From NCBI GenBank assembly GCA_045649505.1, contig JAZRQA010000061.1, positions 7,235 to 71,234 of the forward strand: 64,000 nt of DNA. Direction: 5' to 3'. Shown piece after piece: positions 1-64,000 of this stretch (the first letter of the stretch is position 1; the number at the start of each line of letters is the position of its first letter). This DNA is from Acutalibacteraceae bacterium (GTDB lineage Bacteria > Bacillota > Clostridia > Oscillospirales > Acutalibacteraceae). The notes under the pieces were generated by a model that saw only the letters and a list, made by a program, of their open reading frames with translations, was not told the DNA's origin and made no database searches. The position numbers and the translations under genes are program-made.

Positions 1-761
1 TTGCCGTTACTTTTGCAGTGCCGCCTAAATCAATTATATCTGGCGAGCGAGCAAAACTTCTTATGACTCGTTCGGGTAAGCAGAGAAGCTTTGCTGAACT
101 GGGCGTTGAAAAATGCGATTTTCTTGATTTTGATGCCGTGCGGGATATGTCGCCTGTACAGTTTCTTGATTTTATCTGCAACAAATATAATGTTAAAATG
201 ATATCCTGCGGCTTTAACTACCGCTTTGGCAAGGACGCTGCGGGAGATGTAGAACTGCTGAAAAACTATTGCGCTAAAAAGGGAATAAAACTTCATATAT
301 GTCCACCCGTAACCGAAAACGGGATCTTAATCTCCTCCTCGGTTATAAGAGAGCTTATTGCCAAGGGTGATATTGAAACAGCAAATACCCTTTTATATAA
401 GCCCTTCGGATTTGATGCCCCTGTAATTCACGGTGATTGCCGAGGCAGAACAATAGGCTTCCCAACCGTTAATCAGCTTTATCCCCCTGAGCTTGTGTTG
501 CCCAAATTCGGGGTATATTCGGCGGATGCATATATCGGCGGCAAATACTATCGCGCCGTTACAAATTTAGGGCTTCGCCCCACATACCGTGTTGAAGCAC
601 CCTTGAGCGAAAGCTATCTTTTATGCTTTGAGGGCGACCTATACGGCAGTGTGGTAGAAATAAGACTTAAGCGGTTCTTGCGCGGTGAGGAAAAATTTTC
701 AAATATACAGGAACTTAAATCTGCCATAAGCGGAGATGTTTCTAAAGTGAAGTGGGAATAA
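1..761 (+). CDS. ribF: Bifunctional riboflavin kinase / FMN adenylyltransferase, 5' end cut by window edge
   Basis: Frame is open from the window start. FAD-synthetase part (GFNYRFGKDAAGD) is followed by the riboflavin-kinase part (GRTIGFPTVN, VTNLGLRPT). Confidence 0.85.
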   Translation, partial: AVTFAVPPKSIISGERAKLLMTRSGKQRSFAELGVEKCDFLDFDAVRDMSPVQFLDFICNKYNVKMISCGFNYRFGKDAAGDVELLKNYCAKKGIKLHICPPVTENGILISSSVIRELIAKGDIETANTLLYKPFGFDAPVIHGDCRGRTIGFPTVNQLYPPELVLPKFGVYSADAYIGGKYYRAVTNLGLRPTYRVEAPLSESYLLCFEGDLYGSVVEIRLKRFLRGEEKFSNIQELKSAISGDVSKVKWE

Positions 762-762
762 A

Positions 763-1704
763 ATGTTAGAAAACTTTTTAACCGTTGCAGGGCAGGTGCT
801 GGTGCTTTTCGGACTTATTGCAATGGGTTTTATACTTACAAAAAAAGGAATGTTAACAGAAAACGGCGCCAAGGTTTGTACCGATATTGCGCTCTACCTT
901 GCGGTGCCTGCGGTAATAATCCGCTCCTTTGTCAGCATGGAATATAACGCTGCCACACTTAAAACACTTCTATTTAGCTGTGGGGTGTGCTTGCTTATTC
1001 ATATTGCATATATTATTGTGGGCATGCTTGTTTTTTCAAGTCGAGATGATTCGCGTCAGCGAGTAATGCGCTTTGCCGCAATCTTTTCAAACGCGGGCTT
1101 TATGGCGCTGCCTTTACAGGAGGCACTGCTCGGTGAACAGGGTGTTTTCTTCGGCGCGACCTATGTGGTAATTTTTAATATCGTTGCCTGGAGCTACGGA
1201 GTAATTCTTATGAGCGGCGAAAAAAAGCAGCTTTCGGTTAAAAAAATGCTTTTCACTCCCGGACTTATCGGCACCGCGATAGGTGTGCTTTTCTTTGCGA
1301 TAAGTCTGCCTGTACCCGATATCATCAAAACCACTGGAATTTCTTTAATAAACCATACCGCTAATTTAAATACTCCAATACCTATGATAGTTATTGGTTA
1401 CTACCTTGCTACAAGCGACTTTAAAAAGGCTCTTAAAGATAAGGGTTGTTACTTAAATCTTGCAATGAGGCTGATTTTAATGCCCCTTGCAACGCTCGGC
1501 GTGCTTTATGCCTGCGCAATGAGAGGAACAATGCTTGTGTCATTAACCGTTGCCGCAAGCGCACCCACCGCCGCAATGACCACGATGTTTGCTGCAAAAT
1601 ACGGCAGAGATACCGAGCTTTCGGTTAATATTGTTTCTCTGTCAACCCTGCTTTCGATAATAACAATGCCTATTATAGTGGCAATAGCCCAATACATTGC
1701 GTAA
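763..1704 (+). CDS. AEC-family (auxin efflux carrier-like) membrane transporter
   Basis: 313 aa and strongly hydrophobic, with about 10 TM segments in two lobes. Starts 2 nt after the ribF stop. Confidence 0.65.
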   Translation: MLENFLTVAGQVLVLFGLIAMGFILTKKGMLTENGAKVCTDIALYLAVPAVIIRSFVSMEYNAATLKTLLFSCGVCLLIHIAYIIVGMLVFSSRDDSRQRVMRFAAIFSNAGFMALPLQEALLGEQGVFFGATYVVIFNIVAWSYGVILMSGEKKQLSVKKMLFTPGLIGTAIGVLFFAISLPVPDIIKTTGISLINHTANLNTPIPMIVIGYYLATSDFKKALKDKGCYLNLAMRLILMPLATLGVLYACAMRGTMLVSLTVAASAPTAAMTTMFAAKYGRDTELSVNIVSLSTLLSIITMPIIVAIAQYIA

Positions 1705-1736
1705 AAAGACCGAAAATTATTTCGGTCTTTTTTTGT
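1705..1736 (+). terminator. Intrinsic terminator after the AEC transporter
   Basis: AGACCGAAA-atta-TTTCGGTCT hairpin followed by T7. Confidence 0.8.
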
Positions 1737-1743
1737 TAAATCC

Positions 1744-1772
1744 TTGACAATCCAACTAAAGTAGTGTATAAT
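1744..1772 (+). promoter_or_regulatory. Sigma-A type promoter of the Crp/Fnr-ABC operon
   Basis: TTGACA (1744-1749), 17-nt spacer, TG-n-TATAAT (1765-1772). Confidence 0.6.
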
Positions 1773-1798
1773 AAAACTGTCCCAAATGGGACAGTTTT
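1773..1798. promoter_or_regulatory. 26-bp perfect palindrome (candidate operator) at the transcription start region
   Basis: AAAACTGTCCCA-aa-TGGGACAGTTTT lies immediately downstream of the -10 box and upstream of the RBS of the Crp/Fnr-family gene. Confidence 0.5.
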
Positions 1799-1809
1799 GA
1801 GGTGAAAAA

Positions 1810-2436
1810 ATGCAGGACCTTTTTCTGACAAGAGGGCTTGACGAAAATCAAATGGCGGACATAAAGAAACTTATGCCGCCGCCAAGGGCTTTTGAAAAGG
1901 GCGAACTTATTTACGGCGAGGAGCATTTTTTAAAGGCAATCGGCGTGATAACGAAGGGTAGCGTTACCGTAAAAACGGCTGATAACGGCACCACCATATT
2001 GCGTACTCTTTGTGCGGGGGAAACCTTTGGGGCCTCGGCGGTGTATAGCAGTCAGGAGCGGTTTGTAAGCAAAATTACTGCCGCAACGCAGTGCGAAATA
2101 GTTTTTTTAGATGAAGATACCTTATCGAAAATATTTTTAAAATTTCCTAGTACGGTTAAAAACTATATTGAACTTTTGTCCGACAAGATCAGGTTTTTAA
2201 ATCAAAAAATAGGTATTCTTTCGGCTAAATCAACGCCGCAACGGGTTTACGAATACCTGCTTACCGTTTGTAACGATGAAGGAAATGCAGTTTTACCTAA
2301 TATGACCTGTGTTTGCAAAACCCTCGGTATAGGGCGTTCAAGCCTGTACCGCAGTTTTGACATTTTGAGTGAAAAGGGTCTTATAGAAAAACGAGAAAAC
2401 AAAGTAAAGGTGATAAGCTATGAAAAAAACAGTTAG
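1810..2436 (+). CDS. Crp/Fnr-family transcriptional regulator
   Basis: 208 aa. N-terminal cNMP-binding-like beta-roll (GELIYGEE..GETFGASAV) and C-terminal HTH (TCVCKTLGIGRSSLYRSFDIL). Confidence 0.8.
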   Translation: MQDLFLTRGLDENQMADIKKLMPPPRAFEKGELIYGEEHFLKAIGVITKGSVTVKTADNGTTILRTLCAGETFGASAVYSSQERFVSKITAATQCEIVFLDEDTLSKIFLKFPSTVKNYIELLSDKIRFLNQKIGILSAKSTPQRVYEYLLTVCNDEGNAVLPNMTCVCKTLGIGRSSLYRSFDILSEKGLIEKRENKVKVISYEKNS

Positions 2437-3394
2437 TATTTTACTCGTCCTTGTCCTTGTTGTAGGACTTCTTGCGGGCTGCGGCGAAAGGTCAGCCCAG
2501 CGTACGGCTATGAATGTTTATGCCATTAAGGGCCCTACGGGTATCGGTTTGGTTTCGCTTATGCAGGCTGATGAAAACGGTACCGCCAAGCACGACTATA
2601 ACTTTACCGTTGTTGCAGAGCCTAGCGAGGTTATTGGTAAGATATCGAGTAAAGAGGCGGATATTGCCGCTATTCCTACAAATATGGCATCCGCTCTTTA
2701 TAAAAAGACCTCAGGCGGAATTACCGTGCTCGCCCTTAATACATCGGGTAACCTGTTCATTATGGAAAAGGGCAACGAAATAAACTCTATTTCCGACTTA
2801 AAGGGCAAGACCGTCTACTCCACAGGTCAGGGCGCAAACCCTGAATTTATTATCAACTACATTTTAAAGAAAAATAATCTGAATGTCGGTACCGATGTAA
2901 AGGTTGAATACCTCGCCCAGAACGATGAGCTGGTTGCTAAGCTTAAAACTAACGATAATGCTATTCTTTTAGCCCCTCAACCTGCCGCCGCTACCGTGCT
3001 TTCCAAGGTTGAAGGCTCCCGTCTTGCCATTGATATGACAGATGAGTTTGAAAAGGCATCGGGCGTTAATATGTATATGGGCTGCATTGTTGTAAGAAAT
3101 GAGTTTCTAAAAGAAAACGAAGCCGCCGTTAAGGAGTTTTTAAATGAGTACGAGGCGTCGGTAAACAAGGTTCTTAACGATACCGACGGTTGCGCAACCC
3201 TTTGCGAAAAGTATCAAATAATTCCTGCATTTAAGATTGCTCAAAAGGCTATTCCTGAGAGTGGCGTATGCTATCTTGACGGTGAGGATATGAAAATTGC
3301 GTTGTCAAAATACCTTAAAATCTGCCTTGGCGAAATGCCAAAGCTTATAGGAGGAGAAGTGCCGAGTGAAGCCTTCTACTATACAGGCAAGTAA
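2420..3394 (+). CDS. ABC transporter substrate-binding lipoprotein (NMT1/SsuA-like)
   Basis: Signal peptide with lipobox LLAGC. Periplasmic-binding fold typical of nitrate/sulfonate/HMP-type binding proteins. Overlaps the regulator stop. Confidence 0.7.
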   Translation: MKKTVSILLVLVLVVGLLAGCGERSAQRTAMNVYAIKGPTGIGLVSLMQADENGTAKHDYNFTVVAEPSEVIGKISSKEADIAAIPTNMASALYKKTSGGITVLALNTSGNLFIMEKGNEINSISDLKGKTVYSTGQGANPEFIINYILKKNNLNVGTDVKVEYLAQNDELVAKLKTNDNAILLAPQPAAATVLSKVEGSRLAIDMTDEFEKASGVNMYMGCIVVRNEFLKENEAAVKEFLNEYEASVNKVLNDTDGCATLCEKYQIIPAFKIAQKAIPESGVCYLDGEDMKIALSKYLKICLGEMPKLIGGEVPSEAFYYTGK

Positions 3395-4121
3395 AAAATT
3401 TATCATTGCCTTGGCGGTTGGAGCGTTTTGGGTTGGAGTATGGTATTTAGCGGCTGTTTTGGTTAATCAGGAGCTGCTGGTACCTACCCCTGCGCTTACC
3501 GTAAAAACTCTTTTTGGTCTTGCCGCCACGGGTAAGTTCTGGCTCAATGTGCTTTTTTCAACTCTTCGTATAATCGAAGGATTTTTAATTGGCGTATTGC
3601 TTGGCATTTTAGGTGGATATCTAAGCGCAAAAAGCCGCATAATACACATTCTGTGCTCCCCCGTTTTACATCTTGCCAGAGCTGTGCCCGTAGTGTCCTT
3701 TATTCTGCTTGCATTTGTATGGATAAAAACCAACGGCATAGCAGTGTTCATAACCGTGCTTATGGTGACGCCTATTATCTGGGAAACGGTGCGCTCAGCT
3801 CTTTGCTCAATCGACCGTAAATTGGTGGAAATGGGTCAGGTTTTCTTGCTTTCTTCAAGGGAAATTCTTTTAAAAATCAAGCTTCCGCAGATAATACCTG
3901 CCTTTTTAACCGCCTGCACCTCTGCATTAGGCCTTGCGTGGAAGGCGGGTATAGCGGCGGAATACATTTGTCACCCAAAGCAGTCGGTGGGCGTAATGCT
4001 ATATAACGCAAAAACCTACCTTGAAACCGCTGAAACCTTTGCGCTCACCCTTGTGGTGGTGATTGTTTCACTTGCTCTTGAGTTGCTTATGAAGCGTGTG
4101 ACACGGAGGTGGCGGGTATGA
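3366..4121 (+). CDS. ABC transporter permease (BPD_transp_1 type)
   Basis: 251 aa with about 6 TM segments. Overlaps both neighbouring genes. The start codon (GTG 3366) is uncertain. Confidence 0.75.
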   Translation: MKPSTIQASKKFIIALAVGAFWVGVWYLAAVLVNQELLVPTPALTVKTLFGLAATGKFWLNVLFSTLRIIEGFLIGVLLGILGGYLSAKSRIIHILCSPVLHLARAVPVVSFILLAFVWIKTNGIAVFITVLMVTPIIWETVRSALCSIDRKLVEMGQVFLLSSREILLKIKLPQIIPAFLTACTSALGLAWKAGIAAEYICHPKQSVGVMLYNAKTYLETAETFALTLVVVIVSLALELLMKRVTRRWRV

Positions 4122-4675
4122 TAGAGTTTAAAAACGTTAATTTTGCCTACTCTGATAAGGCGGTCATAAAAGACTTTAATTTAAAGATTGCAACTGGTGA
4201 GCGTGTTTGCATTTTCGGCGAATCGGGAAAAGGGAAAACCACGCTGCTTCGTCTTATATCAGGGCTTGAAAAGCCCACATCAGGTCAAATAACAGGCATA
4301 AACGGCAAAAAAATCTCTGTTGTCTTTCAGGAGGACAGATTGCTTAAGTGGCGCAGCGTCCTCGATAACGCCGCCCTTGCAGGCAACAGGGAAAAGGCGG
4401 AAGAAATTCTCGCCGCCCTTGGACTTGGTGATTGTTTAGATATGTACCCTGACGAGCTGAGCGGTGGTATGCGCCGAAGGGTTGCAATTGCTCGCGCCTT
4501 GTGTGCCGATTTCGATATACTTTTGCTCGATGAGCCCTTTAACGGCTTAGACGAGGAACTTATAAAAATCACTGCCGCGCTTATTGATAAACACCTTTTT
4601 GGGCGTACTCTTGTGCTTGTAACCCACAATGAGGAAAACTTACAGCTTTTGCAGGCAAAGAAAATAGTAATTTAG
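4118..4675 (+). CDS. ABC transporter ATP-binding protein (short form)
   Basis: Walker A GESGKGKTT, signature LSGGMRRR, Walker B LLLDEP. ATG 4118 follows GGAGGTGG and forms an ATGA overlap with the permease stop. Confidence 0.85.
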   Translation: MIEFKNVNFAYSDKAVIKDFNLKIATGERVCIFGESGKGKTTLLRLISGLEKPTSGQITGINGKKISVVFQEDRLLKWRSVLDNAALAGNREKAEEILAALGLGDCLDMYPDELSGGMRRRVAIARALCADFDILLLDEPFNGLDEELIKITAALIDKHLFGRTLVLVTHNEENLQLLQAKKIVI

Positions 4676-4703
4676 CATTGCAATTAACAACAAAATATAA
4701 TAA

Positions 4704-4737
4704 AATAACAGTATCAATACAGATGCTGTTATTTTTT
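4704..4737 (+). terminator. Probable intrinsic terminator of the ABC operon
   Basis: AATAACAG-N13-CTGTTATT followed by a T-run. The loop is rather long. Confidence 0.5.
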
Positions 4738-4756
4738 AATTGGAGTGAGCATAAAG

Positions 4757-5962
4757 ATGAAATATCTGGTAATTTTGTGCGACGGTATGGCGGACCTGCC
4801 AAACGCCGCGCTTAACGGGAAAACACCTATGCAGTGCGCAAAAAAGCCGAATATTGATGCTATGTGTAAAATGGGTAAAAGCGGTCTTTGCAAAACCGTA
4901 GCTGATGGTATGAAGCCGGGAAGCGATGTCGCAAACCTTAGCGTTTTGGGTTATGACCCTACCGTCTGCTATACAGGACGCTCTCCGTTGGAGGCGGCAA
5001 GCATCGGCGTTGGTTTAAAGCCTGACGATGTGGCTTTGCGTTGTAATATCGTTACTTTGTCCGATGAGGAAGATTACGAGGATAAAACTATGGTGGATTA
5101 CTGCGCGGGTGATATCTCCACCGCCGAGGCCGAGCAAATCATAAAAACTATTGAGCAAAAGCTTGGCAGCGATATTTATACCTTCTATGCAGGCGTTTCC
5201 TACCGCCATTGTCTGGTTGTTGCAAATGGAACAACCGAACTTGGAACAATGACTCCACCGCACGATATAAGCGGCAAAGTTGTGGGCGAGTATTTGAGCA
5301 AGTCGCAAAATGCCGCACCGCTTGTTGAGCTTATGAAAAAAAGCTATGATATTTTAAAGGAACACCCCGTAAATAAGGCAAGAACTAAGCGGGGTGAACG
5401 CCCTGCTAATTCAATATGGCTTTGGGGTGAGGGTAGGAAGCCTGTCCTTGAGAATTTTAAGAATAAATTCGGCGTTAGCGGCGCAATAGTTTCGGCGGTT
5501 GACCTGCTTAAGGGTATAGGTATCTGCGCAGGTATGGCTACGCCTGACGTTGCAGGTGCAACGGGATATATTGATACTAATTTTGAAGGCAAGGCGCAAG
5601 CCGCAATTAAGGCATTTGAGGACGGCAATGACCTTGTATACATACATATTGAAGCTCCTGACGAATGCGGTCACCGAGGTGAACCGTTTAACAAGGTCAA
5701 GGCTATAGAGCTTATTGATGAGAAAATAGCAGCGCCTGTGCTTGAATACCTGAAAAAACAAGGGGATTTTCGTGTTCTTGTTATGCCCGACCACCCTACA
5801 CCCCTTTCTACAATGACCCACTCGGCCGAGGCTGTGCCCTATATGCTTTACGATAGCCGCAATCCTCAGCGCGGCGAGCCTTCCTTTACCGAGGAAAACG
5901 CAAAGAACGGTGAGTATATTGAAAACGGTCCTCAGGTTATGAGCCTGCTGCTTGAAAAATAA
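4757..5962 (+). CDS. apgM: Cofactor-independent phosphoglycerate mutase, archaeal-type (ApgM family)
   Basis: MKYLVILCDGMAD N-terminus, metalloenzyme motifs (HIEAPDECGH, MPDHPTP). GGAG lies 11 nt upstream of ATG 4757. Confidence 0.8.
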   Translation: MKYLVILCDGMADLPNAALNGKTPMQCAKKPNIDAMCKMGKSGLCKTVADGMKPGSDVANLSVLGYDPTVCYTGRSPLEAASIGVGLKPDDVALRCNIVTLSDEEDYEDKTMVDYCAGDISTAEAEQIIKTIEQKLGSDIYTFYAGVSYRHCLVVANGTTELGTMTPPHDISGKVVGEYLSKSQNAAPLVELMKKSYDILKEHPVNKARTKRGERPANSIWLWGEGRKPVLENFKNKFGVSGAIVSAVDLLKGIGICAGMATPDVAGATGYIDTNFEGKAQAAIKAFEDGNDLVYIHIEAPDECGHRGEPFNKVKAIELIDEKIAAPVLEYLKKQGDFRVLVMPDHPTPLSTMTHSAEAVPYMLYDSRNPQRGEPSFTEENAKNGEYIENGPQVMSLLLEK

Positions 5963-5981
5963 TATAAAGCGAGGCTCTTTA

Positions 5982-7379
5982 ATGTTAAGCGAATGGCTAA
6001 GTATAATAGATTCCTTTGTCTGGGGTGTGCCCCTTATCTCACTCATAGTGTTTGTGGGAATTTATCTAACCGTTCGCCTTAAATTTCTTCAGATTTTCTC
6101 TTTGAAAAGAGCGATGAAGAGTATATTTGAAAAAGAACAGGGCGCCGACGGAGATGTTTCCGGTTTCGGCGCCCTTTGCATTTCCCTTTCTGCAACGCTC
6201 GGAACGGGTAACATCGTAGGTGTCGCCACAGCCGTAATCTTAGGCGGTCCTGGCGCGCTGTTTTGGATGTTGGTTGCCGCCTTTTTCGGTATGGCGACAA
6301 AATATGCCGAAGGCGTTCTCGCGGTTAAATACCGCGTAAAAAGCGGCAGTGGGCATATCGGCGGCCCGTTTTATTATATAGAGCGGGGAATGGGCGAAAA
6401 ATACAAATGGCTTGCTAAGGCCTTTGCCTTTTTTGGTGCCGTTGCGGGGGCGCTGGGTATAGGTACCGTCGCCCAGATAAGCGGCATAACCGCTGCCGCA
6501 AGGGATTTTTTTGACCCTAACCGTCAAAATTGCGCATTCACCCTTTTCGGCAATTCCTATACCGTAGCCGAAGTAATAACGGGTGTTATAGTCACCCTGC
6601 TCGCAGGTGCGGTGCTTATAGGCGGCGTAAAGCGTATAGCAAAGGTGTCACAGTTCTTTATTCCCGTTATGTCCTTCATATATATTTTTATATGCCTTAC
6701 AATATTACTGACCAACGCAACGGCGCTTCCCCAAGCGGTGTGGGTGATAATAAAGGGCGCATTTGACCCTAAAGCCGTTACAGGCGGTACGGTGGGCAGT
6801 ATGTTTGCCGCGCTTCAGGTGGGAGTTGCAAGGGGCGTATTCACAAATGAATCGGGCCTTGGCTCGGCCCCCATAGCCGCCGCCGCCGCGAAAAGCAACT
6901 CCTGTGTAAAACAAGGTCTTGTGTCTATGACGGGTACCTTCATAGATACGATGATTATGTGTACCATAACAGGACTTTGTATTGTGGTAACGGGTGCGTG
7001 GCGGCAAAGCGGGCTGGAGGGCGTTCAGGTTACTGCCTATACCTTTAGTCAGGGAATAAATTTTCTGTCGGATAGAGCCTGTGAGGGGATATTAAGTCTT
7101 TGTCTTGTGTTTTTTGCTTTTTCCACAATTATCGGTTGGTATTACTATGCTCGTTGCTGTGCCGAATATTTTTTTAACTGTAATCCGTTTGCAATTAAAG
7201 CCTACCGCATTTTTTATATTGCCGCAGTCGGGGTGGGCGCCTATATCCCCATTTCTGCCGTGTGGAGCCTCGCCGATATTTTTAATGCTCTTATGGCTTT
7301 GCCAAATCTTTGGGCGCTTCTCGCCCTTAGCGGCGAGGTGATAAAGGAAACAAGACAAGATTCTTTGAGGCAACTGTGA
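5982..7379 (+). CDS. Alanine/glycine:cation symporter (AGCS family)
   Basis: About 465 aa and polytopic. AGCS-like motifs (GTGNIVGVATA, FTNESGLGSAPIAAAAA). GAGG lies 7 nt upstream of ATG 5982. Confidence 0.85.
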   Translation: MLSEWLSIIDSFVWGVPLISLIVFVGIYLTVRLKFLQIFSLKRAMKSIFEKEQGADGDVSGFGALCISLSATLGTGNIVGVATAVILGGPGALFWMLVAAFFGMATKYAEGVLAVKYRVKSGSGHIGGPFYYIERGMGEKYKWLAKAFAFFGAVAGALGIGTVAQISGITAAARDFFDPNRQNCAFTLFGNSYTVAEVITGVIVTLLAGAVLIGGVKRIAKVSQFFIPVMSFIYIFICLTILLTNATALPQAVWVIIKGAFDPKAVTGGTVGSMFAALQVGVARGVFTNESGLGSAPIAAAAAKSNSCVKQGLVSMTGTFIDTMIMCTITGLCIVVTGAWRQSGLEGVQVTAYTFSQGINFLSDRACEGILSLCLVFFAFSTIIGWYYYARCCAEYFFNCNPFAIKAYRIFYIAAVGVGAYIPISAVWSLADIFNALMALPNLWALLALSGEVIKETRQDSLRQL

Positions 7380-7404
7380 AAATTGTATTTTTGTGTATAT
7401 GAAC

Positions 7405-7442
7405 AAACCAACCGTATGGAGAAAACACCATACGGTTGGTTT
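7405..7442. terminator. Bidirectional terminator between convergent genes
   Basis: 15-bp perfect stem AAACCAACCGTATGG / CCATACGGTTGGTTT with an 8-nt loop, flanked by A/T runs. Confidence 0.8.
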
Positions 7443-7447
7443 ATAAT

Positions 7448-7720
7448 TTATAAATTTCTTTTAATTTCATCAAGTTCTTTTTTTATATTATCTATTTTTC
7501 TTCTCAGGTCTTCCTTGGATAATACGGAACTGCTCGTTCTTCCTACAAGATAGTCTATACTTACCTTAAAATAATCCGAGAGCTTGATAAGTGCATAACT
7601 ATCAGGATTGGTTCTTTCGGTTTCATAATTGGAGATGGTCTTTTGATCAATGCCCGTGGCATTTGCAATATCTATTTGTCTTAAATTTTTCTCCTCGCGC
7701 AGTTGACGGATCCTATTCAT
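7448..7720 (-). CDS. XRE-family HTH transcriptional regulator
   Basis: 90 aa with an HTH_3-like N-terminus (LREEKNLRQIDIANATGIDQKTISNYE). AT-rich, and divergent from the dockerin gene. Confidence 0.85.
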   Translation of the reverse strand: MNRIRQLREEKNLRQIDIANATGIDQKTISNYETERTNPDSYALIKLSDYFKVSIDYLVGRTSSSVLSKEDLRRKIDNIKKELDEIKRNL

Positions 7721-7781
7721 AGTTAATCAGCCTTTCGCATATATAATTTCCTAAATTATACTAAAAAATTACTAATAAGAC

Positions 7782-7810
7782 TTGATTTACTAAGAAAATA
7801 CGGTTATAAT
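7782..7810 (+). promoter_or_regulatory. Sigma-A type promoter of the dockerin/cohesin gene pair
   Basis: TTGATT (7782-7787), 17-nt spacer, TATAAT (7805-7810). Confidence 0.55.
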
Positions 7811-7819
7811 AATGTCTAA

Positions 7820-7835
7820 TAGGAATATATTCCTA
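7820..7835. promoter_or_regulatory. 16-bp perfect palindrome, candidate operator
   Basis: TAGGAATA|TATTCCTA starts 10 nt downstream of the -10 box. Confidence 0.45.
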
Positions 7836-7865
7836 CAAGGTGAAAATATAAAAGGAGAAAAATAA

Positions 7866-10800
7866 ATGAAAAAGTTAGTTGCATTGGTACTGTCAGTTGT
7901 ATTAATGATTTCAGTTTTACCGCTTAATGCTTTTGCAATGGATTGGGACTCTATTGTTAGTATTTCTTTTGCAGATACATATGTTTATGATGGAATGCAA
8001 GAGGACGGCGGCAAGTTTGAACAATTTTATGTAAAAATTATAACGACCTTTGAAGATGGTAGTACATCTGAGGAAGACCGTATTGCTTATAGAAACGGTG
8101 GGGTTGAGGTTAATTGGGGAACATTATATTTATCTGATAATCAAGACACAGAAACTTGGGAAGTTGGCAATACTTATCAAGTTACAGGCACTGTGGGAAG
8201 TTTTACAAATACATTTAACGTTGAAGTACGTGAAAACCCAATTCAAGAAATATCTATCGACGATTTTTGCATTATAAAATCTGATGAGTATTTTTCAGAA
8301 GGAAATGGCGAAGTCTATAACATCTACAACTTAATGGGATATTATCGCCCTTATTATGTTACATATAAAGACGGAAGTAGTACACCGGTTTATGGACCTT
8401 TTTCAACTGGTGAATACACTTCGGTTGATTTAATTACGACCTGTGTAGTTCCTTATGAGGACTGGGAAAGCGGAAACACCTATGAAGTAATGGGAACATT
8501 ATTAGGAGTAAGCACTACATTTAATGTAACTGTACTCGAAATTGAAAGTATCGAAATCGAAGATGTGGAATGCATCGAAAATTTCAATGGTTATATGGCA
8601 GGGTATTGGGATGAAAATGATAACTATATCGAGAATGCTTGGTTTGAGTATTATATCTCACCGGAAAAAATCACTATAGAGTTTACTAACACCTCAATTA
8701 CCGGTGATTTGTATGAAATAAGTGAATTTATAGGGTTATATCCTAACTGCTACTCTGATCAGGCCTACGAAAATCAATGGGGTCTTGGCAATCACACCGC
8801 TACAATAAACATTTGTGGTTATGAGCAAAATTATAATGTTAAGGTAGTCGAAACACCTATTAAAGATATAATAATTGATGATATAACCTATATTGAAGGC
8901 ACAAATCGATGGAATGATGGTCCGAATTATTATGAGTACTATATCAATCCCGAAACTCTGATGGTAATTTTAAAAGACGATACCGTTATAACAGGTACAT
9001 ATAACGATGTTTGTGAACAATTAGGATATTATGGTGATTGCAGTTCGGATCAATCTTATGAGAATCTGTGGGGTGTTGGTGAACATAAGGCTACTATTAA
9101 TCTAATGGGTTATGTGAAAGAATATTCTATCAATATTATAAAATCACCAATTAGCAGTATTGAAATTGAAGATATTGAAATACTTGAGTGTACACATGGC
9201 TATTATAATGATAAAGAAAATTATATGTATACTTCTTTCTCACCGACATTTAGTGTTACCTTTTCTGATGGCAGTGTGAAATCGGGATTAACTGAAGGAA
9301 TAACTATAGATGAAGAATACTATAGCTTAGAAATTAGAGACTATACAGATCAATATGTTTCGCCTTGGGTTGTAGGTAATACATACGAAATTATAGGTTC
9401 TGTTTTAGGTGTTAGTGATACATTTAATGTAACTATAACTGAAAGTCCCGTGGTTAGCATAGAAGTTGAAGACGTTACCTGTATTGAGGGTACAAGAGGC
9501 TACTATATTATTGATGACGCCGGAAATTACTATGAGTACACCGATATTTATATGTATCCGAATTATTCGGTTATACTGAAAGATGGCACTGAATTGGAAG
9601 CAGCATTTCATTCACCTTACGAAGGCTATATGGGTATGGGTGAATATGGAGTATTAATAGACGGTCAAATTTATGATATTAGTAATATAACCGATAACCA
9701 AAATGAACAACACTGGAGTGTTGGAACGCATACGGCAACAGCAGAGTTTTTAGGTGCTACAGATGAATTTAATGTTATAATAACCGAAAGCCCTGTTGAA
9801 AGTGTTAGGGTTGAAGATATAACGGTAATTAATGGTATAGACTCCTATTATAATGGTGATTTTGATTATTACAATCTGTATCCCACATATACCGTTACTT
9901 TCAAAGACGGAACCGAAAAGACATTCACGAATGGAACAGGAACAGCTTTAGACGGAAATTATTTTAGTTATTTAGATGTTCATTATAATCAATGGGAAGC
10001 GCCATTTGAAACCGGAGAAACTTATCAAATCGTCGGAAATTTTGGTTTAGCAACAGACACTTTTGAGGTTTCGGTAGTGGAAAATCCGGTTGAGAGTATC
10101 GAAGTTATAAGTGAGCCTAACAAGACTGAATATTTAGTTGGCGAATATTATGATTTAAAGGGTATGACCATACGGATTCATTATGATGATAGCACTTATG
10201 AGGATATAAATATCGAAAGTACTTGTAATGCGAATGCAGTCGGATTTGGTGTCTTGGCCTATTATTCTAACAAACTGCAAAAATTTGGTTATTTATCTTT
10301 GCCTGACGGTTCTTTTGATACTGTCGGCCAACAAGCAATAGAAATTGAATTATTTGGAAAAACCTGTGAACTGAATGTTACAGTTGAAGAAAACCCGATT
10401 GAAAGCATTTCTATTAGAGAAGATGCTGATAAATCTATCATAATTACCGTAAACAATATGGGCGGCACGAGTTATGATATGAAAATATTAGATATAACTT
10501 ATCTTTGGTTTGAAGACAATGTCGCGTATACTCCAATTTTTACAGATAAAGGAATTTTTGATGCAGCAATATTTGATGATGAGGGAAGCATTGCTATAGG
10601 ACTGGGAGATGTCTATTCAGAAGATATAATTAAAAGCAATACTCTTACCGGAAGTGAGTGGTACGAAGTTGTAAAGCTTATTAGCAATAATTTGGAAATG
10701 CCGCTCATAATGTTGAATTCTGATATAGGGTCTTTTGCAGGCAAAATTACCGCTGACAATATTGATGAAATTATTAAAGCTGCAGGCTATATGGATAATA

Positions 10801-11336
10801 ATTTATGGGCAAATGCCGATCAAATTATTGATATGAAATATGCTGTGTTCGAAGGAGAGATTGTAAGAAAAGCAGTCTTAAAATTCTTTGCTCTTGACAA
10901 CATTGATTTATCGCTGTCTGAAAATTATAATCCTGATACCGATACATATAAATTTCCTATAGAAGACTCTGGGGGATACGGAGTTAACAAGCCTTATCAA
11001 CTGGAGTACAGCAATGGAATTTGGACTGCAAAATTAACTATGTTTGTAGATGAACCGGGCGCGGAGCAGTCAGTTATATACGTTAAGCTTAACGATGAAC
11101 ACAAGATAGTAAGTTTTAATTTTAATGCTAATGCTAATGTTAATGTAGGCGACCTTGACGGTGATGAAGAAAAAACCGACTGGGACGGTGTTTTGCTTGC
11201 CCGTTACCTCGCAGGATGGAATGTAGAGATTTCAGCCGAAGAAGTATTAGATATCGATGGTGATGGCGAGATTACCGACTGGGACGGCGTTGTTTTGGAT
11301 CGCTATCTCGCAGGTTGGAATGTTTCAATAGGTTAA
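7866..11336 (+). CDS. Secreted 1156-aa modular protein with C-terminal dockerin
   Basis: Signal peptide (..LPLNAFA). Eight ~100-aa modules each end in (F/Y)NVxVxExP(I/V)xxIxIxD, and one is Big_3-like (PNKTEYLVGEYYDLKGMTIRIHYDD). An unknown ~240-aa region follows, then a duplicated dockerin segment. Confidence 0.85.
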   Translation: MKKLVALVLSVVLMISVLPLNAFAMDWDSIVSISFADTYVYDGMQEDGGKFEQFYVKIITTFEDGSTSEEDRIAYRNGGVEVNWGTLYLSDNQDTETWEVGNTYQVTGTVGSFTNTFNVEVRENPIQEISIDDFCIIKSDEYFSEGNGEVYNIYNLMGYYRPYYVTYKDGSSTPVYGPFSTGEYTSVDLITTCVVPYEDWESGNTYEVMGTLLGVSTTFNVTVLEIESIEIEDVECIENFNGYMAGYWDENDNYIENAWFEYYISPEKITIEFTNTSITGDLYEISEFIGLYPNCYSDQAYENQWGLGNHTATINICGYEQNYNVKVVETPIKDIIIDDITYIEGTNRWNDGPNYYEYYINPETLMVILKDDTVITGTYNDVCEQLGYYGDCSSDQSYENLWGVGEHKATINLMGYVKEYSINIIKSPISSIEIEDIEILECTHGYYNDKENYMYTSFSPTFSVTFSDGSVKSGLTEGITIDEEYYSLEIRDYTDQYVSPWVVGNTYEIIGSVLGVSDTFNVTITESPVVSIEVEDVTCIEGTRGYYIIDDAGNYYEYTDIYMYPNYSVILKDGTELEAAFHSPYEGYMGMGEYGVLIDGQIYDISNITDNQNEQHWSVGTHTATAEFLGATDEFNVIITESPVESVRVEDITVINGIDSYYNGDFDYYNLYPTYTVTFKDGTEKTFTNGTGTALDGNYFSYLDVHYNQWEAPFETGETYQIVGNFGLATDTFEVSVVENPVESIEVISEPNKTEYLVGEYYDLKGMTIRIHYDDSTYEDINIESTCNANAVGFGVLAYYSNKLQKFGYLSLPDGSFDTVGQQAIEIELFGKTCELNVTVEENPIESISIREDADKSIIITVNNMGGTSYDMKILDITYLWFEDNVAYTPIFTDKGIFDAAIFDDEGSIAIGLGDVYSEDIIKSNTLTGSEWYEVVKLISNNLEMPLIMLNSDIGSFAGKITADNIDEIIKAAGYMDNNLWANADQIIDMKYAVFEGEIVRKAVLKFFALDNIDLSLSENYNPDTDTYKFPIEDSGGYGVNKPYQLEYSNGIWTAKLTMFVDEPGAEQSVIYVKLNDEHKIVSFNFNANANVNVGDLDGDEEKTDWDGVLLARYLAGWNVEISAEEVLDIDGDGEITDWDGVVLDRYLAGWNVSIG
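7938..10400 (+). repeat. Eight tandem ~100-aa protein modules (protein-level repeat)
   Basis: The (F/Y)NV-type module-end motif recurs at aa 117, 219, 323, 421, 520, 635, 733 and 836. Two alternating subtypes are visible (W.VGNTY..G type and NYYEYY..DQ.YEN.WG.G.H.AT type). Confidence 0.7.
11148..11333 (+). other. Dockerin module (two Ca-binding segments)
   Basis: GDLDGDEEKTDWDGVLLARYLAGW and LDIDGDGEITDWDGVVLDRYLAGW form duplicated EF-hand-like loops each followed by a helix. Confidence 0.85.
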
Positions 11337-11349
11337 GAGGAGAATTTCA

Positions 11350-12864
11350 ATGAAAAAAGTAATATCTATTTTAATAGCTTTAGTTTTAACATTTGCTTTG
11401 TTTTGCGTTCCTGCTTCCGCAGCAGGAACGGGCACATTAGCACTTTCAAACGCTGAAGGAAAACAAGGAGATACTGTTACGGTAAATGTAAACCTTAACT
11501 CTAACCCGGGACTTATAACAATGAAATTTACAGTTTCTTGGGGAGATGGTTTAGAGTTAACTGGTGTTTCTAACTCTGGATTGCTTGCTGGCTGGACAAC
11601 ACCTGCACCGACAATCAGTTCACCCTATACTTTGCGTTGGGCCGATTCTCTTTCAACGACTAATAGTACAAAAACAGGCAAAATTGCAACGCTTACTTTT
11701 AAAATTAAGGATAATGCAACCGTAGGCAATAAGACCGTTACTTTAACATTTAGTGAATCTCGTGATGCAAACGGCGGCAGAAATACTTTCGGTAATGCCA
11801 CCGCAACTGTTAAAGTTAACTGTAAGACCCACACCTACGGTACATATACCAAAAAGGATAATACAAACCACACCCGTACCTGCTCTGCCTGCGGAAACGT
11901 TGAGACCAAGGCGCACACCTGGAATGGCGGTAGTGTAACCAAACCCGCTGACTGTAAAGAAGCGGGCAATACACACTATACCTGTACTGCTACAGGTTGC
12001 GGAGCTACTAAGGATGGCCCTATTTCAAAAACAAATAATCATACATATGGTTCTTGGAGTCAGACAAAGGCACCAAAATGCACCGAAAAAGGCCAACAAT
12101 CAAGAACATGTTCAACCTGTCAAAAAGTAGAAACAAAGGATGTTGCGGCAACCGGACATAAAATGGGTTCTTGGTCGCGAACCAAGGCACCGAGTTGTAC
12201 TACAAAAGGCGCAGAGACAAGAAAGTGTTCAAAGTGTAATTATACCGAAAGCAGAGATATTCCCGCCACAGGTCACTCTTTAGGTAATTGGAAAACCACA
12301 AGGGAAGCAAACTGTGAAGCAAAGGGTGAGCAAACAAGAAGTTGCTCTAAATGCTCACACAAAGAAACAAAGGCAGTTAATGCACTGGGTCATAAGTTCT
12401 CTAATCCCACCGTTACAAAGGAGCCTGCCTGCACCGAGACGGGAATTGAAACGGGCAAGTGTACTGTTTGCAAAAAGGAAACGACAAACACTATTCCCGC
12501 TGCAGGTCACAAAATGGGTGAAAGTGTTGTAACACTTGAGCCAACTTGTACAGCCGAAGGTAAAAAAGAAGGCACTTGCACTATTTGTGGAACAAAGGCA
12601 GAAGAAACAATTGCACCAGAGGGACATAGCTTTAGCGAGGCGGTTGTAACAAAAGAAGCCACCGAAACCGAAACGGGAATAAAGACTAAAACCTGCACCG
12701 CTTGCGGTACTACGGAGGAAGAAATAATTCCCGTTATAAGTAAGGTCGGCGGAGCTTCTGCGACAATGCTTCTTATCATTGGCGGCGCGGGAGTATTACT
12801 GATTGCGGCGGTAGTTATAATTATTGTAGCCACCAAAAAGAAAAAGGCAAAAGAACAGGAATAA
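11350..12864 (+). CDS. Membrane-anchored cohesin-domain protein with His/Cys-rich repeats
   Basis: Signal peptide (VPASA|AG). Cohesin-like beta-sandwich at aa ~27-157 (GDTVTVNVNLNSNPGLITMKFTVSW..). Eight ~39-aa H/C repeats. C-terminal TM helix with a KKKKAKEQE tail. RBS GAGGAG lies 14 nt after the dockerin gene stop. Confidence 0.8.
   Translation: MKKVISILIALVLTFALFCVPASAAGTGTLALSNAEGKQGDTVTVNVNLNSNPGLITMKFTVSWGDGLELTGVSNSGLLAGWTTPAPTISSPYTLRWADSLSTTNSTKTGKIATLTFKIKDNATVGNKTVTLTFSESRDANGGRNTFGNATATVKVNCKTHTYGTYTKKDNTNHTRTCSACGNVETKAHTWNGGSVTKPADCKEAGNTHYTCTATGCGATKDGPISKTNNHTYGSWSQTKAPKCTEKGQQSRTCSTCQKVETKDVAATGHKMGSWSRTKAPSCTTKGAETRKCSKCNYTESRDIPATGHSLGNWKTTREANCEAKGEQTRSCSKCSHKETKAVNALGHKFSNPTVTKEPACTETGIETGKCTVCKKETTNTIPAAGHKMGESVVTLEPTCTAEGKKEGTCTICGTKAEETIAPEGHSFSEAVVTKEATETETGIKTKTCTACGTTEEEIIPVISKVGGASATMLLIIGGAGVLLIAAVVIIIVATKKKKAKEQE
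11821..12738 (+). repeat. Eight ~39-aa repeats of form H-x4-W-x6-P-x-C-x3-G-x4-C-x2-C (protein-level)
   Basis: Example units are HKMGSWSRTKAPSCTTKGAETRKCSKCNYTESRDIPATG and HSLGNWKTTREANCEAKGEQTRSCSKCSHKETKAVNALG. Confidence 0.75.
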
Positions 12865-12891
12865 TCTAATTGTTAATTTTCTGTAAAACGG

Positions 12892-12921
12892 CTTGACTTT
12901 TCCATAAAAAGGTTATACAAT
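12892..12921 (+). promoter_or_regulatory. Sigma-A type promoter of htpG
   Basis: TTGACT (12892-12897), 18-nt spacer, TACAAT (12916-12921). Confidence 0.55.
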
Positions 12922-12922
12922 A

Positions 12923-12949
12923 TTAGCACTCAGGTTTTTCGAGTGCTAA
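12923..12949. promoter_or_regulatory. CIRCE element (HrcA operator)
   Basis: Perfect match to the consensus TTAGCACTC-N9-GAGTGCTAA, directly downstream of the -10 box. Confidence 0.9.
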
Positions 12950-12972
12950 TATTTTTTTGCAAGGTGAAGAAA

Positions 12973-14859
12973 ATGGCTAAAAAACAGTTTAAAACAGAGT
13001 CTAAGAAACTTCTGGATATGATGATAAACTCTATCTATACACATAAGGAAATTTTCTTGCGTGAGCTTATTTCAAACGCGAGTGACGCTATTGATAAGCT
13101 TTATTTTCGCTCCTTAACCGATAACAGCGTGGGACTTTCCCGCGATGAGTTTGCGGTGTGGCTGAGCGCCGATAAGGATAATCGCATTTTAAAAATTACC
13201 GATAACGGTATCGGCATGACCAAGGAGGAGCTTGAAAACAACCTTGGTACCATAGCTAAGAGCGGCTCCTTTGATTTTAAAAATAATAACACCGAAAAAA
13301 CCGATATTGATATAATAGGTCAGTTTGGCGTTGGCTTTTATTCGGCTTTTATGGTAAGTGACGATATCACCGTTATTTCCCGCGCCTTCGGCAGTGATGA
13401 GGCTTATAAGTGGCATTCTGCAGGGGTGGACGGCTATTCGGTTGAGCCTTGCGAAAGGGAAGATTTCGGTACCGAGATAACCCTTCACATTAAGGAAAAT
13501 ACCGAAAATGAGCAGTATGACGAGTTCCTTGATGCATACCGTTTAAGAGCACTTGTCAAAAAGTATTCCGATTATATCCGCTACCCTATAAAAATGAATA
13601 TGGAAAACCGTGTGCTTAAAGAGGGTAGTGAAAATGAGTACGAAACCGTAATTGAGGAGCAAACACTTAACAGTATGGTACCTTTGTGGCGCAAAAACGC
13701 TAAAGAGGTAACCGAGGATGAGTATAATAACTTCTATAGGGACAAGTTCTACGATTTTGAGGCACCTGCAAAGGTGATACATTCCCACACAGAGGGCAGT
13801 GCCACCTATGATGCGCTTATGTTTATTCCTGCCCACGCGCCCTTTGACTATTATTCAAAGGATTTTGAAAAGGGTTTACAGCTCTATTCAAGCGGTGTTC
13901 TTATAATGGACAAATGCGGTGATTTACTTCCCGATTATTTCTCCTTTGTAAGGGGCCTTGTTGACAGTGCCGATTTATCTCTTAATATTTCGCGTGAGCT
14001 GTTACAGCACGACCATCAGCTTAAGATAATCGCTAAGACAATAGAAAAGAAAATAAAAAGCGAGCTTACAAAAATGCTGGATACCGACCGCGAGGGTTAT
14101 GAAAAATTCTTTAAAGCCTTTGGAATTCAGTTGAAATTCGGTCTTTATAGCGACTACGGCACCCATAAGGATGTACTCAAAGACCTTGTCATCTTCTGCT
14201 CAAGCTTTGAGAATAAAATGACAACTTTAAAGGAGTATATCACCCGTGCGGGCGAAGATGCAAAGACCATTTACTACGCTTGCGGTGAAACCTATGATAA
14301 AATTTTAATGCTACCTCAGGTTGAGGCCGCTAAGGAACGCAAAATTGAGGTGTTACTGCTTACCGATGATGTAGACGAGTTTGCTCTTAAAATGTTGAAC
14401 GAGTATGAAGGCAAGCAGTTTGTAAATATTTGTAGTGAAAATGCCGATATCCTGAGTGAGGATGAAAAGGAAGCCTTAAAGAAGGAAAACGAGGAAAACG
14501 CCGAGCTGTTAAAGCTTATGAAGGAAAGCATTGGCGACGCCGTTAGCGCGGTCAAGTTTACAAACACACTTAAAAATCACCCTGTTTGTCTATCCAGCGA
14601 GGGCGGCATCTCGACCGAAATGGAGAAGGTGTTAAATTCTATGCCCGGCGCAGGGGAAAACAAGGTCAAGGCGCAGATAGTGTTGGAAATAAGCCTTGAG
14701 CACCCCATTGCTACCAAGCTTAAGGAACTTTATACATCCGATAAGGAAAAGGTTGCCGATTATGCAAAGATTCTCTATGCTCAGGCGCGGCTTATCGGCG
14801 GAATGTCTATAGAAAATCCAACCGAGCTATCAGGTCTGGTATGCGCACTTATGATATAG
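12973..14859 (+). CDS. htpG: Molecular chaperone HtpG (Hsp90)
   Basis: ELISNASDA, GQFGVGFYSAF and LNISRE motifs. 628 aa counted from ATG 12973 (MAKKQFKTES). Confidence 0.95.
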   Translation: MAKKQFKTESKKLLDMMINSIYTHKEIFLRELISNASDAIDKLYFRSLTDNSVGLSRDEFAVWLSADKDNRILKITDNGIGMTKEELENNLGTIAKSGSFDFKNNNTEKTDIDIIGQFGVGFYSAFMVSDDITVISRAFGSDEAYKWHSAGVDGYSVEPCEREDFGTEITLHIKENTENEQYDEFLDAYRLRALVKKYSDYIRYPIKMNMENRVLKEGSENEYETVIEEQTLNSMVPLWRKNAKEVTEDEYNNFYRDKFYDFEAPAKVIHSHTEGSATYDALMFIPAHAPFDYYSKDFEKGLQLYSSGVLIMDKCGDLLPDYFSFVRGLVDSADLSLNISRELLQHDHQLKIIAKTIEKKIKSELTKMLDTDREGYEKFFKAFGIQLKFGLYSDYGTHKDVLKDLVIFCSSFENKMTTLKEYITRAGEDAKTIYYACGETYDKILMLPQVEAAKERKIEVLLLTDDVDEFALKMLNEYEGKQFVNICSENADILSEDEKEALKKENEENAELLKLMKESIGDAVSAVKFTNTLKNHPVCLSSEGGISTEMEKVLNSMPGAGENKVKAQIVLEISLEHPIATKLKELYTSDKEKVADYAKILYAQARLIGGMSIENPTELSGLVCALMI

Positions 14860-14984
14860 GAGCCAATGAAGATTTACGGCAAACCACTGATATTTAAAAA
14901 GAGAGTAAAAAAGCCGAGATGCAAAGCACCTCTTCTTTTTTATTAAAGTTGATTTAAATATATCCTTTATCGAAAAGGACCTAG

Positions 14985-16256
14985 TTACTTTGTTATCTTA
15001 TCGCAGCCCATATAAGGTCTTAGTGCTTCGGGAATGGTCACGCTGCCGTCCTCGTTCTGGTAGTTTTCAAGTATTGCGGCAACGGTTCTTCCAACTGCAA
15101 CACCCGAACCGTTAAGGGTGTGCACAAGCTGCGCCTTATCCTTAATATCCTTCTTGAAGCGGATGGAGCCGCGGCGCGCCTGATAATCCTCAAAGTTGGA
15201 GCAGCTTGAAATCTCAACATATCTGCCGTAGCTGGGCATCCACACCTCAATATCATAGGTCTTCGCGGAGGAGAAGCCAAGGTCACCCGAACAAAGGCAT
15301 ACAACACGGTAGGGAAGTCCCAGTCCTGCCAGCACACGCTCAGCATCTTTTGTAAGGCTTTCAAGCTCTTCATATGAATTTTCAGGGTCAGCAAATTTAA
15401 CAAGCTCAACCTTGTTAAACTGGTGCTGACGGATAAGACCGCGGGTATCTCTGCCCGCGCTTCCTGCCTCAGCACGGAAGCAAGCGGAATATGCGGCATA
15501 TTTAATAGGCAGCTTCTTTCCGTCAACAATCTCGTCCCTGTGCATATTGGTAACGGGTACCTCAGCGGTGGGAATAAGGAAGTAATCATTGGTGAGCTTA
15601 AAGGCATCCTCCTCAAATTTGGGGAGCTGTCCTGTTGCGGTCATAGATGCGCGGTTTGCCATAAAGGGAGGCAACACCTCGGTATAACCGTGTTCGGTGT
15701 GGGTGTTAAGGAAGTAGTTTATAATGCTGCGTTCAAGGCGCGCGCCAAGTCCTTTATAGAAGTGGAAACGGGTTCCTGTTACCTTAGCGGCAGTTTCGGG
15801 GTCAAGAATTCCAAGATTTGCTCCGATATCCCAGTGCGCTTTAGGCTCATAGGGGAAATTTGTCGGCTCACCGTTACGGCGAATTTCAACATTATCCGAA
15901 TCATCGTGACCAACGGGCACGCTTGCATGAGGGATGTTGGGTATCTGTAGCAGCAGCTCGCGCTGTTTTGCCTCAAGTTCAGACTGTACCTTGCCATCCT
16001 CCTTAATTTTATCGGAGATTTCCTTCATTTTAGTCATAAGCTCATCGGTGCTAACACCCTGCTTTTTGAGCATAGGAATCTGCTTCGATGCAGCGTTCTG
16101 TTCTGCGCGAAGAGCCTCTACCTGTGTGGTAAGCTCAAGACGCTTTGCATCAATGGCGAGCAGCTCATCAATAACCGCATCAAGGTTACCGTTGCGGTTT
16201 TTTACCGCCTGTTTTACCATATCGGGATTACTTCTTACAAGTTTAATATCTAACAT
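14985..16256 (-). CDS. serS: Seryl-tRNA synthetase
   Basis: MLDIKLVR start, N-terminal coiled-coil arm, class II core ([24 protein letters not shown]). Lies 20 nt downstream of parB. Confidence 0.95.
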
Positions 16257-16275
16257 AACTATTTTTCTCCAATTT

Positions 16276-17130
16276 TTATTTTTTTCCTGCAAGCTTATTG
16301 GCAAATTCAGCAAGCTCCTGCCTACTGTAAAATTCAAGCGTTATGGTGCCCTTTTCTCCCTTTCCTGGTTTTACGCTAACCCGTCTGCCGAGTTCATTCT
16401 TAAGGGATAGCTCAACCTCGCGGAAGAAGGTGGGTTTAACGGGTGACGGGGTTCGTTTGTTCGAAGCACCCTTGCTCAGCGCCTTTGCAGCGGCTTCAAG
16501 CTCACGCACATTTGACCCATCAAGTGCCATTTTGAAAAGAATATTACGGTGAGCATCGGTCTCGGCGACTAAAATTGCTCTTGCATGCCCCGCCGAAATG
16601 CTGCCCTGTTGTAGCGCGGCAAGAATATTTTCGGGAAGATTAAGAAGTCGTAAAGCGTTTGCCACAGCGCTTCTTGATTTACCCATCCTTGTTGCTACCG
16701 TTTCCTGTGTAAGATTGTATTTATCCATAAGACTGCGATAGCCTAACGCCTCTTCAACGGGATTTAGGTCTTCGCGCTGTAAATTTTCTATCATAGCAAT
16801 TTCGCCAGCGCTTTGCGCATCAAGCGATTTGACTATTACGGGAATTTCCTCAAGCTCGGCAAGGCGGCAGGCGCGCCAGCGGCGTTCACCCGCTATTATC
16901 TCATACCTTCCGCTGAGCAGCGGGCGTACCAAAATTGGCTGTAAAAGGCCGTGAAGCTTAATACTCTCACTTAACTCACTGAGTGACTCCTCGTCAAAAG
17001 CACGGCGGGGCTGTTCTTTGTTTGGTTCTATCTCGTTTATTTTTAAGATTATAACCTGCTCGCTGTCGGTAGCGTTTTCGTCCAGCAGGGAATTAAAACC
17101 GCGGCCTAGACCGCCTTTTTTTACTGCCAT
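16276..17130 (-). CDS. parB: Chromosome partitioning protein ParB/Spo0J
   Basis: [10 protein letters not shown], ParB box ([18 protein letters not shown]) and an HTH. The ATG forms a TAATG overlap with the parA stop. Confidence 0.9.
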
Positions 17131-17924
17131 TATTTCCACCCCTTATTTCTCTTTAAAAATTCTTTTGCAAGGGCGTTGTACGCGTCAGTGCCCTTGGCGT
17201 GCTTATCATAATATTGTATCGGCATACCGTAGCTTGGTGCCTCAGATAGGCGCACACCTCGCGGAATTACCGTAGAGTAAAGCTTGTCCGCAAAGTAGCG
17301 TTTAATCTCGCTGACTACCTGCTGCGTCAGATTGAGGCGTCCGTCATACATCGTAAGCAGAACACCCTCAAGCTCCAGCGCGCTGTTATAAAGCCGCTTT
17401 ACCTGACGGATGGAGGATATAAGCTGACTCAGCCCTTCCATTGCATAATATTCGCATTGAATAGGCACCAAAACGGTGTCACTTGCGTTGAGCGCGTTTA
17501 TGGTTATAAGCCCAAGTGACGGAGGGCAGTCAATAAGAATAAAGTCATAGCTTTCCCTTACAACAAGTAATGCGCTTTTAAGCTTTTCGTGGCGGTTTTC
17601 TATATCAATAAGCTCTACCTCTGCACCTGCAAGGTCCATATTTGAGGGAACGACACTTACATTTTTGAACTTAGTTTCAATAACGGTGTCCTTAATAGAT
17701 GCTGAATTTATAAGCAGGTCGTAGGAGGATTTTTTGACATCTCTTTTATTTATCCCGTAACCGCTGGTGGAGTTTCCCTGAGGGTCAATGTCAACAAGCA
17801 GAACCTTTTTCCCTGCAAGACCGAGTCCCGCTGCAAGATTAACGGCAGAGGTGGTTTTGCCCACGCCGCCCTTCTGATTGACTATGGAAACTATCTTACC
17901 CAACTCGGATAACCCCCTTAACAT
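17130..17924 (-). CDS. parA: Chromosome partitioning ATPase ParA/Soj
   Basis: Deviant Walker A NQKGGVGKTT. The true start may be TTG at 17903 (LGKIVSIVNQKGG) behind AAGGGGG. Confidence 0.9.
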   Translation of the reverse strand: MLRGLSELGKIVSIVNQKGGVGKTTSAVNLAAGLGLAGKKVLLVDIDPQGNSTSGYGINKRDVKKSSYDLLINSASIKDTVIETKFKNVSVVPSNMDLAGAEVELIDIENRHEKLKSALLVVRESYDFILIDCPPSLGLITINALNASDTVLVPIQCEYYAMEGLSQLISSIRQVKRLYNSALELEGVLLTMYDGRLNLTQQVVSEIKRYFADKLYSTVIPRGVRLSEAPSYGMPIQYYDKHAKGTDAYNALAKEFLKRNKGWK

Positions 17925-18035
17925 ATACTATTAAATTATAGTACCATATAATAAGAAAAAAATCAACGAATAAAGCCATAAAATTTATAAATTTTAAGTT
18001 TTTAACCGTGTAGTATTTTCTCCTTTGCCACAACC

Positions 18036-18077
18036 AAAAGAAAAAGCCGTCACATTCTTTAATGTGCGGCTTTTTTT
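18036..18077 (-). terminator. Intrinsic terminator after the membrane-protein gene
   Basis: GCCG(t)CACATT-cttt-AATGTG(c)GGC hairpin flanked by A/T runs. On the minus strand it is followed by TTTTTCTTTT. Confidence 0.65.
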
Positions 18078-18079
18078 GT

Positions 18080-18934
18080 TTATTCGTCGGCATTGAGTAT
18101 TAAATCCTGTACCGAAAGCCCTGCGCCATCGTGACGCGGTGTGTAGAAGAATTTTGAAGGTGGTATATCCTTTATCCTGAAAACTGAGGTGCAAAGAATG
18201 AAAATTCCCATAAATAAGCAGGAGGGAATATACAGACTGCTTGAATGTATAAGCGCATCGTTTTCTGAAAGCATTGCTATGATTATGGGTATTACCTGTG
18301 TAAAAATTATAAGGCAGGCGGCAAGTGCGGTAGGGAGCACCTTTGCATTTATTTTCTCGGAATTCACCGAGTTTTGAATCTTGGCATACTGCATCATAAA
18401 TATAAGGCTTGCACAAAGTGAGGCAAGCTCAAATACGTTATCTGCAATAGTAGATACGCCCGAATAGGTGATAAACACAACTATAATACGGAAAAGAAAG
18501 AATACTGCCGGTATAATAAGGAAAATACCTGGTGCAGGCACAAGGCCTGAGAAGTAAATACCAAGCCACATAAACACAACGCAGCTTAGCACGCCGAATA
18601 TAGTCTGTAGCAGGTTTTGCCAAGGCATTGCAGAGCCGGAATAATCAACAAAAAGAGCCTCGGTTCCAATCGAAAGGCCAAGCAACACCGAAATGAAGGT
18701 GTTTACCGTGTTCAAAAAGGCGGGAGCCTTTGGGCGTGAACATTTAGCGGCAAAAACTATACAAAGAAGTATTGCGGATATAATTATTACCATCATACCG
18801 TAGGAAAAAACTTCATATCCCTTTTTAAAAAAGCCGCTGGAGGCTTCGGTGGTAAAGAAAATCATAAGTGTTCTCAGTGTTACTGAAACTGCCAGAGCAA
18901 GCGAGAAAAAAATCATTGTTTTTCTAAAATTCAT
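18080..18934 (-). CDS. Polytopic membrane protein of unknown function
   Basis: About 284 aa from MNFRKTMIFF, with 7-8 hydrophobic segments. No motif recognised. Confidence 0.5.
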   Translation of the reverse strand: MNFRKTMIFFSLALAVSVTLRTLMIFFTTEASSGFFKKGYEVFSYGMMVIIISAILLCIVFAAKCSRPKAPAFLNTVNTFISVLLGLSIGTEALFVDYSGSAMPWQNLLQTIFGVLSCVVFMWLGIYFSGLVPAPGIFLIIPAVFFLFRIIVVFITYSGVSTIADNVFELASLCASLIFMMQYAKIQNSVNSEKINAKVLPTALAACLIIFTQVIPIIIAMLSENDALIHSSSLYIPSCLFMGIFILCTSVFRIKDIPPSKFFYTPRHDGAGLSVQDLILNADE

Positions 18935-19043
18935 AACAAGTCCTTTCGTAACATAAATATTATTGAGCACAAAAATATTTTATCCCCAAACAAAGGAAAA
19001 GTCAATAGATATACGCTGTTCTTTACAAATCAAAGGAGTAATT

Positions 19044-19991
19044 ATGAAAAATGTATACCTTGCGGTGCTTGCCGCGCTTTTAGCTTCAATTCTGCTTATA
19101 CCTCTTATAGCGGTTGCTTCGCCCGTTAATAGTAACATACAAAATTCGCCGCAGCTATCACAAACGGCACAGGTGTGCCTTAAGATAACCGAAACGTCAG
19201 AAATAAAAAAAATAGATTTAGCCGATTATATTTTCGGTGCGGTTGCCGCCGAAATGCCCGCAAATTACAGCGAGGAAGCCTTAAAAAGTCAGGCGGTTGC
19301 CGCCTATACATTTTATCTTTTCAGAAAAGGCGAAAACTCAGCTAAAGGTTATGACATAACCGATTCGCATATTACCGATCAAGCATATTTAAACAGCGAT
19401 CAGTTAAAGAAAAAATGGGGAGATGCCTACGCGGCAAACTCTGAGAAAATAAAGTCGGCGGTTGCGTCGGTCTCAGGTATGGCGGTGACCTATCAGGGCA
19501 AGCCTATTTTAGCGGCTTACCACGCCATTTCCCCAGGGAAAACCCAGTCAGCCGCCGATGTGTGGGGCGGGGAATACCCCTACCTTACAGTGGTAGACAG
19601 TATAGGCGACCTACTATGCCCTGAGTATCTTAGTAGTGTTACCGTAAACGTGGATGAACTAAAAAAAGCGCTTAATGGCAAGGTTGAGTTTTCGGGCGAG
19701 GCAAAGAACTGGATAGGAAAAGCGGTTTCTAACTCAGGTGGCGGCGTAAAAACCATAAAAATATGCGGTACTGCCCTTGAGGGCAGTACCGTGCGTGATT
19801 TATTAAAATTAAGAAGCACATCCTTTGATGTTGCCTACAGTGCTGACAAAGGCTTTACCTTTACGGTACGCGGTTACGGTCACGGAGTGGGAATGAGCCA
19901 ATACGGAGCCAACTATATGGCGCTGCAGGGTAGCACGTATATGGAAATACTAAGCTGGTACTATCCGGGCTGTCAGCTTCAAAAGATTTAA
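19044..19991 (+). CDS. spoIID: Stage II sporulation protein D (SpoIID/LytB domain)
   Basis: Signal anchor, then SpoIID motifs (EALKSQAVAAYTF, AAYHAISPGKT, GHGVGMSQYGA). AGGAG lies upstream of ATG 19044. Confidence 0.85.
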   Translation: MKNVYLAVLAALLASILLIPLIAVASPVNSNIQNSPQLSQTAQVCLKITETSEIKKIDLADYIFGAVAAEMPANYSEEALKSQAVAAYTFYLFRKGENSAKGYDITDSHITDQAYLNSDQLKKKWGDAYAANSEKIKSAVASVSGMAVTYQGKPILAAYHAISPGKTQSAADVWGGEYPYLTVVDSIGDLLCPEYLSSVTVNVDELKKALNGKVEFSGEAKNWIGKAVSNSGGGVKTIKICGTALEGSTVRDLLKLRSTSFDVAYSADKGFTFTVRGYGHGVGMSQYGANYMALQGSTYMEILSWYYPGCQLQKI

Positions 19992-20001
19992 GCCGTAAAA
20001 T

Positions 20002-20544
20002 TTAAATATTGTCACTGCTAAGCAGTGAGCTGGCAATTATATTATAACCAAAGGGGCTGTTACCGTTTTGAGTAAACACCGTAACGCAGGTAACTTTATT
20101 GCCCGAATCAGCATCAATGGCGCAGGAGGTAACGGTTAAAACACCCGCCTCCTCTTTTATATTGGTAATGGTATGCCTAAAACTGATAAAGCCGCGGGGA
20201 ACAATATAAACAGCCCCCTCTTTTCTCTCAAACTGCGCATTTAATGTATCGTCACAGTAAACGGGTATACCATACATAGCATCAATAAAGGGGAAAAGCA
20301 CATCGACTGAAATATAATCCCCATCTCTGCTTTCAAGTAACGCAAGGCAGGAGTTGTTTATAACTGTGTGCATATCATCAAAATCATTGCCGTATAAATA
20401 GTTATGGTCAAGCATATTTGTAAGACGCGCGGTAAGGGCGTCTTGTTGAGTATTTAAAGCATCGCCAGAAGCCGCAAGACAGGTAAAACTGCTCAGCACA
20501 ATAAGCAACGCCATAAGTAATGTCGTGTAAAAACCTCGCTTCAT
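20002..20544 (-). CDS. Exported hypothetical protein
   Basis: 180 aa with an N-terminal signal peptide (LLMALLIVLSSFTCLAA). No recognised domain. Confidence 0.5.
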   Translation of the reverse strand: MKRGFYTTLLMALLIVLSSFTCLAASGDALNTQQDALTARLTNMLDHNYLYGNDFDDMHTVINNSCLALLESRDGDYISVDVLFPFIDAMYGIPVYCDDTLNAQFERKEGAVYIVPRGFISFRHTITNIKEEAGVLTVTSCAIDADSGNKVTCVTVFTQNGNSPFGYNIIASSLLSSDNI

Positions 20545-20732
20545 TTATCCCGCCTGCCCTTCGTTTTGATTTTAATTTATTATATATAATTTTTGCTAAA
20601 AAAAACACTTCATTTCAGTTACAATACGGTGTCAATGAGGTTACAATTTTTGCTTAAAAGATTACAGGCTTGAAACCTTTGTTTTGTTATATACATTATA
20701 CAAAAGCAAAACAATTTGTGCAAAATTATTAG

Positions 20733-20761
20733 TTGAAATCACAATATAGGTGTGATATAAT
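20733..20761 (+). promoter_or_regulatory. Sigma-A type promoter of the EF-G2 gene
   Basis: TTGAAA, 17-nt spacer, TATAAT. The spacer contains TCACA-N7-TGTGA. Confidence 0.5.
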
Positions 20762-20807
20762 ATGATACATACAAGGCTTAAAGCCTGCGGAATAGGAGTG
20801 GTTACAT

Positions 20808-22838
20808 ATGAAACCTGAAAAAATATTAAATATTGCATTGCTGGGTCACGCCGGTTCCGGTAAGACCACCTTGGCGGATGCGATTTTATGCTATGCAAAG
20901 GCTACCGACCGTATCGGCAAGATAGATGACAGTACAACTGTTATGGATTTTGATGCGGAGGAAAAGAAGCGTAAGGTTTCGGTTTCTACCTCGGTCTATT
21001 CATTCGATACTGCAGATAGGCATATAAACCTTATAGATGCCCCCGGTATGTTTGATTTTGCGGGCGGAGTTACCGAGGCGCTTGCCGCGGCAGATAGTGC
21101 GCTTATAGCAATTTCGGGCAAATCGGGTCTTACCGTTGGTGCCGAGTTGGCTTATGAAAAGGCGAGCGCGGCAAAAAAAGCAATAGCGTTTTTTGTTGGT
21201 AAGCTTAATTCTACCCATGCTCACTTTAACCGCGTTATTTCCTCCCTTACGGCGCGCTACGGTGCCGTTATCTGCCCCGTTGTTGTCCCCGTTATGGAGA
21301 GCGAATCGGTTGCCTGTTATGTAAACCTTATCGAAAACAAGGCATACGCGGTTGACGGACTTAACTTCCGTGAGTGCCCCTATACCGAGACACAGGATAT
21401 TGCAAATATGCGCGGAATTATGCTCGAAGCCGTTGCCTCGGTAAATGATGAGCTTATGGAAAAATATTTCGGCGGCGAGGAATTTACAACCGAAGAGATA
21501 ATCGGCGGTCTTGCCGCAGGTATAAAGGCAGGGGATATCTGTCCCGTGTTCTCGGGCGTTCAGCAAACGGGCGATGCCGTTGGCATTATGTGTGATATAT
21601 TAGCCAAAATAATGCCTGGAGCAGATAACCTTTATGTGCTTGACGGCGAGGAGGAAAAGAGTGTTACCGTCAGCGAGGATGATGCACCCTCCCTTTTTGT
21701 ATTCAAAACCGTTGCCGACCCCTTTGTAGGAAAGCTTTCCTATTTTAAGGTGCTGGGCGGAAAGATAACTGCCGATACAAGGCTTAAAAATGTGCGTACA
21801 GGCGAGGAAATGCGCCTTGCAAAGCTGCTCGTTCTTAAGGGCGGCAAGCAGTCAGATGTTCGTGAGCTTACTGCAGGTGATATCGGCGCCGCGCAGAAAC
21901 TCGGTGATGTTCTAACAGGGGATACATTGCGTGCCGCGGGCGGTGCGGTAGCTGCAGCTATGCAGTTTGACCGTCCTTGCCTGTCTGTTGCTGTATATCC
22001 GCAAAACAAGGGCGATGAGGAAAAAATTGCTCAGGGAATTGCCCGCCTCGCCGAGGAGGACAGAACAATTTCCTTTGCAACCGACCGCGAAACAAGGGAA
22101 CCAATACTCAGTGCTCTTGGTGAGCAGCATATAGATGTTATCCTGTCTAAGCTTAAAAGTAAATATGGCGTAACTGCCGTTACAAAGGAGCCTAAGGTTG
22201 CCTACCGCGAGAAGATAAGAAAGCCTGTTAAGGTACAGGGCAGATATAAAAAACAGTCGGGCGGTCACGGTCAGTTCGGTGATGTATGGATTGAGTTTGA
22301 GCCTTGTGAGAGTGACGATATGATATTTGAGGAGAAGGTGTTCGGCGGTGCTGTACCCAAGAATTTCTTCCCCGCAGTTGAAAAAGGTTTAAGAGATAGT
22401 GCGCAAAAGGGCGTTTTAGCGGGATTCCCCGTTGTAGGCCTTAAGGCAACCCTTGTTGACGGTTCTTATCACCCCGTTGACTCATCGGAAATGTCCTTTA
22501 AGATGGCGGCATCTGTTGCTTATAAGGAAGGTATTCCTCAGGCAAATCCCGTATTACTTGAGCCTATCGGTACGCTAAAGGTGCTGATTTGTGATGACAA
22601 CCTCGGTGATGTTATAGGTGATATAAACAAACGTCGCGGCAAGATAATCGGAATGAATCCTGCACAGAACAAAATGCAGGAGGTTGTCGGCGAGGTTCCC
22701 ATTGCCGAAATGGCAGATTTTGCAACAGCAATGCGCTCCATAACAGGCGGCAGAGCCACCTTTACGCTTGATTTTGAGCGATATGAGGAGGCACCTGCTC
22801 ATATATCTAAAAAGATAATTGAGGAAAACGCTCAATAG
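20808..22838 (+). CDS. Elongation factor G paralogue (EF-G2 type translational GTPase)
   Basis: G1 motif GHAGSGKTT (the EF-G2 form, as in Thermus EF-G-2), DAPG, and EF-G domains II-V (GKLSYFKVLGG, GGHGQFG). Confidence 0.85.
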   Translation: MKPEKILNIALLGHAGSGKTTLADAILCYAKATDRIGKIDDSTTVMDFDAEEKKRKVSVSTSVYSFDTADRHINLIDAPGMFDFAGGVTEALAAADSALIAISGKSGLTVGAELAYEKASAAKKAIAFFVGKLNSTHAHFNRVISSLTARYGAVICPVVVPVMESESVACYVNLIENKAYAVDGLNFRECPYTETQDIANMRGIMLEAVASVNDELMEKYFGGEEFTTEEIIGGLAAGIKAGDICPVFSGVQQTGDAVGIMCDILAKIMPGADNLYVLDGEEEKSVTVSEDDAPSLFVFKTVADPFVGKLSYFKVLGGKITADTRLKNVRTGEEMRLAKLLVLKGGKQSDVRELTAGDIGAAQKLGDVLTGDTLRAAGGAVAAAMQFDRPCLSVAVYPQNKGDEEKIAQGIARLAEEDRTISFATDRETREPILSALGEQHIDVILSKLKSKYGVTAVTKEPKVAYREKIRKPVKVQGRYKKQSGGHGQFGDVWIEFEPCESDDMIFEEKVFGGAVPKNFFPAVEKGLRDSAQKGVLAGFPVVGLKATLVDGSYHPVDSSEMSFKMAASVAYKEGIPQANPVLLEPIGTLKVLICDDNLGDVIGDINKRRGKIIGMNPAQNKMQEVVGEVPIAEMADFATAMRSITGGRATFTLDFERYEEAPAHISKKIIEENAQ

Positions 22839-22860
22839 GTGAGCACTAAAGAAAAAAACA

Positions 22861-22910
22861 AAAGCGTCGAGTACAATTAACTGTTTGTGCTCGACGCTTT
22901 TTCTTTTTTT
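22861..22910 (+). terminator. Intrinsic terminator
   Basis: AAAGCGTCGAG-N18-CTCGACGCTTT followed by a T-run. Confidence 0.75.
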
Positions 22911-22924
22911 TTACACTTTGTCCG

Positions 22925-22953
22925 TTCTAAAATCGGAAAATGGGACATACCTT
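22925..22953 (+). promoter_or_regulatory. Weak candidate sigma-E type promoter of spoIIIA
   Basis: CATACCTT (22946-22953) resembles the sigma-E -10 box CATACA-T. The upstream TTCTAAA is only a poor -35. Confidence 0.25.
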
Positions 22954-22981
22954 TTCTTAAGAGAAGAAAAGGAGGATAAAA

Positions 22982-23911
22982 ATGATAGAGATGAAAAATA
23001 CTGTAGGTTTTGACGGTGCGCTTTACGCTCTGCCTCCGAGGCTGTCAGGCGTGCTTATAAACCTCCCCGACGATGTAAAAAACAATGTTCAGGAGATTCG
23101 CTTAAGGCGCTCTTGTCCACTGACATTAACCCTTGCGGGTAGGTCTGTATGGATAAGAACTGACGGTACGATTTCGGTAAACTTAGATGATAAACTTTTA
23201 ATAGTTTATGACGAGGAGGTGGAAAGCTGCTTTCGCCTTTTGTGCCGCGGCTCGGTTTACTCGCACGAGGAGGAAATAAAAAACGGGTTTATACGAATGT
23301 ATTCAGGTCACCGCGCGGGTATATGCGGTAGAGTTGTAGGTTCAAATTTAAGTGATATTACCTCGGTGAACATACGTATCGCAAGACAGATTTTCGGTGC
23401 GGCGGACAGCATTATAAAAAGGTATGCGGGAGAGGGTTTGCTGATAGCAGGTGCGCCCGGTAGCGGTAAAACAACCGTACTTCGCGACCTTATCCGCCAG
23501 CTTTCCTGCGGTGTAACGGGCAAATTTTATAAAATAGCCGTAATAGATACAAGGGGTGAGCTTTCGGGAGCGGGAGCGCAGGGCACCGTAAATGATTTAG
23601 GCCCCGGTTGCGATATACTGCTTGATTGTGAAAAGGGTGAGGGACTTCAAATGGCGGTGCGAACCCTCGGCCCCGACCTTGTTGCATTTGATGAGATAGG
23701 TACTTCCGCCGAGCTTGAGGGTGTAAAGCAGGGAATACATACAGGCGTGGGGGTTATAACCACCGCCCATGCAGGAAGCATACAGGAGCTTATGTCGCGA
23801 GAGATTACAAGGGACTTGATATTAAGCGGTGCGGTGTCCACTGTTGTGTTCTTAAAGGGCGTTGGCGAGCCGCCCCTTATATACTCTGCCGCAACAAATC
23901 AGGCATCATGA
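22982..23911 (+). CDS. spoIIIAA: Stage III sporulation protein AA (ATPase)
   Basis: Walker A GAPGSGKTT, Walker B VAFDEIG. First gene of an 8-gene overlapping operon. Confidence 0.9.
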   Translation: MIEMKNTVGFDGALYALPPRLSGVLINLPDDVKNNVQEIRLRRSCPLTLTLAGRSVWIRTDGTISVNLDDKLLIVYDEEVESCFRLLCRGSVYSHEEEIKNGFIRMYSGHRAGICGRVVGSNLSDITSVNIRIARQIFGAADSIIKRYAGEGLLIAGAPGSGKTTVLRDLIRQLSCGVTGKFYKIAVIDTRGELSGAGAQGTVNDLGPGCDILLDCEKGEGLQMAVRTLGPDLVAFDEIGTSAELEGVKQGIHTGVGVITTAHAGSIQELMSREITRDLILSGAVSTVVFLKGVGEPPLIYSAATNQAS

Positions 23912-24354
23912 AAATGGTAGGACTTATTCTTATAGCTGTGAGTGCTGTGGCGGTAGGCTTCAAGGCGGCGGCAAGGCTTACCGCACGGCGCAGGGCACTG
24001 AGCACGTTACTGCTTGCCTTTAGCGAGATAGCAAGCCGTATACAGCTCAGGGAGGAGCGCAACATAATTCTCTCAAAGGTCTTTTCCGAGCCATTTACCG
24101 TTATACAGGGTGATGATACAACAATAAGTGTGACCTGCTCGGCTCTTGATAAGGGTGATAACGACCTACTTTGCGAGTTTACCCAAAAGCTCGGCCTCGG
24201 GGATGTTAACAGTCAGCTTGAACTGTGCAACGCTTACGGCGAGCTTATAAAAAAATGTATGGCCGATGCCGAGCATAAGGAGCGGCAAAAGGCGGGAATG
24301 TACCGCACCTGCGGTGTGCTTGCCGCGGCGGCGTTGGTGGTATTACTTATATAG
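23908..24354 (+). CDS. spoIIIAB: Stage III sporulation protein AB
   Basis: 148 aa with N- and C-terminal TM segments. ATGA overlap with AA. Position is conserved in the operon. Confidence 0.8.
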   Translation: MKMVGLILIAVSAVAVGFKAAARLTARRRALSTLLLAFSEIASRIQLREERNIILSKVFSEPFTVIQGDDTTISVTCSALDKGDNDLLCEFTQKLGLGDVNSQLELCNAYGELIKKCMADAEHKERQKAGMYRTCGVLAAAALVVLLI

Positions 24355-24362
24355 GTGAAAAA

Positions 24363-24557
24363 ATGGATGTAGATTTTATTTTCAGGGTCGCGGCAATAGG
24401 CATTATAGTAACGGTGCTTAACTTACTGCTTGTGCGCAGCGGCCGCGAGGAGCAGGCAATGCTCACTACCCTTGCAGGGCTTGTGGTAGTGCTTTTAATG
24501 ATAATAAACGTAATAGCACAGCTTTTTGATACCGTAAAAAGCGTGTTCGGTCTTTAG
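24363..24557 (+). CDS. spoIIIAC: Stage III sporulation protein AC
   Basis: 64 aa with two TM helices (IGIIVTVLNLLL..SGREEQA..). Confidence 0.85.
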   Translation: MDVDFIFRVAAIGIIVTVLNLLLVRSGREEQAMLTTLAGLVVVLLMIINVIAQLFDTVKSVFGL

Positions 24558-24559
24558 CT

Positions 24560-24946
24560 ATGGAGCTTTTTAAAATTTTATTCGTTTGCTTTATTGCCGC
24601 GGCACTGGCAGTATTGCTCAAACAGTACAAGGGCGAATATGCCTTTGCAATTTCGGTAGGTGCCGGGGTAACGGTGCTTATAACGGTGATAGAAAGACTT
24701 GTAGATGCATTTACAAAGACATATTCGGCGTTTGCCGCGGCAGGTATAGATACATATTATTTCACCGTGGTGCTTAAGGCTGTTGGTATAGGCTGGCTTA
24801 CGCGCTTTATCGCCGATACCTGTAGGGATTCGGGACTTGCATCTATTGCCTCAGGTGCCGAGCTGGCAGGCAGATGCGCAATATTTTTGCTGAGTCTGCC
24901 GTTGCTTTTAAAATTGATGGAAATTGCAAAACAAATACTTATATGA
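24560..24946 (+). CDS. spoIIIAD: Stage III sporulation protein AD
   Basis: 128 aa polytopic protein, paralogous to AC in style. Confidence 0.85.
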   Translation: MELFKILFVCFIAAALAVLLKQYKGEYAFAISVGAGVTVLITVIERLVDAFTKTYSAFAAAGIDTYYFTVVLKAVGIGWLTRFIADTCRDSGLASIASGAELAGRCAIFLLSLPLLLKLMEIAKQILI

Positions 24947-26055
24947 AAAAGATAATAGTTACTGCTATTCTTATTTTGGTCTTTGCGCTCCCTGTTTGCG
25001 CACAAGAAAATTTATATCAAAATCAGCTTGGAAACAGCGGTGCAAAGGAACTGGAGAAAATTTTGCCCGAGGGTGCGAAAGATATATTTGATGACCTTGA
25101 AATAGATATTAAAAACCCAAATATAGCGGACAAAATAACGGTGCAAAGTATTTTTAAAATCATTTCAAATTTTATAAAAAACGGCGGTAAGATACCCGCG
25201 CGCACAGGACTTTGCGTACTTGCGCTTATAATAATTGCCGCCGCCTTCTCCTCACTCGGAGCAGGCGGTGAAATAAGCGAAACGGCAGAGCTTGCCTGCA
25301 CCGCCGCGGTGGCAGTTTGCCTTCTTATTCCTGTATATAATTTTGTAGGAAGCACTGCCTCGGCTATGAAGGGCGCAGGCGTGTTTATGACGGGATTTGT
25401 TCCCATTTTTGCAGGAATAGTCACTATGAGCGGTGCTGTGGGCACATCAACAGTATCCAGCGTTACACTGCTTGCGGCGGCGCAGGGGCTCACTTGGTTT
25501 TCCGCCTTCGGTGTAGTGCCCGTAATGTGTGCATATCTGGCGGTATCGGGCTGTTGCGCCGTGTCGCCGCTTATGGGTAAAACCGGTATAAGCGAGTCGG
25601 TAAAAAAGCTTGCAATGTGGGTGCTTTCACTTATACTAACCGTGTTTTCGGGGGTAATGAGTCTGCAAACGATGTTAAGCGGTGCCGCCGACAGTATGGC
25701 TCTTAGGACGGGCAAGTTTTTAATAGGCTCGGCTTTACCGCTGGGTGGCTCAGCCATAGGCGAGGCGGTGAGTACTCTTGTAGGCTCTATGGGCGTACTT
25801 AAAAACACCGTTGGAATATATGCTATTATGGCTGTGGCGGTTTGTGTTATTCCGCTTTGTATAGAGCTGCTGCTATACCGCTTTTGGCTTTTTGTATCGG
25901 GCAGTGCGGCTGCCCTTTTCGGACAGACACGAATCACCTCGGTTATAAAGGCTGCGGATAGCGTTTTATCGGTTTTGGTAAGCCTTATACTTTTTACCGC
26001 GGCATTGTTTATTATATGTATAATCATAGTTGTAAAGGCAGGTGTCGCGGCGTGA
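24943..26055 (+). CDS. spoIIIAE: Stage III sporulation protein AE
   Basis: Signal peptide MKKIIVTAILILVFALPVCAQ followed by a polytopic domain. ATGA overlap with the AD stop. Confidence 0.85.
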   Translation: MKKIIVTAILILVFALPVCAQENLYQNQLGNSGAKELEKILPEGAKDIFDDLEIDIKNPNIADKITVQSIFKIISNFIKNGGKIPARTGLCVLALIIIAAAFSSLGAGGEISETAELACTAAVAVCLLIPVYNFVGSTASAMKGAGVFMTGFVPIFAGIVTMSGAVGTSTVSSVTLLAAAQGLTWFSAFGVVPVMCAYLAVSGCCAVSPLMGKTGISESVKKLAMWVLSLILTVFSGVMSLQTMLSGAADSMALRTGKFLIGSALPLGGSAIGEAVSTLVGSMGVLKNTVGIYAIMAVAVCVIPLCIELLLYRFWLFVSGSAAALFGQTRITSVIKAADSVLSVLVSLILFTAALFIICIIIVVKAGVAA

Positions 26056-26483
26056 ATAACCTAACGGGAGCCGCGCTGGGTATATGCACCGCCTTTGTGT
26101 TTATGGGTGCTGTTCAAATGATAGCTCCGGGCGGCGCAATGAAGAAAAGCATAAGCTACCTTTTGGGGCTTGCTTTTTTGGTTATAATTCTTATTAGTGC
26201 GCTTGCTATAGGCAAATTTGATATAAGCGTAAATGGCACATCACAGGTAGAAACCGAAAATATCCCCGCAATGGCAGGCGGCGCGGCAAAATATCTCTGC
26301 GAAAGTGCGCTTAAAAGTCACAATATAAGTTTTAAGAATATAACCGTAAATGCGGATATTTGTGAAGATGGGAGCATATCTATTATTAGAGTAAGGGTAG
26401 TATCCGCGCACTCTAAGGCTGAAATAGCCGCTGCGCTGGAAGGATTGGTGCCCGAATCTGAGCTGGAGGTTATAAATGAATGA
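26052..26483 (+). CDS. spoIIIAF: Stage III sporulation protein AF
   Basis: GTG 26052 forms a GTGA overlap with the AE stop. Two N-terminal TM segments. Confidence 0.75.
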   Translation: MNNLTGAALGICTAFVFMGAVQMIAPGGAMKKSISYLLGLAFLVIILISALAIGKFDISVNGTSQVETENIPAMAGGAAKYLCESALKSHNISFKNITVNADICEDGSISIIRVRVVSAHSKAEIAAALEGLVPESELEVINE

Positions 26484-27000
26484 GCGGCTAAAAGAAATTT
26501 TTTCAAAATTTAAAAAGGGTAAGGCGTTGCTTTTAATAGGCATTGTCGGAATTGTGCTCATAGGTGCCTCATCCTTTCTACCATCAAACAATACCTGTGC
26601 AAAAAATGAGAGTACGTCACTAGGTGCACAGGAATACTGTAGAGCTCTTGAGAAGAAAGTAAAAAACACCGTGAGCGCCATTACAGGCAGCGATGATGTA
26701 AACGTAGCAATAACCCTTGAAAGCGGCGTAAAATATTCCTATGCCGATGAGGTCGAGAACAACTCCACCGAAAAGGTTCAAAGCTCCGCTACCGACAAAA
26801 CCGACGAACTGAGAAGCAGTTACATAACCGTAAAGCTTGCCGACGGAAGCGAATCAGCATTGCTTATAACCGAGTTTATGCCTGAAATCCGCGGTGTTAC
26901 GGTGGTATGTGGGGGCAGTGATAGGGACGAGGAGATAGAAAATGCCGTTATAGCAATGCTGGGCATAACCTCCAGGCGTTTGTGCGTGGTAACTAAATAA
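26476..27000 (+). CDS. spoIIIAG: Stage III sporulation protein AG
   Basis: N-terminal TM segment and a C-terminal ring-forming region (MPEIRGVTVVCGG). Confidence 0.8.
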   Translation: MNERLKEIFSKFKKGKALLLIGIVGIVLIGASSFLPSNNTCAKNESTSLGAQEYCRALEKKVKNTVSAITGSDDVNVAITLESGVKYSYADEVENNSTEKVQSSATDKTDELRSSYITVKLADGSESALLITEFMPEIRGVTVVCGGSDRDEEIENAVIAMLGITSRRLCVVTK

Positions 27001-27021
27001 TTTATTCAGGAGGAAAACAAA

Positions 27022-27576
27022 TTGAAAAAGGGTAAGGTTTTTACTAAAAGTCAGATAGCACTTTGCGTAATGGTATTGGCTCTTGGCGCCGCGGTCTGGC
27101 TTAATATGAAATATTCATCAAGTCTTGAAACAACAAAGGATACGACATCGAAATATCTTGGTGATACTCAGTATGTGGGCAGCGTAAGTGACTCCTCTGC
27201 GGTGCAAACAGCGGGGAGCGCGCAGCAATCGGATTATTTCACTACGGCTAAGGCGCAAAGGCAACAGGCTTTAAAGGCGGCTCAGGAGCAGATTGACGAA
27301 ACGCTTAAAAGTGACTCGGCTACAGCCGAGGATAAAAAGGCAATGCAGGCGTTAAGTGCCGCACTTGCAAAGAGAATTGAGGCTCAAACAAACATTGAAA
27401 ATCTTCTAAAGGCGAAGGGCTTTGATGAGGCACTTGCGGTTATTAGCGATGATTCGGTCGATATAGTGGTTCGAAGCGACGGGCTTTTGGCGAGCGAAAC
27501 CCTGCAAATACAGGAAATTGCCGTAGCACAGAGCGGTGCAAAGCTTAGTGATATAAAAATTATTCCCGTAAAATAG
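27022..27576 (+). CDS. spoIIIAH: Stage III sporulation protein AH
   Basis: TTG start behind AGGAGG. N-terminal TM segment, Q/A-rich coiled region, C-terminal YscJ/FliF-like domain. Confidence 0.8.
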   Translation: MKKGKVFTKSQIALCVMVLALGAAVWLNMKYSSSLETTKDTTSKYLGDTQYVGSVSDSSAVQTAGSAQQSDYFTTAKAQRQQALKAAQEQIDETLKSDSATAEDKKAMQALSAALAKRIEAQTNIENLLKAKGFDEALAVISDDSVDIVVRSDGLLASETLQIQEIAVAQSGAKLSDIKIIPVK

Positions 27577-27637
27577 TTGTGTTCTTGAAAGTTTTGTGTT
27601 ATACTAAATTAAAACAGAGCAAAAACCTTTTGAAAGG

Positions 27638-27988
27638 ATGTATATTATGAATAACACAAGTGGTCTTGCAATAAACACTGCTGTTGTTGAAAAAATGGCG
27701 GGTATTGCCGCTACAGAGGTTGAGGGAGTTAAAGGCCTTGCCGCTAAAACTGCCGATATTAAGCAGATAATCAGCCGAAATACCGTTTTCAAGCCTGTAA
27801 AGGTAGAAACCAAAAACGGCACCATTGAAATTGATATTTATATCTGTGTAACCGAAAATGCACAGGTAAAGCAGGTTGCTGAGAATGTTCAGGCAAGCGT
27901 TAAGGAAAAACTTCAGAATATGACGGGAAATGCCGTTACCCACGTTAATGTTTACGTTGCCGATGTAGCATTTGAGGAAGAAAAATAA
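27638..27988 (+). CDS. Asp23/Gls24-family alkaline shock protein
   Basis: 116 aa. IAGIAATEVEGV and VNVYV motifs are typical of Asp23. Confidence 0.85.
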   Translation: MYIMNNTSGLAINTAVVEKMAGIAATEVEGVKGLAAKTADIKQIISRNTVFKPVKVETKNGTIEIDIYICVTENAQVKQVAENVQASVKEKLQNMTGNAVTHVNVYVADVAFEEEK

Positions 27989-28005
27989 CAATACGATTTG
28001 TTTTT

Positions 28006-28038
28006 AGGAACGCTATGTTAAGAAGCGTTCCTTTTTTT
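28006..28038 (+). terminator. Intrinsic terminator after asp23
   Basis: AGGAACGCT-N9-AGCGTTCCT followed by T6. Confidence 0.8.
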
Positions 28039-28045
28039 AAAAAGT

Positions 28046-28076
28046 AATCCCCCGTCCTTTGAAAGGACGGGGGATT
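28046..28076 (-). terminator. Intrinsic terminator after aspS
   Basis: AATCCCCCGTCCTTT / AAAGGACGGGGGATT stem 5 nt beyond the aspS stop. Confidence 0.8.
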
Positions 28077-28080
28077 TTTA

Positions 28081-29865
28081 CTATTTATTCTGATTTATAA
28101 TTGCAATAGAAAGGTCGTTAAGCTGAGTAGCGTCTACACAGCTCGGCGCGCCGCTCATAAGCTCACCCGAGTTTGAAACCTTGGGGAACGCAATAACATC
28201 GCGCAGTGTTTCACAGCCGCACATAAGCATAGCAATTCGGTCAAGACCTATGCCCATACCGCCGTGGGGCGGTGCACCGAAACGAAATGCATCAGTAAGG
28301 AATCCGAACTTCTCGTGCGCCTGCTCGTCGGTAAGACCGAGTGCCCTGAACATCTTGCTCTGAAGCTCGGGGTCGGTAATACGAATGGAGCCTGAGGAAA
28401 GCTCAACACCGTTAAGCACAAGGTCATACGCCTTGGCGAACACCTTTGCAGGGTCGGTGTCAAGGTACTGGATGCTTTCATCCAGCGGTGAGGTAAAGGG
28501 ATGATGCATTGCATCCCAGTTGCCCGTTTCCTCATTGTACTCAAAGAACGGGAATTCGGTTATCCAAAGGAAATTAAAGGTATTGGGAATAATGTCAAGC
28601 TTCTTTGCAACGGTTAAACGTAAAGCGCCCAGTACAGGCAGAGTTATCTTAGCCTTGTCGGCAATAATAAGAATAACGTCGCCCTGCTTTGCGCCCATAC
28701 GGGAAAGAATACCGTTCATTTCATCTTCGCTCATAAACTTGGCAAAGGAGCAATTTGGTACTTCCTCGGCCCAACGGATAAAGGCAAGGCCCTTTGCGCC
28801 GATTCCTCTCACCTGCTCGGTGAGCTTGTCTATCTCTTTTCTCGTGAGCACCCCTGCGGCGTTCTCGGCATTTATTGCCCTGACTGTGCCGCCGTTTTTA
28901 ACAGTATCGGAAAATACTGAAAATCCGCAGTTTTCCACAATATCCGAAATATCGGTTATCTTAAGGCCAAAACGGGTATCGGGCTTATCGGAGCCGTAGC
29001 TGTTCATAGCCTCGGTATAGGTCATACGGGGAAGGGGTGTGGGAATATCAATATCCAGAACATCCTTGAACAGGCGCTTAACATAGCCTTCGCCAATGGA
29101 TAAAACATCCTCAATATCAACAAAGGACATCTCAAGGTCTATCTGTGTAAACTCCGGCTGGCGGTCTGCGCGAAGGTCCTCATCACGGTAGCAACGCGCA
29201 ATCTGCATATAGCGATCAAAACCCGAGAGCATTAAAAGCTGCTTATACATCTGAGGGGACTGCGGCAGCGCAAAGAAGCTTCCAGGATGTACGCGTGAGG
29301 GAACAAGATAATCTCTTGCGCCTTCGGGTGTAGATTTTATAAGGGTGGGTGTTTCTATCTCAATAAATCCGTTTTCATCAAAATAGTCACGGGTCACCTT
29401 AGCAATGCGGTGACGGGTGAGAATGTTGTTTTGAAGATTTGCGCGGCGCAGGTCAAGATAGCGGTACTTAAGGCGCAATTCTTCGTTTGCGTTGGTATCG
29501 GTCAAAATTTCAAAGGGCGGTGTTGCGCTTATACCAAGAACATTTAAGGTATCAACGGCAATCTCAATTTCGCCTGTGGGTATCTCCTTGTTTATTGAAG
29601 AGCGGATTCTAACAGTACCCTTTGCCATAACCACATATTCACTGCGTATTTCAAACGCTTTATTGAATACATCTCTGTCGGTAGCATCGTCAAAAGCAAG
29701 CTGAACAATACCTGTACGGTCTCTCAAATCAATGAAAATAAGGGAGCCAAGATCGCGCTGACGCTGTACCCAGCCTGCAACAGTAACGGTTTTTCCCTCA
29801 TCCTCGCGGCGCAACGCTGCGCAATATACACTTCGGCGAAGCTCGCCCATTTTATCAAGTTTCAT
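28081..29865 (-). CDS. aspS: Aspartyl-tRNA synthetase
   Basis: 594 aa. OB-fold N-terminus and class II motifs (FFALPQSPQMYKQLLM, GGMGIGLDR). Confidence 0.95.
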   Translation of the reverse strand: MKLDKMGELRRSVYCAALRREDEGKTVTVAGWVQRQRDLGSLIFIDLRDRTGIVQLAFDDATDRDVFNKAFEIRSEYVVMAKGTVRIRSSINKEIPTGEIEIAVDTLNVLGISATPPFEILTDTNANEELRLKYRYLDLRRANLQNNILTRHRIAKVTRDYFDENGFIEIETPTLIKSTPEGARDYLVPSRVHPGSFFALPQSPQMYKQLLMLSGFDRYMQIARCYRDEDLRADRQPEFTQIDLEMSFVDIEDVLSIGEGYVKRLFKDVLDIDIPTPLPRMTYTEAMNSYGSDKPDTRFGLKITDISDIVENCGFSVFSDTVKNGGTVRAINAENAAGVLTRKEIDKLTEQVRGIGAKGLAFIRWAEEVPNCSFAKFMSEDEMNGILSRMGAKQGDVILIIADKAKITLPVLGALRLTVAKKLDIIPNTFNFLWITEFPFFEYNEETGNWDAMHHPFTSPLDESIQYLDTDPAKVFAKAYDLVLNGVELSSGSIRITDPELQSKMFRALGLTDEQAHEKFGFLTDAFRFGAPPHGGMGIGLDRIAMLMCGCETLRDVIAFPKVSNSGELMSGAPSCVDATQLNDLSIAIINQNK

Positions 29866-29877
29866 TTTATAAACCTC

Positions 29878-31185
29878 CTACTGCGCGATAGCATTTGTAA
29901 GATTATCTATAGCCATGGTCTGTTTTGCCGCATAAAGCTCATCAACTATATTTTCAAGGTCAATTTCTCGGCTTTCGCCGTTTTCCATATTCTTTATGTT
30001 GGCCTTTTTGTTTTTAAGCTCATCATCACCGAGCACCATCGTAAATGCGGCACCAAGCTTGTTGGCGTAGCGCATCTGCGCCTTAACGCCCCTACCGCTT
30101 ATCTCGCATTGGGCAGCAAATCCCTCGGCGCGTAGCTTGGCGCAAAGACCGCTTGCCTTAACTGCAGCATCGGCGCCCATTGCGGCAATAAATAAGTCGC
30201 ATTTTTCAGGTTTTGGAAGATCAATACCTTGATTTTCAAGCACAAGCATAAGGCGCTCGATACCCATTCCAAAGCCTAAAGCAGGGAGCGCGGGACCGCC
30301 CATCTGGGAAACAAGCCCGTCATATCTGCCGCCGCCGCAAACGGTACCCTGAGCACCAATATCGTTTGAAACAAACTCGAAAACAGTCCTTGTGTAGTAG
30401 TCAAGCCCTCTTACAATATGAGGGTCGACAGTATACTCAATACCCATTGCGCTAAGATGGCTTTTAACGCCCTCAAAATGCTCGGCACATTCATCGCAAA
30501 GGTAGTCTATCATAACAGGGGCTTGCTTTGCTATTTTAGAGCATATGGGTGACTTGCAATCTAAAATTCGCATAGGATTACGCTCAAGCCTGTCCTTACA
30601 GGTTTCGCACAGCTCATCAGTGTGTGCGGCAAAATAGGCTTTAAGAGCCTCGTGATATTTTGCTCTGCAGGTAGGACAGCCTATGGAATTTATCTGCAAG
30701 GAAAGATTTTTAATACCAAGTCCACTCAGCACACTGCGGCCAAGGGCTATGACCTCGGCATCGGCACCGGGCTCACCGGCACCAAAGCACTCAATGCCAA
30801 ATTGGTGAAACTCCCTGAGTCTGCCTGCCTGAGGCTTTTCGTAGCGGTAACAACCGCCTATATAACAGACCTTAAGAGGCAACGCGCCATTTACAAGGCC
30901 GTTTTCTATAGCGCTGCGCACAACACCGGCAGTAAGTTCGGGGCGAAGCGTGATGCTCCTTCCGCCCTTATCGTCAAAGGTATACATTTCCTTTTGAACA
31001 ACATCGGTAGTATCACCAACGCTGCGCTTGAACACCTCGGTATGCTCAAATACGGGTACACGTATCTCCTTAAATCCGTAAAGCCTTGCGGTGTCAAGCA
31101 TATATTCTTCGACAAATTGCCATTTATAGCTGTCCTCAGGTAACAGGTCACAGGTTCCCTTAATAGCACGGTTTATTTCAGCCAT
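29878..31185 (-). CDS. hisS: Histidyl-tRNA synthetase
   Basis: 435 aa. Motifs include YRYEKPQAGRLREFHQ, GGGRYDGL and GFGMGIERL. Confidence 0.95.
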   Translation of the reverse strand: MAEINRAIKGTCDLLPEDSYKWQFVEEYMLDTARLYGFKEIRVPVFEHTEVFKRSVGDTTDVVQKEMYTFDDKGGRSITLRPELTAGVVRSAIENGLVNGALPLKVCYIGGCYRYEKPQAGRLREFHQFGIECFGAGEPGADAEVIALGRSVLSGLGIKNLSLQINSIGCPTCRAKYHEALKAYFAAHTDELCETCKDRLERNPMRILDCKSPICSKIAKQAPVMIDYLCDECAEHFEGVKSHLSAMGIEYTVDPHIVRGLDYYTRTVFEFVSNDIGAQGTVCGGGRYDGLVSQMGGPALPALGFGMGIERLMLVLENQGIDLPKPEKCDLFIAAMGADAAVKASGLCAKLRAEGFAAQCEISGRGVKAQMRYANKLGAAFTMVLGDDELKNKKANIKNMENGESREIDLENIVDELYAAKQTMAIDNLTNAIAQ

Positions 31186-31288
31186 CTAATATCCTCTCCA
31201 ATACCGAAAAACGGCATAATGTATGGGAGGATGCTATCCTCCCGTAAAGTTCACAGGGCGGCATTTGCGCCGCCCGATAGTTTTGTTA

Positions 31289-31687
31289 TCAGCCCTTGCG
31301 CACAATATCACGCCAGTCAAGATCACCGCGCTCAAGTCCATGAATAAGCATTTCAGCCGTTGCAATATTGGTGGCAACGGGAATATTATGAACATCGCAA
31401 AGGCGCAGCATTACCTGATCGTCATTTTCACCCTTAGGATTGAGCGGGTCGCGGAAGTAAAGCACAAGGTCAATTTCATCGCAACCTATTCTCGCGGCAA
31501 TCTGCTGAGAGCCGCCCTGAGAGCCGCCTAAAAAGCGTATTATATTAAGCCCTGTAGCTTCGGCAACGGTTTTTCCCGTCGTACCTGTAGCAAGCAAAGT
31601 ATGTCTGCTTAAAATGCCGCAGTAGGCAATACAAAACTGTACCATAAGCTCTTTTTTTGCGTCATCTGCAATCAAAGCAATGTTCAT
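31289..31687 (-). CDS. mgsA: Methylglyoxal synthase
   Basis: 132 aa. Motifs include IALIADDAKK, LLATGTTG and GPLGGDQQ-like GGSQGGSQQ. Confidence 0.9.
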   Translation of the reverse strand: MNIALIADDAKKELMVQFCIAYCGILSRHTLLATGTTGKTVAEATGLNIIRFLGGSQGGSQQIAARIGCDEIDLVLYFRDPLNPKGENDDQVMLRLCDVHNIPVATNIATAEMLIHGLERGDLDWRDIVRKG

Positions 31688-31734
31688 TTAAATCATCCTC
31701 GCTGTATCTAATTTAACAAGACCATAAATTTAGT

Positions 31735-32466
31735 CTATATTTTTTTTGGTTTCGGCAATCGCACATTCTCTCCCTGAAGGCGTTTTGAAATTCGGAAAAA
31801 AGCCCTGGCCGCGCGTCCTTTTTTTAAAGGCTTGCCCTTTGCGGCGGCAACCATAAGTTCCTGTGCGTAAGGAACAATTCCGATAAGCTGAATCCCTGTG
31901 TGGTCAATAGTGTCGTCAATGTTTTTATAAATTCCGCTTTTAATAAGCCGAATATCAAATCTGTTTAGAACCATGCGCACATTGTCAGAGAAAGCACAAA
32001 TTCTTTCGCATATACCCGCCGCATCTCTTATACACACGACATCGGGGGTCACTACCACAAGATGTGTTGTACCGCTCGGCATTGCTGCGCAAAGCTTAAA
32101 ATCAACGCCTGCGGGGAAATCAAAAATAACAATATCGTAAAGGCCTGCAACCTCTGCGGCAAAGCTCGCAAAGGAAAAGGTATCTATCATACCTTCATCG
32201 GCAGGTGCGGCAAGAAGATCTAATTTTTTAAATCCCTCAACCGCGCAAACAGCATCCTCAAGAGGCTTTCCAAGCAGTACATCGCTTATATCAAATACAA
32301 GACGGGCGCTTACTCCAAGCATTAAATCAAGGCATCTTAGCCCCGCATCCATATCAACAAGCAGTACGCTTTTACCCGCCGCGGCAAAGGCACAGGAAAG
32401 TCCTGCGCTGAAGGTGGATTTTCCAACCCCACCTTTGCCGGAGGTCACGGTATAAATTTCACTCAT
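31735..32466 (-). CDS. MinD/ParA-family P-loop ATPase (MinD-like)
   Basis: Deviant Walker A SGKGGVGKST. Sits between PBP2 and mgsA, where clostridial min genes usually lie, but no minC or minE is seen. Confidence 0.65.
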   Translation of the reverse strand: MSEIYTVTSGKGGVGKSTFSAGLSCAFAAAGKSVLLVDMDAGLRCLDLMLGVSARLVFDISDVLLGKPLEDAVCAVEGFKKLDLLAAPADEGMIDTFSFASFAAEVAGLYDIVIFDFPAGVDFKLCAAMPSGTTHLVVVTPDVVCIRDAAGICERICAFSDNVRMVLNRFDIRLIKSGIYKNIDDTIDHTGIQLIGIVPYAQELMVAAAKGKPLKKGRAARAFFRISKRLQGENVRLPKPKKI

Positions 32467-32535
32467 AAAACCGTTACTCCTATATCATATATATCTAAAG
32501 CAGATTTTAACATAAAGTTGCTATCTCGTCAAGAT

Positions 32536-34527
32536 TTATTCTAATACAACATAAGGCTTTTGATATGTTGTATCGGTTTCGTCGGCAAAGAAATATGCGT
32601 CCATAATAGTCTTGGCAACGGTGGCGGCGTAGGAGCTTACCTCGCCGTGCTCCAACACAACGGCTATAGCTATTTCGGGGTTATCAAAGGGGGCGAAGGC
32701 TATAAAGACGCAGTGGTCGGGACCTGAGGTTGTCTGTGAGGTACCCGTTTTACCGCCTACCTTAAGCGGATAACTGCCGAATACTCCGCTACCTGTACCG
32801 TCGGTAGTAACCGAAAGCATTCCTTCCTTAACGTCCTCAAGATTTTTTTCCGATATTTTAATTTTATTAAGTTGTTTGCCCTTATTCTCGTAATAGGTCT
32901 CACTCAGGTCGTAGGAAACAGTCTTGGATATAAGCGATGCTTGATGGCGTGTTCCGCCGTTGGCAAGTGTTGCAGTATAGCTTGCAAGCTGTAGCGGAGT
33001 GAAGGCGTTCATTTGTCCAATAGCCGCCTGCAGTGTGTCACCGCCCATACTATCGGTAGTGGGCTCAACAAGCAGACCTGCCGAGGCAGAAACCTCGGTT
33101 TTCGGGGCAACGCCAAGACCGAATTGCTTAAAGTAATCGGTAAGCTTCATAATACCTATGCGCTTGCCGAGTTCGAAGAAATAGTAGTTACAAGAGCGAG
33201 ACAGAGCTTTTGTGAGAGCTGTGCTTCCGTGCCAACCCATACAGTTTGGTCTATAGTCTGAAAAGAAGGTGTATGTGTGCTGGCAGTAAATACTTTCATC
33301 GCTGGTGACAAGACCGTTTTCAAGAGCCGCAATCGCAACGGCAGGCTTTATAGTGGAACCTATAGGATATATACCGTTAAAGGCGCGGTCGGTCAGCGGT
33401 TTTGCAGGGTCGTTTGCAAGGGATGAATATATCTCATGGTAGGTAGACATATCGAAGGAGGGATAGTTAGCCGAAACAATTACCTCGTTGGTATCTACTT
33501 TAACTGCAACTGCGGCACCGCCTACAACTCTGCCGCCTTTTTGATTTCTGTTTGACTGCGCTTTTTTAATAACGCCCGCCAGAGAGTCCTGCGCTGTGCG
33601 CTGAATTGTTTTATCAAGGGTCAGCATAATCGTTTTACCCGAAACAGGTTCTTTGGTAACGGTGGTTTCAAGTATAGTACCCTTTGAATCTATTTTATAG
33701 GTTATCTCACCGTCAGTACCGCGAAGGTCGCTTTCGGCATAGGCTTCAATACCGCTTTTTCCCACCTTATCGTTATAGGAGTAGCCTTTTTCCTTAAGCT
33801 CGGCCCACTCCTCAGCATAAATGGGACCAAGCTCCCCGATAATGTTAGGGGCAAGGGTGGTATCAACATATTCTCTGAACGGAGTTATGTCAACCGTAAC
33901 ACCGTTAAGAATAAAATTATATTCACTTATAACGCGCATAAGCTCGGCTGAGATATCCTCGGCAAAAATGTAGGGGTTAGTAACCGAGAAATCTGTAATT
34001 TCCATTGAATAGCGAACACCCATAATAAGGCGTTGCTGTGCGCGGGAGTAGTTTTCAAGGGAATAGCGTTTAACCATCTGCACAAAGCAGTTTTCAGCCG
34101 TTGCGTAATCGGCAAGGTTAAGTGTCGCAATAAGCTGATTTTTTGCCGTTTCTTCACCCTTGTAGGTAAAGGGTTCGCCCTGTGATAGGGGCAGTTTGTC
34201 CTCCCACTGCGCATTTTTATCTTTAAAAATGCCTATAAGGCGTAAAATGGTATCATTAAGCTGAGCGCGGCGGATGTTGGCGCTGTTAAAAACAACATTA
34301 TATCCGTCACGGTTAACGGCTATTTGCCGCCCGTAGCAGTCAAGTATCTCACCGCGCGGAGCCTTTATTTTTGAAACAATGGTGGAAATTCCCGCGCCCT
34401 GCGCTGTGTAGGTATCGGCATTAACTATCTGGAGTGAGCAAATGCGCACAACGTAAAGCAGCACGATAACCACTGCGATTATTGACAACACGGTTATTCG
34501 CGTCTGCTTTTTTCTTGTAAATGCCAT
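32536..34527 (-). CDS. Penicillin-binding protein 2 (elongation transpeptidase)
   Basis: N-terminal TM anchor and dimerisation domain. Transpeptidase motifs STIKP, SRSCN and KTGTS. The start could be 34527 or 34536. Confidence 0.9.
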   Translation of the reverse strand: MAFTRKKQTRITVLSIIAVVIVLLYVVRICSLQIVNADTYTAQGAGISTIVSKIKAPRGEILDCYGRQIAVNRDGYNVVFNSANIRRAQLNDTILRLIGIFKDKNAQWEDKLPLSQGEPFTYKGEETAKNQLIATLNLADYATAENCFVQMVKRYSLENYSRAQQRLIMGVRYSMEITDFSVTNPYIFAEDISAELMRVISEYNFILNGVTVDITPFREYVDTTLAPNIIGELGPIYAEEWAELKEKGYSYNDKVGKSGIEAYAESDLRGTDGEITYKIDSKGTILETTVTKEPVSGKTIMLTLDKTIQRTAQDSLAGVIKKAQSNRNQKGGRVVGGAAVAVKVDTNEVIVSANYPSFDMSTYHEIYSSLANDPAKPLTDRAFNGIYPIGSTIKPAVAIAALENGLVTSDESIYCQHTYTFFSDYRPNCMGWHGSTALTKALSRSCNYYFFELGKRIGIMKLTDYFKQFGLGVAPKTEVSASAGLLVEPTTDSMGGDTLQAAIGQMNAFTPLQLASYTATLANGGTRHQASLISKTVSYDLSETYYENKGKQLNKIKISEKNLEDVKEGMLSVTTDGTGSGVFGSYPLKVGGKTGTSQTTSGPDHCVFIAFAPFDNPEIAIAVVLEHGEVSSYAATVAKTIMDAYFFADETDTTYQKPYVVLE

Positions 34528-34796
34528 TTGTCTCACCTCCTGTGTAGTGATTATAATGAATATAGGTTGGTGAAAAAGCGCACTTGCGCTTTTTCACGGA
34601 CAAATTTTTAATTTGTCCGTGAAATTATAAAAATAATTTCACCTATTTCATTGCAATGATGTCGGCGTAAATAATCAAGGATTATTTACATAAAACCGCT
34701 ATGTGTAGCGGTTTTTCGAAAAACCTTTATTTGAAAGCTTTTCGACTACCGATTATCATTATAAAAACGTATATTGATTTTTCGGAGGAAAAAACT

Positions 34797-36080
34797 ATGG
34801 ATAAAGCGTTAATTGGTACAAAATGTGTACAAGGCGGTTACCGTCCTTCAAACGGTGAACCAAGACAGGTACCCATTATTCAGAGTACCACTTTTAAATA
34901 TGCTACAAGCGAGGAAATGGGCAAGCTGTTTGACCTTGAGGCAAGCGGTTATTTCTATTCCCGTCTTCAAAACCCCACCTGTGACACGGTTGCTGCAAAG
35001 ATATGCGAGCTTGAGGGCGGAACTGCCGCAATGCTTACCTCATCGGGTATGGCGGCAAGCTTTCTCGCTGTGTTTAATATTTGTTCTTGCGGAGACCATT
35101 TCATTTCAAGTTCAGCAATTTACGGCGGAACATTTAACCTTTTTGCGGTTACACTAAAGAGAATGGGTATTGAATGTACCTTTATCTCCCCCGACTGCAC
35201 CGATGAAGAGTTTCACGCCGCCTTTAAGGATAACACCAAGCTTGTATTTGGTGAGACCATTGCCAACCCTGCTTTAAGGGTTTTGGATATTGAGCGTTTT
35301 GCCAATATTGCGCACGCCCACGGCGTTCCCCTTATTATTGATAACACCTTCCCCACACCCGTTCACTGCAGACCTTTTGAGTGGGGTGCTGATATTGTTA
35401 CCCACGCTACCACAAAGTATATGGACGGTCACGGAAGTGCTGTAGGCGGTGCTATAGTTGATTCGGGTAAATTTGACTGGACTAAATATCCCGATAAATT
35501 CCCCGGACTTTGCACACCCGATGAAAGCTATCACGGTATTACCTACACCGAACGTTTTGGTATTGAGGGCGCATATATAACCAAGGCCACCGCTCAGCTT
35601 ATGCGCGACCTTGGCGTTACCGCCGCACCTATGAGCGCATATCTTTTAAACCTTGGTCTTGAGAGCCTGCACGTAAGGATGAAGCGACACTCCGATAACG
35701 GTCTTGCAGTTGCTAAATTCCTTGAGAATCACGAAAAAATCGGTTGGGTTAATTTCCCTGGGCTTGAGGGCAACGAGGATTATGAATTAACACAAAAATA
35801 TCTTCCCGACGGCACCTGCGGTGTAATCAGCTTCGGTGTTAAAGGCGGAAGAGAGGCAGCCTCTAAGTTTATGAAGGCGCTAAACCTTATTGCTATTGAA
35901 ACTCATGTTGCCGATGCTCGTTCGTGTTGTCTGCACCCTGCTACCGCAACACACAGACAGTTAAGCGATGAAGAACTTGTCTTAGCGGGAGTTGGTCCCG
36001 ACCTTATCCGTCTTTCTTGCGGTCTTGAGGATGCCGCCGACCTTATTGCCGATATTGAACAGGCACTGAGCAATGTATAA
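34797..36080 (+). CDS. metY: O-acetylhomoserine sulfhydrylase (PLP-dependent Cys/Met family)
   Basis: 427 aa from MDKALIGTKCVQGGY. PLP-lysine region HATTKYMDGHG. GGAGGA lies upstream of ATG 34797. Confidence 0.9.
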   Translation: MDKALIGTKCVQGGYRPSNGEPRQVPIIQSTTFKYATSEEMGKLFDLEASGYFYSRLQNPTCDTVAAKICELEGGTAAMLTSSGMAASFLAVFNICSCGDHFISSSAIYGGTFNLFAVTLKRMGIECTFISPDCTDEEFHAAFKDNTKLVFGETIANPALRVLDIERFANIAHAHGVPLIIDNTFPTPVHCRPFEWGADIVTHATTKYMDGHGSAVGGAIVDSGKFDWTKYPDKFPGLCTPDESYHGITYTERFGIEGAYITKATAQLMRDLGVTAAPMSAYLLNLGLESLHVRMKRHSDNGLAVAKFLENHEKIGWVNFPGLEGNEDYELTQKYLPDGTCGVISFGVKGGREAASKFMKALNLIAIETHVADARSCCLHPATATHRQLSDEELVLAGVGPDLIRLSCGLEDAADLIADIEQALSNV

Positions 36081-36105
36081 AAATAATTTTTAACGAGGTA
36101 ATATA

Positions 36106-37023
36106 ATGCCTATTAAAATACCGAACGACCTCCCTGCAGTACAAACGCTGTTGGACGAAAATATTTTTGCCATAACCGAAACAAGGGCAATTACTCAGGA
36201 TATTCGTCCCCTTAAAATTCTGCTTCTCAATCTTATGCCTAAGAAGATAGAAACCGAGACCCAGATTTGCAGAATTTTGGGTAACACCCCCTTACAGATA
36301 GAGTTAACCCTTATCCGCACAAGCACCCACGAGGGTAAAAACACCTCAAAGGAACATCTTCTTGCGTTTTATAAGACCTTCGAGGATGTAAAACACGAAA
36401 ACTTTGACGGTATGATAATCACGGGCGCGCCCGTTGAGCAGCTTGAATTTGAACAGGTCGATTACTGGGATGAGCTTTGCACTATTATGGATTGGAGCAC
36501 CACTCATGTGCACAGTACAATGCACATTTGTTGGGGTGCACAGGCAGGTCTTTACCACCATTTTGGAATAAAAAAGCATCCCCTTGACAAAAAACTTTTC
36601 GGGGTATTTGCGCACAAATGCGAACACCCGAAATCTATGCTCCTTCGTGGCTTTGACAGCGTTTTTTACGTGCCCCACTCCCGTTATACCGAGGTAAGGC
36701 GCGAGGATATTCTTTCGTGTAAGGATTTAAAAATACTTGTTTCCTCACCTGAAGCAGGTGTGCATATTGTTGCCCAGAACGGCGGAAGAAGATTTTTTGT
36801 TATGGGTCACGCGGAATATGACCCCCTCACCCTTGATGCAGAATATAAGCGTGATGCCGCCGCGGGACTTGACACCGCAATCCCCAAAAATTACTATCCC
36901 GACAACGACCCCGATAAATTCCCCATTGTAAACTGGCGCGCACACGGAAGTCTTATTTTTATAAATTGGCTCAACTATTTTGTGTACCAGTCTACCCCCT
37001 ATGACCTAAAGGAAATAAAATAA
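36106..37023 (+). CDS. metA: Homoserine O-acyltransferase (MetA family)
   Basis: 305 aa. Motifs include [23 protein letters not shown] and ICWGAQA. Confidence 0.9.
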
Positions 37024-37041
37024 GAAATTTTTAAAAAGGTC

Positions 37042-37070
37042 TTGACAAACAAAAAGCACTGTGTTACAAT
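37042..37070 (+). promoter_or_regulatory. Sigma-A type promoter of T-box leader 1
   Basis: TTGACA, 17-nt spacer, TG-n-TACAAT. Confidence 0.65.
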
Positions 37071-37076
37071 ACGAAA

Positions 37077-37353
37077 AAATATAAAGGCAATGACGAAGAC
37101 GGTTTAGTTTTTCGGTTTTCAGAGAATCGGCGGTTGGTGCAAGCCGATAACCTACAAACTTTGTAACCCATCCCTTCCGAGCCGGAGGTAAAAAAGGCGT
37201 TTCGCTTAGTAGATATCTCCCGTGATTGCTGCGTAAAGGCATAGGAATTGTAAGATTCCGAGAGTGGCAGTTTTTACTGCAATTTGAGTGGTACCGCGGA
37301 TGTGAATTATCACACTCGTCTCAAAGAAATTGAGACGGGTGTTTTTTATTTTT
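37077..37353 (+). promoter_or_regulatory. T-box riboswitch leader 1 (specifier read as AUC, Ile)
   Basis: Stem I has a GA motif (AATGA..GA), an AGAGA bay and a GGTGCAA distal loop. T-box core is AATTTGAGTGGTACCGCGG (37281-37298). Terminator spans 37312-37340 with a T-run. ATC at 37170-37172 lies just 5' of the lower helix. Confidence 0.9.
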
Positions 37354-37378
37354 TAACCTGTCGAAAGGTGTGAGAAAA

Positions 37379-39646
37379 ATGTCAACAGTAGAAAATAAAA
37401 AATTATTAGAGGTGGCGGCGCGTATTCGCGAAATGCGCGAAATCTGCTCGCTTAGTACCGAAGAAATGGCCGAAAAGACCGAGGTCAGCGTAGCCGAATA
37501 CGAGGCTTATGAGGCAGGAAAACAGGATTTCCCCTTTACCTTTATTCATAAATGCGCCCTTGCCTTTAACCTTGGAATTTCCGACCTGCTTGAGGGCCAC
37601 AGCGCCAACCTTTCCTCTTATACCGTTACCCGCAAAGGGCAAGGACAGGAGACAGCCAAGGAGGAAGGAATAAGTATTCAGAACTTGGCTCCCCTTTTCA
37701 GAAAGAAAATTGCCGAGCCTTATTGGGTACGCTATGACTATGACGAAAGTCTTCAAAACAAGCCTATTCATCTGACCAAGCATTCAGGTCAGGAGTTTGA
37801 CTTTGTTATGAGCGGTCGACTTAAAATTCAAATCGGTGATAATATTGAATATTTAAGCGAGGGTGACAGCATTTATTATAACTCCTCCACCCCTCACGGT
37901 ATGATAGCCGTTGACGGCAAAGAGTGTCTTTTTGTTGCCGTTGTTCTTCCCGGTGAGGATGAAAGCGAGCCCGCCGCAAGAAATACCATTATGTCGATGC
38001 ACACCTCCACCAAAAGGCTTGTGAGCGATGAATTTATCACCACGGCGGAGAACGAAAAGGGTTATCTTGAAAAGATTGACTTTAAAAATGAAGACCGCTT
38101 TAACTTTGCCTTTGATGTGGTTGATGCCATTGCAAAGAAGGACCCCGAAAAGCTTGCTATGCTTCATCTTGATAAAAACAAGGTGGAACGCCGCTTTACC
38201 TTTAATGATATGAAGCGCGCCTCTAACCAGTGCGCCAACTACTTTAAATCCCTCGGTATCAAAAAGGGTGACAAGGTTATGCTTGTACTCAAGCGTCATT
38301 ATCAGTTCTGGTATGCAATTCTTGCTCTGCACAAGCTTGGCGCAATAGCTATTCCTGCAACAAATCAGCTTGTTGCTCACGATTTTGAGTACCGCTTTAA
38401 CAGCGCCGATGTTAGCGCCATTGTTTGTACTGCTGACGGCGATGTTGCAAATCAGGTAGATTTAGCCCAGAGCACAAGCGCGACCTTAAAGACCAAGATC
38501 CTTGTGGGTGGCGAAAAAGAGGGCTGGCATAATTTTGATGAGGAATATCCTCTGTATTCAGCCCACTACTATCGTGATGAAAATACCGCCTGTGGTGATG
38601 ACCTTATGCTGATGTTCTTTACATCAGGCACCACAGGCTATCCAAAAATTGCCGCGCACAGCTATAAATATGCTTTAGGGCATTACATAACTGCAAAATA
38701 CTGGCACGGCGTGAGTGAAGGCGGACTTCATTTTACAATCTCAGAAACAGGTTGGGGCAAAGCCCTTTGGGGCAAGCTTTACGGACAATGGCTGTGCGAG
38801 GGAGCGGTGTTTACCTATGACTTTGACCGCTTCGCCGCAAGTGATATTTTGCCTATGTTCGCAAAATATAATATAACCACATTCTGCGCGCCCCCAACAA
38901 TGCTTAGAATGATGATAAAAGAGGATATCTCAAGGTATGACCTTTCCTCCATAAAGCATATGACCACTGCAGGTGAGGCTTTAAACCCTGAGGTTTACCG
39001 TCAGTTCGAAAAGGCAACGGGGCTTCAGATAATGGAAGGCTTCGGTCAGACCGAGCTTACCCTTGTTATTGCAAACCTTATGGGCGGCTCTCACAAGCTT
39101 GGCTCAATGGGAAAACCTACTCCCCTTTATGATGTTGATATTCTTGATCCTGACGGTAATCCAGTTGAGGACGGTGAAACAGGCGAAATTGTTGTTAAGA
39201 CAAGTGATAAGGTGCCCTGTGGACTGTTCAGCGGATATTACAAAAATCAAGAAAAAACCGACGAGGTATGGCACGACGGCTATTACCACACAGGAGATAC
39301 CGCCTGGCGTGATGAGGACGGATTCATCTGGTATGTGGGCAGAGTTGATGATGTTATCAAATCTTCGGGTTACCGTATAGGACCCTTTGAGATTGAAAGC
39401 GTTATAATGGAATTGCCTTATGTCCTTGAATGCGGCGTTTGCGCGGCACCTGATGAGGTGCGTGGTCAGGTAGTTAAGGCAAGCATTGTTCTGGTTAAGG
39501 GCACGAAAGAGTCCGATGAACTTAAAAAAGAGATACAGGATTATGTTAAGAATCACACTGCGCCCTATAAGTATCCGCGTATTGTTGAGTTCAGGGAGTC
39601 TTTGCCTAAGACGATAAGCGGTAAAATTCAGCGAAACAAGCTTTAA
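37379..39646 (+). CDS. XRE-HTH + cupin + medium-chain (ACSM/MACS-like) AMP-forming acyl-CoA synthetase fusion
   Basis: HTH_3 at aa ~10-72. Cupin at aa ~80-190 (GQEFDFVMSG..GDSIYYNSSTPHGM). Ligase from nt ~38090 (FNFAFDVVD, FFTSGTTGYPK, YHTGD, GYRIGPFEIE, SGKIQRNKL). Confidence 0.85.
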   Translation: MSTVENKKLLEVAARIREMREICSLSTEEMAEKTEVSVAEYEAYEAGKQDFPFTFIHKCALAFNLGISDLLEGHSANLSSYTVTRKGQGQETAKEEGISIQNLAPLFRKKIAEPYWVRYDYDESLQNKPIHLTKHSGQEFDFVMSGRLKIQIGDNIEYLSEGDSIYYNSSTPHGMIAVDGKECLFVAVVLPGEDESEPAARNTIMSMHTSTKRLVSDEFITTAENEKGYLEKIDFKNEDRFNFAFDVVDAIAKKDPEKLAMLHLDKNKVERRFTFNDMKRASNQCANYFKSLGIKKGDKVMLVLKRHYQFWYAILALHKLGAIAIPATNQLVAHDFEYRFNSADVSAIVCTADGDVANQVDLAQSTSATLKTKILVGGEKEGWHNFDEEYPLYSAHYYRDENTACGDDLMLMFFTSGTTGYPKIAAHSYKYALGHYITAKYWHGVSEGGLHFTISETGWGKALWGKLYGQWLCEGAVFTYDFDRFAASDILPMFAKYNITTFCAPPTMLRMMIKEDISRYDLSSIKHMTTAGEALNPEVYRQFEKATGLQIMEGFGQTELTLVIANLMGGSHKLGSMGKPTPLYDVDILDPDGNPVEDGETGEIVVKTSDKVPCGLFSGYYKNQEKTDEVWHDGYYHTGDTAWRDEDGFIWYVGRVDDVIKSSGYRIGPFEIESVIMELPYVLECGVCAAPDEVRGQVVKASIVLVKGTKESDELKKEIQDYVKNHTAPYKYPRIVEFRESLPKTISGKIQRNKL

Positions 39647-39662
39647 TTTTAATAAAAAAGTA

Positions 39663-39692
39663 TTGACACAAAGCCCACACTTATGATAAAAT
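39663..39692 (+). promoter_or_regulatory. Sigma-A type promoter of T-box leader 2
   Basis: TTGACA, 18-nt spacer, TG-n-TAAAAT. Confidence 0.55.
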
Positions 39693-39698
39693 ACTATA

Positions 39699-39996
39699 AA
39701 AATTGATAAAGGCTTTGACGAAGAGGGCATAATTTACCCCCTTGCCTTACAGAGAGATGGCGTTTGGTGCAAGCCATTGGCAAGAAATTATGTTTGTAGC
39801 TTCCGAGTCGGGAGAAAGAAAGGGGCGGCTTGCTCTGAGTAGAATCTTCCCGTGATTGCTGCGTAAAGGCATAGGAATTGTCAGATTCCGAGAGGGGCAG
39901 TTTTAAACTGCAATTTGAGTGGTACCGCGGGTCAACTGAAACTTTTCAGCGCTCGTCTCAAAGTCATAACTTTGGGACGGGTGTTTTTTTCGTCCC
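39699..39996 (+). promoter_or_regulatory. T-box riboswitch leader 2 (specifier read as GUA, Val)
   Basis: Same architecture as leader 1. Has AGAGAG, GGTGCAA, core AATTTGAGTGGTACCGCGG (39912-39930) and a terminator at 39952-39990. GTA at 39796-39798 is followed by G and then the CTTC lower helix. Confidence 0.9.
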
Positions 39997-40014
39997 GGGA
40001 AATGGAGAAAATGT

Positions 40015-42306
40015 ATGGAACAAATTACAGGGCTTGATTTTAAAATCAAGGAAATGGCGTCCCGTATCAGGGAGCTTCGAGAGCTTGAGGGCTTAACCAC
40101 CGCCCAGATGGCTTTGAAAACCGATATTAGCGAAGGTGAATATATAGAGTGTGAGTCGGGCAAAAAGGATTTGAACTTTGCCTTTATTTATCGTTGTGCA
40201 ATGGCGTTGAGCGTTAATGTTACCGATATTATCGAAGGTCACTCTCCTACACTTAAATCCTATACCGTTACCCGCTTCGGCGCAGGTCAGAAGGTTTCAC
40301 AGGCTCACGGTATGACCTATTATAACCTTGCTTATGCTTTCCGCGACAGAATAGCCGAGCCTCTTTATGTTCGCAGTGTTTACGACGAGAATGCCGAAAA
40401 CACAAAGGATATTGAGCTTACCACCCACGCAGGTCAGGAGTGCGACCTGATTATCGAGGGTAATCTTATGGTTCAGATTGGTGAGCACAGGGAGATTTTG
40501 GGCCCAGGTGACAGCATCTATTTTGATTCTGACACACCTCACGGTATGATAGCCGTTGGCGGTAAAGACTGTATTTTTTATGCCATTGTTCTTAATCCCA
40601 CAGGTGAGCCTATACCCGAGCTTACCACAAGGCAGGCGGTGAGAGAAAATCACAACGCCAAAAGAGATACCAAGAACCGTATATATAAAAAGTATATTGA
40701 TGTAGTTGAGAATGAAAACGGAACGCCTACCTCTATCACCTTTAAGAATACCGAGAAGTTCAACTTTGCTTTTGACCTTGTTGATGCTTTAAGCGAGCGC
40801 GAGCCTGAAAAAATGGCAATGTTGCACATTTCCCGAGATGGTGATGAGCGCCGTTTTACCTTTAAGGATATGAAAAAAGCAAGTGCCCAATGCGCTAACT
40901 ACTTTAAATCCCTCGGCATTAAAAAGGGCGACAGAGTTATGCTTATTTTAAAGCGTCACTATCAATTTTGGTTTGCAATGCTGGGTCTTAATAAGCTTGG
41001 CGCAATAGCTATTCCCGCACCTAATCAGCTTTTGGACCATGACCTTGAATACCGATTTAATGCGGCAGGGATTGACACAGTTATCTGCACCGCTGACGGT
41101 GATGTTGCAAGACAGGTAGATATTGCCGCCGCTAAATGCGATACAATACGTAATAAACTTATTGTAAACGGAAGCAGAGAGGGCTGGCGCAGTTTTGACG
41201 ATGAGTACACCCTTTTCAGTTCCCATTTTGAGCGTAATGAGGACTCACCCTGCGGTGATGACCCGATGCTTATGTTCTTTACCTCGGGTACTACGGGATA
41301 TCCCAAGATTGCAACCCATAACCACAAATATCCGCTGGGACACTTCCACACCGCCAAATACTGGCACGACGTTGACCCTGACGGACTGCACTTTACCATC
41401 TCGGATACGGGCTGGGCTAAGGCAATGTGGGGCAAGCTTTACGGACAGTGGCTGTGCGAGGCGGCAACCTTTGTTTATGACTTTGACCGCTTTGATGCGG
41501 CAGAAATTCTGCCCATGTTTGCAAAGCATAAGATAACCACCTTCTGCGCGCCGCCCACAATGCTTCGTATGATGATAAAGCAGGATATTTCAAAATATGA
41601 TTTCTCCTCTGTTAAGCATATGACCACTGCAGGTGAGGCTTTAAATCCTGAGGTATACCGTCAGTTTGAAAAGGCAACGGGACTGCAGATTATTGAAGGC
41701 TTCGGTCAGACCGAAAGCACTATGATTATAGGTAATATGGTTGGTGCTTCCCATAAAATCGGTTCAATGGGCAAACCTGCCCCTATTTATAATGTTAAGA
41801 TTGTTGACCCCGAAGGTAATGAGGTTGCCGTAGGCGAAACTGGTGAAATTGTTGTTGATATTTCAAACGGCGCGCCCTGTGGACTCTTTACAGGCTACTA
41901 CCGTGACGAGGCCAAAACAAAAGAGGTTTGGCATGACGGCTTCTATCATACGGGAGATACCGCCTGGAAGGATGAGGACGGCTTCTTCTGGTATGTTGGC
42001 CGTGTAGATGACGTTATCAAGTCCTCAGGCTACCGCATTGGTCCCTTTGAAATTGAAAGCGTTATTATGGAATTACCTTATGTTCTTGAATGCGGCGTTT
42101 GCGCCGCACCCGATGAAGTGCGCGGTCAGGTAGTTAAGGCAAGCATTGTTCTTGTTGATGGCACCGAGGGTACTGATGAACTTAAAAAAGAGATACAAGA
42201 GTATGTTAAAAAGCATACTGCGCCCTACAAATATCCGCGAATCGTTGTATTTAAGGATTCTCTGCCCAAGACGGTAAGCGGAAAGATACAAAGGAACAAG
42301 CTTTAA
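40015..42306 (+). CDS. XRE-HTH + cupin + medium-chain AMP-forming acyl-CoA synthetase fusion (paralogue of 37379..39646)
   Basis: Same three-part architecture. HTH-cupin module spans nt 40015-40596 and the ligase starts at ~40753. The C-terminal ~90 aa are nearly identical to the upstream paralogue. Confidence 0.85.
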   Translation: MEQITGLDFKIKEMASRIRELRELEGLTTAQMALKTDISEGEYIECESGKKDLNFAFIYRCAMALSVNVTDIIEGHSPTLKSYTVTRFGAGQKVSQAHGMTYYNLAYAFRDRIAEPLYVRSVYDENAENTKDIELTTHAGQECDLIIEGNLMVQIGEHREILGPGDSIYFDSDTPHGMIAVGGKDCIFYAIVLNPTGEPIPELTTRQAVRENHNAKRDTKNRIYKKYIDVVENENGTPTSITFKNTEKFNFAFDLVDALSEREPEKMAMLHISRDGDERRFTFKDMKKASAQCANYFKSLGIKKGDRVMLILKRHYQFWFAMLGLNKLGAIAIPAPNQLLDHDLEYRFNAAGIDTVICTADGDVARQVDIAAAKCDTIRNKLIVNGSREGWRSFDDEYTLFSSHFERNEDSPCGDDPMLMFFTSGTTGYPKIATHNHKYPLGHFHTAKYWHDVDPDGLHFTISDTGWAKAMWGKLYGQWLCEAATFVYDFDRFDAAEILPMFAKHKITTFCAPPTMLRMMIKQDISKYDFSSVKHMTTAGEALNPEVYRQFEKATGLQIIEGFGQTESTMIIGNMVGASHKIGSMGKPAPIYNVKIVDPEGNEVAVGETGEIVVDISNGAPCGLFTGYYRDEAKTKEVWHDGFYHTGDTAWKDEDGFFWYVGRVDDVIKSSGYRIGPFEIESVIMELPYVLECGVCAAPDEVRGQVVKASIVLVDGTEGTDELKKEIQEYVKKHTAPYKYPRIVVFKDSLPKTVSGKIQRNKL

Positions 42307-42971
42307 TGAAGGAATTTAAACGTTTAACTTTACTTTGCGGGCATTACGGCAGCGGCAAAACAAATGTTGCGGTTAATGTTGCATTTGAGCTTAAAAAAGT
42401 GTATAATAATGTAGCCGTTGCGGATTTGGATATAGTTAACCCCTATTTTCGCGCAAAGGATTCCCGTAAGGATTTTGAGCACAAGGGCATTCGCCTTATC
42501 TGCTCGGAATATGCCAACACAAATGTTGACATTCCTGCCTTACCCGCGGATATCTACACCATTACGGTAGACAAAAGCATGTACACCGTACTTGATATCG
42601 GCGGCGATGACCGCGGCGCCTACGCCCTTGGAAGAATTGCTGATGATATTAAGGCGGAAGACAACTACGAGATGCTTATGGTAATAAACCGCTACCGTCC
42701 GCTTACCCCCGACGCGCAAAGCACTCTCGAGGTTATGCGGGAAATTGAGGCGGCGTGCAAAATCCCCTTTACGGGACTTGTTAATAATTCAAACCTCGGT
42801 GAGCTTACCGCGGCAAGCGATGTGCTTGAAAGCATACTCTATGCAAATGAGGTGTCAAGGCTTTCGGGGCTACCCGTGGTTATGACAACGGTAAATGAAA
42901 AACTGTATTGTGAGCTTGAGGACAGGGTGGAGAATTTATTTCCCCTTACTCTGCAATCCAAGTTGATATAA
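42306..42971 (+). CDS. P-loop NTPase of unknown function (SIMIBI/MinD-CooC-like)
   Basis: 221 aa. N-terminal GHYGSGKTN Walker A, hydrophobic strand plus DIGGDD as a Walker-B-like element. TAATG overlap with the ligase stop. Confidence 0.5.
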   Translation: MKEFKRLTLLCGHYGSGKTNVAVNVAFELKKVYNNVAVADLDIVNPYFRAKDSRKDFEHKGIRLICSEYANTNVDIPALPADIYTITVDKSMYTVLDIGGDDRGAYALGRIADDIKAEDNYEMLMVINRYRPLTPDAQSTLEVMREIEAACKIPFTGLVNNSNLGELTAASDVLESILYANEVSRLSGLPVVMTTVNEKLYCELEDRVENLFPLTLQSKLI

Positions 42972-42988
42972 TTTAAGGAGCGATGAAT

Positions 42989-43195
42989 ATGGCAAAGCTT
43001 ACATTTAAAACAGACCTTTGTAAGGGCTGCGGGCTGTGTGTTGATGCCTGCCCGAAAAATCTGCTGTGTCTGGCACCCGATAAGATAAATAAAAAGGGTC
43101 ACCACCCAGTGGAAATAACCGATCAGAATGCCTGTATTGGCTGCGCTTTTTGCGCTACTATGTGCCCTGATTGCATTATTAAGGTAGAAAGGTAG
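42989..43195 (+). CDS. 2x[4Fe-4S] ferredoxin (delta subunit of 2-oxoacid:ferredoxin oxidoreductase)
   Basis: CKGCGLCVDACP and CIGCAFCATMCP motifs. GGAG lies 9 nt upstream of ATG 42989. Confidence 0.85.
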   Translation: MAKLTFKTDLCKGCGLCVDACPKNLLCLAPDKINKKGHHPVEITDQNACIGCAFCATMCPDCIIKVER

Positions 43196-43206
43196 GGAAA
43201 AAGGAT

Positions 43207-44274
43207 ATGTCTGATAAGGTACTTATGAAGGGCAATGAAGCCATTGCGGAAGCCGCTATTATTGCAGGCTGCCGACACTATTTCGGCTATCCCATTACTC
43301 CCCAAACCGAAATCGCCGCATATATGGCAAAAAAAATGCCTAAAATAGGCGGAACATTTTTACAGGCAGAAAGTGAAATTGCCGCAATAAATATGGTCTA
43401 CGGCGTTTCCTCTACGGGTAAACGCGTTATGACATCATCCTCAAGTCCGGGTATTGCGCTTAAGAGCGAGGGACTTTCCTATCTCGCAGGCGCAGACCTT
43501 CCCGCACTTGTTGTAAATGTTCAGCGCGGCGGCCCCGGTCTTGGCGGTATTCAGCCCAGTCAGTCTGATTATTTTCAGGCTACCCGTGCAGGCGGTCACG
43601 GTGATTTCCGTATGATTGTTCTTGCCCCCGCATCCGTTCAGGAGATGGCAGAGCTTACCGTTAAGGGCTTTGAGCTTGCGGATACATACAGAATGACTTC
43701 TATGATACTTGCTGACGGTACAATGGGTCAGATGATGGAGCCCGTTTCCCTTGACCTTGAGGTTGCTCCCGCTCCCGAAAAGCCTTGGGCTACTACAGGC
43801 ACCAAGGGGATACGCCCCCACAATATTGTAAATTCACTTTTCCTTGCTCCCGAAGAGCTTGAGAAGTTTAATTTTGACCGTTTTGAGCGTTATAAATACA
43901 TTGAAGAAAACGAAGCAATGTATGAGGAATATATGATGGAGGATGCCGAAATTTGCATAGCTGCCTTCGGTATTGCCGCCCGTGTTTCTAAAAACGCTAT
44001 AAACGAGGCAAGAAAGCAGGGTATTAAGGTTGGTATGATTAGACCTATTACCCTTTGGCCCTTCCCTAACGCCCCATTTGAAAAAGCTGCAGATAAGGTA
44101 AATTCGATTATATGCGTTGAGCTTTCAATGGGTCAGATGATCGAGGATGTACGCCTTGCCACACACTGCAAGGTTGACGTAACCCTTTGCAACCGTGTAG
44201 GCGGTATGATACCCTCTCCCGAACAGGTGCTTGAGGCTATAAAAGTGGCGGCTAAAAACGGAGGTGCAAAATAA
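43207..44274 (+). CDS. 2-oxoacid:ferredoxin oxidoreductase alpha subunit (VOR/KOR type)
   Basis: 355 aa. Motifs MKGNEAIAEAAI.AGCR.YFGYPITPQ and QAESEIAAINM are typical of the four-subunit OFOR alpha subunit. Confidence 0.85.
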   Translation: MSDKVLMKGNEAIAEAAIIAGCRHYFGYPITPQTEIAAYMAKKMPKIGGTFLQAESEIAAINMVYGVSSTGKRVMTSSSSPGIALKSEGLSYLAGADLPALVVNVQRGGPGLGGIQPSQSDYFQATRAGGHGDFRMIVLAPASVQEMAELTVKGFELADTYRMTSMILADGTMGQMMEPVSLDLEVAPAPEKPWATTGTKGIRPHNIVNSLFLAPEELEKFNFDRFERYKYIEENEAMYEEYMMEDAEICIAAFGIAARVSKNAINEARKQGIKVGMIRPITLWPFPNAPFEKAADKVNSIICVELSMGQMIEDVRLATHCKVDVTLCNRVGGMIPSPEQVLEAIKVAAKNGGAK

Positions 44275-45029
44275 TGGTAGTTTTTGATAAACCTAAGGCT
44301 TTAACAGATGTGCCTATGCACTACTGCCCCGGTTGCACACACGGTATTGTTCACCGCCTTGTTGCCGAGGTTATTGATGAGCTCCAAATTGAGGGCAAGA
44401 CCATTGGTATTGCGCCTGTTGGTTGCTCTGTTATGGCTTATAACTATTTTAACTGTGATATGATTGAAGCAGCTCACGGACGCGCTCCTGCAGTTGCTAC
44501 GGGCGTTAAGCGTTCCGACCCTGACAACCACATCGTGTTTACATATCAGGGTGACGGTGACCTTGCTTCAATCGGTATGGCTGAAACCGTGCATAGCGCG
44601 GCAAGAAACGAGAACATCACCGTTATATTCATTAACAACGCAATTTACGGTATGACAGGCGGTCAGATGGCACCTACCTCTCTGCCCGGTCAGGTTACTC
44701 AAACCTCACCCTATGGCCGTGATGTAAAGCAATGCGGTTACCCCGTTAAGGTTTGCGAAATGCTTAGCGAGCTTGAGGGTCCCGAATATCTTGAGCGCGT
44801 TACCGTAAACAATGTTAAGAATATTAAAAACGCCAAGAAGGCTATAAAGAAGGCCTTCCAGAATCAGATAGACGGCAAGGGCTTCTCCCTTGTAGAGGTA
44901 GTTTCGACCTGTCCCACCAACTGGGGTATGACTCCGCAGAAGGCACTCAAATGGATAGATGACAATATGCTGCCCTACTATCCTTTGGGCGTTTATAAAG
45001 ACCGTTCTGCCCAAAAGGAGGAGAAATAA
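44274..45029 (+). CDS. 2-oxoacid:ferredoxin oxidoreductase beta subunit (TPP-binding)
   Basis: YCPGCTHG cluster/TPP region and GDGD..NNAIYGMTGGQ motif. ATG overlaps the alpha stop. Confidence 0.85.
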   Translation: MVVFDKPKALTDVPMHYCPGCTHGIVHRLVAEVIDELQIEGKTIGIAPVGCSVMAYNYFNCDMIEAAHGRAPAVATGVKRSDPDNHIVFTYQGDGDLASIGMAETVHSAARNENITVIFINNAIYGMTGGQMAPTSLPGQVTQTSPYGRDVKQCGYPVKVCEMLSELEGPEYLERVTVNNVKNIKNAKKAIKKAFQNQIDGKGFSLVEVVSTCPTNWGMTPQKALKWIDDNMLPYYPLGVYKDRSAQKEEK

Positions 45030-45568
45030 TGAGTACCAAAAATTTTCTGTTTTCCGGTTTCGGTGGTCAGGGTATTCTCTTTGCAGGTAAGTTCCTTGCC
45101 TACAAGGGTCTGTATGAAGGTAAAAATGTAAGCTGGCTGCCCTCCTACGGCCCCGAAATGCGCGGCGGTACCGCAAGCTGCTCGGTTATTGTAAGCGAAG
45201 AAGCAGTTGGCTCGCCGATAGTATCAAACCCCGATATTCTGGTTGCAATGAATCTGCCCAGCCTTGATAAATTTGAAAATGATATTGTATCAGGCGGTCT
45301 TGTGTTTGCCGATTCCGCTCTTATTGAGCGCAAGGTAAACCGTGACGATATTACCGCTTATTACATTCCTGCAACCCGTCTTGCAGGTGAAAACGGTATG
45401 CCCACGCTTGCTAATATGATTATTATGGGCAAGATTTTAAAGGTGCTCGGCGAGTATGATGAGGAAAGCCTTAAAGCTACAATGGCAAAGGTTATCCCCC
45501 CGAAGCACGCAGATATGCTTGAAGTAAACCTTAAGGCACTTAAAATCGGTGCCAATTATGAGGAGTAA
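45029..45568 (+). CDS. 2-oxoacid:ferredoxin oxidoreductase gamma subunit
   Basis: 179 aa. GFGGQGILFAGK motif. ATG overlaps the beta stop. Confidence 0.85.
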   Translation: MSTKNFLFSGFGGQGILFAGKFLAYKGLYEGKNVSWLPSYGPEMRGGTASCSVIVSEEAVGSPIVSNPDILVAMNLPSLDKFENDIVSGGLVFADSALIERKVNRDDITAYYIPATRLAGENGMPTLANMIIMGKILKVLGEYDEESLKATMAKVIPPKHADMLEVNLKALKIGANYEE

Positions 45569-45573
45569 TTAAA

Positions 45574-46635
45574 ATGGAAATTTCTATTACAAAAACAACT
45601 GCGCCCAAGGTTAAGCCCGAGGCTTCAACCCTTGGTTTTGGTAAATTCTTTACCGACCATATGTTTATGATGGACTTCTCCCGCGAGGAAGGTTGGCACG
45701 ATGCAAGAATTATCCCCTTTGCCAACATCTCTTTGCACCCTGCCTCCACCGTACTACACTACGGCTCCGAAATATTTGAGGGCTTAAAAGCCTACCGTCG
45801 CGCAGACGGCAAGGTTCAATTGTTCAGACCTATGGAAAACATCCGCAGAATGAACAACTCTGCTGACAGACTTTGTCTGCCTCAGATTCCTGAGGATATG
45901 GCCCTTGAGGTATTAACTAAATTTGTAGAGCTTGAGCAGGATTGGACGCCCAGCGCAGAGGGTACCTCCCTCTATCTTCGTCCCTTTATGTTCGGCAATG
46001 ACGAATCCCTCGGTGTTCACGCCGTTCATAACGCAACCTTTGTTATAATAGCTTCCCCTGTTGGCAGCTATTATAAAGAGGGTATAAACCCTGTCAAGAT
46101 TATGATTGAGGATGAGGATGTCCGTGCGGTACGCGGCGGTACAGGTTATGCCAAATGCGGCGGTAACTATGCCGCATCCAACCGTGCAGGTGAGCGTGCC
46201 GAGCAAAAGGGTTATTCTCAGGTGCTCTGGCTTGACGGTGTTGAGCGTAAATATATTGAGGAGGTTGGCGCCATGAACGTTATGTTCAAAATCGGCGGCG
46301 AGGTTATCACTCCTATGCTTTCAGGCTCCATTCTCCCCGGTATTACAAGAAAGTCCTGTATTGAGGTTCTTAAAAAGGCGGGCTACACCGTAAGCGAGCG
46401 ACTGCTCAGCATTGATGAGCTTGCCGCCGCTATGGAAAACGGTACCCTTGAGGAGGCATGGGGTTGCGGTACTGCCGCAGTTGTTTCCCCCATTGGCGAG
46501 CTTTGCTACAAGGATAAGAAATACACCGTTAATAACGGTGAGATAGGCAAGGTTACCCAGATGCTTTACGATACCTTGACAGGTATTCAGTGGGGTAAAA
46601 TTGAGGACACATTTAATTGGACCTACGAGATATAA
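45574..46635 (+). CDS. ilvE: Branched-chain amino acid aminotransferase (class IV PLP, long form)
   Basis: 353 aa. Motifs include FTDHMF, HYGSEIFEGLKAY, KCGGNYAAS and ILPGITR. Confidence 0.9.
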   Translation: MEISITKTTAPKVKPEASTLGFGKFFTDHMFMMDFSREEGWHDARIIPFANISLHPASTVLHYGSEIFEGLKAYRRADGKVQLFRPMENIRRMNNSADRLCLPQIPEDMALEVLTKFVELEQDWTPSAEGTSLYLRPFMFGNDESLGVHAVHNATFVIIASPVGSYYKEGINPVKIMIEDEDVRAVRGGTGYAKCGGNYAASNRAGERAEQKGYSQVLWLDGVERKYIEEVGAMNVMFKIGGEVITPMLSGSILPGITRKSCIEVLKKAGYTVSERLLSIDELAAAMENGTLEEAWGCGTAAVVSPIGELCYKDKKYTVNNGEIGKVTQMLYDTLTGIQWGKIEDTFNWTYEI

Positions 46636-46639
46636 TCTT

Positions 46640-46675
46640 AAAACCCTTTTGTTTGCGCAAAAGGGTTTTTCTTTT
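46640..46675 (+). terminator. Intrinsic terminator ending the ligase-VOR-ilvE operon
   Basis: AAAACCCTTTT-N8-AAAAGGGTTTT followed by a T-rich run. Confidence 0.8.
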
Positions 46676-46684
46676 AAAAAGATG

Positions 46685-46713
46685 TTGACAAATAATTTCA
46701 CTTATGATATAAT
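46685..46713 (+). promoter_or_regulatory. Sigma-A type promoter of T-box leader 3
   Basis: TTGACA, 17-nt spacer, TG-n-TATAAT. Confidence 0.65.
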
Positions 46714-46719
46714 ACATAA

Positions 46720-46992
46720 AAATTTTTGAAATGCTATGAAGGAATTATTTTTGATTCTCCCCTTCCTTTCAGAGAGCTGCTGTTTGGTGCAAGGCGGTAG
46801 GAAGCGAACCGAAAAGTCTCATTCCGGAGCAGAGCGGCTGAAAATTAAGTTAAGCTGCTACGGTTTGCCCCGTTATCTTGGCAGAAGGCTTGTTAGAGCC
46901 TTAGTGAGTGACCGTGTTATACGGTAATCAGGGTGGTACCGCGAATTATTATTCGTCCCTGAGGTTGGATGTCCCGGCCTCAGGGACTTTTT
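46720..46992 (+). promoter_or_regulatory. T-box riboswitch leader 3 (specifier read as CUC, Leu)
   Basis: GA motif (TATGA..GGA), AGAGAG, GGTGCAA, core AATCAGGGTGGTACCGCG (46926-46943). Terminator is GTCCCTGAGG-N13-CCTCAGGGAC plus T5 (46955-46992). CTC at 46818-46820 is followed by A and then the TTCC lower helix. Confidence 0.9.
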
Positions 46993-47031
46993 ATGTGGTA
47001 AAAAAATTAGCGCGAAAGGTCGAAGAAAGAA

Positions 47032-48411
47032 ATGCAAAAAATCAAAATTATTGACAACACTCTTGCAAGAGAAAACGGCACTTTTTCTTTTAAGGAAAAA
47101 ATTGAGATTGCCCGTCAGCTTGAAAAATTAAATGTCGACACCATTGAACTTAGCGAAATTGAGAATGAGCACACCGATATTCTTCTTGTGCGCACCCTTT
47201 CTTCATTTGTTAAAAACAGTACCGTTTCGGTTGGAGCAGGCTCCGATGCAAAGAGTATTGAAAACGCCGCAGCTGCTCTTAGCGGCACTAATAATCCTTG
47301 TATCCGAATTGAGCTTCCCCTCTCCACTGTCGGTATGGAATATATCAGTCGCAAAAAGGCGCCTAAGATGCTCGAATGGATTAGCGAGTGCGTTACCGCC
47401 GCTAAGAAGAAGTGCAGCGAGGTTGAATTTTGCGCGGTAGACGCTACACGCGCCGATAAGGATTTTTTAATTACAGCCATTGACACTGCCGCCAAGGCGG
47501 GTGCAACAAGAATTTGTATTTGTGACAGCACAGGAAATATGATGCCTGATGATTTTGCCGCCTTTGCCAGCGAGGTTAAGGCAACTACAAATCTACCTGT
47601 AGGTGTAAAATGTAACAACAAAAACGGTCTTGCCGTTGCTCAGGCAATTCTCAGCGCAAGGCAGGGTATTGAATATGTTAAGGCGCAGGTAGGCTGTGAG
47701 GGTGTTGATCTTGAAATCTTTTCCGATATGGTTAAAAACTGCGGAAATGACTACGGCTTTTACTGCGATATAAAAACCACCGAGCTTCACAGGATAATTA
47801 ATCAGATTAAGTGGATTAGTGAAAATGCAAAAAGTGATAATTCGGCAATGCGCGTAGGCACAATTGAAGAATGGGGTATTCATCTTGATGCAAAGGATGA
47901 TATTGCCGCCGTTACCGCCGCCTCTAAAAAGCTTGGTTATGACCTTTCGGAGGAGGACTGTGCCAAGGTTTACGAAGAATTTTGCCGTGTTGCCGATAAA
48001 AAAGATGTAGGCGCTAAAGAGCTTGAAGCCATTATAGCAAGCGTTGCTTTGCAGGTGCCCGCCACCTATAAGCTTATAAACTATGTTGTAAACAGCGGTA
48101 ATATTATTTCTACAAGCGCACAGCTTACCTTAGAAAAGGACGGCAAGGAAATTCAGGGTGTACAGATGGGTGACGGTCCTATTGATGCCGCATTTAAAGC
48201 TATTGAGGGCATTATTGGCTGTCATTTTGAGCTTGATGATTTCCAAATTCAGTCGGTTACCGAGGGTAAGCAGGCACTTGGCAGTGCCATTGTTAAACTG
48301 CGTTCAAGCGGAAAGCTTTACTGCGGCAACGGTATCTCTACTGATATTATAGGAGCAAGTATTCGCGCATATATAAGCGCCGTTAATAAGATTGTTTACG
48401 AGGAGGCGTAA
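47032..48411 (+). CDS. 2-isopropylmalate/citramalate synthase homologue with degenerate active site and intact LeuA_dimer regulatory domain
   Basis: Aligns with LeuA over its full length. However, TLRDGEQ is replaced by TLARENG, HxHxxD by KCNNKNG, and GERAGN by GCEGVD. The C-terminal domain is conserved (GDGPIDAAFKAIE..SVTEG.QALG..V.L...G....G.G.STDII.AS..AY..A.NKI). Confidence 0.7.
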   Translation: MQKIKIIDNTLARENGTFSFKEKIEIARQLEKLNVDTIELSEIENEHTDILLVRTLSSFVKNSTVSVGAGSDAKSIENAAAALSGTNNPCIRIELPLSTVGMEYISRKKAPKMLEWISECVTAAKKKCSEVEFCAVDATRADKDFLITAIDTAAKAGATRICICDSTGNMMPDDFAAFASEVKATTNLPVGVKCNNKNGLAVAQAILSARQGIEYVKAQVGCEGVDLEIFSDMVKNCGNDYGFYCDIKTTELHRIINQIKWISENAKSDNSAMRVGTIEEWGIHLDAKDDIAAVTAASKKLGYDLSEEDCAKVYEEFCRVADKKDVGAKELEAIIASVALQVPATYKLINYVVNSGNIISTSAQLTLEKDGKEIQGVQMGDGPIDAAFKAIEGIIGCHFELDDFQIQSVTEGKQALGSAIVKLRSSGKLYCGNGISTDIIGASIRAYISAVNKIVYEEA

Positions 48412-48413
48412 AA

Positions 48414-50921
48414 ATGAAATTTTCCTTTTCAACAAAGGGTTGGCACGAAAGCACATTTGATGATTTCTGCCGTGTAGCACAGGAGCTGAAATTTGAAGGC
48501 ATTGAGCTGCACAACATTTATAACCGCCTCTTTACCGATAGGGACGGTGCTTTCCACGACTATACCGCCGCGGCTACTGTCCGCCGTCTTTATGAACGCA
48601 AGCTGACTCTTCCCTGTATTGACACCGTATGTAATATTGCCCGCGACGATATTGATTCCTGTTTAAAAGAAATCGGTGCCTGTGCTCAAATTGCAAAAAA
48701 TCTTCACATCCCCTGCATTCGTTTAAAGGCAACCGCTAATATCGGCGACCAAGATGCTACGCAACACCTTTGCGCAATTATAGAGAAGGCTCTACCCGAG
48801 GCAACCGATTTAGGTATTACCCTTTTACTTGAAACATCGGGTCTTTTTGCCGATACCAAGGCACTGCGTGTTATACTTGACAGCTTTGCAAGTGATAATT
48901 TAGCCGCTCTGTGGAATTTATCTGCCGCGTATTTTGAATTTGGAGAGGACGCCGACACCGTTATTAAGAACCTTGGTGCCTATGTACGCCATGTTCATTT
49001 CAGCGATGCGATAAAATCAGATGATGAGATAACCTACTGTCTTGCAGGCGAGGGCACGCTTCCCATAAAGGAAATGATGCTTGCTCTACGCTCGGTGAAC
49101 TATGATGGCTTTATCTCCCTTGTTTGGGACCCTACATGGTGCAGTGAACTCGACGATATGGAGATAATTTTCTCACAGTTTGTTAACTTTATGAAACAGT
49201 TTGCCGATACCTCCAGGAATGAGTCCACCCTTTATTACAACAGGGCGCATACGGGTAAGTATGTATGGAAAAAGGACCTGCTGATTGACGCCACCTTTTC
49301 ACAGGTGCTTGACCGTATGGTTGAGGAATTCCCCGACCAATATTGCTTTAAATACACAACCCTTGACTATACCCGTACCTATAGCGAGTTCAGAGATGAC
49401 GTTGACACCTTCGCCCGCGCTCTTATCAGTATGGGTGTTAAGGCGGGTAGCAAGGTTGCAGTTTGGGCGAGCAACGTACCGCAGTGGTATATTGCTTTTT
49501 GGGCAACCACAAAAATAGGCGCGATACTGGTTACCGTAAACACCGCCTATAAAATCCACGAGGCTGAATATCTGTTAAAGCAGTCTGATACACACACTCT
49601 GATTATGACGCAGGGTGCTAAGGACACCGATTACGGTAAAATAATAGCACGACTGTGCCCCGAACTTGAAAATTTAAAGGCGGGACAGTCACTGCACAGC
49701 AAAAAACTGCCCTTCCTGCGCAATGTTATAACAGTTGGATTTAGGCAAAGAGGCTGTATGACCTGGAGCGAAGCTGTTGCCCGTTCTTCGCAGGTGCCTG
49801 CCTCCGAGGTCTACCGTATGGCGGCCACCGTGGATAAGGACGATGTATGCAATATGCAGTACACATCGGGAACCACGGGATTCCCAAAGGGTGTTATGCT
49901 CACCCATTATAATGTTGTTAATAACGGCAAATATATCGGCGACCATATGGACCTTTCCACAGCCGACCGTATGATGATACAGGTGCCAATGTTCCACTGC
50001 TTCGGTATGGTACTTTCTATGACCGCAAGTATGACCCACGGTACAACAATGTATCCCCTGCCCTATTTCTCACCAGGGCCCGCGCTTTCCTGTGTGCACA
50101 ATGAGCATATCACCGCCTTTAACGGTGTTCCCACTATGTTTATTGCAATGATGCAGCACGCCGATTTTGCAAAAACCGATTTTTCGCATATGCGTGTTGG
50201 TATTATGGCAGGCTCAAACTGCCCTGCAGACCTTATGAAAAAGGCCACGCAGGTTATGAATATGACCGAAATCGTATCGGTTTACGGTCAGACCGAGGCT
50301 AGTCCGGGTTGCACTATGAGTAGCTACTACGATTCTCTTGAGGTGCGTACCGAAACTGTCGGAAGCGCTTTTGCCAATGTTGAGTGTAAGATAGTCGACC
50401 CCGAAACGGGCGAGGACTGCGATGTTGGTGTAACGGGTGAATTTGTCGCCAGGGGCTACAATATCATGAAGGGATATTACAAAATGCCCACCGCTACTGC
50501 CGAGGCTATTGATAAGGACGGTTGGCTCCATACAGGTGACCTTGCCTGTAAAACGGCTGAGGGAAACTATCTTATTACAGGCAGACTTAAGGATATGATA
50601 ATCCGCGGCGGCGAAAATATTTATCCTAAGGAGATAGAGGAGTTTATCTACACCAATAATAAGGTAAGCGACGTTCAGGTTATAGGCGTTCCCGACGAGC
50701 AGTACGGCGAGGAGATAATGGCGTGTATTATCCTTAAAAAGGGCGAAAGTATGACCGAGCAAGAGATGAGGGCATATATCTCCGCCAATATGGCAAGGCA
50801 CAAGGTGCCACGATATATTCAATTTATGGATAGTTTTCCGATGAATGCCGCAGGAAAGATTTTAAAATACAAAATGCGCGAGGATGCCGCACAGCGTTTA
50901 GGATTGAAGGCAGATAAATAA
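48414..50921 (+). CDS. Fusion of a xylose-isomerase-like TIM barrel (AP_endonuc_2) with a FadD/ACSF2-like AMP-forming acyl-CoA ligase
   Basis: TIM barrel at aa 1-~263 (FEGIELH, LLLETSG, YVRHVHFSD). Ligase at aa ~290-835 (QYTSGTTGFPKGVMLTH, YGQTE, WLHTGD, GRLKDMIIRGGENIYP, AGKILK). Confidence 0.8.
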   Translation: MKFSFSTKGWHESTFDDFCRVAQELKFEGIELHNIYNRLFTDRDGAFHDYTAAATVRRLYERKLTLPCIDTVCNIARDDIDSCLKEIGACAQIAKNLHIPCIRLKATANIGDQDATQHLCAIIEKALPEATDLGITLLLETSGLFADTKALRVILDSFASDNLAALWNLSAAYFEFGEDADTVIKNLGAYVRHVHFSDAIKSDDEITYCLAGEGTLPIKEMMLALRSVNYDGFISLVWDPTWCSELDDMEIIFSQFVNFMKQFADTSRNESTLYYNRAHTGKYVWKKDLLIDATFSQVLDRMVEEFPDQYCFKYTTLDYTRTYSEFRDDVDTFARALISMGVKAGSKVAVWASNVPQWYIAFWATTKIGAILVTVNTAYKIHEAEYLLKQSDTHTLIMTQGAKDTDYGKIIARLCPELENLKAGQSLHSKKLPFLRNVITVGFRQRGCMTWSEAVARSSQVPASEVYRMAATVDKDDVCNMQYTSGTTGFPKGVMLTHYNVVNNGKYIGDHMDLSTADRMMIQVPMFHCFGMVLSMTASMTHGTTMYPLPYFSPGPALSCVHNEHITAFNGVPTMFIAMMQHADFAKTDFSHMRVGIMAGSNCPADLMKKATQVMNMTEIVSVYGQTEASPGCTMSSYYDSLEVRTETVGSAFANVECKIVDPETGEDCDVGVTGEFVARGYNIMKGYYKMPTATAEAIDKDGWLHTGDLACKTAEGNYLITGRLKDMIIRGGENIYPKEIEEFIYTNNKVSDVQVIGVPDEQYGEEIMACIILKKGESMTEQEMRAYISANMARHKVPRYIQFMDSFPMNAAGKILKYKMREDAAQRLGLKADK

Positions 50922-51733
50922 TGGTACAGGACAAATATTTTGTTATAGATGCTCACTGCCATATTTATCCCCAAAAGATAGTGGAAAAGGCAGTAGCAGG
51001 TACCGATAACTTTTATGGTGTTAAGTCGGAATGCTACGGTACCTATACCGATTTAATAAACTGCGGCGCCGCGTGCGGGATTGACCTCTTTATAGTTCAG
51101 TCGGTTGCCACAACGCCGAAGCAGGTGCAAAGCATAAACGACTTCATTGCCGAGAGTGTTGCACAACATCCCCACAGGCTCACCGGTCTTGGTACCCTTC
51201 ACCCCGATAGCGAGGATATTGCGGGGGATGCGAAGCATATTCTTTCCCTTGGTCTTCACGGGGTAAAGATTCACCCAGACATTCAGCGTTTTGCTTTGGA
51301 TGATGAAAAATGTCTTGAAATGTATAGAGTTTGTGAGGAGTACGCTCTGCCTATGCTTATTCACACAGGGGATAACCGCTATGATTTTTCTAATCCCAAC
51401 CGTCTTATCCCCGTACTTCGCGCCTTCCCCCGTTTAACGGTGGTGGGCGCCCACTTTGGCGGATTTTCGGTGTGGCAGGAAGCGGCAGAAAAGCTTTACA
51501 AGATAGATAACTTTTTTGTTGATTGCTCCTCTACCTTTCCCTTTATCGGTGTGGATGCCGCAAGGCCTCTTGTAAGCAAATTTACCCCTGATAAAATTCT
51601 TTTCGGCACCGATTATCCTATGTGGGCACCCGATAAGGAGATTAAACGCTTTTTATCCCTTAATTTAAGTGAAAAAGACAACCAAAAAATATTCAGTGAA
51701 AATGCTAAAAAGGTGTATAGGCTCGATTTTTAA
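50921..51733 (+). CDS. Amidohydrolase_2-family TIM-barrel metal-dependent hydrolase/decarboxylase
   Basis: 270 aa. Motifs include IDAHCHIYP, GVKIHPD, HTG and LFGTDYPMW. ATG overlaps the upstream stop. Confidence 0.75.
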   Translation: MVQDKYFVIDAHCHIYPQKIVEKAVAGTDNFYGVKSECYGTYTDLINCGAACGIDLFIVQSVATTPKQVQSINDFIAESVAQHPHRLTGLGTLHPDSEDIAGDAKHILSLGLHGVKIHPDIQRFALDDEKCLEMYRVCEEYALPMLIHTGDNRYDFSNPNRLIPVLRAFPRLTVVGAHFGGFSVWQEAAEKLYKIDNFFVDCSSTFPFIGVDAARPLVSKFTPDKILFGTDYPMWAPDKEIKRFLSLNLSEKDNQKIFSENAKKVYRLDF

Positions 51734-51741
51734 AGAAAAAG

Positions 51742-51780
51742 CAGTGCATTATGAACGATTTCATAATGCACTGTTTTTTT
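51742..51780. terminator. Bidirectional terminator between convergent operons
   Basis: 13-bp perfect stem CAGTGCATTATGA / TCATAATGCACTG with a 6-nt loop and T7. Confidence 0.85.
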
Positions 51781-51781
51781 A

Positions 51782-54532
51782 TTAGCTATTAAACGAACTG
51801 ACCGTTATGCCTCTTTCCTCACCGTTAAGAATAGCTTCAATATCTCTTTCCTCACCGGGATACAGCAGGAAAAAGTTGTCACTTAAAACAATTCGTGTTC
51901 TGACATCCTTAGTATCTATTACAACAGGATATGCAGGAACACTTCCTTCATTTTTTACCTTCACACGCAAATTAACAAAGTTGTCATCGGCAAGTTCGCT
52001 GATAACCTTAAAGGAAAGCTTTGCCTTCGGAGCATTCGTGAGTTGGGGCTTAAGCCAGGGACCGTCTTTGAATAAAATATTCTCCTGTGCGTCTGCTCGT
52101 TGATTGGCAAGAATTTCTTCATCCTCAAGTATGCTCAGCACTTTTGGGAAGTATATGCTTTCTCCGCAAAGTTCTCCGTTTGTTATAAATCGAACACAAA
52201 TTAAGAAATATTTATCTGCCCAATCTTTAGGAACCTCAAAGTTATAGGTAGATATATCATTACAGCCGTGCTTTAATTTTTCTACCGTTACCTCTTCACG
52301 CCTTACTATATTGAGATTTGGGTCAATTATTGCTATATCTAATGTGTTACGAGAAGATTCTTCCCTTTCGCTCATAATTTTAAGCGGTAGGTCTATTATC
52401 TCGCTTGGCACCAGATTATTATGCTCAAAAGCAATAAATGGATGGATACTCTCATATGCGCGTTTAACAGCATAATACTGTGCTTCCGGATTACCGTAAC
52501 CGTCAACAAGCTGAATTGCCGCGGTAGGCCACGGACGGTTAAATACCCAAGGCATTATTCCTGCTGTTATGGGATAATTTTCCATTATGCTCTCAATCAT
52601 TATAAGATAAAATTCATAAGCCGAAAGCTGTGTTGCATCGGTTAGATCCTTAACACTTATGTCTTCTATATCACATATATGAGATGCACGCGAAAGCATT
52701 CTGGGCACTCTTGTGGGATCAAATTCATTGAAATGATTTCTAAATGCAGGGAATTGGTTAGAAAAGTCTTCGCTGAAAATATTTCTTAATCCCTTACTAA
52801 TTTCCTCCTCAGGAATAACTTGCTTGAGAGTTTTATAGGTAGGGAAATTATGTATTCCGCTTTCTGATATAAAGGGAAGCTGTTTATAAATATGTCTATA
52901 CCACGTAGGCTCCATATCCCTATAAGGATGAATATCTCCGCCGTCTTGACATGAGGCATAGAAAATTCTGTCAGGAGCAAACAAATCTTTGACATTTTGT
53001 ATGGTAAACATCGAGGCGGCATTGTATTTTGAAAGGGGATTAAATTCGTTTCCGCCGCACCATACCGTAAACGAAGGATGATTTCTTATTCTGCAAATAT
53101 TATAAGTAAGCTGTGTTCTTAATATATCAGGATCCCAATACCGTGTGACTTGGTTAGCTATAGGACAATCCTGAAACACCATTATTCCGTACTTATCGCA
53201 AAGCTCGTAGAATTTATCAGATTCGGGAACTCCGCCTCCGCTCCATACTCGCATCATTTGTATCCCCGCATTTGCGGCAAGCTTTATAAACCACTCATAA
53301 TCCTTATTTTTTCCTTTGAGCATTTGATCAATAGGCGCCATATTCATTCCTTTTAAGAACATTTTCTCGCCATTGACCACAAACTGAAATTTGCTCCAGC
53401 GCGGCAAAAACTTCTCGCCCTCATTATCGGTTACTTCTACCGTGCGGATACCTGTTTTAAAGGACTGAGTATCGCATAAAATATCTTCGTTATAAAGTTT
53501 TAAGGAAATTTCGTATAAAGGTTGCTTTCCCCTTCCTATAGGATACCATAAAAACGGATTTTCGATTTCTATTGTTTTTCTTACAAAGCGGTAGCTGAGA
53601 TACTCAGGCTTTAATTTTGTCATACTAAGGTCAAACATTTTTACATTTTCTCTTAAATGGTAAACCACCGCTTTGTTTGGTGCCGTCAAGGTAATTTCAA
53701 TACTTATGTTTTCGTCGGAGAAACTGTCTGTAAGCTTATCTAAGGTGGATTCCATAGGACTCCATAAGCGACGGGCGTTATATGTCGAAAGGTATCCCTT
53801 TTTTTCATCCATATACTTATTTGTTATCGGTATTTCCAGTTTTAAAATTGCCTTGTTATCCTTTATTGAATCGGCAAAAATATAAGGATTTGTAATATGA
53901 TACTTGTTTAAAAACTCAATACGTACCCCACGCCAAATTCCTATAACGCAAAAATGGCCGTTTGAAGTGAGCTTGTCATTTGAAAGATACCACGGCACAA
54001 TAGCATCTGTTTCCACAAGATTACTCGGTTGCCCATATACTATATCTTCGGGTTTAAACTCTTTGTGTGTAAAGCCATAGTTAAATGCTGTACATTCTAC
54101 AACAAGTGTATTTTCACCTGTATTTATATGCTCTGATACCTCAATAACGGGACCACCCAACATTCCTTCGTGGTTACCGAGTAAAACGCCGTTAAGCCAA
54201 ATTCGGCTGTAATAAGCAAGACCGTCAAAGCACAAATATGCAATGTCCTCTTTATTTTCCTCTTTAACAGTAAATTCCTTTTTGAAATACCATACCTTAC
54301 TGTTCATAAACTCATACAAAGCACTGTTTGTATCTTCGTAAGGATGAGGTAAAATACCGGCCTCGTAGAGGCACCAGCCTGCCGCTTGCGGAATTGTTGC
54401 CGAATACTTATAATCAAGCTCTTGCACATCTTCAGTTCGTGCATCTACACATGTGAAATCCCATACCGAATCAAGCGGCAAATGCTTTTCACCTTCACGC
54501 GGTTCAATATATAAATTCTTATTCAGTTCCAT
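51782..54532 (-). CDS. GH2-family glycoside hydrolase (beta-mannosidase / exo-glucosaminidase-like), cytoplasmic
   Basis: 916 aa with no signal peptide. Sugar-binding N-domain (VWLNGVLLGNHEG). Candidate acid/base in WCGGNEF and candidate nucleophile in FISESGIH. Confidence 0.8.
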   Translation of the reverse strand: MELNKNLYIEPREGEKHLPLDSVWDFTCVDARTEDVQELDYKYSATIPQAAGWCLYEAGILPHPYEDTNSALYEFMNSKVWYFKKEFTVKEENKEDIAYLCFDGLAYYSRIWLNGVLLGNHEGMLGGPVIEVSEHINTGENTLVVECTAFNYGFTHKEFKPEDIVYGQPSNLVETDAIVPWYLSNDKLTSNGHFCVIGIWRGVRIEFLNKYHITNPYIFADSIKDNKAILKLEIPITNKYMDEKKGYLSTYNARRLWSPMESTLDKLTDSFSDENISIEITLTAPNKAVVYHLRENVKMFDLSMTKLKPEYLSYRFVRKTIEIENPFLWYPIGRGKQPLYEISLKLYNEDILCDTQSFKTGIRTVEVTDNEGEKFLPRWSKFQFVVNGEKMFLKGMNMAPIDQMLKGKNKDYEWFIKLAANAGIQMMRVWSGGGVPESDKFYELCDKYGIMVFQDCPIANQVTRYWDPDILRTQLTYNICRIRNHPSFTVWCGGNEFNPLSKYNAASMFTIQNVKDLFAPDRIFYASCQDGGDIHPYRDMEPTWYRHIYKQLPFISESGIHNFPTYKTLKQVIPEEEISKGLRNIFSEDFSNQFPAFRNHFNEFDPTRVPRMLSRASHICDIEDISVKDLTDATQLSAYEFYLIMIESIMENYPITAGIMPWVFNRPWPTAAIQLVDGYGNPEAQYYAVKRAYESIHPFIAFEHNNLVPSEIIDLPLKIMSEREESSRNTLDIAIIDPNLNIVRREEVTVEKLKHGCNDISTYNFEVPKDWADKYFLICVRFITNGELCGESIYFPKVLSILEDEEILANQRADAQENILFKDGPWLKPQLTNAPKAKLSFKVISELADDNFVNLRVKVKNEGSVPAYPVVIDTKDVRTRIVLSDNFFLLYPGEERDIEAILNGEERGITVSSFNS

Positions 54533-54654
54533 AATATTACCTCCTTAATTATAATAGTACAAATTTAATAAAGACGAGTCAACATTTTTCATATTACGAA
54601 AAACCATTGACTTGACAAGGTATGTGTTGTATACTGAAAAAGAGGTGAAAAATA

Positions 54655-55419
54655 ATGTCTAATTGCGTTGAAAAGACAATGCTTATTTTAAGAGCAATAT
54701 CAGACTGCCACGGTTCACCTATGTCACTTAACTGTATCTGTGAAAAAACGCAAATAAACAAAAGCACCGCCTCTCATATAATTAAAACCTTGTGTGACAG
54801 CGGTTATATGCAAAGAATTTCTAAAAATATAGGTTACTTACCAGGTCCTGAGCTATTCTTCCTCACAAGATACGGAAGCTACTCACAGGATGTTCTGCAA
54901 ATAAGTCATCCTTTACTCGAGTGGTTACACGAAAAAACGCATGACACCGTTATTTTTGCCATAATGAAAAACGAAAGAAAATATATTATAGATCGAGTTA
55001 TAGGCAATCTAGATTATTTGGATAAAAAAGCGGATATTCTAAACGATAATCTATTTAAAACTGTGACAGGAAGAATCCTTCTTGCACATCTTCCTGAATA
55101 TGAAGCCGCAACCATTTACCGAAATAATAAACATAAAATCATTATAGATTGGCCTGAAGCTAATACAGAGTCTAAATATATGCGCCAATTAAGTATAATA
55201 AAATCTCTTCCTGTATATTTTGTGAGAATAAAATCTGAGAATAAAACGCTTGAATCCTTCGCAACTGCAGTTATGCATAACGGGAAATGCATAGGCTCTT
55301 TAGGCGGTGTAATCACTATAGATGAGGGGAGCCCCTCCACTAATGATAAAGTTCTTCAAGAAATTTTCTGTTCTTTACTCAAATGTGCAAAGGAAATAGC
55401 AAGAAGAATAACATTTTGA
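54655..55419 (+). CDS. IclR-family transcriptional regulator
   Basis: 254 aa. N-terminal winged HTH (LILRAIS...MSLNCICEKTQINKSTASHIIKTL) and a C-terminal effector domain. AT-rich and divergent from the GH2 gene. Confidence 0.7.
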   Translation: MSNCVEKTMLILRAISDCHGSPMSLNCICEKTQINKSTASHIIKTLCDSGYMQRISKNIGYLPGPELFFLTRYGSYSQDVLQISHPLLEWLHEKTHDTVIFAIMKNERKYIIDRVIGNLDYLDKKADILNDNLFKTVTGRILLAHLPEYEAATIYRNNKHKIIIDWPEANTESKYMRQLSIIKSLPVYFVRIKSENKTLESFATAVMHNGKCIGSLGGVITIDEGSPSTNDKVLQEIFCSLLKCAKEIARRITF

Positions 55420-55581
55420 TAATATCAAAGGAAGCTACGGCGATATAAGAATGTCCGAAGCTTTCTTTTTTTATGTATTTGTTCACCTATTGTCAATGGA
55501 CAATAGGTCGTCCTACCAACCTTTGCAATAAAAAGTTTGAAAAGAAATTCAAAATTTACTAACCTTTTAAGTTTGACATAT

Positions 55582-55627
55582 AAAAAAACTGTCTTTGAAA
55601 CGACTAAGCGTTCCTACAAGACAGTTT
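55582..55627 (-). terminator. Intrinsic terminator after the esterase gene
   Basis: AAACTGTCTT / AAGACAGTTT stem followed on the minus strand by T7. Confidence 0.65.
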
Positions 55628-55650
55628 TCTTCTGCTTTTGTGCGCTGATT

Positions 55651-56514
55651 TTAAAGTTTTGAGAAATATTTTGCTTTGGTAAGAGGCTTATTTGCCTCCT
55701 CGGGATTATCGAAAAGGCGGTTAAGCCAACTGATTGAAAGAGGCATCCACTGGGCAAAGGATTTATCGCCGCCGCTGTTGTTGGTTATCGCGGTGCCGTC
55801 TGCAAGACCGTGACCGCCGTTAGGAAAGATATGCAGCTCACAGGGGACACCCTTTTCAATAAGTGCGTATGCGAATTTAATGCTGTCCTCAACGGGTACA
55901 GAACCATCTCGAACAGTATGCGCAAGGAAGGCTTGAGGTGTGCTTTCACTTACGCAGGTGTGAAGATTAAGGTCCTTATAGCGTTTATCAAAGTCAGCAT
56001 TTTCGCCAATTATCCGTTTTAAATTGTTTGAATTTTCAATCCAAGAGGTGGATAAAACGGGATAGCCTAAAATAAGTGCATTCGGCTTATTTTCGCCGTT
56101 AAAGCAACCCGATTTTTCCATAATTTCGGGGTTATTCCAATGAACGCCAAGACTTGCGGCAAGGTGACCGCCTGCCGAAAAACCGCAAAGTGCGATATTA
56201 TCCTCTTTAATAAAAAATCTATCGGCATTTTCGCGAATAAATTTTAAAGCGGCGCAAAGGTCTAAAAGGCTTCTGGGGAACACGGCCTTTTCCTTAAGGC
56301 TATAATAAAGTACAAAGGTGTTATAGCCTGCCGCGCTGTAGCGCATTGCGATGGGGTCCGCCTCACGGGGTGAACAAATATTATATCCGCCGCCGGGACA
56401 AACAACCACTGCAGGGAAACGGGGTTTGCTCGGCATTTCATTATTTGGCTCGTGACAATAACTTACAAGCACTACCTCACTGTCATCGGTTATATAATGT
56501 TTTTCGCAAATCAT
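55651..56514 (-). CDS. Alpha/beta-hydrolase esterase (Aes/acetyl-esterase-like)
   Basis: HGGG-like CPGGGY oxyanion region, nucleophile elbow GFSAGGH, and C-terminal GGHG. Confidence 0.75.
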   Translation of the reverse strand: MICEKHYITDDSEVVLVSYCHEPNNEMPSKPRFPAVVVCPGGGYNICSPREADPIAMRYSAAGYNTFVLYYSLKEKAVFPRSLLDLCAALKFIRENADRFFIKEDNIALCGFSAGGHLAASLGVHWNNPEIMEKSGCFNGENKPNALILGYPVLSTSWIENSNNLKRIIGENADFDKRYKDLNLHTCVSESTPQAFLAHTVRDGSVPVEDSIKFAYALIEKGVPCELHIFPNGGHGLADGTAITNNSGGDKSFAQWMPLSISWLNRLFDNPEEANKPLTKAKYFSKL

Positions 56515-56526
56515 ATTTTGTTCCTC

Positions 56527-57078
56527 CTAAAATTTATTGTTTTCTTTTAATACTTTAAGCTTTAGAATTGCCGCTTGGGTTTTTGCGTCCTTAATCTCAC
56601 CTGAAAGAACCATTTCTACCGCCTGTTCAAAGGGCATTTTTATTACATCAAGGAATTCGTCCTCATCGGTGCACTGCTGACCAAAGGTTAAATCCTTTGC
56701 TGCAAACATATAAATTACTTCGTTGCAGTAACCGGGAGTAGGATAAAGTTCGCCAAGGGAAATGTACTCCTTTGCCGTCGCGCCCGTTTCCTCTTTAAGC
56801 TCCCTTTTTCCGCAGGTGAGCGGGTCGCCGTCCCCTTCTTTATCCCTTTTTCCAGCAGGAATTTCCAATATAACCTCTTTGTATGGGTATCGAAACTGCT
56901 TTACAAGAAGGATATTATCCTCACTATCAATCGCAGCAACACAAACGCCGCCCGGATGCTCTACGACCTCTCTGCTTGCAGTATTACCGTCAGGCAAAAC
57001 AGCGGTATCACATCTAAGGTTTATGACTTTACCCGAAAATATCAGGTTGCTTTCAACGGTTTTTTCCTTTAGATTCAT
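56527..57078 (-). CDS. NUDIX hydrolase (ADP-ribose pyrophosphatase-like)
   Basis: Nudix box GKRDKEGDGDPLTCGKRELKEETG. Confidence 0.85.
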   Translation of the reverse strand: MNLKEKTVESNLIFSGKVINLRCDTAVLPDGNTASREVVEHPGGVCVAAIDSEDNILLVKQFRYPYKEVILEIPAGKRDKEGDGDPLTCGKRELKEETGATAKEYISLGELYPTPGYCNEVIYMFAAKDLTFGQQCTDEDEFLDVIKMPFEQAVEMVLSGEIKDAKTQAAILKLKVLKENNKF

Positions 57079-57124
57079 TATATTGCCTTCCCTTTCATAA
57101 ACATTTAAAAAGGAGTGAAAATAA

Positions 57125-58027
57125 ATGTCTAAGATTATAAATAGTATAGACTATGATTACATCAATGTCAAACAAAATATAAGATTACTTCTTGAAAAAT
57201 ACCCCGCTTTGCAATACGGTATTATAGGGCGCAGCTGTGTGGGGAGAGATATACCTATGCTAAAAATCGGCAGGGCAAGAGACTACGCCCTTTTTGCCGC
57301 CGCCTTTCACGGGAGTGAACGCATTACCTGCAATTTACTGCTTAGGTTTACCGAGGAGTTGTGCGAGGCGCTGGAAACCGACGGCGAATTTTCGGGTCTT
57401 AATGCAAGGAGGGCACTTAACGGACGCGGGCTTATAATTGTGCCGCTTGTTAATCCCGATGGGTGTGAAATTGCTCTACACGGACCATCGGGCAGCGGTT
57501 ATCTTGAAAATGCGGTACGAGATATTGGCGGCACAAACTTTGAAAAATGGAATGCAAACGCCCGAGGCGTTGATATAAATCATAATTTTTCGGCGGGCTG
57601 GAATGAGCTGAAAAAAGCCGAGCTTGAAAACGGCATAACAGGTCCCGCAATGACACGATTTGGCGGATATGCTCCCGAAAGTGAACCCGAAACAAAGGCT
57701 CTTACCGAGCTTTGTCGCGCCAATCGCATACGCCATGTTCTTGCATTTCACTCACAGGGTGAGGTGATATACTGGTCTTACGGTGATAAGGAGCCGCCGA
57801 AGGCTAAAAAAATGGCACAGATAATGGCGACCTCCTCGGGCTACGCGCTGGACGCGCCCATGGGTCTCGCGGTAGGCGGTGGATTTAAAGACTGGTTTAT
57901 CAGCGAATTCAACCGACCGGGTTTCACCGTTGAGGTAGGGTACGGACGCAATCCCCTGCCGCCAAGTGACCTTGATAAAATTTATCCCCGCCTTAAGGAA
58001 ATGATGATTCTTTCTGCCATAATGTAA
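57125..58027 (+). CDS. M14-family zinc carboxypeptidase (gamma-D-glutamyl-diamino acid peptidase-like)
   Basis: HxxE zinc motif (FHGSER), NPDG, and a second His region (LAFHSQGE). Confidence 0.8.
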   Translation: MSKIINSIDYDYINVKQNIRLLLEKYPALQYGIIGRSCVGRDIPMLKIGRARDYALFAAAFHGSERITCNLLLRFTEELCEALETDGEFSGLNARRALNGRGLIIVPLVNPDGCEIALHGPSGSGYLENAVRDIGGTNFEKWNANARGVDINHNFSAGWNELKKAELENGITGPAMTRFGGYAPESEPETKALTELCRANRIRHVLAFHSQGEVIYWSYGDKEPPKAKKMAQIMATSSGYALDAPMGLAVGGGFKDWFISEFNRPGFTVEVGYGRNPLPPSDLDKIYPRLKEMMILSAIM

Positions 58028-58284
58028 ATTAAAAGGTGTATTGTCAGAGATTTTTCTTTGGTTTTACACTTTTTTTATTGCTTTTAAATTTTAAAATTAC
58101 AGCATATTAAGCAGGTTTATTAGGGAATTGTTATTTTGCATAAAAATGATTTTTCGCATAGTTATGTTTTTTACAAAGAAAATAATAAAAAATGCAGAAA
58201 AAATCTTGAAAAATACAGAAAAATTAGGTATAATAATTGTTTGTTAAGGGATATATATTCATCCCTAAGAAAGGATAATGAAAT

Positions 58285-59487
58285 ATGGAGAACAAAGAAC
58301 GCAGAGTCGGCACGGTATCCAGAGGTATCCGTTGCCCTATCATCCGTCAGGGTGATGACCTTGCCCAAATCGTAAGCAACAGCGTGCTTGAAGCCGCCGA
58401 GATTGAGGGATTTGAGCTTCGCGACCGTGATGTTATTGCTATGACCGAGTCTATCGTGGCAAGAGCTCAGGGCAACTACGCATCAGTTGACGATATTGCA
58501 ACCGATGTTAAAGCCAAGCTTGGCGGAGAAACCATTGGTGTTATTTTCCCGATTCTTTCGCGTAACCGTTTTGCAATTTGCCTTCGCGGTATTGCTAAGG
58601 GTGCTAAAAAAATTGTTCTTATGCTCAGCTACCCCTCTGATGAGGTAGGTAACTCTCTTGCAACCTATGACCTTATTGACGCTGCGGGTATCAACCCCTA
58701 TACCGATGTGCTCTCTCTTGAGCGTTACCGCGAGGTTTTCGGAGTTCAGAAACTTGCCTTTACAGGTGTTGACTATGTTCAGTACTATGCCGACCTTATT
58801 AAGGAAATGGGTGCCGAGGTTGAGATTATATTTGCTAATCAGCCCAAGGCCATTTTAGATTATGCTGACCATATCCTTACGTGTGATATCCACACCCGCG
58901 TTCGCACAAAACGTCTTTTAAAGGAAGCAGGCGCAAAGGTTGTTTGTGGTCTTGACGATATTATGACTGCCCCCGTTAACGGCAGCGGATATAACGAGAA
59001 GTACGGTCTGCTCGGCTCTAATAAATCTACCGAGGATCAGATAAAACTCTTCCCCAAGGAGTGCAAGGACCTTGTTCTTGACGTTCAAAAGCGCATAAAG
59101 GCAGCCACAGGTAAAACCGTTGAGGTTATGGTTTACGGCGACGGCGCGTTTAAGGATCCTCAGGGTAAAATTTGGGAGCTTGCCGACCCCGTTGTTTCCC
59201 CCGCGTTTACCGACGGTCTTATAGGTACACCCAATGAGCTTAAGCTCAAGTACCTTGCAGATAACGATTATAAAAACCTTTCGGGCGAGGAGCTTAAAAA
59301 GGCTATTTCGGAATCTATTAAAAATAAGGACGGAAGCAGTCTTGTTGGTAATATGGCAGCTCAGGGTACCACACCCCGTCAGCTTACCGACCTTATTGGC
59401 TCACTTTGCGATTTAACCAGCGGCTCAGGTGACAAGGGTACACCCGTTGTTCTTGTTCAGGGCTATTTTGATAACTACACTAATTAA
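58285..59487 (+). CDS. CofE-like (F420-0:gamma-glutamyl ligase family) protein, long 400-aa form
   Basis: The N-terminus (PIIRQGDDLAQIV..DRDVIAMTESIVARAQG) and C-terminus (GDKGTPVVLVQG) match the CofE fold motifs as I remember them. A TTGAAA-17-TATAAT promoter lies at ~58205-58233. Confidence 0.55.
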   Translation: MENKERRVGTVSRGIRCPIIRQGDDLAQIVSNSVLEAAEIEGFELRDRDVIAMTESIVARAQGNYASVDDIATDVKAKLGGETIGVIFPILSRNRFAICLRGIAKGAKKIVLMLSYPSDEVGNSLATYDLIDAAGINPYTDVLSLERYREVFGVQKLAFTGVDYVQYYADLIKEMGAEVEIIFANQPKAILDYADHILTCDIHTRVRTKRLLKEAGAKVVCGLDDIMTAPVNGSGYNEKYGLLGSNKSTEDQIKLFPKECKDLVLDVQKRIKAATGKTVEVMVYGDGAFKDPQGKIWELADPVVSPAFTDGLIGTPNELKLKYLADNDYKNLSGEELKKAISESIKNKDGSSLVGNMAAQGTTPRQLTDLIGSLCDLTSGSGDKGTPVVLVQGYFDNYTN

Positions 59488-59506
59488 TTTTCGGGAGGAA
59501 AAAATT

Positions 59507-60493
59507 ATGTATCTTGATACCAATGTTCGTCCTGAAAATATGGAACGAATCACAACAAAAGAATTAGCAAATGCTTTCATTGAACAGGCTGTGAAGGAGG
59601 TCCGCGCCCAGGTTGGGGATAAAAAGGTTCTCCTTGCCCTTTCCGGCGGTGTTGACTCCTCGGTTGTTGCCGCATTGCTTATAAAGGCAGTTGGCAAGCA
59701 GCTTACCTGTGTTCATGTAAATCACGGCCTTATGCGCAAGGGTGAAAGCGAGCAGGTTATTGAAGTTTTTAAAGACGGTCTTGACGCAAACCTTATTTAC
59801 ATTGACGCAACCGACCGTTTCCTTTCCCTTTTAGAGGGAGTATCTGACCCCGAAAAGAAAAGAAAAATTATCGGCGGCGAATTCATTAAGGTTTTTGATG
59901 AAGAATCCGCAAAACTTGAGGGTATTTCCTTCCTTGCTCAAGGAACAATTTATCCTGACATTTTAGAATCTGACGGTGTTAAGGCTCACCATAATGTTGG
60001 CGGCCTCCCTGAGGATATGGAAATGGAGCTTTGCGAGCCCGTTAAGCTTCTTTTCAAGGATGAGGTTCGCATTGTTGGTGAGGCTTTAGGTCTGCCCCAC
60101 GGTATGGTTTACCGTCAGCCCTTCCCAGGCCCCGGTCTTGGTGTTAGATGCCTTGGCGCAATTACAAGAGACCGTCTTCACGCTCTGCGTGAGGCCGATG
60201 CAATTCTGCGTGAGGAGTTTGACAAGAGCGGTCTTGCTGAAAAGGTATGGCAATATTTCATTGCAGTTCCCGATATGACCGCCGTAGGCGTTATCGACGG
60301 CAAGCGTCTTGACGGTTGGTGCGCAATTATCCGCGCGGTTAACACGACCGACGCTATGACCGCCACCATTGAGGAGATACCCTATGCACTGCTACACCAC
60401 ATAACCGCACGAATCACAAGCGAGGTTAAGGGAATAAGCCGCGTGCTTATGGATATCACTCCCAAGCCCGTTGGTACTATAGAATTTGAATAA
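59507..60493 (+). CDS. guaA: GMP synthase ATP-pyrophosphatase/dimerisation part only (no glutamine amidotransferase domain)
   Basis: 329 aa from ATG 59507 behind GGGAGGA. PP-loop SGGVDSS. Other motifs are AQGTIYPD, HHNVGGLP, FPGPGLGVR and TIEFE. Collinear with E. coli GuaA residues ~200-525. Confidence 0.85.
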   Translation: MYLDTNVRPENMERITTKELANAFIEQAVKEVRAQVGDKKVLLALSGGVDSSVVAALLIKAVGKQLTCVHVNHGLMRKGESEQVIEVFKDGLDANLIYIDATDRFLSLLEGVSDPEKKRKIIGGEFIKVFDEESAKLEGISFLAQGTIYPDILESDGVKAHHNVGGLPEDMEMELCEPVKLLFKDEVRIVGEALGLPHGMVYRQPFPGPGLGVRCLGAITRDRLHALREADAILREEFDKSGLAEKVWQYFIAVPDMTAVGVIDGKRLDGWCAIIRAVNTTDAMTATIEEIPYALLHHITARITSEVKGISRVLMDITPKPVGTIEFE

Positions 60494-60503
60494 TATAGTA
60501 AAA

Positions 60504-60552
60504 CCCCGAAACACTTATAAACAAAGGGTTTCGGGGGGCTTTTTGTTTTTTT
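60504..60552 (+). terminator. Intrinsic terminator after guaA
   Basis: CCCCGAAAC-N15-GTTTCGGGG followed by a T-rich run. Confidence 0.75.
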
Positions 60553-60674
60553 GGCTCTATTTTGGCTCTAAAATTGGTTTACCAAAATCTTATTTGCAGT
60601 CTAACTGCTGAGAGTCGTATAATTTGGGATATAATAATTTATGAAAATAAAAATTTAGTTTTGAGAGATATTAT

Positions 60675-61466
60675 ATGCTGATTGATTTTCACACACACGC
60701 TTTTCCCGATAAAATAGCCGCTATGGCGATAGATAAACTTTCCTTTGTTTCAGGCGGGCTTAAACCCCATACCGACGGTACCCTTGACAGCCTTAAAGAG
60801 TCTATGAAAAAGGGAGAGGTTGATATTTCGGTAGTGATGAGCATTGCCACCAATGCGCATCAGCAAAAAAATGTAAACGATTTTGCCGCACGGATAAATA
60901 TGGAAGAAAACATCTTTGCGTTTGGGTCGGTTTTCCCTGATGCCGAGGATGCGCTTTATGAGCTTGAACGAATTAAGGCTTTGGGGCTTAAAGGCGTTAA
61001 GCTTCACCCCGATTATCAGGGCTTTATGGCCGATGATGAGAAGATGATACCCATTTATAAAAAAATCTCAAAGCTTGGTCTTATAACCCTTTTTCACGCA
61101 GGGTTAGATTACGGCTTTGCGCCGCCCTACGGCGCCACACCCGAACGGCTTTTAAAGGCACTGTCTTTTTTCGACACTCCCGTCATTGCCGCGCACTGGG
61201 GCGGTGTAGGTTGCGGAGAAAAGGTAATTGAACTGCTTTGCGGTAGGGATATTTACTTTGATACCTCCTTTGGATACTCAACGATGCCCAAATATTTTGC
61301 GCAAAAAATCATTGAAAAGCATGGGTGTGAAAAGATGCTTTTCGGCACCGACACACCTTGGCACACCGCGCAAATGGAAATGCGCTTACTTGACAGCCTT
61401 AAATTGACTGATACCGAAATGGCTGACATTACCCACAAAAATGCGCAAAAGCTTTTAGGAATATAA
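60675..61466 (+). CDS. Amidohydrolase_2-family TIM-barrel hydrolase (paralogue of 50921..51733)
   Basis: 263 aa. Motifs include IDFHTHAFP, GVKLHPD, FHAG and LFGTDTPW. Confidence 0.75.
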   Translation: MLIDFHTHAFPDKIAAMAIDKLSFVSGGLKPHTDGTLDSLKESMKKGEVDISVVMSIATNAHQQKNVNDFAARINMEENIFAFGSVFPDAEDALYELERIKALGLKGVKLHPDYQGFMADDEKMIPIYKKISKLGLITLFHAGLDYGFAPPYGATPERLLKALSFFDTPVIAAHWGGVGCGEKVIELLCGRDIYFDTSFGYSTMPKYFAQKIIEKHGCEKMLFGTDTPWHTAQMEMRLLDSLKLTDTEMADITHKNAQKLLGI

Positions 61467-61469
61467 CTA

Positions 61470-61506
61470 AAAAACACCTTCTCTTAAAATAAGAAGGTGT
61501 TTTTTG
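61470..61506 (+). terminator. Intrinsic terminator
   Basis: ACACCTTCT-N9-AGAAGGTGT followed by T5. Confidence 0.8.
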
Positions 61507-61566
61507 TTGCAATAAGCGAAAAAATCTATTAAAATAAATATATAAATTTTTTCGGAGATGATTTAA

Positions 61567-61959
61567 ATGAAAATTACAGGTATTCAGCACATTTGCCTTG
61601 AGGCTCAGGGCGTTGAGGCTTACGAAAAGACAGTTGATTTTTACCACCGTATACTTGGGCTGCCCGTTGCTCTTAAATGGGGCGAGGGCGAAAAGGCAGG
61701 CATCATGCTTGACACAGGTGCGGGCTGGCTTGAAATATTTGCTAAGGGCAAGGATAAACCAACGCAGGGACCGCTTCGCCATATGGCACTCAGCACGGAT
61801 GACCCCGATGCCTTCATTGAGGCTGTGCGTGCCGAGGGTTATGAGGTTACAATGGAGCCTAAGGACATTGAATTTGCAACCACTCCTCCTACCCCTGCAA
61901 GAATTGCTTTTTGCATAGGTCCCGTGGGTGAAGAGGTTGAGTTTTTTAAGCTGAAATAA
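61567..61959 (+). CDS. VOC/glyoxalase-family protein
   Basis: 130 aa. Opens with the beta-alpha-beta-beta-beta module IQHICLE, then HMALSTDD. Confidence 0.65.
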   Translation: MKITGIQHICLEAQGVEAYEKTVDFYHRILGLPVALKWGEGEKAGIMLDTGAGWLEIFAKGKDKPTQGPLRHMALSTDDPDAFIEAVRAEGYEVTMEPKDIEFATTPPTPARIAFCIGPVGEEVEFFKLK

Positions 61960-62038
61960 TTTTTTACTCTTGCCTTCGCTTTTACGAGTTTAGCCAACAC
62001 CTCATCAAAAGCGTTTTAAGAATATCTAAGGAGTAGTT

Positions 62039-62704
62039 ATGGTAAAACTGGGTAATGACTGGGACGGCATATTAGCCGATGAATTTGAAAAGCCCTACTA
62101 TAAAAAACTTCGCGCCTTTTTAAAAAGCGAATATTCAAAACAACGCGTATATCCCGATATGCACGATATTTTTACTGCCCTTAAAATGACATCCTATATG
62201 GATACTAAGGCGGTAATTATCGGGCAGGACCCGTATCACGGCGCGGGACAGGCGCACGGGCTTTGTTTCTCGGTTAAAAGGGGCGTTGCCGCGCCGCCAT
62301 CTTTGCAGAATATTTTTAAGGAAATGCAAGCGGATGTAGGAATAACTATACCTTGCCACGGTGAGCTTACCTCGCTCGCAAAGCAGGGTGTGCTACTGCT
62401 TAACACGGTTCTGACCGTAAGAGAAGGCTCTCCAAACTCCCACAAGGGAATGGGCTGGGAGACCTTTACAGACCGCGTGATTTCGGAGCTTAATAAAAAG
62501 GATACCCCCGTTGTGTTTCTGCTCTGGGGTGCCAACGCCGCTAAAAAGGCGGCGGTTATTGACAACCCAAAGCATATAAAATTACAAACCGTTCATCCCA
62601 GCCCCCTTTCGGCTTATGGCGGATTTTTTGGCTGCAAGCATTTTTCTAAAACCAATGAAATACTTAAAAGCAACGGCATTAGTCCGATAAACTGGCAGGT
62701 TTAA
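62039..62704 (+). CDS. ung: Uracil-DNA glycosylase (family 1)
   Basis: Motifs GQDPYH, LLLN and HPSPLSA. Confidence 0.95.
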   Translation: MVKLGNDWDGILADEFEKPYYKKLRAFLKSEYSKQRVYPDMHDIFTALKMTSYMDTKAVIIGQDPYHGAGQAHGLCFSVKRGVAAPPSLQNIFKEMQADVGITIPCHGELTSLAKQGVLLLNTVLTVREGSPNSHKGMGWETFTDRVISELNKKDTPVVFLLWGANAAKKAAVIDNPKHIKLQTVHPSPLSAYGGFFGCKHFSKTNEILKSNGISPINWQV

Positions 62705-62705
62705 T

Positions 62706-64000
62706 ATGAAACGCTACACACATTTTTTGTTCCCACCCTTTTTTGTTATGGCTGTTTTCGCAATTGTTTTTGCGACAAACGGCCTTTTTCCCTTTGGTGT
62801 GAACAGTCTTTCCTGGTGTGATATGAACCAGCAGGTCATTCCTCTGCTTTGCGATTTTAAGGATATTTTAAACGGGGAGGAAGGCTTTTTCCTGAGTATG
62901 CAAAATGCGGGAGCAATGAACTTTTACGGCGTATTTTTTTTCTTCTTAGCCTCGCCCTTTTCGTTCCTTGTTGCCTTTGTAAGCAAGGCGAATATTCCCC
63001 TTTTAATGAATATTCTTGTAGTATTAAAGCTGTGCCTGTGCGCAGGAAGCGCACAGATATATTTTGAAAAGCGTTTTTCCTCGCTTAGCCGAGTTTTCAA
63101 GACGGTACTGAGTGTATCCTACGCGTTTTGCGGCTACGGAATGCTTTTTTACCAAAACATTATCTGGCTTGATGTAATGTATCTTTTCCCGATTTTAATG
63201 CTTTCAATAGAACTGTTAGCCGAAAACGGCTCCCCCGTTCTTTTTACTGTGAGCCTTGCGGGAATTATTATAGTTAACTATTATTTAAGCTATATGGTCA
63301 TACTCTTTGTCATATTGTTTTTCACTCTTTATGCCCTTATTGTGCGCAAGGTCGACATTGAGGTTTTTATAAAGCTTGGATTTGGTACGGTATGCGCGCT
63401 GCTGTTAACGGCGGTTGTGTGGCTTCCAAGCCTTATTCAGTACACCTCCTCAGGCAGAACAAGCAATATTATCGCGGGTCTGCAAGGTTGCGGCTTTTTC
63501 ACCCATACGCACACAAGTGTGCCTGTGCTTCTTTGTACGGGGATAATTCCTTGCTGTTTAATTCTTATGCTGAGCACACTTCATAAGCAAAGCATCAAAA
63601 CAAAACTTTTTGCTGTAGTATTTTTTATGATGTGCGTGCCCATATTCATTGAGCCGATAAACCGAATGTGGCACACGGGAAATTATATGTCCTTCCCTGT
63701 GAGATACGGCTTTATGACGGTGTTTTCTGGACTTATTATCTGTGCGCACTATTTAAGCGCAAGCAAACTTGCAAAAAAAGGCAACGCCTCCGTTTCGGTT
63801 ATAGCTCTCGCTGTGAGCATCGGTACCGGCACCTTTATGCTTGGATACACTAAAAGGAATACCGATACCCTTTCAAGATATGTTCAGACCCTTTGGGGGG
63901 ACAACGCCTCTTTTAAAGGACTTATATTGCTTTTCCTTTGCGCGGGTGTTCTTTATCTTATGGTTCTCGTCCTCTCGAAAAAGGGAAAAATAGGAAAAAA
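62706..64000 (+). CDS. YfhO-family polytopic membrane protein (putative glycosyltransferase), 3' end beyond window
   Basis: Not in the ORF track because no stop is reached. I translated the frame from ATG 62706 and it stays open to 64000. It is very hydrophobic, with YfhO-like segments (MNQQVIPLL, MWHTGNYMSFPVRYGF). Confidence 0.7.
   Translation, partial: MKRYTHFLFPPFFVMAVFAIVFATNGLFPFGVNSLSWCDMNQQVIPLLCDFKDILNGEEGFFLSMQNAGAMNFYGVFFFFLASPFSFLVAFVSKANIPLLMNILVVLKLCLCAGSAQIYFEKRFSSLSRVFKTVLSVSYAFCGYGMLFYQNIIWLDVMYLFPILMLSIELLAENGSPVLFTVSLAGIIIVNYYLSYMVILFVILFFTLYALIVRKVDIEVFIKLGFGTVCALLLTAVVWLPSLIQYTSSGRTSNIIAGLQGCGFFTHTHTSVPVLLCTGIIPCCLILMLSTLHKQSIKTKLFAVVFFMMCVPIFIEPINRMWHTGNYMSFPVRYGFMTVFSGLIICAHYLSASKLAKKGNASVSVIALAVSIGTGTFMLGYTKRNTDTLSRYVQTLWGDNASFKGLILLFLCAGVLYLMVLVLSKKGKIGK

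Follow-up and report, generated by a model that had tools for sequence, protein, structure and literature searches.

A gene for a homologue of 2-isopropylmalate synthase (LeuA) that lacks the family's catalytic motifs, yet is preceded by a T-box leader with a leucine specifier, raises the question of what its product could do and why its expression should follow leucine supply. We consider this question for a window of 64,000 nucleotides, the whole stretch of DNA analysed, in which the gene, here named pseudo-LeuA (pLeuA), forms part of a larger cluster (Table 1). Many Firmicutes that degrade fibre and starch in the gut and rumen use branched-chain fatty acids as growth factors, which is why ruminants are fed these acids, and carboxylation of the acids to amino acids was recognised as early as the 1960s. 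The explanation we favour, with roughly even confidence, is that pLeuA is a non-catalytic LeuA paralogue that keeps the LeuA fold and the leucine-binding/dimerisation domain, and that, by analogy with HisZ, it would be the subunit that senses leucine and regulates or scaffolds a putative isovalerate ligase within the leucine branch of a salvage pathway.

Table 1. Features of the pLeuA cluster, with positions in the window
Feature	Position	Strand	Details
Ile T-box leader	37081..37326	+	RF00230, 90.3 bits (slightly below gathering score), E 2e-19
Ile T-box specifier AUC	37170..37172	+	
HTH + cupin + MbcS-like short branched-chain acyl-CoA synthetase	37370..39646	+	Putative 2-methylbutyrate-CoA ligase
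Val T-box leader	39706..39963	+	RF00230, 83.1 bits, E 2e-17
Val T-box specifier GUA	39796..39798	+	
Second HTH + cupin + MbcS-like acyl-CoA synthetase	40015..42306	+	Putative isobutyrate-CoA ligase
CbiA/ParA-like P-loop protein	42306..42971	+	Weak Pfam CbiA/ParA matches; position kept in relatives
2-Oxoisovalerate:ferredoxin oxidoreductase (VOR), four subunits	42983..45568	+	Ferredoxin-like delta 42983..43195, alpha 43207..44274, beta 44274..45029, gamma 45029..45568
Branched-chain amino-acid aminotransferase IlvE	45574..46635	+	NCBIfam NF009897, 489 bits (cut-off 307)
Terminator-like hairpin of IlvE gene	46640..46669		Just 5′ of the Leu-operon promoter
Sigma-70-type promoter, Leu operon	46685..46713	+	TTGACA-17-TATAAT with TG extension; 12/12 consensus
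Leu T-box leader	46727..46963	+	RF00230, 123.5 bits (gathering score 93)
Leu T-box specifier CUC	46818..46820	+	
T-box intrinsic terminator	46955..46993	+	Hairpin 46955..46987, 14-bp stem, T-run
pLeuA	47032..48411	+	459 aa; degenerate DRE-TIM barrel (residues ~1-265), shortened linker, intact regulatory LeuA_dimer domain (~341-459)
Xylose-isomerase-like TIM barrel (~1-280) fused to AMP-forming acyl-CoA synthetase (~290-835)	48414..50921	+	Putative isovalerate-CoA ligase
Amidohydro_2 metal-dependent hydrolase/decarboxylase-family protein	50921..51733	+	Pfam PF04909, E 5e-35

Loss of the catalytic site in pLeuA

The original prediction had described a LeuA homologue of 459 residues, and the sequence strings that it quoted proved exact. 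The product matches the Pfam families HMGL-like (residues 15-220, E 4e-30) and LeuA_dimer (PF08502; residues 327-454, E 2e-31), the latter over profile positions 3-130 of 131, and its AF2 model (pLDDT 87) has LeuA and methylthioalkylmalate synthase (MAM) structures as its best Foldseek matches. It scores below the cut-offs of the NCBIfam LeuA models, namely the equivalog NF002086 (the best model, 257 bits against 532) and TIGR00973 (229 bits against 599), and Pfam PF22617, which true LeuAs carry, is missing from the pLeuA family.

In the alignment with Listeria LeuA (3ewb), HCHDDLG becomes KCNNKNG and TLRDGEQtpG becomes TLAREN---G. Relative to this protein and E. coli LeuA, the metal ligands are replaced (the Asp of RD by R, His-x-His by K-x-N), as are the catalytic Arg (by A, or by C in most relatives) and Glu (by V), and nothing remains of the SGIHQDG region. 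A MAFFT alignment of E. coli LeuA with 110 representatives of pLeuA-family clusters extends this pattern to the family as a whole, from which RDGEQ, E-GFP, the Glu of 'CEDA' (which we take to be E218 of Mtb LeuA), HxH, GERAGN, and SGIHQDG are all absent; RD, E, HxH, GERAGN, and SGIHQDG are missing from all ~110 representatives and from 120 close homologues. The predicted loss of the TLRDGEQ and HxHxxD motifs therefore holds family-wide. For GERAGN, the loss stands but the neat exchange for GCEGVD does not, the region being deleted or diverged instead.

The alignment proposed earlier as a check on metal-ligand loss gave the same answer: the Asp/His/His ligands are gone, and none is found at a shifted position. 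Residues 1-270 contain only two His, H47, the sole one in the barrel and not conserved, and H253, outside the barrel, so that alternative metal ligands are unavailable and shifted ligands are ruled out. The alignments, in which none of the three metal ligands survives, nor the catalytic Arg, Glu, or His, support the view that pLeuA cannot be a Claisen condensing enzyme of the LeuA/CimA-type DRE-TIM class. In Mtb LeuA, one substitution at R80 or E218 is enough to kill activity (PMC10464499).

Constraint on the regulatory domain

The pLeuA family is known from at least 583 GTDB species and falls into ~110 clusters at 50% identity. It comes largely from Acutalibacteraceae/Oscillospiraceae MAGs of the ruminant and human gut, and its members are currently labelled 'hypothetical' or '2-isopropylmalate synthase'. 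Across 88 orthologues the median dN/dS is 0.066, with 0.076 for the barrel and 0.033 for the regulatory domain. In pairwise comparisons, members of the family average 58% identity over the regulatory domain and 32% over the barrel, the reverse of true LeuAs (36% and 48%, respectively), and the pLeuA regulatory domain is 37% identical to those of true LeuAs, which are 36% identical among themselves. The motifs GDGPIDAAF, TEGREAMG, and GISTDIIGASIRAY are near-invariant, and the former active-site positions differ between clusters. Also conserved is the Gly matching G462 of E. coli LeuA, where the substitution G462D confers feedback resistance. These patterns support a transfer of constraint onto the regulatory domain, which is the most constrained part of pLeuA, and they bear out the original prediction that the LeuA_dimer domain is well conserved. 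A PDB sequence search with this domain returned only a marginal match, to the regulatory domain of Leptospira CimA, and a literature search found no description of the pLeuA family or of LeuA pseudoenzymes.

Organisation of the Leu operon and its partner genes

The intrinsic terminator of the leader shares sequence with the 3′ strand of the T-box antiterminator. In 74 pLeuA leaders of relatives the specifier is CTC nearly throughout and CTG in two or three (L069, L082, L085). CTC and CTG are leucine codons, and GTA and GTC are valine codons. By its covariance-model score and specifier, the leader upstream of pLeuA is a true Leu-class T-box, as had been proposed, and a response to tRNA-Leu is predicted.

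The TIM::ligase fusion begins 2 nt past the pLeuA stop codon, its Shine-Dalgarno sequence GAGGAGG lies within the final pLeuA codons, and the amidohydrolase ATG overlaps the fusion stop codon (TAATG). pLeuA is paired with the fusion in all ~80 GTDB loci and lies directly upstream of it in 68 of 68 metagenome loci chosen via the TIM domain alone; the pairing persists in divergent members (~30-47% identity). It is thus obligate and translationally coupled, which bears out the earlier claim of tight coupling to the downstream gene.

The fusion matches AP_endonuc_2, AMP-binding, and AMP-binding_C in Pfam and PRK12583 in NCBIfam (651 bits). Its ligase domain is 78-89% identical between species, compared with ~60-65% for the TIM domain, and keeps the adenylation motifs SGTTGFPKG, TGD, GRLKDMIIRGGENIYP, and the C-terminal GK. 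The original prediction had called a T-box on an apparently dead leucine enzyme unexpected; this does not hold, since the main enzyme of the operon is an intact and very conserved acyl-CoA ligase, and T-box control is explained by the presence in the same cluster of ligases under Ile and Val T-boxes, VOR, and IlvE.

The other partner domains are less easily placed. In the fused TIM barrel, N and V occupy positions 168 and 237, where metal ligands are canonically found, and only a minority of relatives have D and E there; its one PDB sequence match is MJ1311 (E 1e-4), and its AF2 model (pLDDT 91) resembles xylose-isomerase-like barrels of a generic kind, among them AsbF and sugar epimerases (TM-scores ~0.7-0.78), so that sequence and structure searches assign it no specific function. 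The amidohydrolase keeps HxH and other conserved motifs and usually lies 3′ of the fusion, yet it is missing from many metagenome loci. In the PDB it comes closest to a Bordetella protein that is itself uncharacterised and next to decarboxylases of the ACMSD/LigW type, and these relatives likewise permit no specific assignment. The explanation favoured here leaves both the fused barrel and the amidohydrolase without a role.

A candidate pathway from branched-chain fatty acids to amino acids

VOR and IlvE are flanked by three genes for acyl-CoA ligases, and each ligase gene has a separate T-box (specifiers AUC for Ile, GUA for Val, and CUC for Leu). The specifiers switch synonymously in relatives (GUC, CUG): that of the Ile leader is ATC in 6/6 orthologues, and that of the Val leader is GTA in 23 of 25 relatives and GTC in the other two. 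Both upstream ligases score below the NCBIfam MbcS cut-off, and for the first of them MbcS is the best match (445 bits against 850). VOR is identified by Pfam matches to POR_N/PFOR_II, TPP_enzyme_C, and POR and by NCBIfam VorB (536 bits, above the cut-off of 399); the P-loop protein encoded just before it is a possible maturation factor. VOR and IlvE adjoin the pLeuA pair in about half of the ~80 GTDB loci and share its operon in L089, L096, L110, L112, L113, L138-140, and others; in L089, a Leu T-box is followed by pLeuA, ligase, IlvE, and VOR in that order. No true leuA or leuB was found near pLeuA in 1.37 Mb of DNA flanking ~90 loci.

Genes for acyl-CoA ligation, VOR, and transamination thus occur together under T-box control, and by gene content and T-boxes the cluster looks like the rumen reductive-carboxylation route from branched-chain fatty acids to branched-chain amino acids. 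Formation of leucine by carboxylation of isovalerate is an established route in the rumen (PMC7356843, citing Allison 1962 and 1966). MbcS activates 2-methylbutyrate and isobutyrate and is poor with isovalerate (PMC10026030). As the two upstream ligases are MbcS-like, isovalerate is left to the third, of the different, PRK12583-like subfamily. The fusion is therefore probably an isovalerate-CoA ligase, an assignment that combines the Leu T-box specifier with elimination, and the operon most plausibly represents the leucine/isovalerate arm of a salvage pathway, with putative substrate and direction, and not a remnant of the isopropylmalate route.

Under the proposed scheme, uncharged tRNA-Leu would cause the Leu T-box to permit pLeuA expression, and translational coupling would fix the proportion of pLeuA to the fusion. 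The fusion ligase would convert isovalerate to isovaleryl-CoA, which the ferredoxin-dependent VOR would reductively carboxylate to 2-oxoisocaproate, and IlvE would then transaminate this to leucine; the two MbcS-like ligases under Ile and Val T-boxes would play the equivalent part for 2-methylbutyrate and isobutyrate. As a regulatory or scaffold subunit bound to the ligase fusion, pLeuA would allow free leucine to inhibit the ligase quickly by feedback; both leucine binding by pLeuA and its physical contact with the ligase are here inferred by analogy. A catabolic reading of VOR and IlvE, as in amino-acid fermentation, is unlikely, given that T-boxes induce at starvation and that AMP-forming ligases drive acyl-CoA formation. 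A literature search returned neither a gene set like the one proposed nor T-box-controlled branched-chain-fatty-acid ligases.

Alternative roles for pLeuA

Some observations count against the favoured explanation. The barrel is under strong purifying selection and retains residues of the ancestral active face, so that it may bind a ligand or act otherwise, and the gene order in L090 could point to replacement of the isopropylmalate route.

The state of the barrel leads to the most probable alternative, which we nevertheless consider unlikely, namely that the barrel has been neofunctionalised to bind isovaleryl-CoA, 2-oxoisocaproate, or CoA, and either channels this metabolite between the ligase and VOR or carries out a new metal-independent step. 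The barrel dN/dS of ~0.08 agrees with this, as does the family-wide persistence of D8, T10, P96, S98, D137, R140, and D165 on the C-terminal, ancestrally active face, and DRE-TIM relatives such as DmpG, which form channelling complexes, are among the structural neighbours of pLeuA. However, the beta1 and beta7 loops and the GERAGN region vary by cluster, which would be unexpected for a conserved pocket, subdomain I, which bears the catalytic His, is missing, and conservation is lower in the barrel than elsewhere in the protein.

Somewhat less probable still is a pure scaffold or assembly subunit, in which pLeuA would dimerise via LeuA_dimer and organise the TIM::ligase fusion, and perhaps the amidohydrolase, with leucine having no effector role. 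Obligate adjacency and translational coupling fit such a subunit, and LeuA_dimer is also a dimerisation module according to its Pfam description. Against it, the near-invariant motifs are those common to feedback-regulated LeuAs, including the G462 equivalent, and a regulatory domain as close to those of true LeuAs (37%) as they are to one another (36%) speaks for a retained ancestral function over a mere new interface.

Improbable, in our judgement, is a new route from 2-oxoisovalerate to 2-oxoisocaproate that replaces LeuABCD, with catalysis by the partner domains around pLeuA, that is, the TIM::ligase fusion and possibly the amidohydrolase. This would give the TIM and Amidohydro_2 domains the role that they lack in a simple salvage model, and in L090 the pLeuA-fusion pair indeed lies 3′ of ilvB-ilvN-ilvC, the usual slot of leuA. 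Linkage to VOR, IlvE, and MbcS-like ligases is far commoner, however, the amidohydrolase is dispensable in many loci, the canonical metal ligands of the TIM barrel are mostly lost, and no plausible chemistry leads from an AMP-forming ligase to one-carbon keto-acid elongation. Finally, the notion of a functionless, decaying pseudogene or an annotation artefact, which the loss of every catalytic motif might suggest, is effectively refuted by reading frames free of internal stops and intact in 88 of 88 orthologues, a dN/dS of ~0.07, occurrence in at least 583 species, and a conserved T-box leader and gene order.

Implications

The locus provides a concrete and testable candidate gene set for branched-chain-fatty-acid carboxylation and its control, in which the T-box specifier codons in effect mark which ligase serves which amino acid. 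If pLeuA is a leucine-sensing subunit of the isovalerate ligase, feedback control would have shifted between pathway entry points, from LeuA to an acyl-CoA ligase. pLeuA would represent a new case of a pseudoenzyme that keeps only its allosteric domain, and it could serve as a leucine sensor module. Annotation of such proteins as '2-isopropylmalate synthase' would falsely predict a functional isopropylmalate pathway in metabolic models.

A bolder version, which we offer tentatively and consider rather less than evenly probable, joins these elements into one: the dead LeuA would be an allosteric, leucine-sensing subunit of an unrelated, ATP-consuming isovalerate-CoA ligase, HisZ-like in logic and independently evolved, and the cluster would be the long-sought gene set for isovalerate carboxylation in the rumen. 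Besides VOR and IlvE, this set would contain three ligases of different substrate specificity, and every ligase would have a sensor module and a cognate T-box (Ile, Val, or Leu) to itself.

Comparison with known systems

Like LeuA and CimA, pLeuA is collinear in its TIM barrel, linker, and beta-beta-beta-alpha regulatory domain, and its Foldseek superposition on 3ewb gives a TM-score of 0.91 (target-length normalised) and an rmsd of 1.8 Å, with further matches to the full-length Mtb LeuA structures 1sr9 and 3fig. It shares with LeuA the regulatory-domain motifs and the ties to leucine supply and a Leu T-box. Unlike LeuA and CimA, it has no Arg-Asp, Glu, His-x-His, GERAGN, or His-bearing subdomain I; it is ~45-60 residues shorter, falls far below the family cut-offs, shows an inverted conservation pattern, and is always accompanied by an acyl-CoA ligase fusion, not by leuBCD.

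The regulatory parallel proposed here is HisZ, a non-catalytic HisRS paralogue that mediates end-product inhibition of the short-form ATP phosphoribosyltransferase (PMC9734150). The logic proposed for pLeuA would be similar, with a dead paralogue from the same amino-acid system regulating another enzyme, and pLeuA agrees with this logic in its loss of catalytic residues under purifying selection and its stable gene association with a candidate partner. Its fold and its partner are unrelated to those of HisZ, however, and its effector binding and complex formation are predictions. As for the rumen pathway of Allison and co-workers, the reductive carboxylation of isovalerate, isobutyrate, and 2-methylbutyrate, the habitat is the same, the predicted sequence again runs from acid through acyl-CoA and 2-oxo acid to amino acid, and VOR and IlvE genes adjoin the ligases; whereas the classical work was physiological, the present locus offers a gene set, three T-boxes, and a pLeuA partner.

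The two upstream ligases resemble S. aureus MbcS, a short branched-chain acyl-CoA synthetase and their best NCBIfam match, but bear HTH and cupin N-termini, and the Leu-operon ligase belongs to another subfamily and carries an N-terminal TIM barrel instead. MAM, finally, provides the mirror image of pLeuA: both derive from LeuA, and the MAM structure 6e1j is the top structural match, but MAM remains catalytic and has lost its regulatory domain, the opposite of what happened in the pLeuA family.

Domain architecture and loss of catalytic motifs

The protein encoded by the first gene of the T-box-led operon, hereafter pseudo-LeuA, matches two Pfam families: HMGL-like, over a DRE-TIM barrel at residues 15-220 (E 4e-30), and, in full, LeuA_dimer at residues 327-454 (E 2e-31). 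It scores far under the cut-offs of the NCBIfam models for LeuA, CimA, and homocitrate synthase (at best 257 bits vs 532). In the HMMER alignment with Listeria LeuA (3ewb), HCHDDLG is replaced by KCNNKNG and TLRDGEQtpG by TLAREN-G. Alignment with E. coli LeuA (from NC_000913) and cluster representatives further indicates that the Arg-Asp pair, the E-GFP motif, the Glu of 'CEDA', both His residues of HxH, GERAGN, and the SGIHQDG segment of subdomain I are missing. These searches and alignments bear out the original prediction of a LeuA homologue that has lost its catalytic motifs and kept its LeuA_dimer domain. No stand-in metal ligand was found in the first 270 residues, which hold just two His, neither suitable, and in M. 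tuberculosis LeuA changing the equivalent Arg or Glu singly yields an inactive enzyme (PMC10464499). The AlphaFold2 model (pLDDT 87) adopts the LeuA fold. In Foldseek it matches the Listeria catalytic domain with a target-length-normalised TM-score of 0.91 and an rmsd of 1.8 A, and it also matches full-length M. tuberculosis LeuA and the LeuA derivative methylthioalkylmalate synthase. Judged from its sequence, pseudo-LeuA is LeuA-shaped, and LeuA chemistry would be impossible for it.

Family distribution and shifted constraint

A word-indexed protein search returned thousands of matches, the best 120 of which are about 458 aa long, share 64-90% identity, and are labelled 'hypothetical protein' wherever a name exists. 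An exhaustive search of 50%-identity representatives added about 110 clusters whose full-length members measure 455-480 aa, with identities as low as 32%, all ranking ahead of the true LeuAs (500-516 aa); on alignment, the catalytic motifs are missing from each of these shorter proteins. The same search recovered three LeuA homologues of 500-516 aa with partly degenerate motifs (P0260, P0261, and P0265; e.g., DTTLCDGEQ, RAYNDLG, GKRAGC), which may represent evolutionary steps from true LeuA towards the pseudo family. Relatives occur in at least 583 GTDB species (one genome scanned per species), and among the matches listed most carriers are MAGs of ruminant or human gut origin assigned to Acutalibacteraceae, Oscillospiraceae, or 'Ruminococcus sp.'.

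All of 88 orthologues are free of internal stops, and dN/dS has a median of 0.066 (0.076 for the barrel, 0.054 for the linker, and 0.033 for the regulatory domain); with dS close to saturation these ratios are rough, yet well under 1. The conservation pattern is the reverse of that seen in real LeuA: within the family, pairwise identity averages 58% for the regulatory domain and 32% for the barrel, compared with 36% and 48%, respectively, among three true LeuAs. The family's regulatory domain is 37% identical to that of true LeuAs, matching the likeness among true LeuAs themselves. GDGPIDAAF, TEGREAMG, and GISTDIIGASIRAY are almost invariant across the family, and the old active-site positions vary between clusters. 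The Gly corresponding to E. coli LeuA G462 is also kept; G462D desensitises that enzyme to leucine, which we regard as a lead for the conserved Gly rather than a test.

Operon structure and the ligase partner

The anticipated Leu T-box and the start of the fusion gene 2 nt past the pseudo-LeuA stop were both confirmed, and the leaders of relatives carry CTC, with CTG as a synonymous switch. The Shine-Dalgarno sequence of the fusion gene (GAGGAGG) is made up by the final codons of pseudo-LeuA. In the fusion (TIM::ligase), every adenylation motif is recognisable, and the top NCBIfam match is PRK12583 (651 bits).

Features of the pseudo-LeuA operon and its upstream neighbourhood
Feature	Position	Strand	Remarks
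T-box, specifier AUC (Ile)	37081..37326	+	90.3 bits, just under gathering; ahead of first ligase
HTH + cupin + acyl-CoA-synthetase fusion, first	37370..39646	+	MbcS best match, 445 bits
T-box, specifier GUA (Val)	39706..39963	+	83.1 bits, just under gathering; ahead of second ligase
HTH + cupin + acyl-CoA-synthetase fusion, second	40015..42306	+	MbcS best match, 442 bits
CbiA/ParA-like P-loop protein	42306..42971	+	Between second (Val-arm) ligase and VOR delta; weak Pfam matches
Sigma-70-type promoter	46685..46713	+	Perfect match
T-box leader of pseudo-LeuA operon	46727..46963	+	Rfam, 123.5 bits vs gathering score 93
Leu specifier CUC	46818..46820	+	Within T-box leader
Terminator hairpin	46955..46987	+	14-bp stem and T-run
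Pseudo-LeuA	47032..48411	+	459 aa, same as the originally quoted protein
TIM::ligase fusion	48414..50921	+	Xylose-isomerase-like TIM barrel and complete AMP-forming acyl-CoA synthetase
Amidohydro_2 gene, third in operon	50921..51733	+	Overlaps stop codon of fusion

The fusion follows pseudo-LeuA in every GTDB locus long enough, usually with the amidohydrolase next. In conservation across these loci the ligase domain (78-89% identity) is well ahead of pseudo-LeuA (57-70%), the TIM domain (about 60-65%), and the amidohydrolase (about 50-60%). As an independent check, 80 metagenome loci were retrieved by the TIM domain alone, and each of the 68 that have upstream room has pseudo-LeuA as the immediately preceding gene in the same orientation; the pairing is kept in divergent members. 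The TIM::ligase is an obligate partner of pseudo-LeuA. The amidohydrolase, which looks catalytically intact, is often but not always present, and in one relative (L089) lies upstream of the T-box. A second Amidohydro_2 gene (60675..61466, E 4.5e-18) occurs 9 kb downstream.

Canonical metal-site position 168 carries N in 44 of 76 TIM-domain sequences, with D (19), H (10), and Q (3) in the rest; at position 237, 62 sequences have V or I and 14 have E. This barrel may likewise be partly degenerate. The window's own domain (48414..49250) has N and V at these positions; E31, H33, D70, E140, H193, D198, and E213 are invariant or almost so.

Genomic neighbourhood

The two upstream ligases are paralogues of unusual make-up (XRE-type HTH, cupin, full AMP-forming acyl-CoA synthetase), whose N-termini might be sensor or regulator domains, by analogy with the role proposed for pseudo-LeuA. 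Both score below the NCBIfam cut-off of 850 for MbcS, the S. aureus short branched-chain acyl-CoA synthetase, which activates 2-methylbutyrate and isobutyrate and handles isovalerate poorly (PMC10026030). Their Ile and Val T-boxes, overlooked at the standard gathering threshold, emerged in a permissive Rfam scan, which turned up nothing beyond the Leu, Ile, and Val leaders in the 64 kb. Orthologous Ile leaders read ATC in 6/6 cases, and Val leaders GTA in 23 of 25 and the synonymous GTC in two.

Also upstream are a 2-oxoacid:ferredoxin oxidoreductase of four subunits (hereafter VOR), the alpha of which exceeds the VorB cut-off (536 bits vs 399), and the branched-chain aminotransferase IlvE (489 bits vs 307). 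The P-loop protein matches no NCBIfam model; its position is conserved, and it may serve VOR in maturation or Fe-S delivery. This block adjoins pseudo-LeuA in about half of GTDB loci, and in several metagenome loci about 30 nt separate pseudo-LeuA from a preceding IlvE or VOR-gamma gene, giving a single operon. L089 has the order Leu (CUC) T-box, pseudo-LeuA, ligase, IlvE, x, ferredoxin, VOR. In a divergent relative (L085), an Ile (AUC) T-box at 4448..4696 directly follows the TIM::ligase and presumably leads into an Ile-arm ligase past the contig end. In a MAG labelled Victivallales (L090, 592..7291), pseudo-LeuA and TIM::ligase come directly after ilvB-ilvN-ilvC, where leuA normally sits; the contig yielded no T-box.

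Elsewhere in the window, the stretch that directly precedes the cluster (34701..37023) encodes a Cys/Met-metabolism PLP enzyme and a homoserine O-acyltransferase of methionine synthesis; it gave no riboswitch or T-box match even at the permissive threshold. A 1156-aa ORF without Pfam match, followed by a cohesin-domain protein (7866..12864), suggests a cellulosome- or amylosome-type scaffold, consistent with a Ruminococcus bromii-like lineage, and the SpoIIIA operon (22982..27576), together with SpoIID, identifies a spore-forming organism.

Proposed role of pseudo-LeuA

In rumen physiology, branched-chain fatty acids are known to be converted into amino acids through reductive carboxylation (PMC7356843, citing the Allison papers). 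The simplest reading of the cluster is such a pathway, since three ligases and three branched-chain amino-acid T-boxes accompany one VOR and one IlvE. We infer a biosynthetic rather than fermentative direction, because the leaders are starvation-inducible and AMP-forming ligases are effectively irreversible. The pseudo-LeuA operon would form the leucine/isovalerate arm, with isovalerate as the predicted ligase substrate. A T-box on a dead leucine enzyme had seemed unexpected; the T-box is real, and this neighbourhood accounts for it.

In the canonical pathway, LeuA catalyses the committed step and is inhibited by leucine. In the salvage pathway, VOR and IlvE would be common to all three amino acids, so that isovalerate activation would become the committed, ATP-consuming step for leucine. 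Pseudo-LeuA has given up catalysis, still carries its effector/dimerisation domain in tightened form, and is produced stoichiometrically with the ligase; on these grounds it is most likely a leucine-sensing regulatory, or at least organising, subunit of the ligase.

Three features do not fit neatly: the ligase's second TIM barrel, with mostly degenerate canonical metal positions; the amidohydrolase, which stands outside the model; and the pseudo-LeuA barrel, which remains strongly constrained. The last would favour a barrel still functional in ligand binding or channelling, which we consider unlikely. Somewhat less probable still is a pure scaffold, in which the tightened domain would have no effector function. 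A new chemical replacement of LeuABCD, to which the ilvBNC-pseudo-LeuA-ligase order in L090 is the sole pointer, appears very improbable. A dead relic is effectively excluded by reading frames intact in 88 of 88, dN/dS far below 1, and the large family.

Our literature search found no account of LeuA pseudoenzymes, of T-box control over ligases for branched-chain fatty acids, or of the present family, and public annotation calls these proteins 'hypothetical' or, incorrectly, '2-isopropylmalate synthase'. The pseudoenzyme derives from LeuA and stands in an operonic partnership that is new, and the cluster makes an old physiological pathway open to genetic testing. The proposed regulatory subunit resembles HisZ, a dead HisRS paralogue that serves as the regulatory subunit of ATP phosphoribosyltransferase (PMC9734150).
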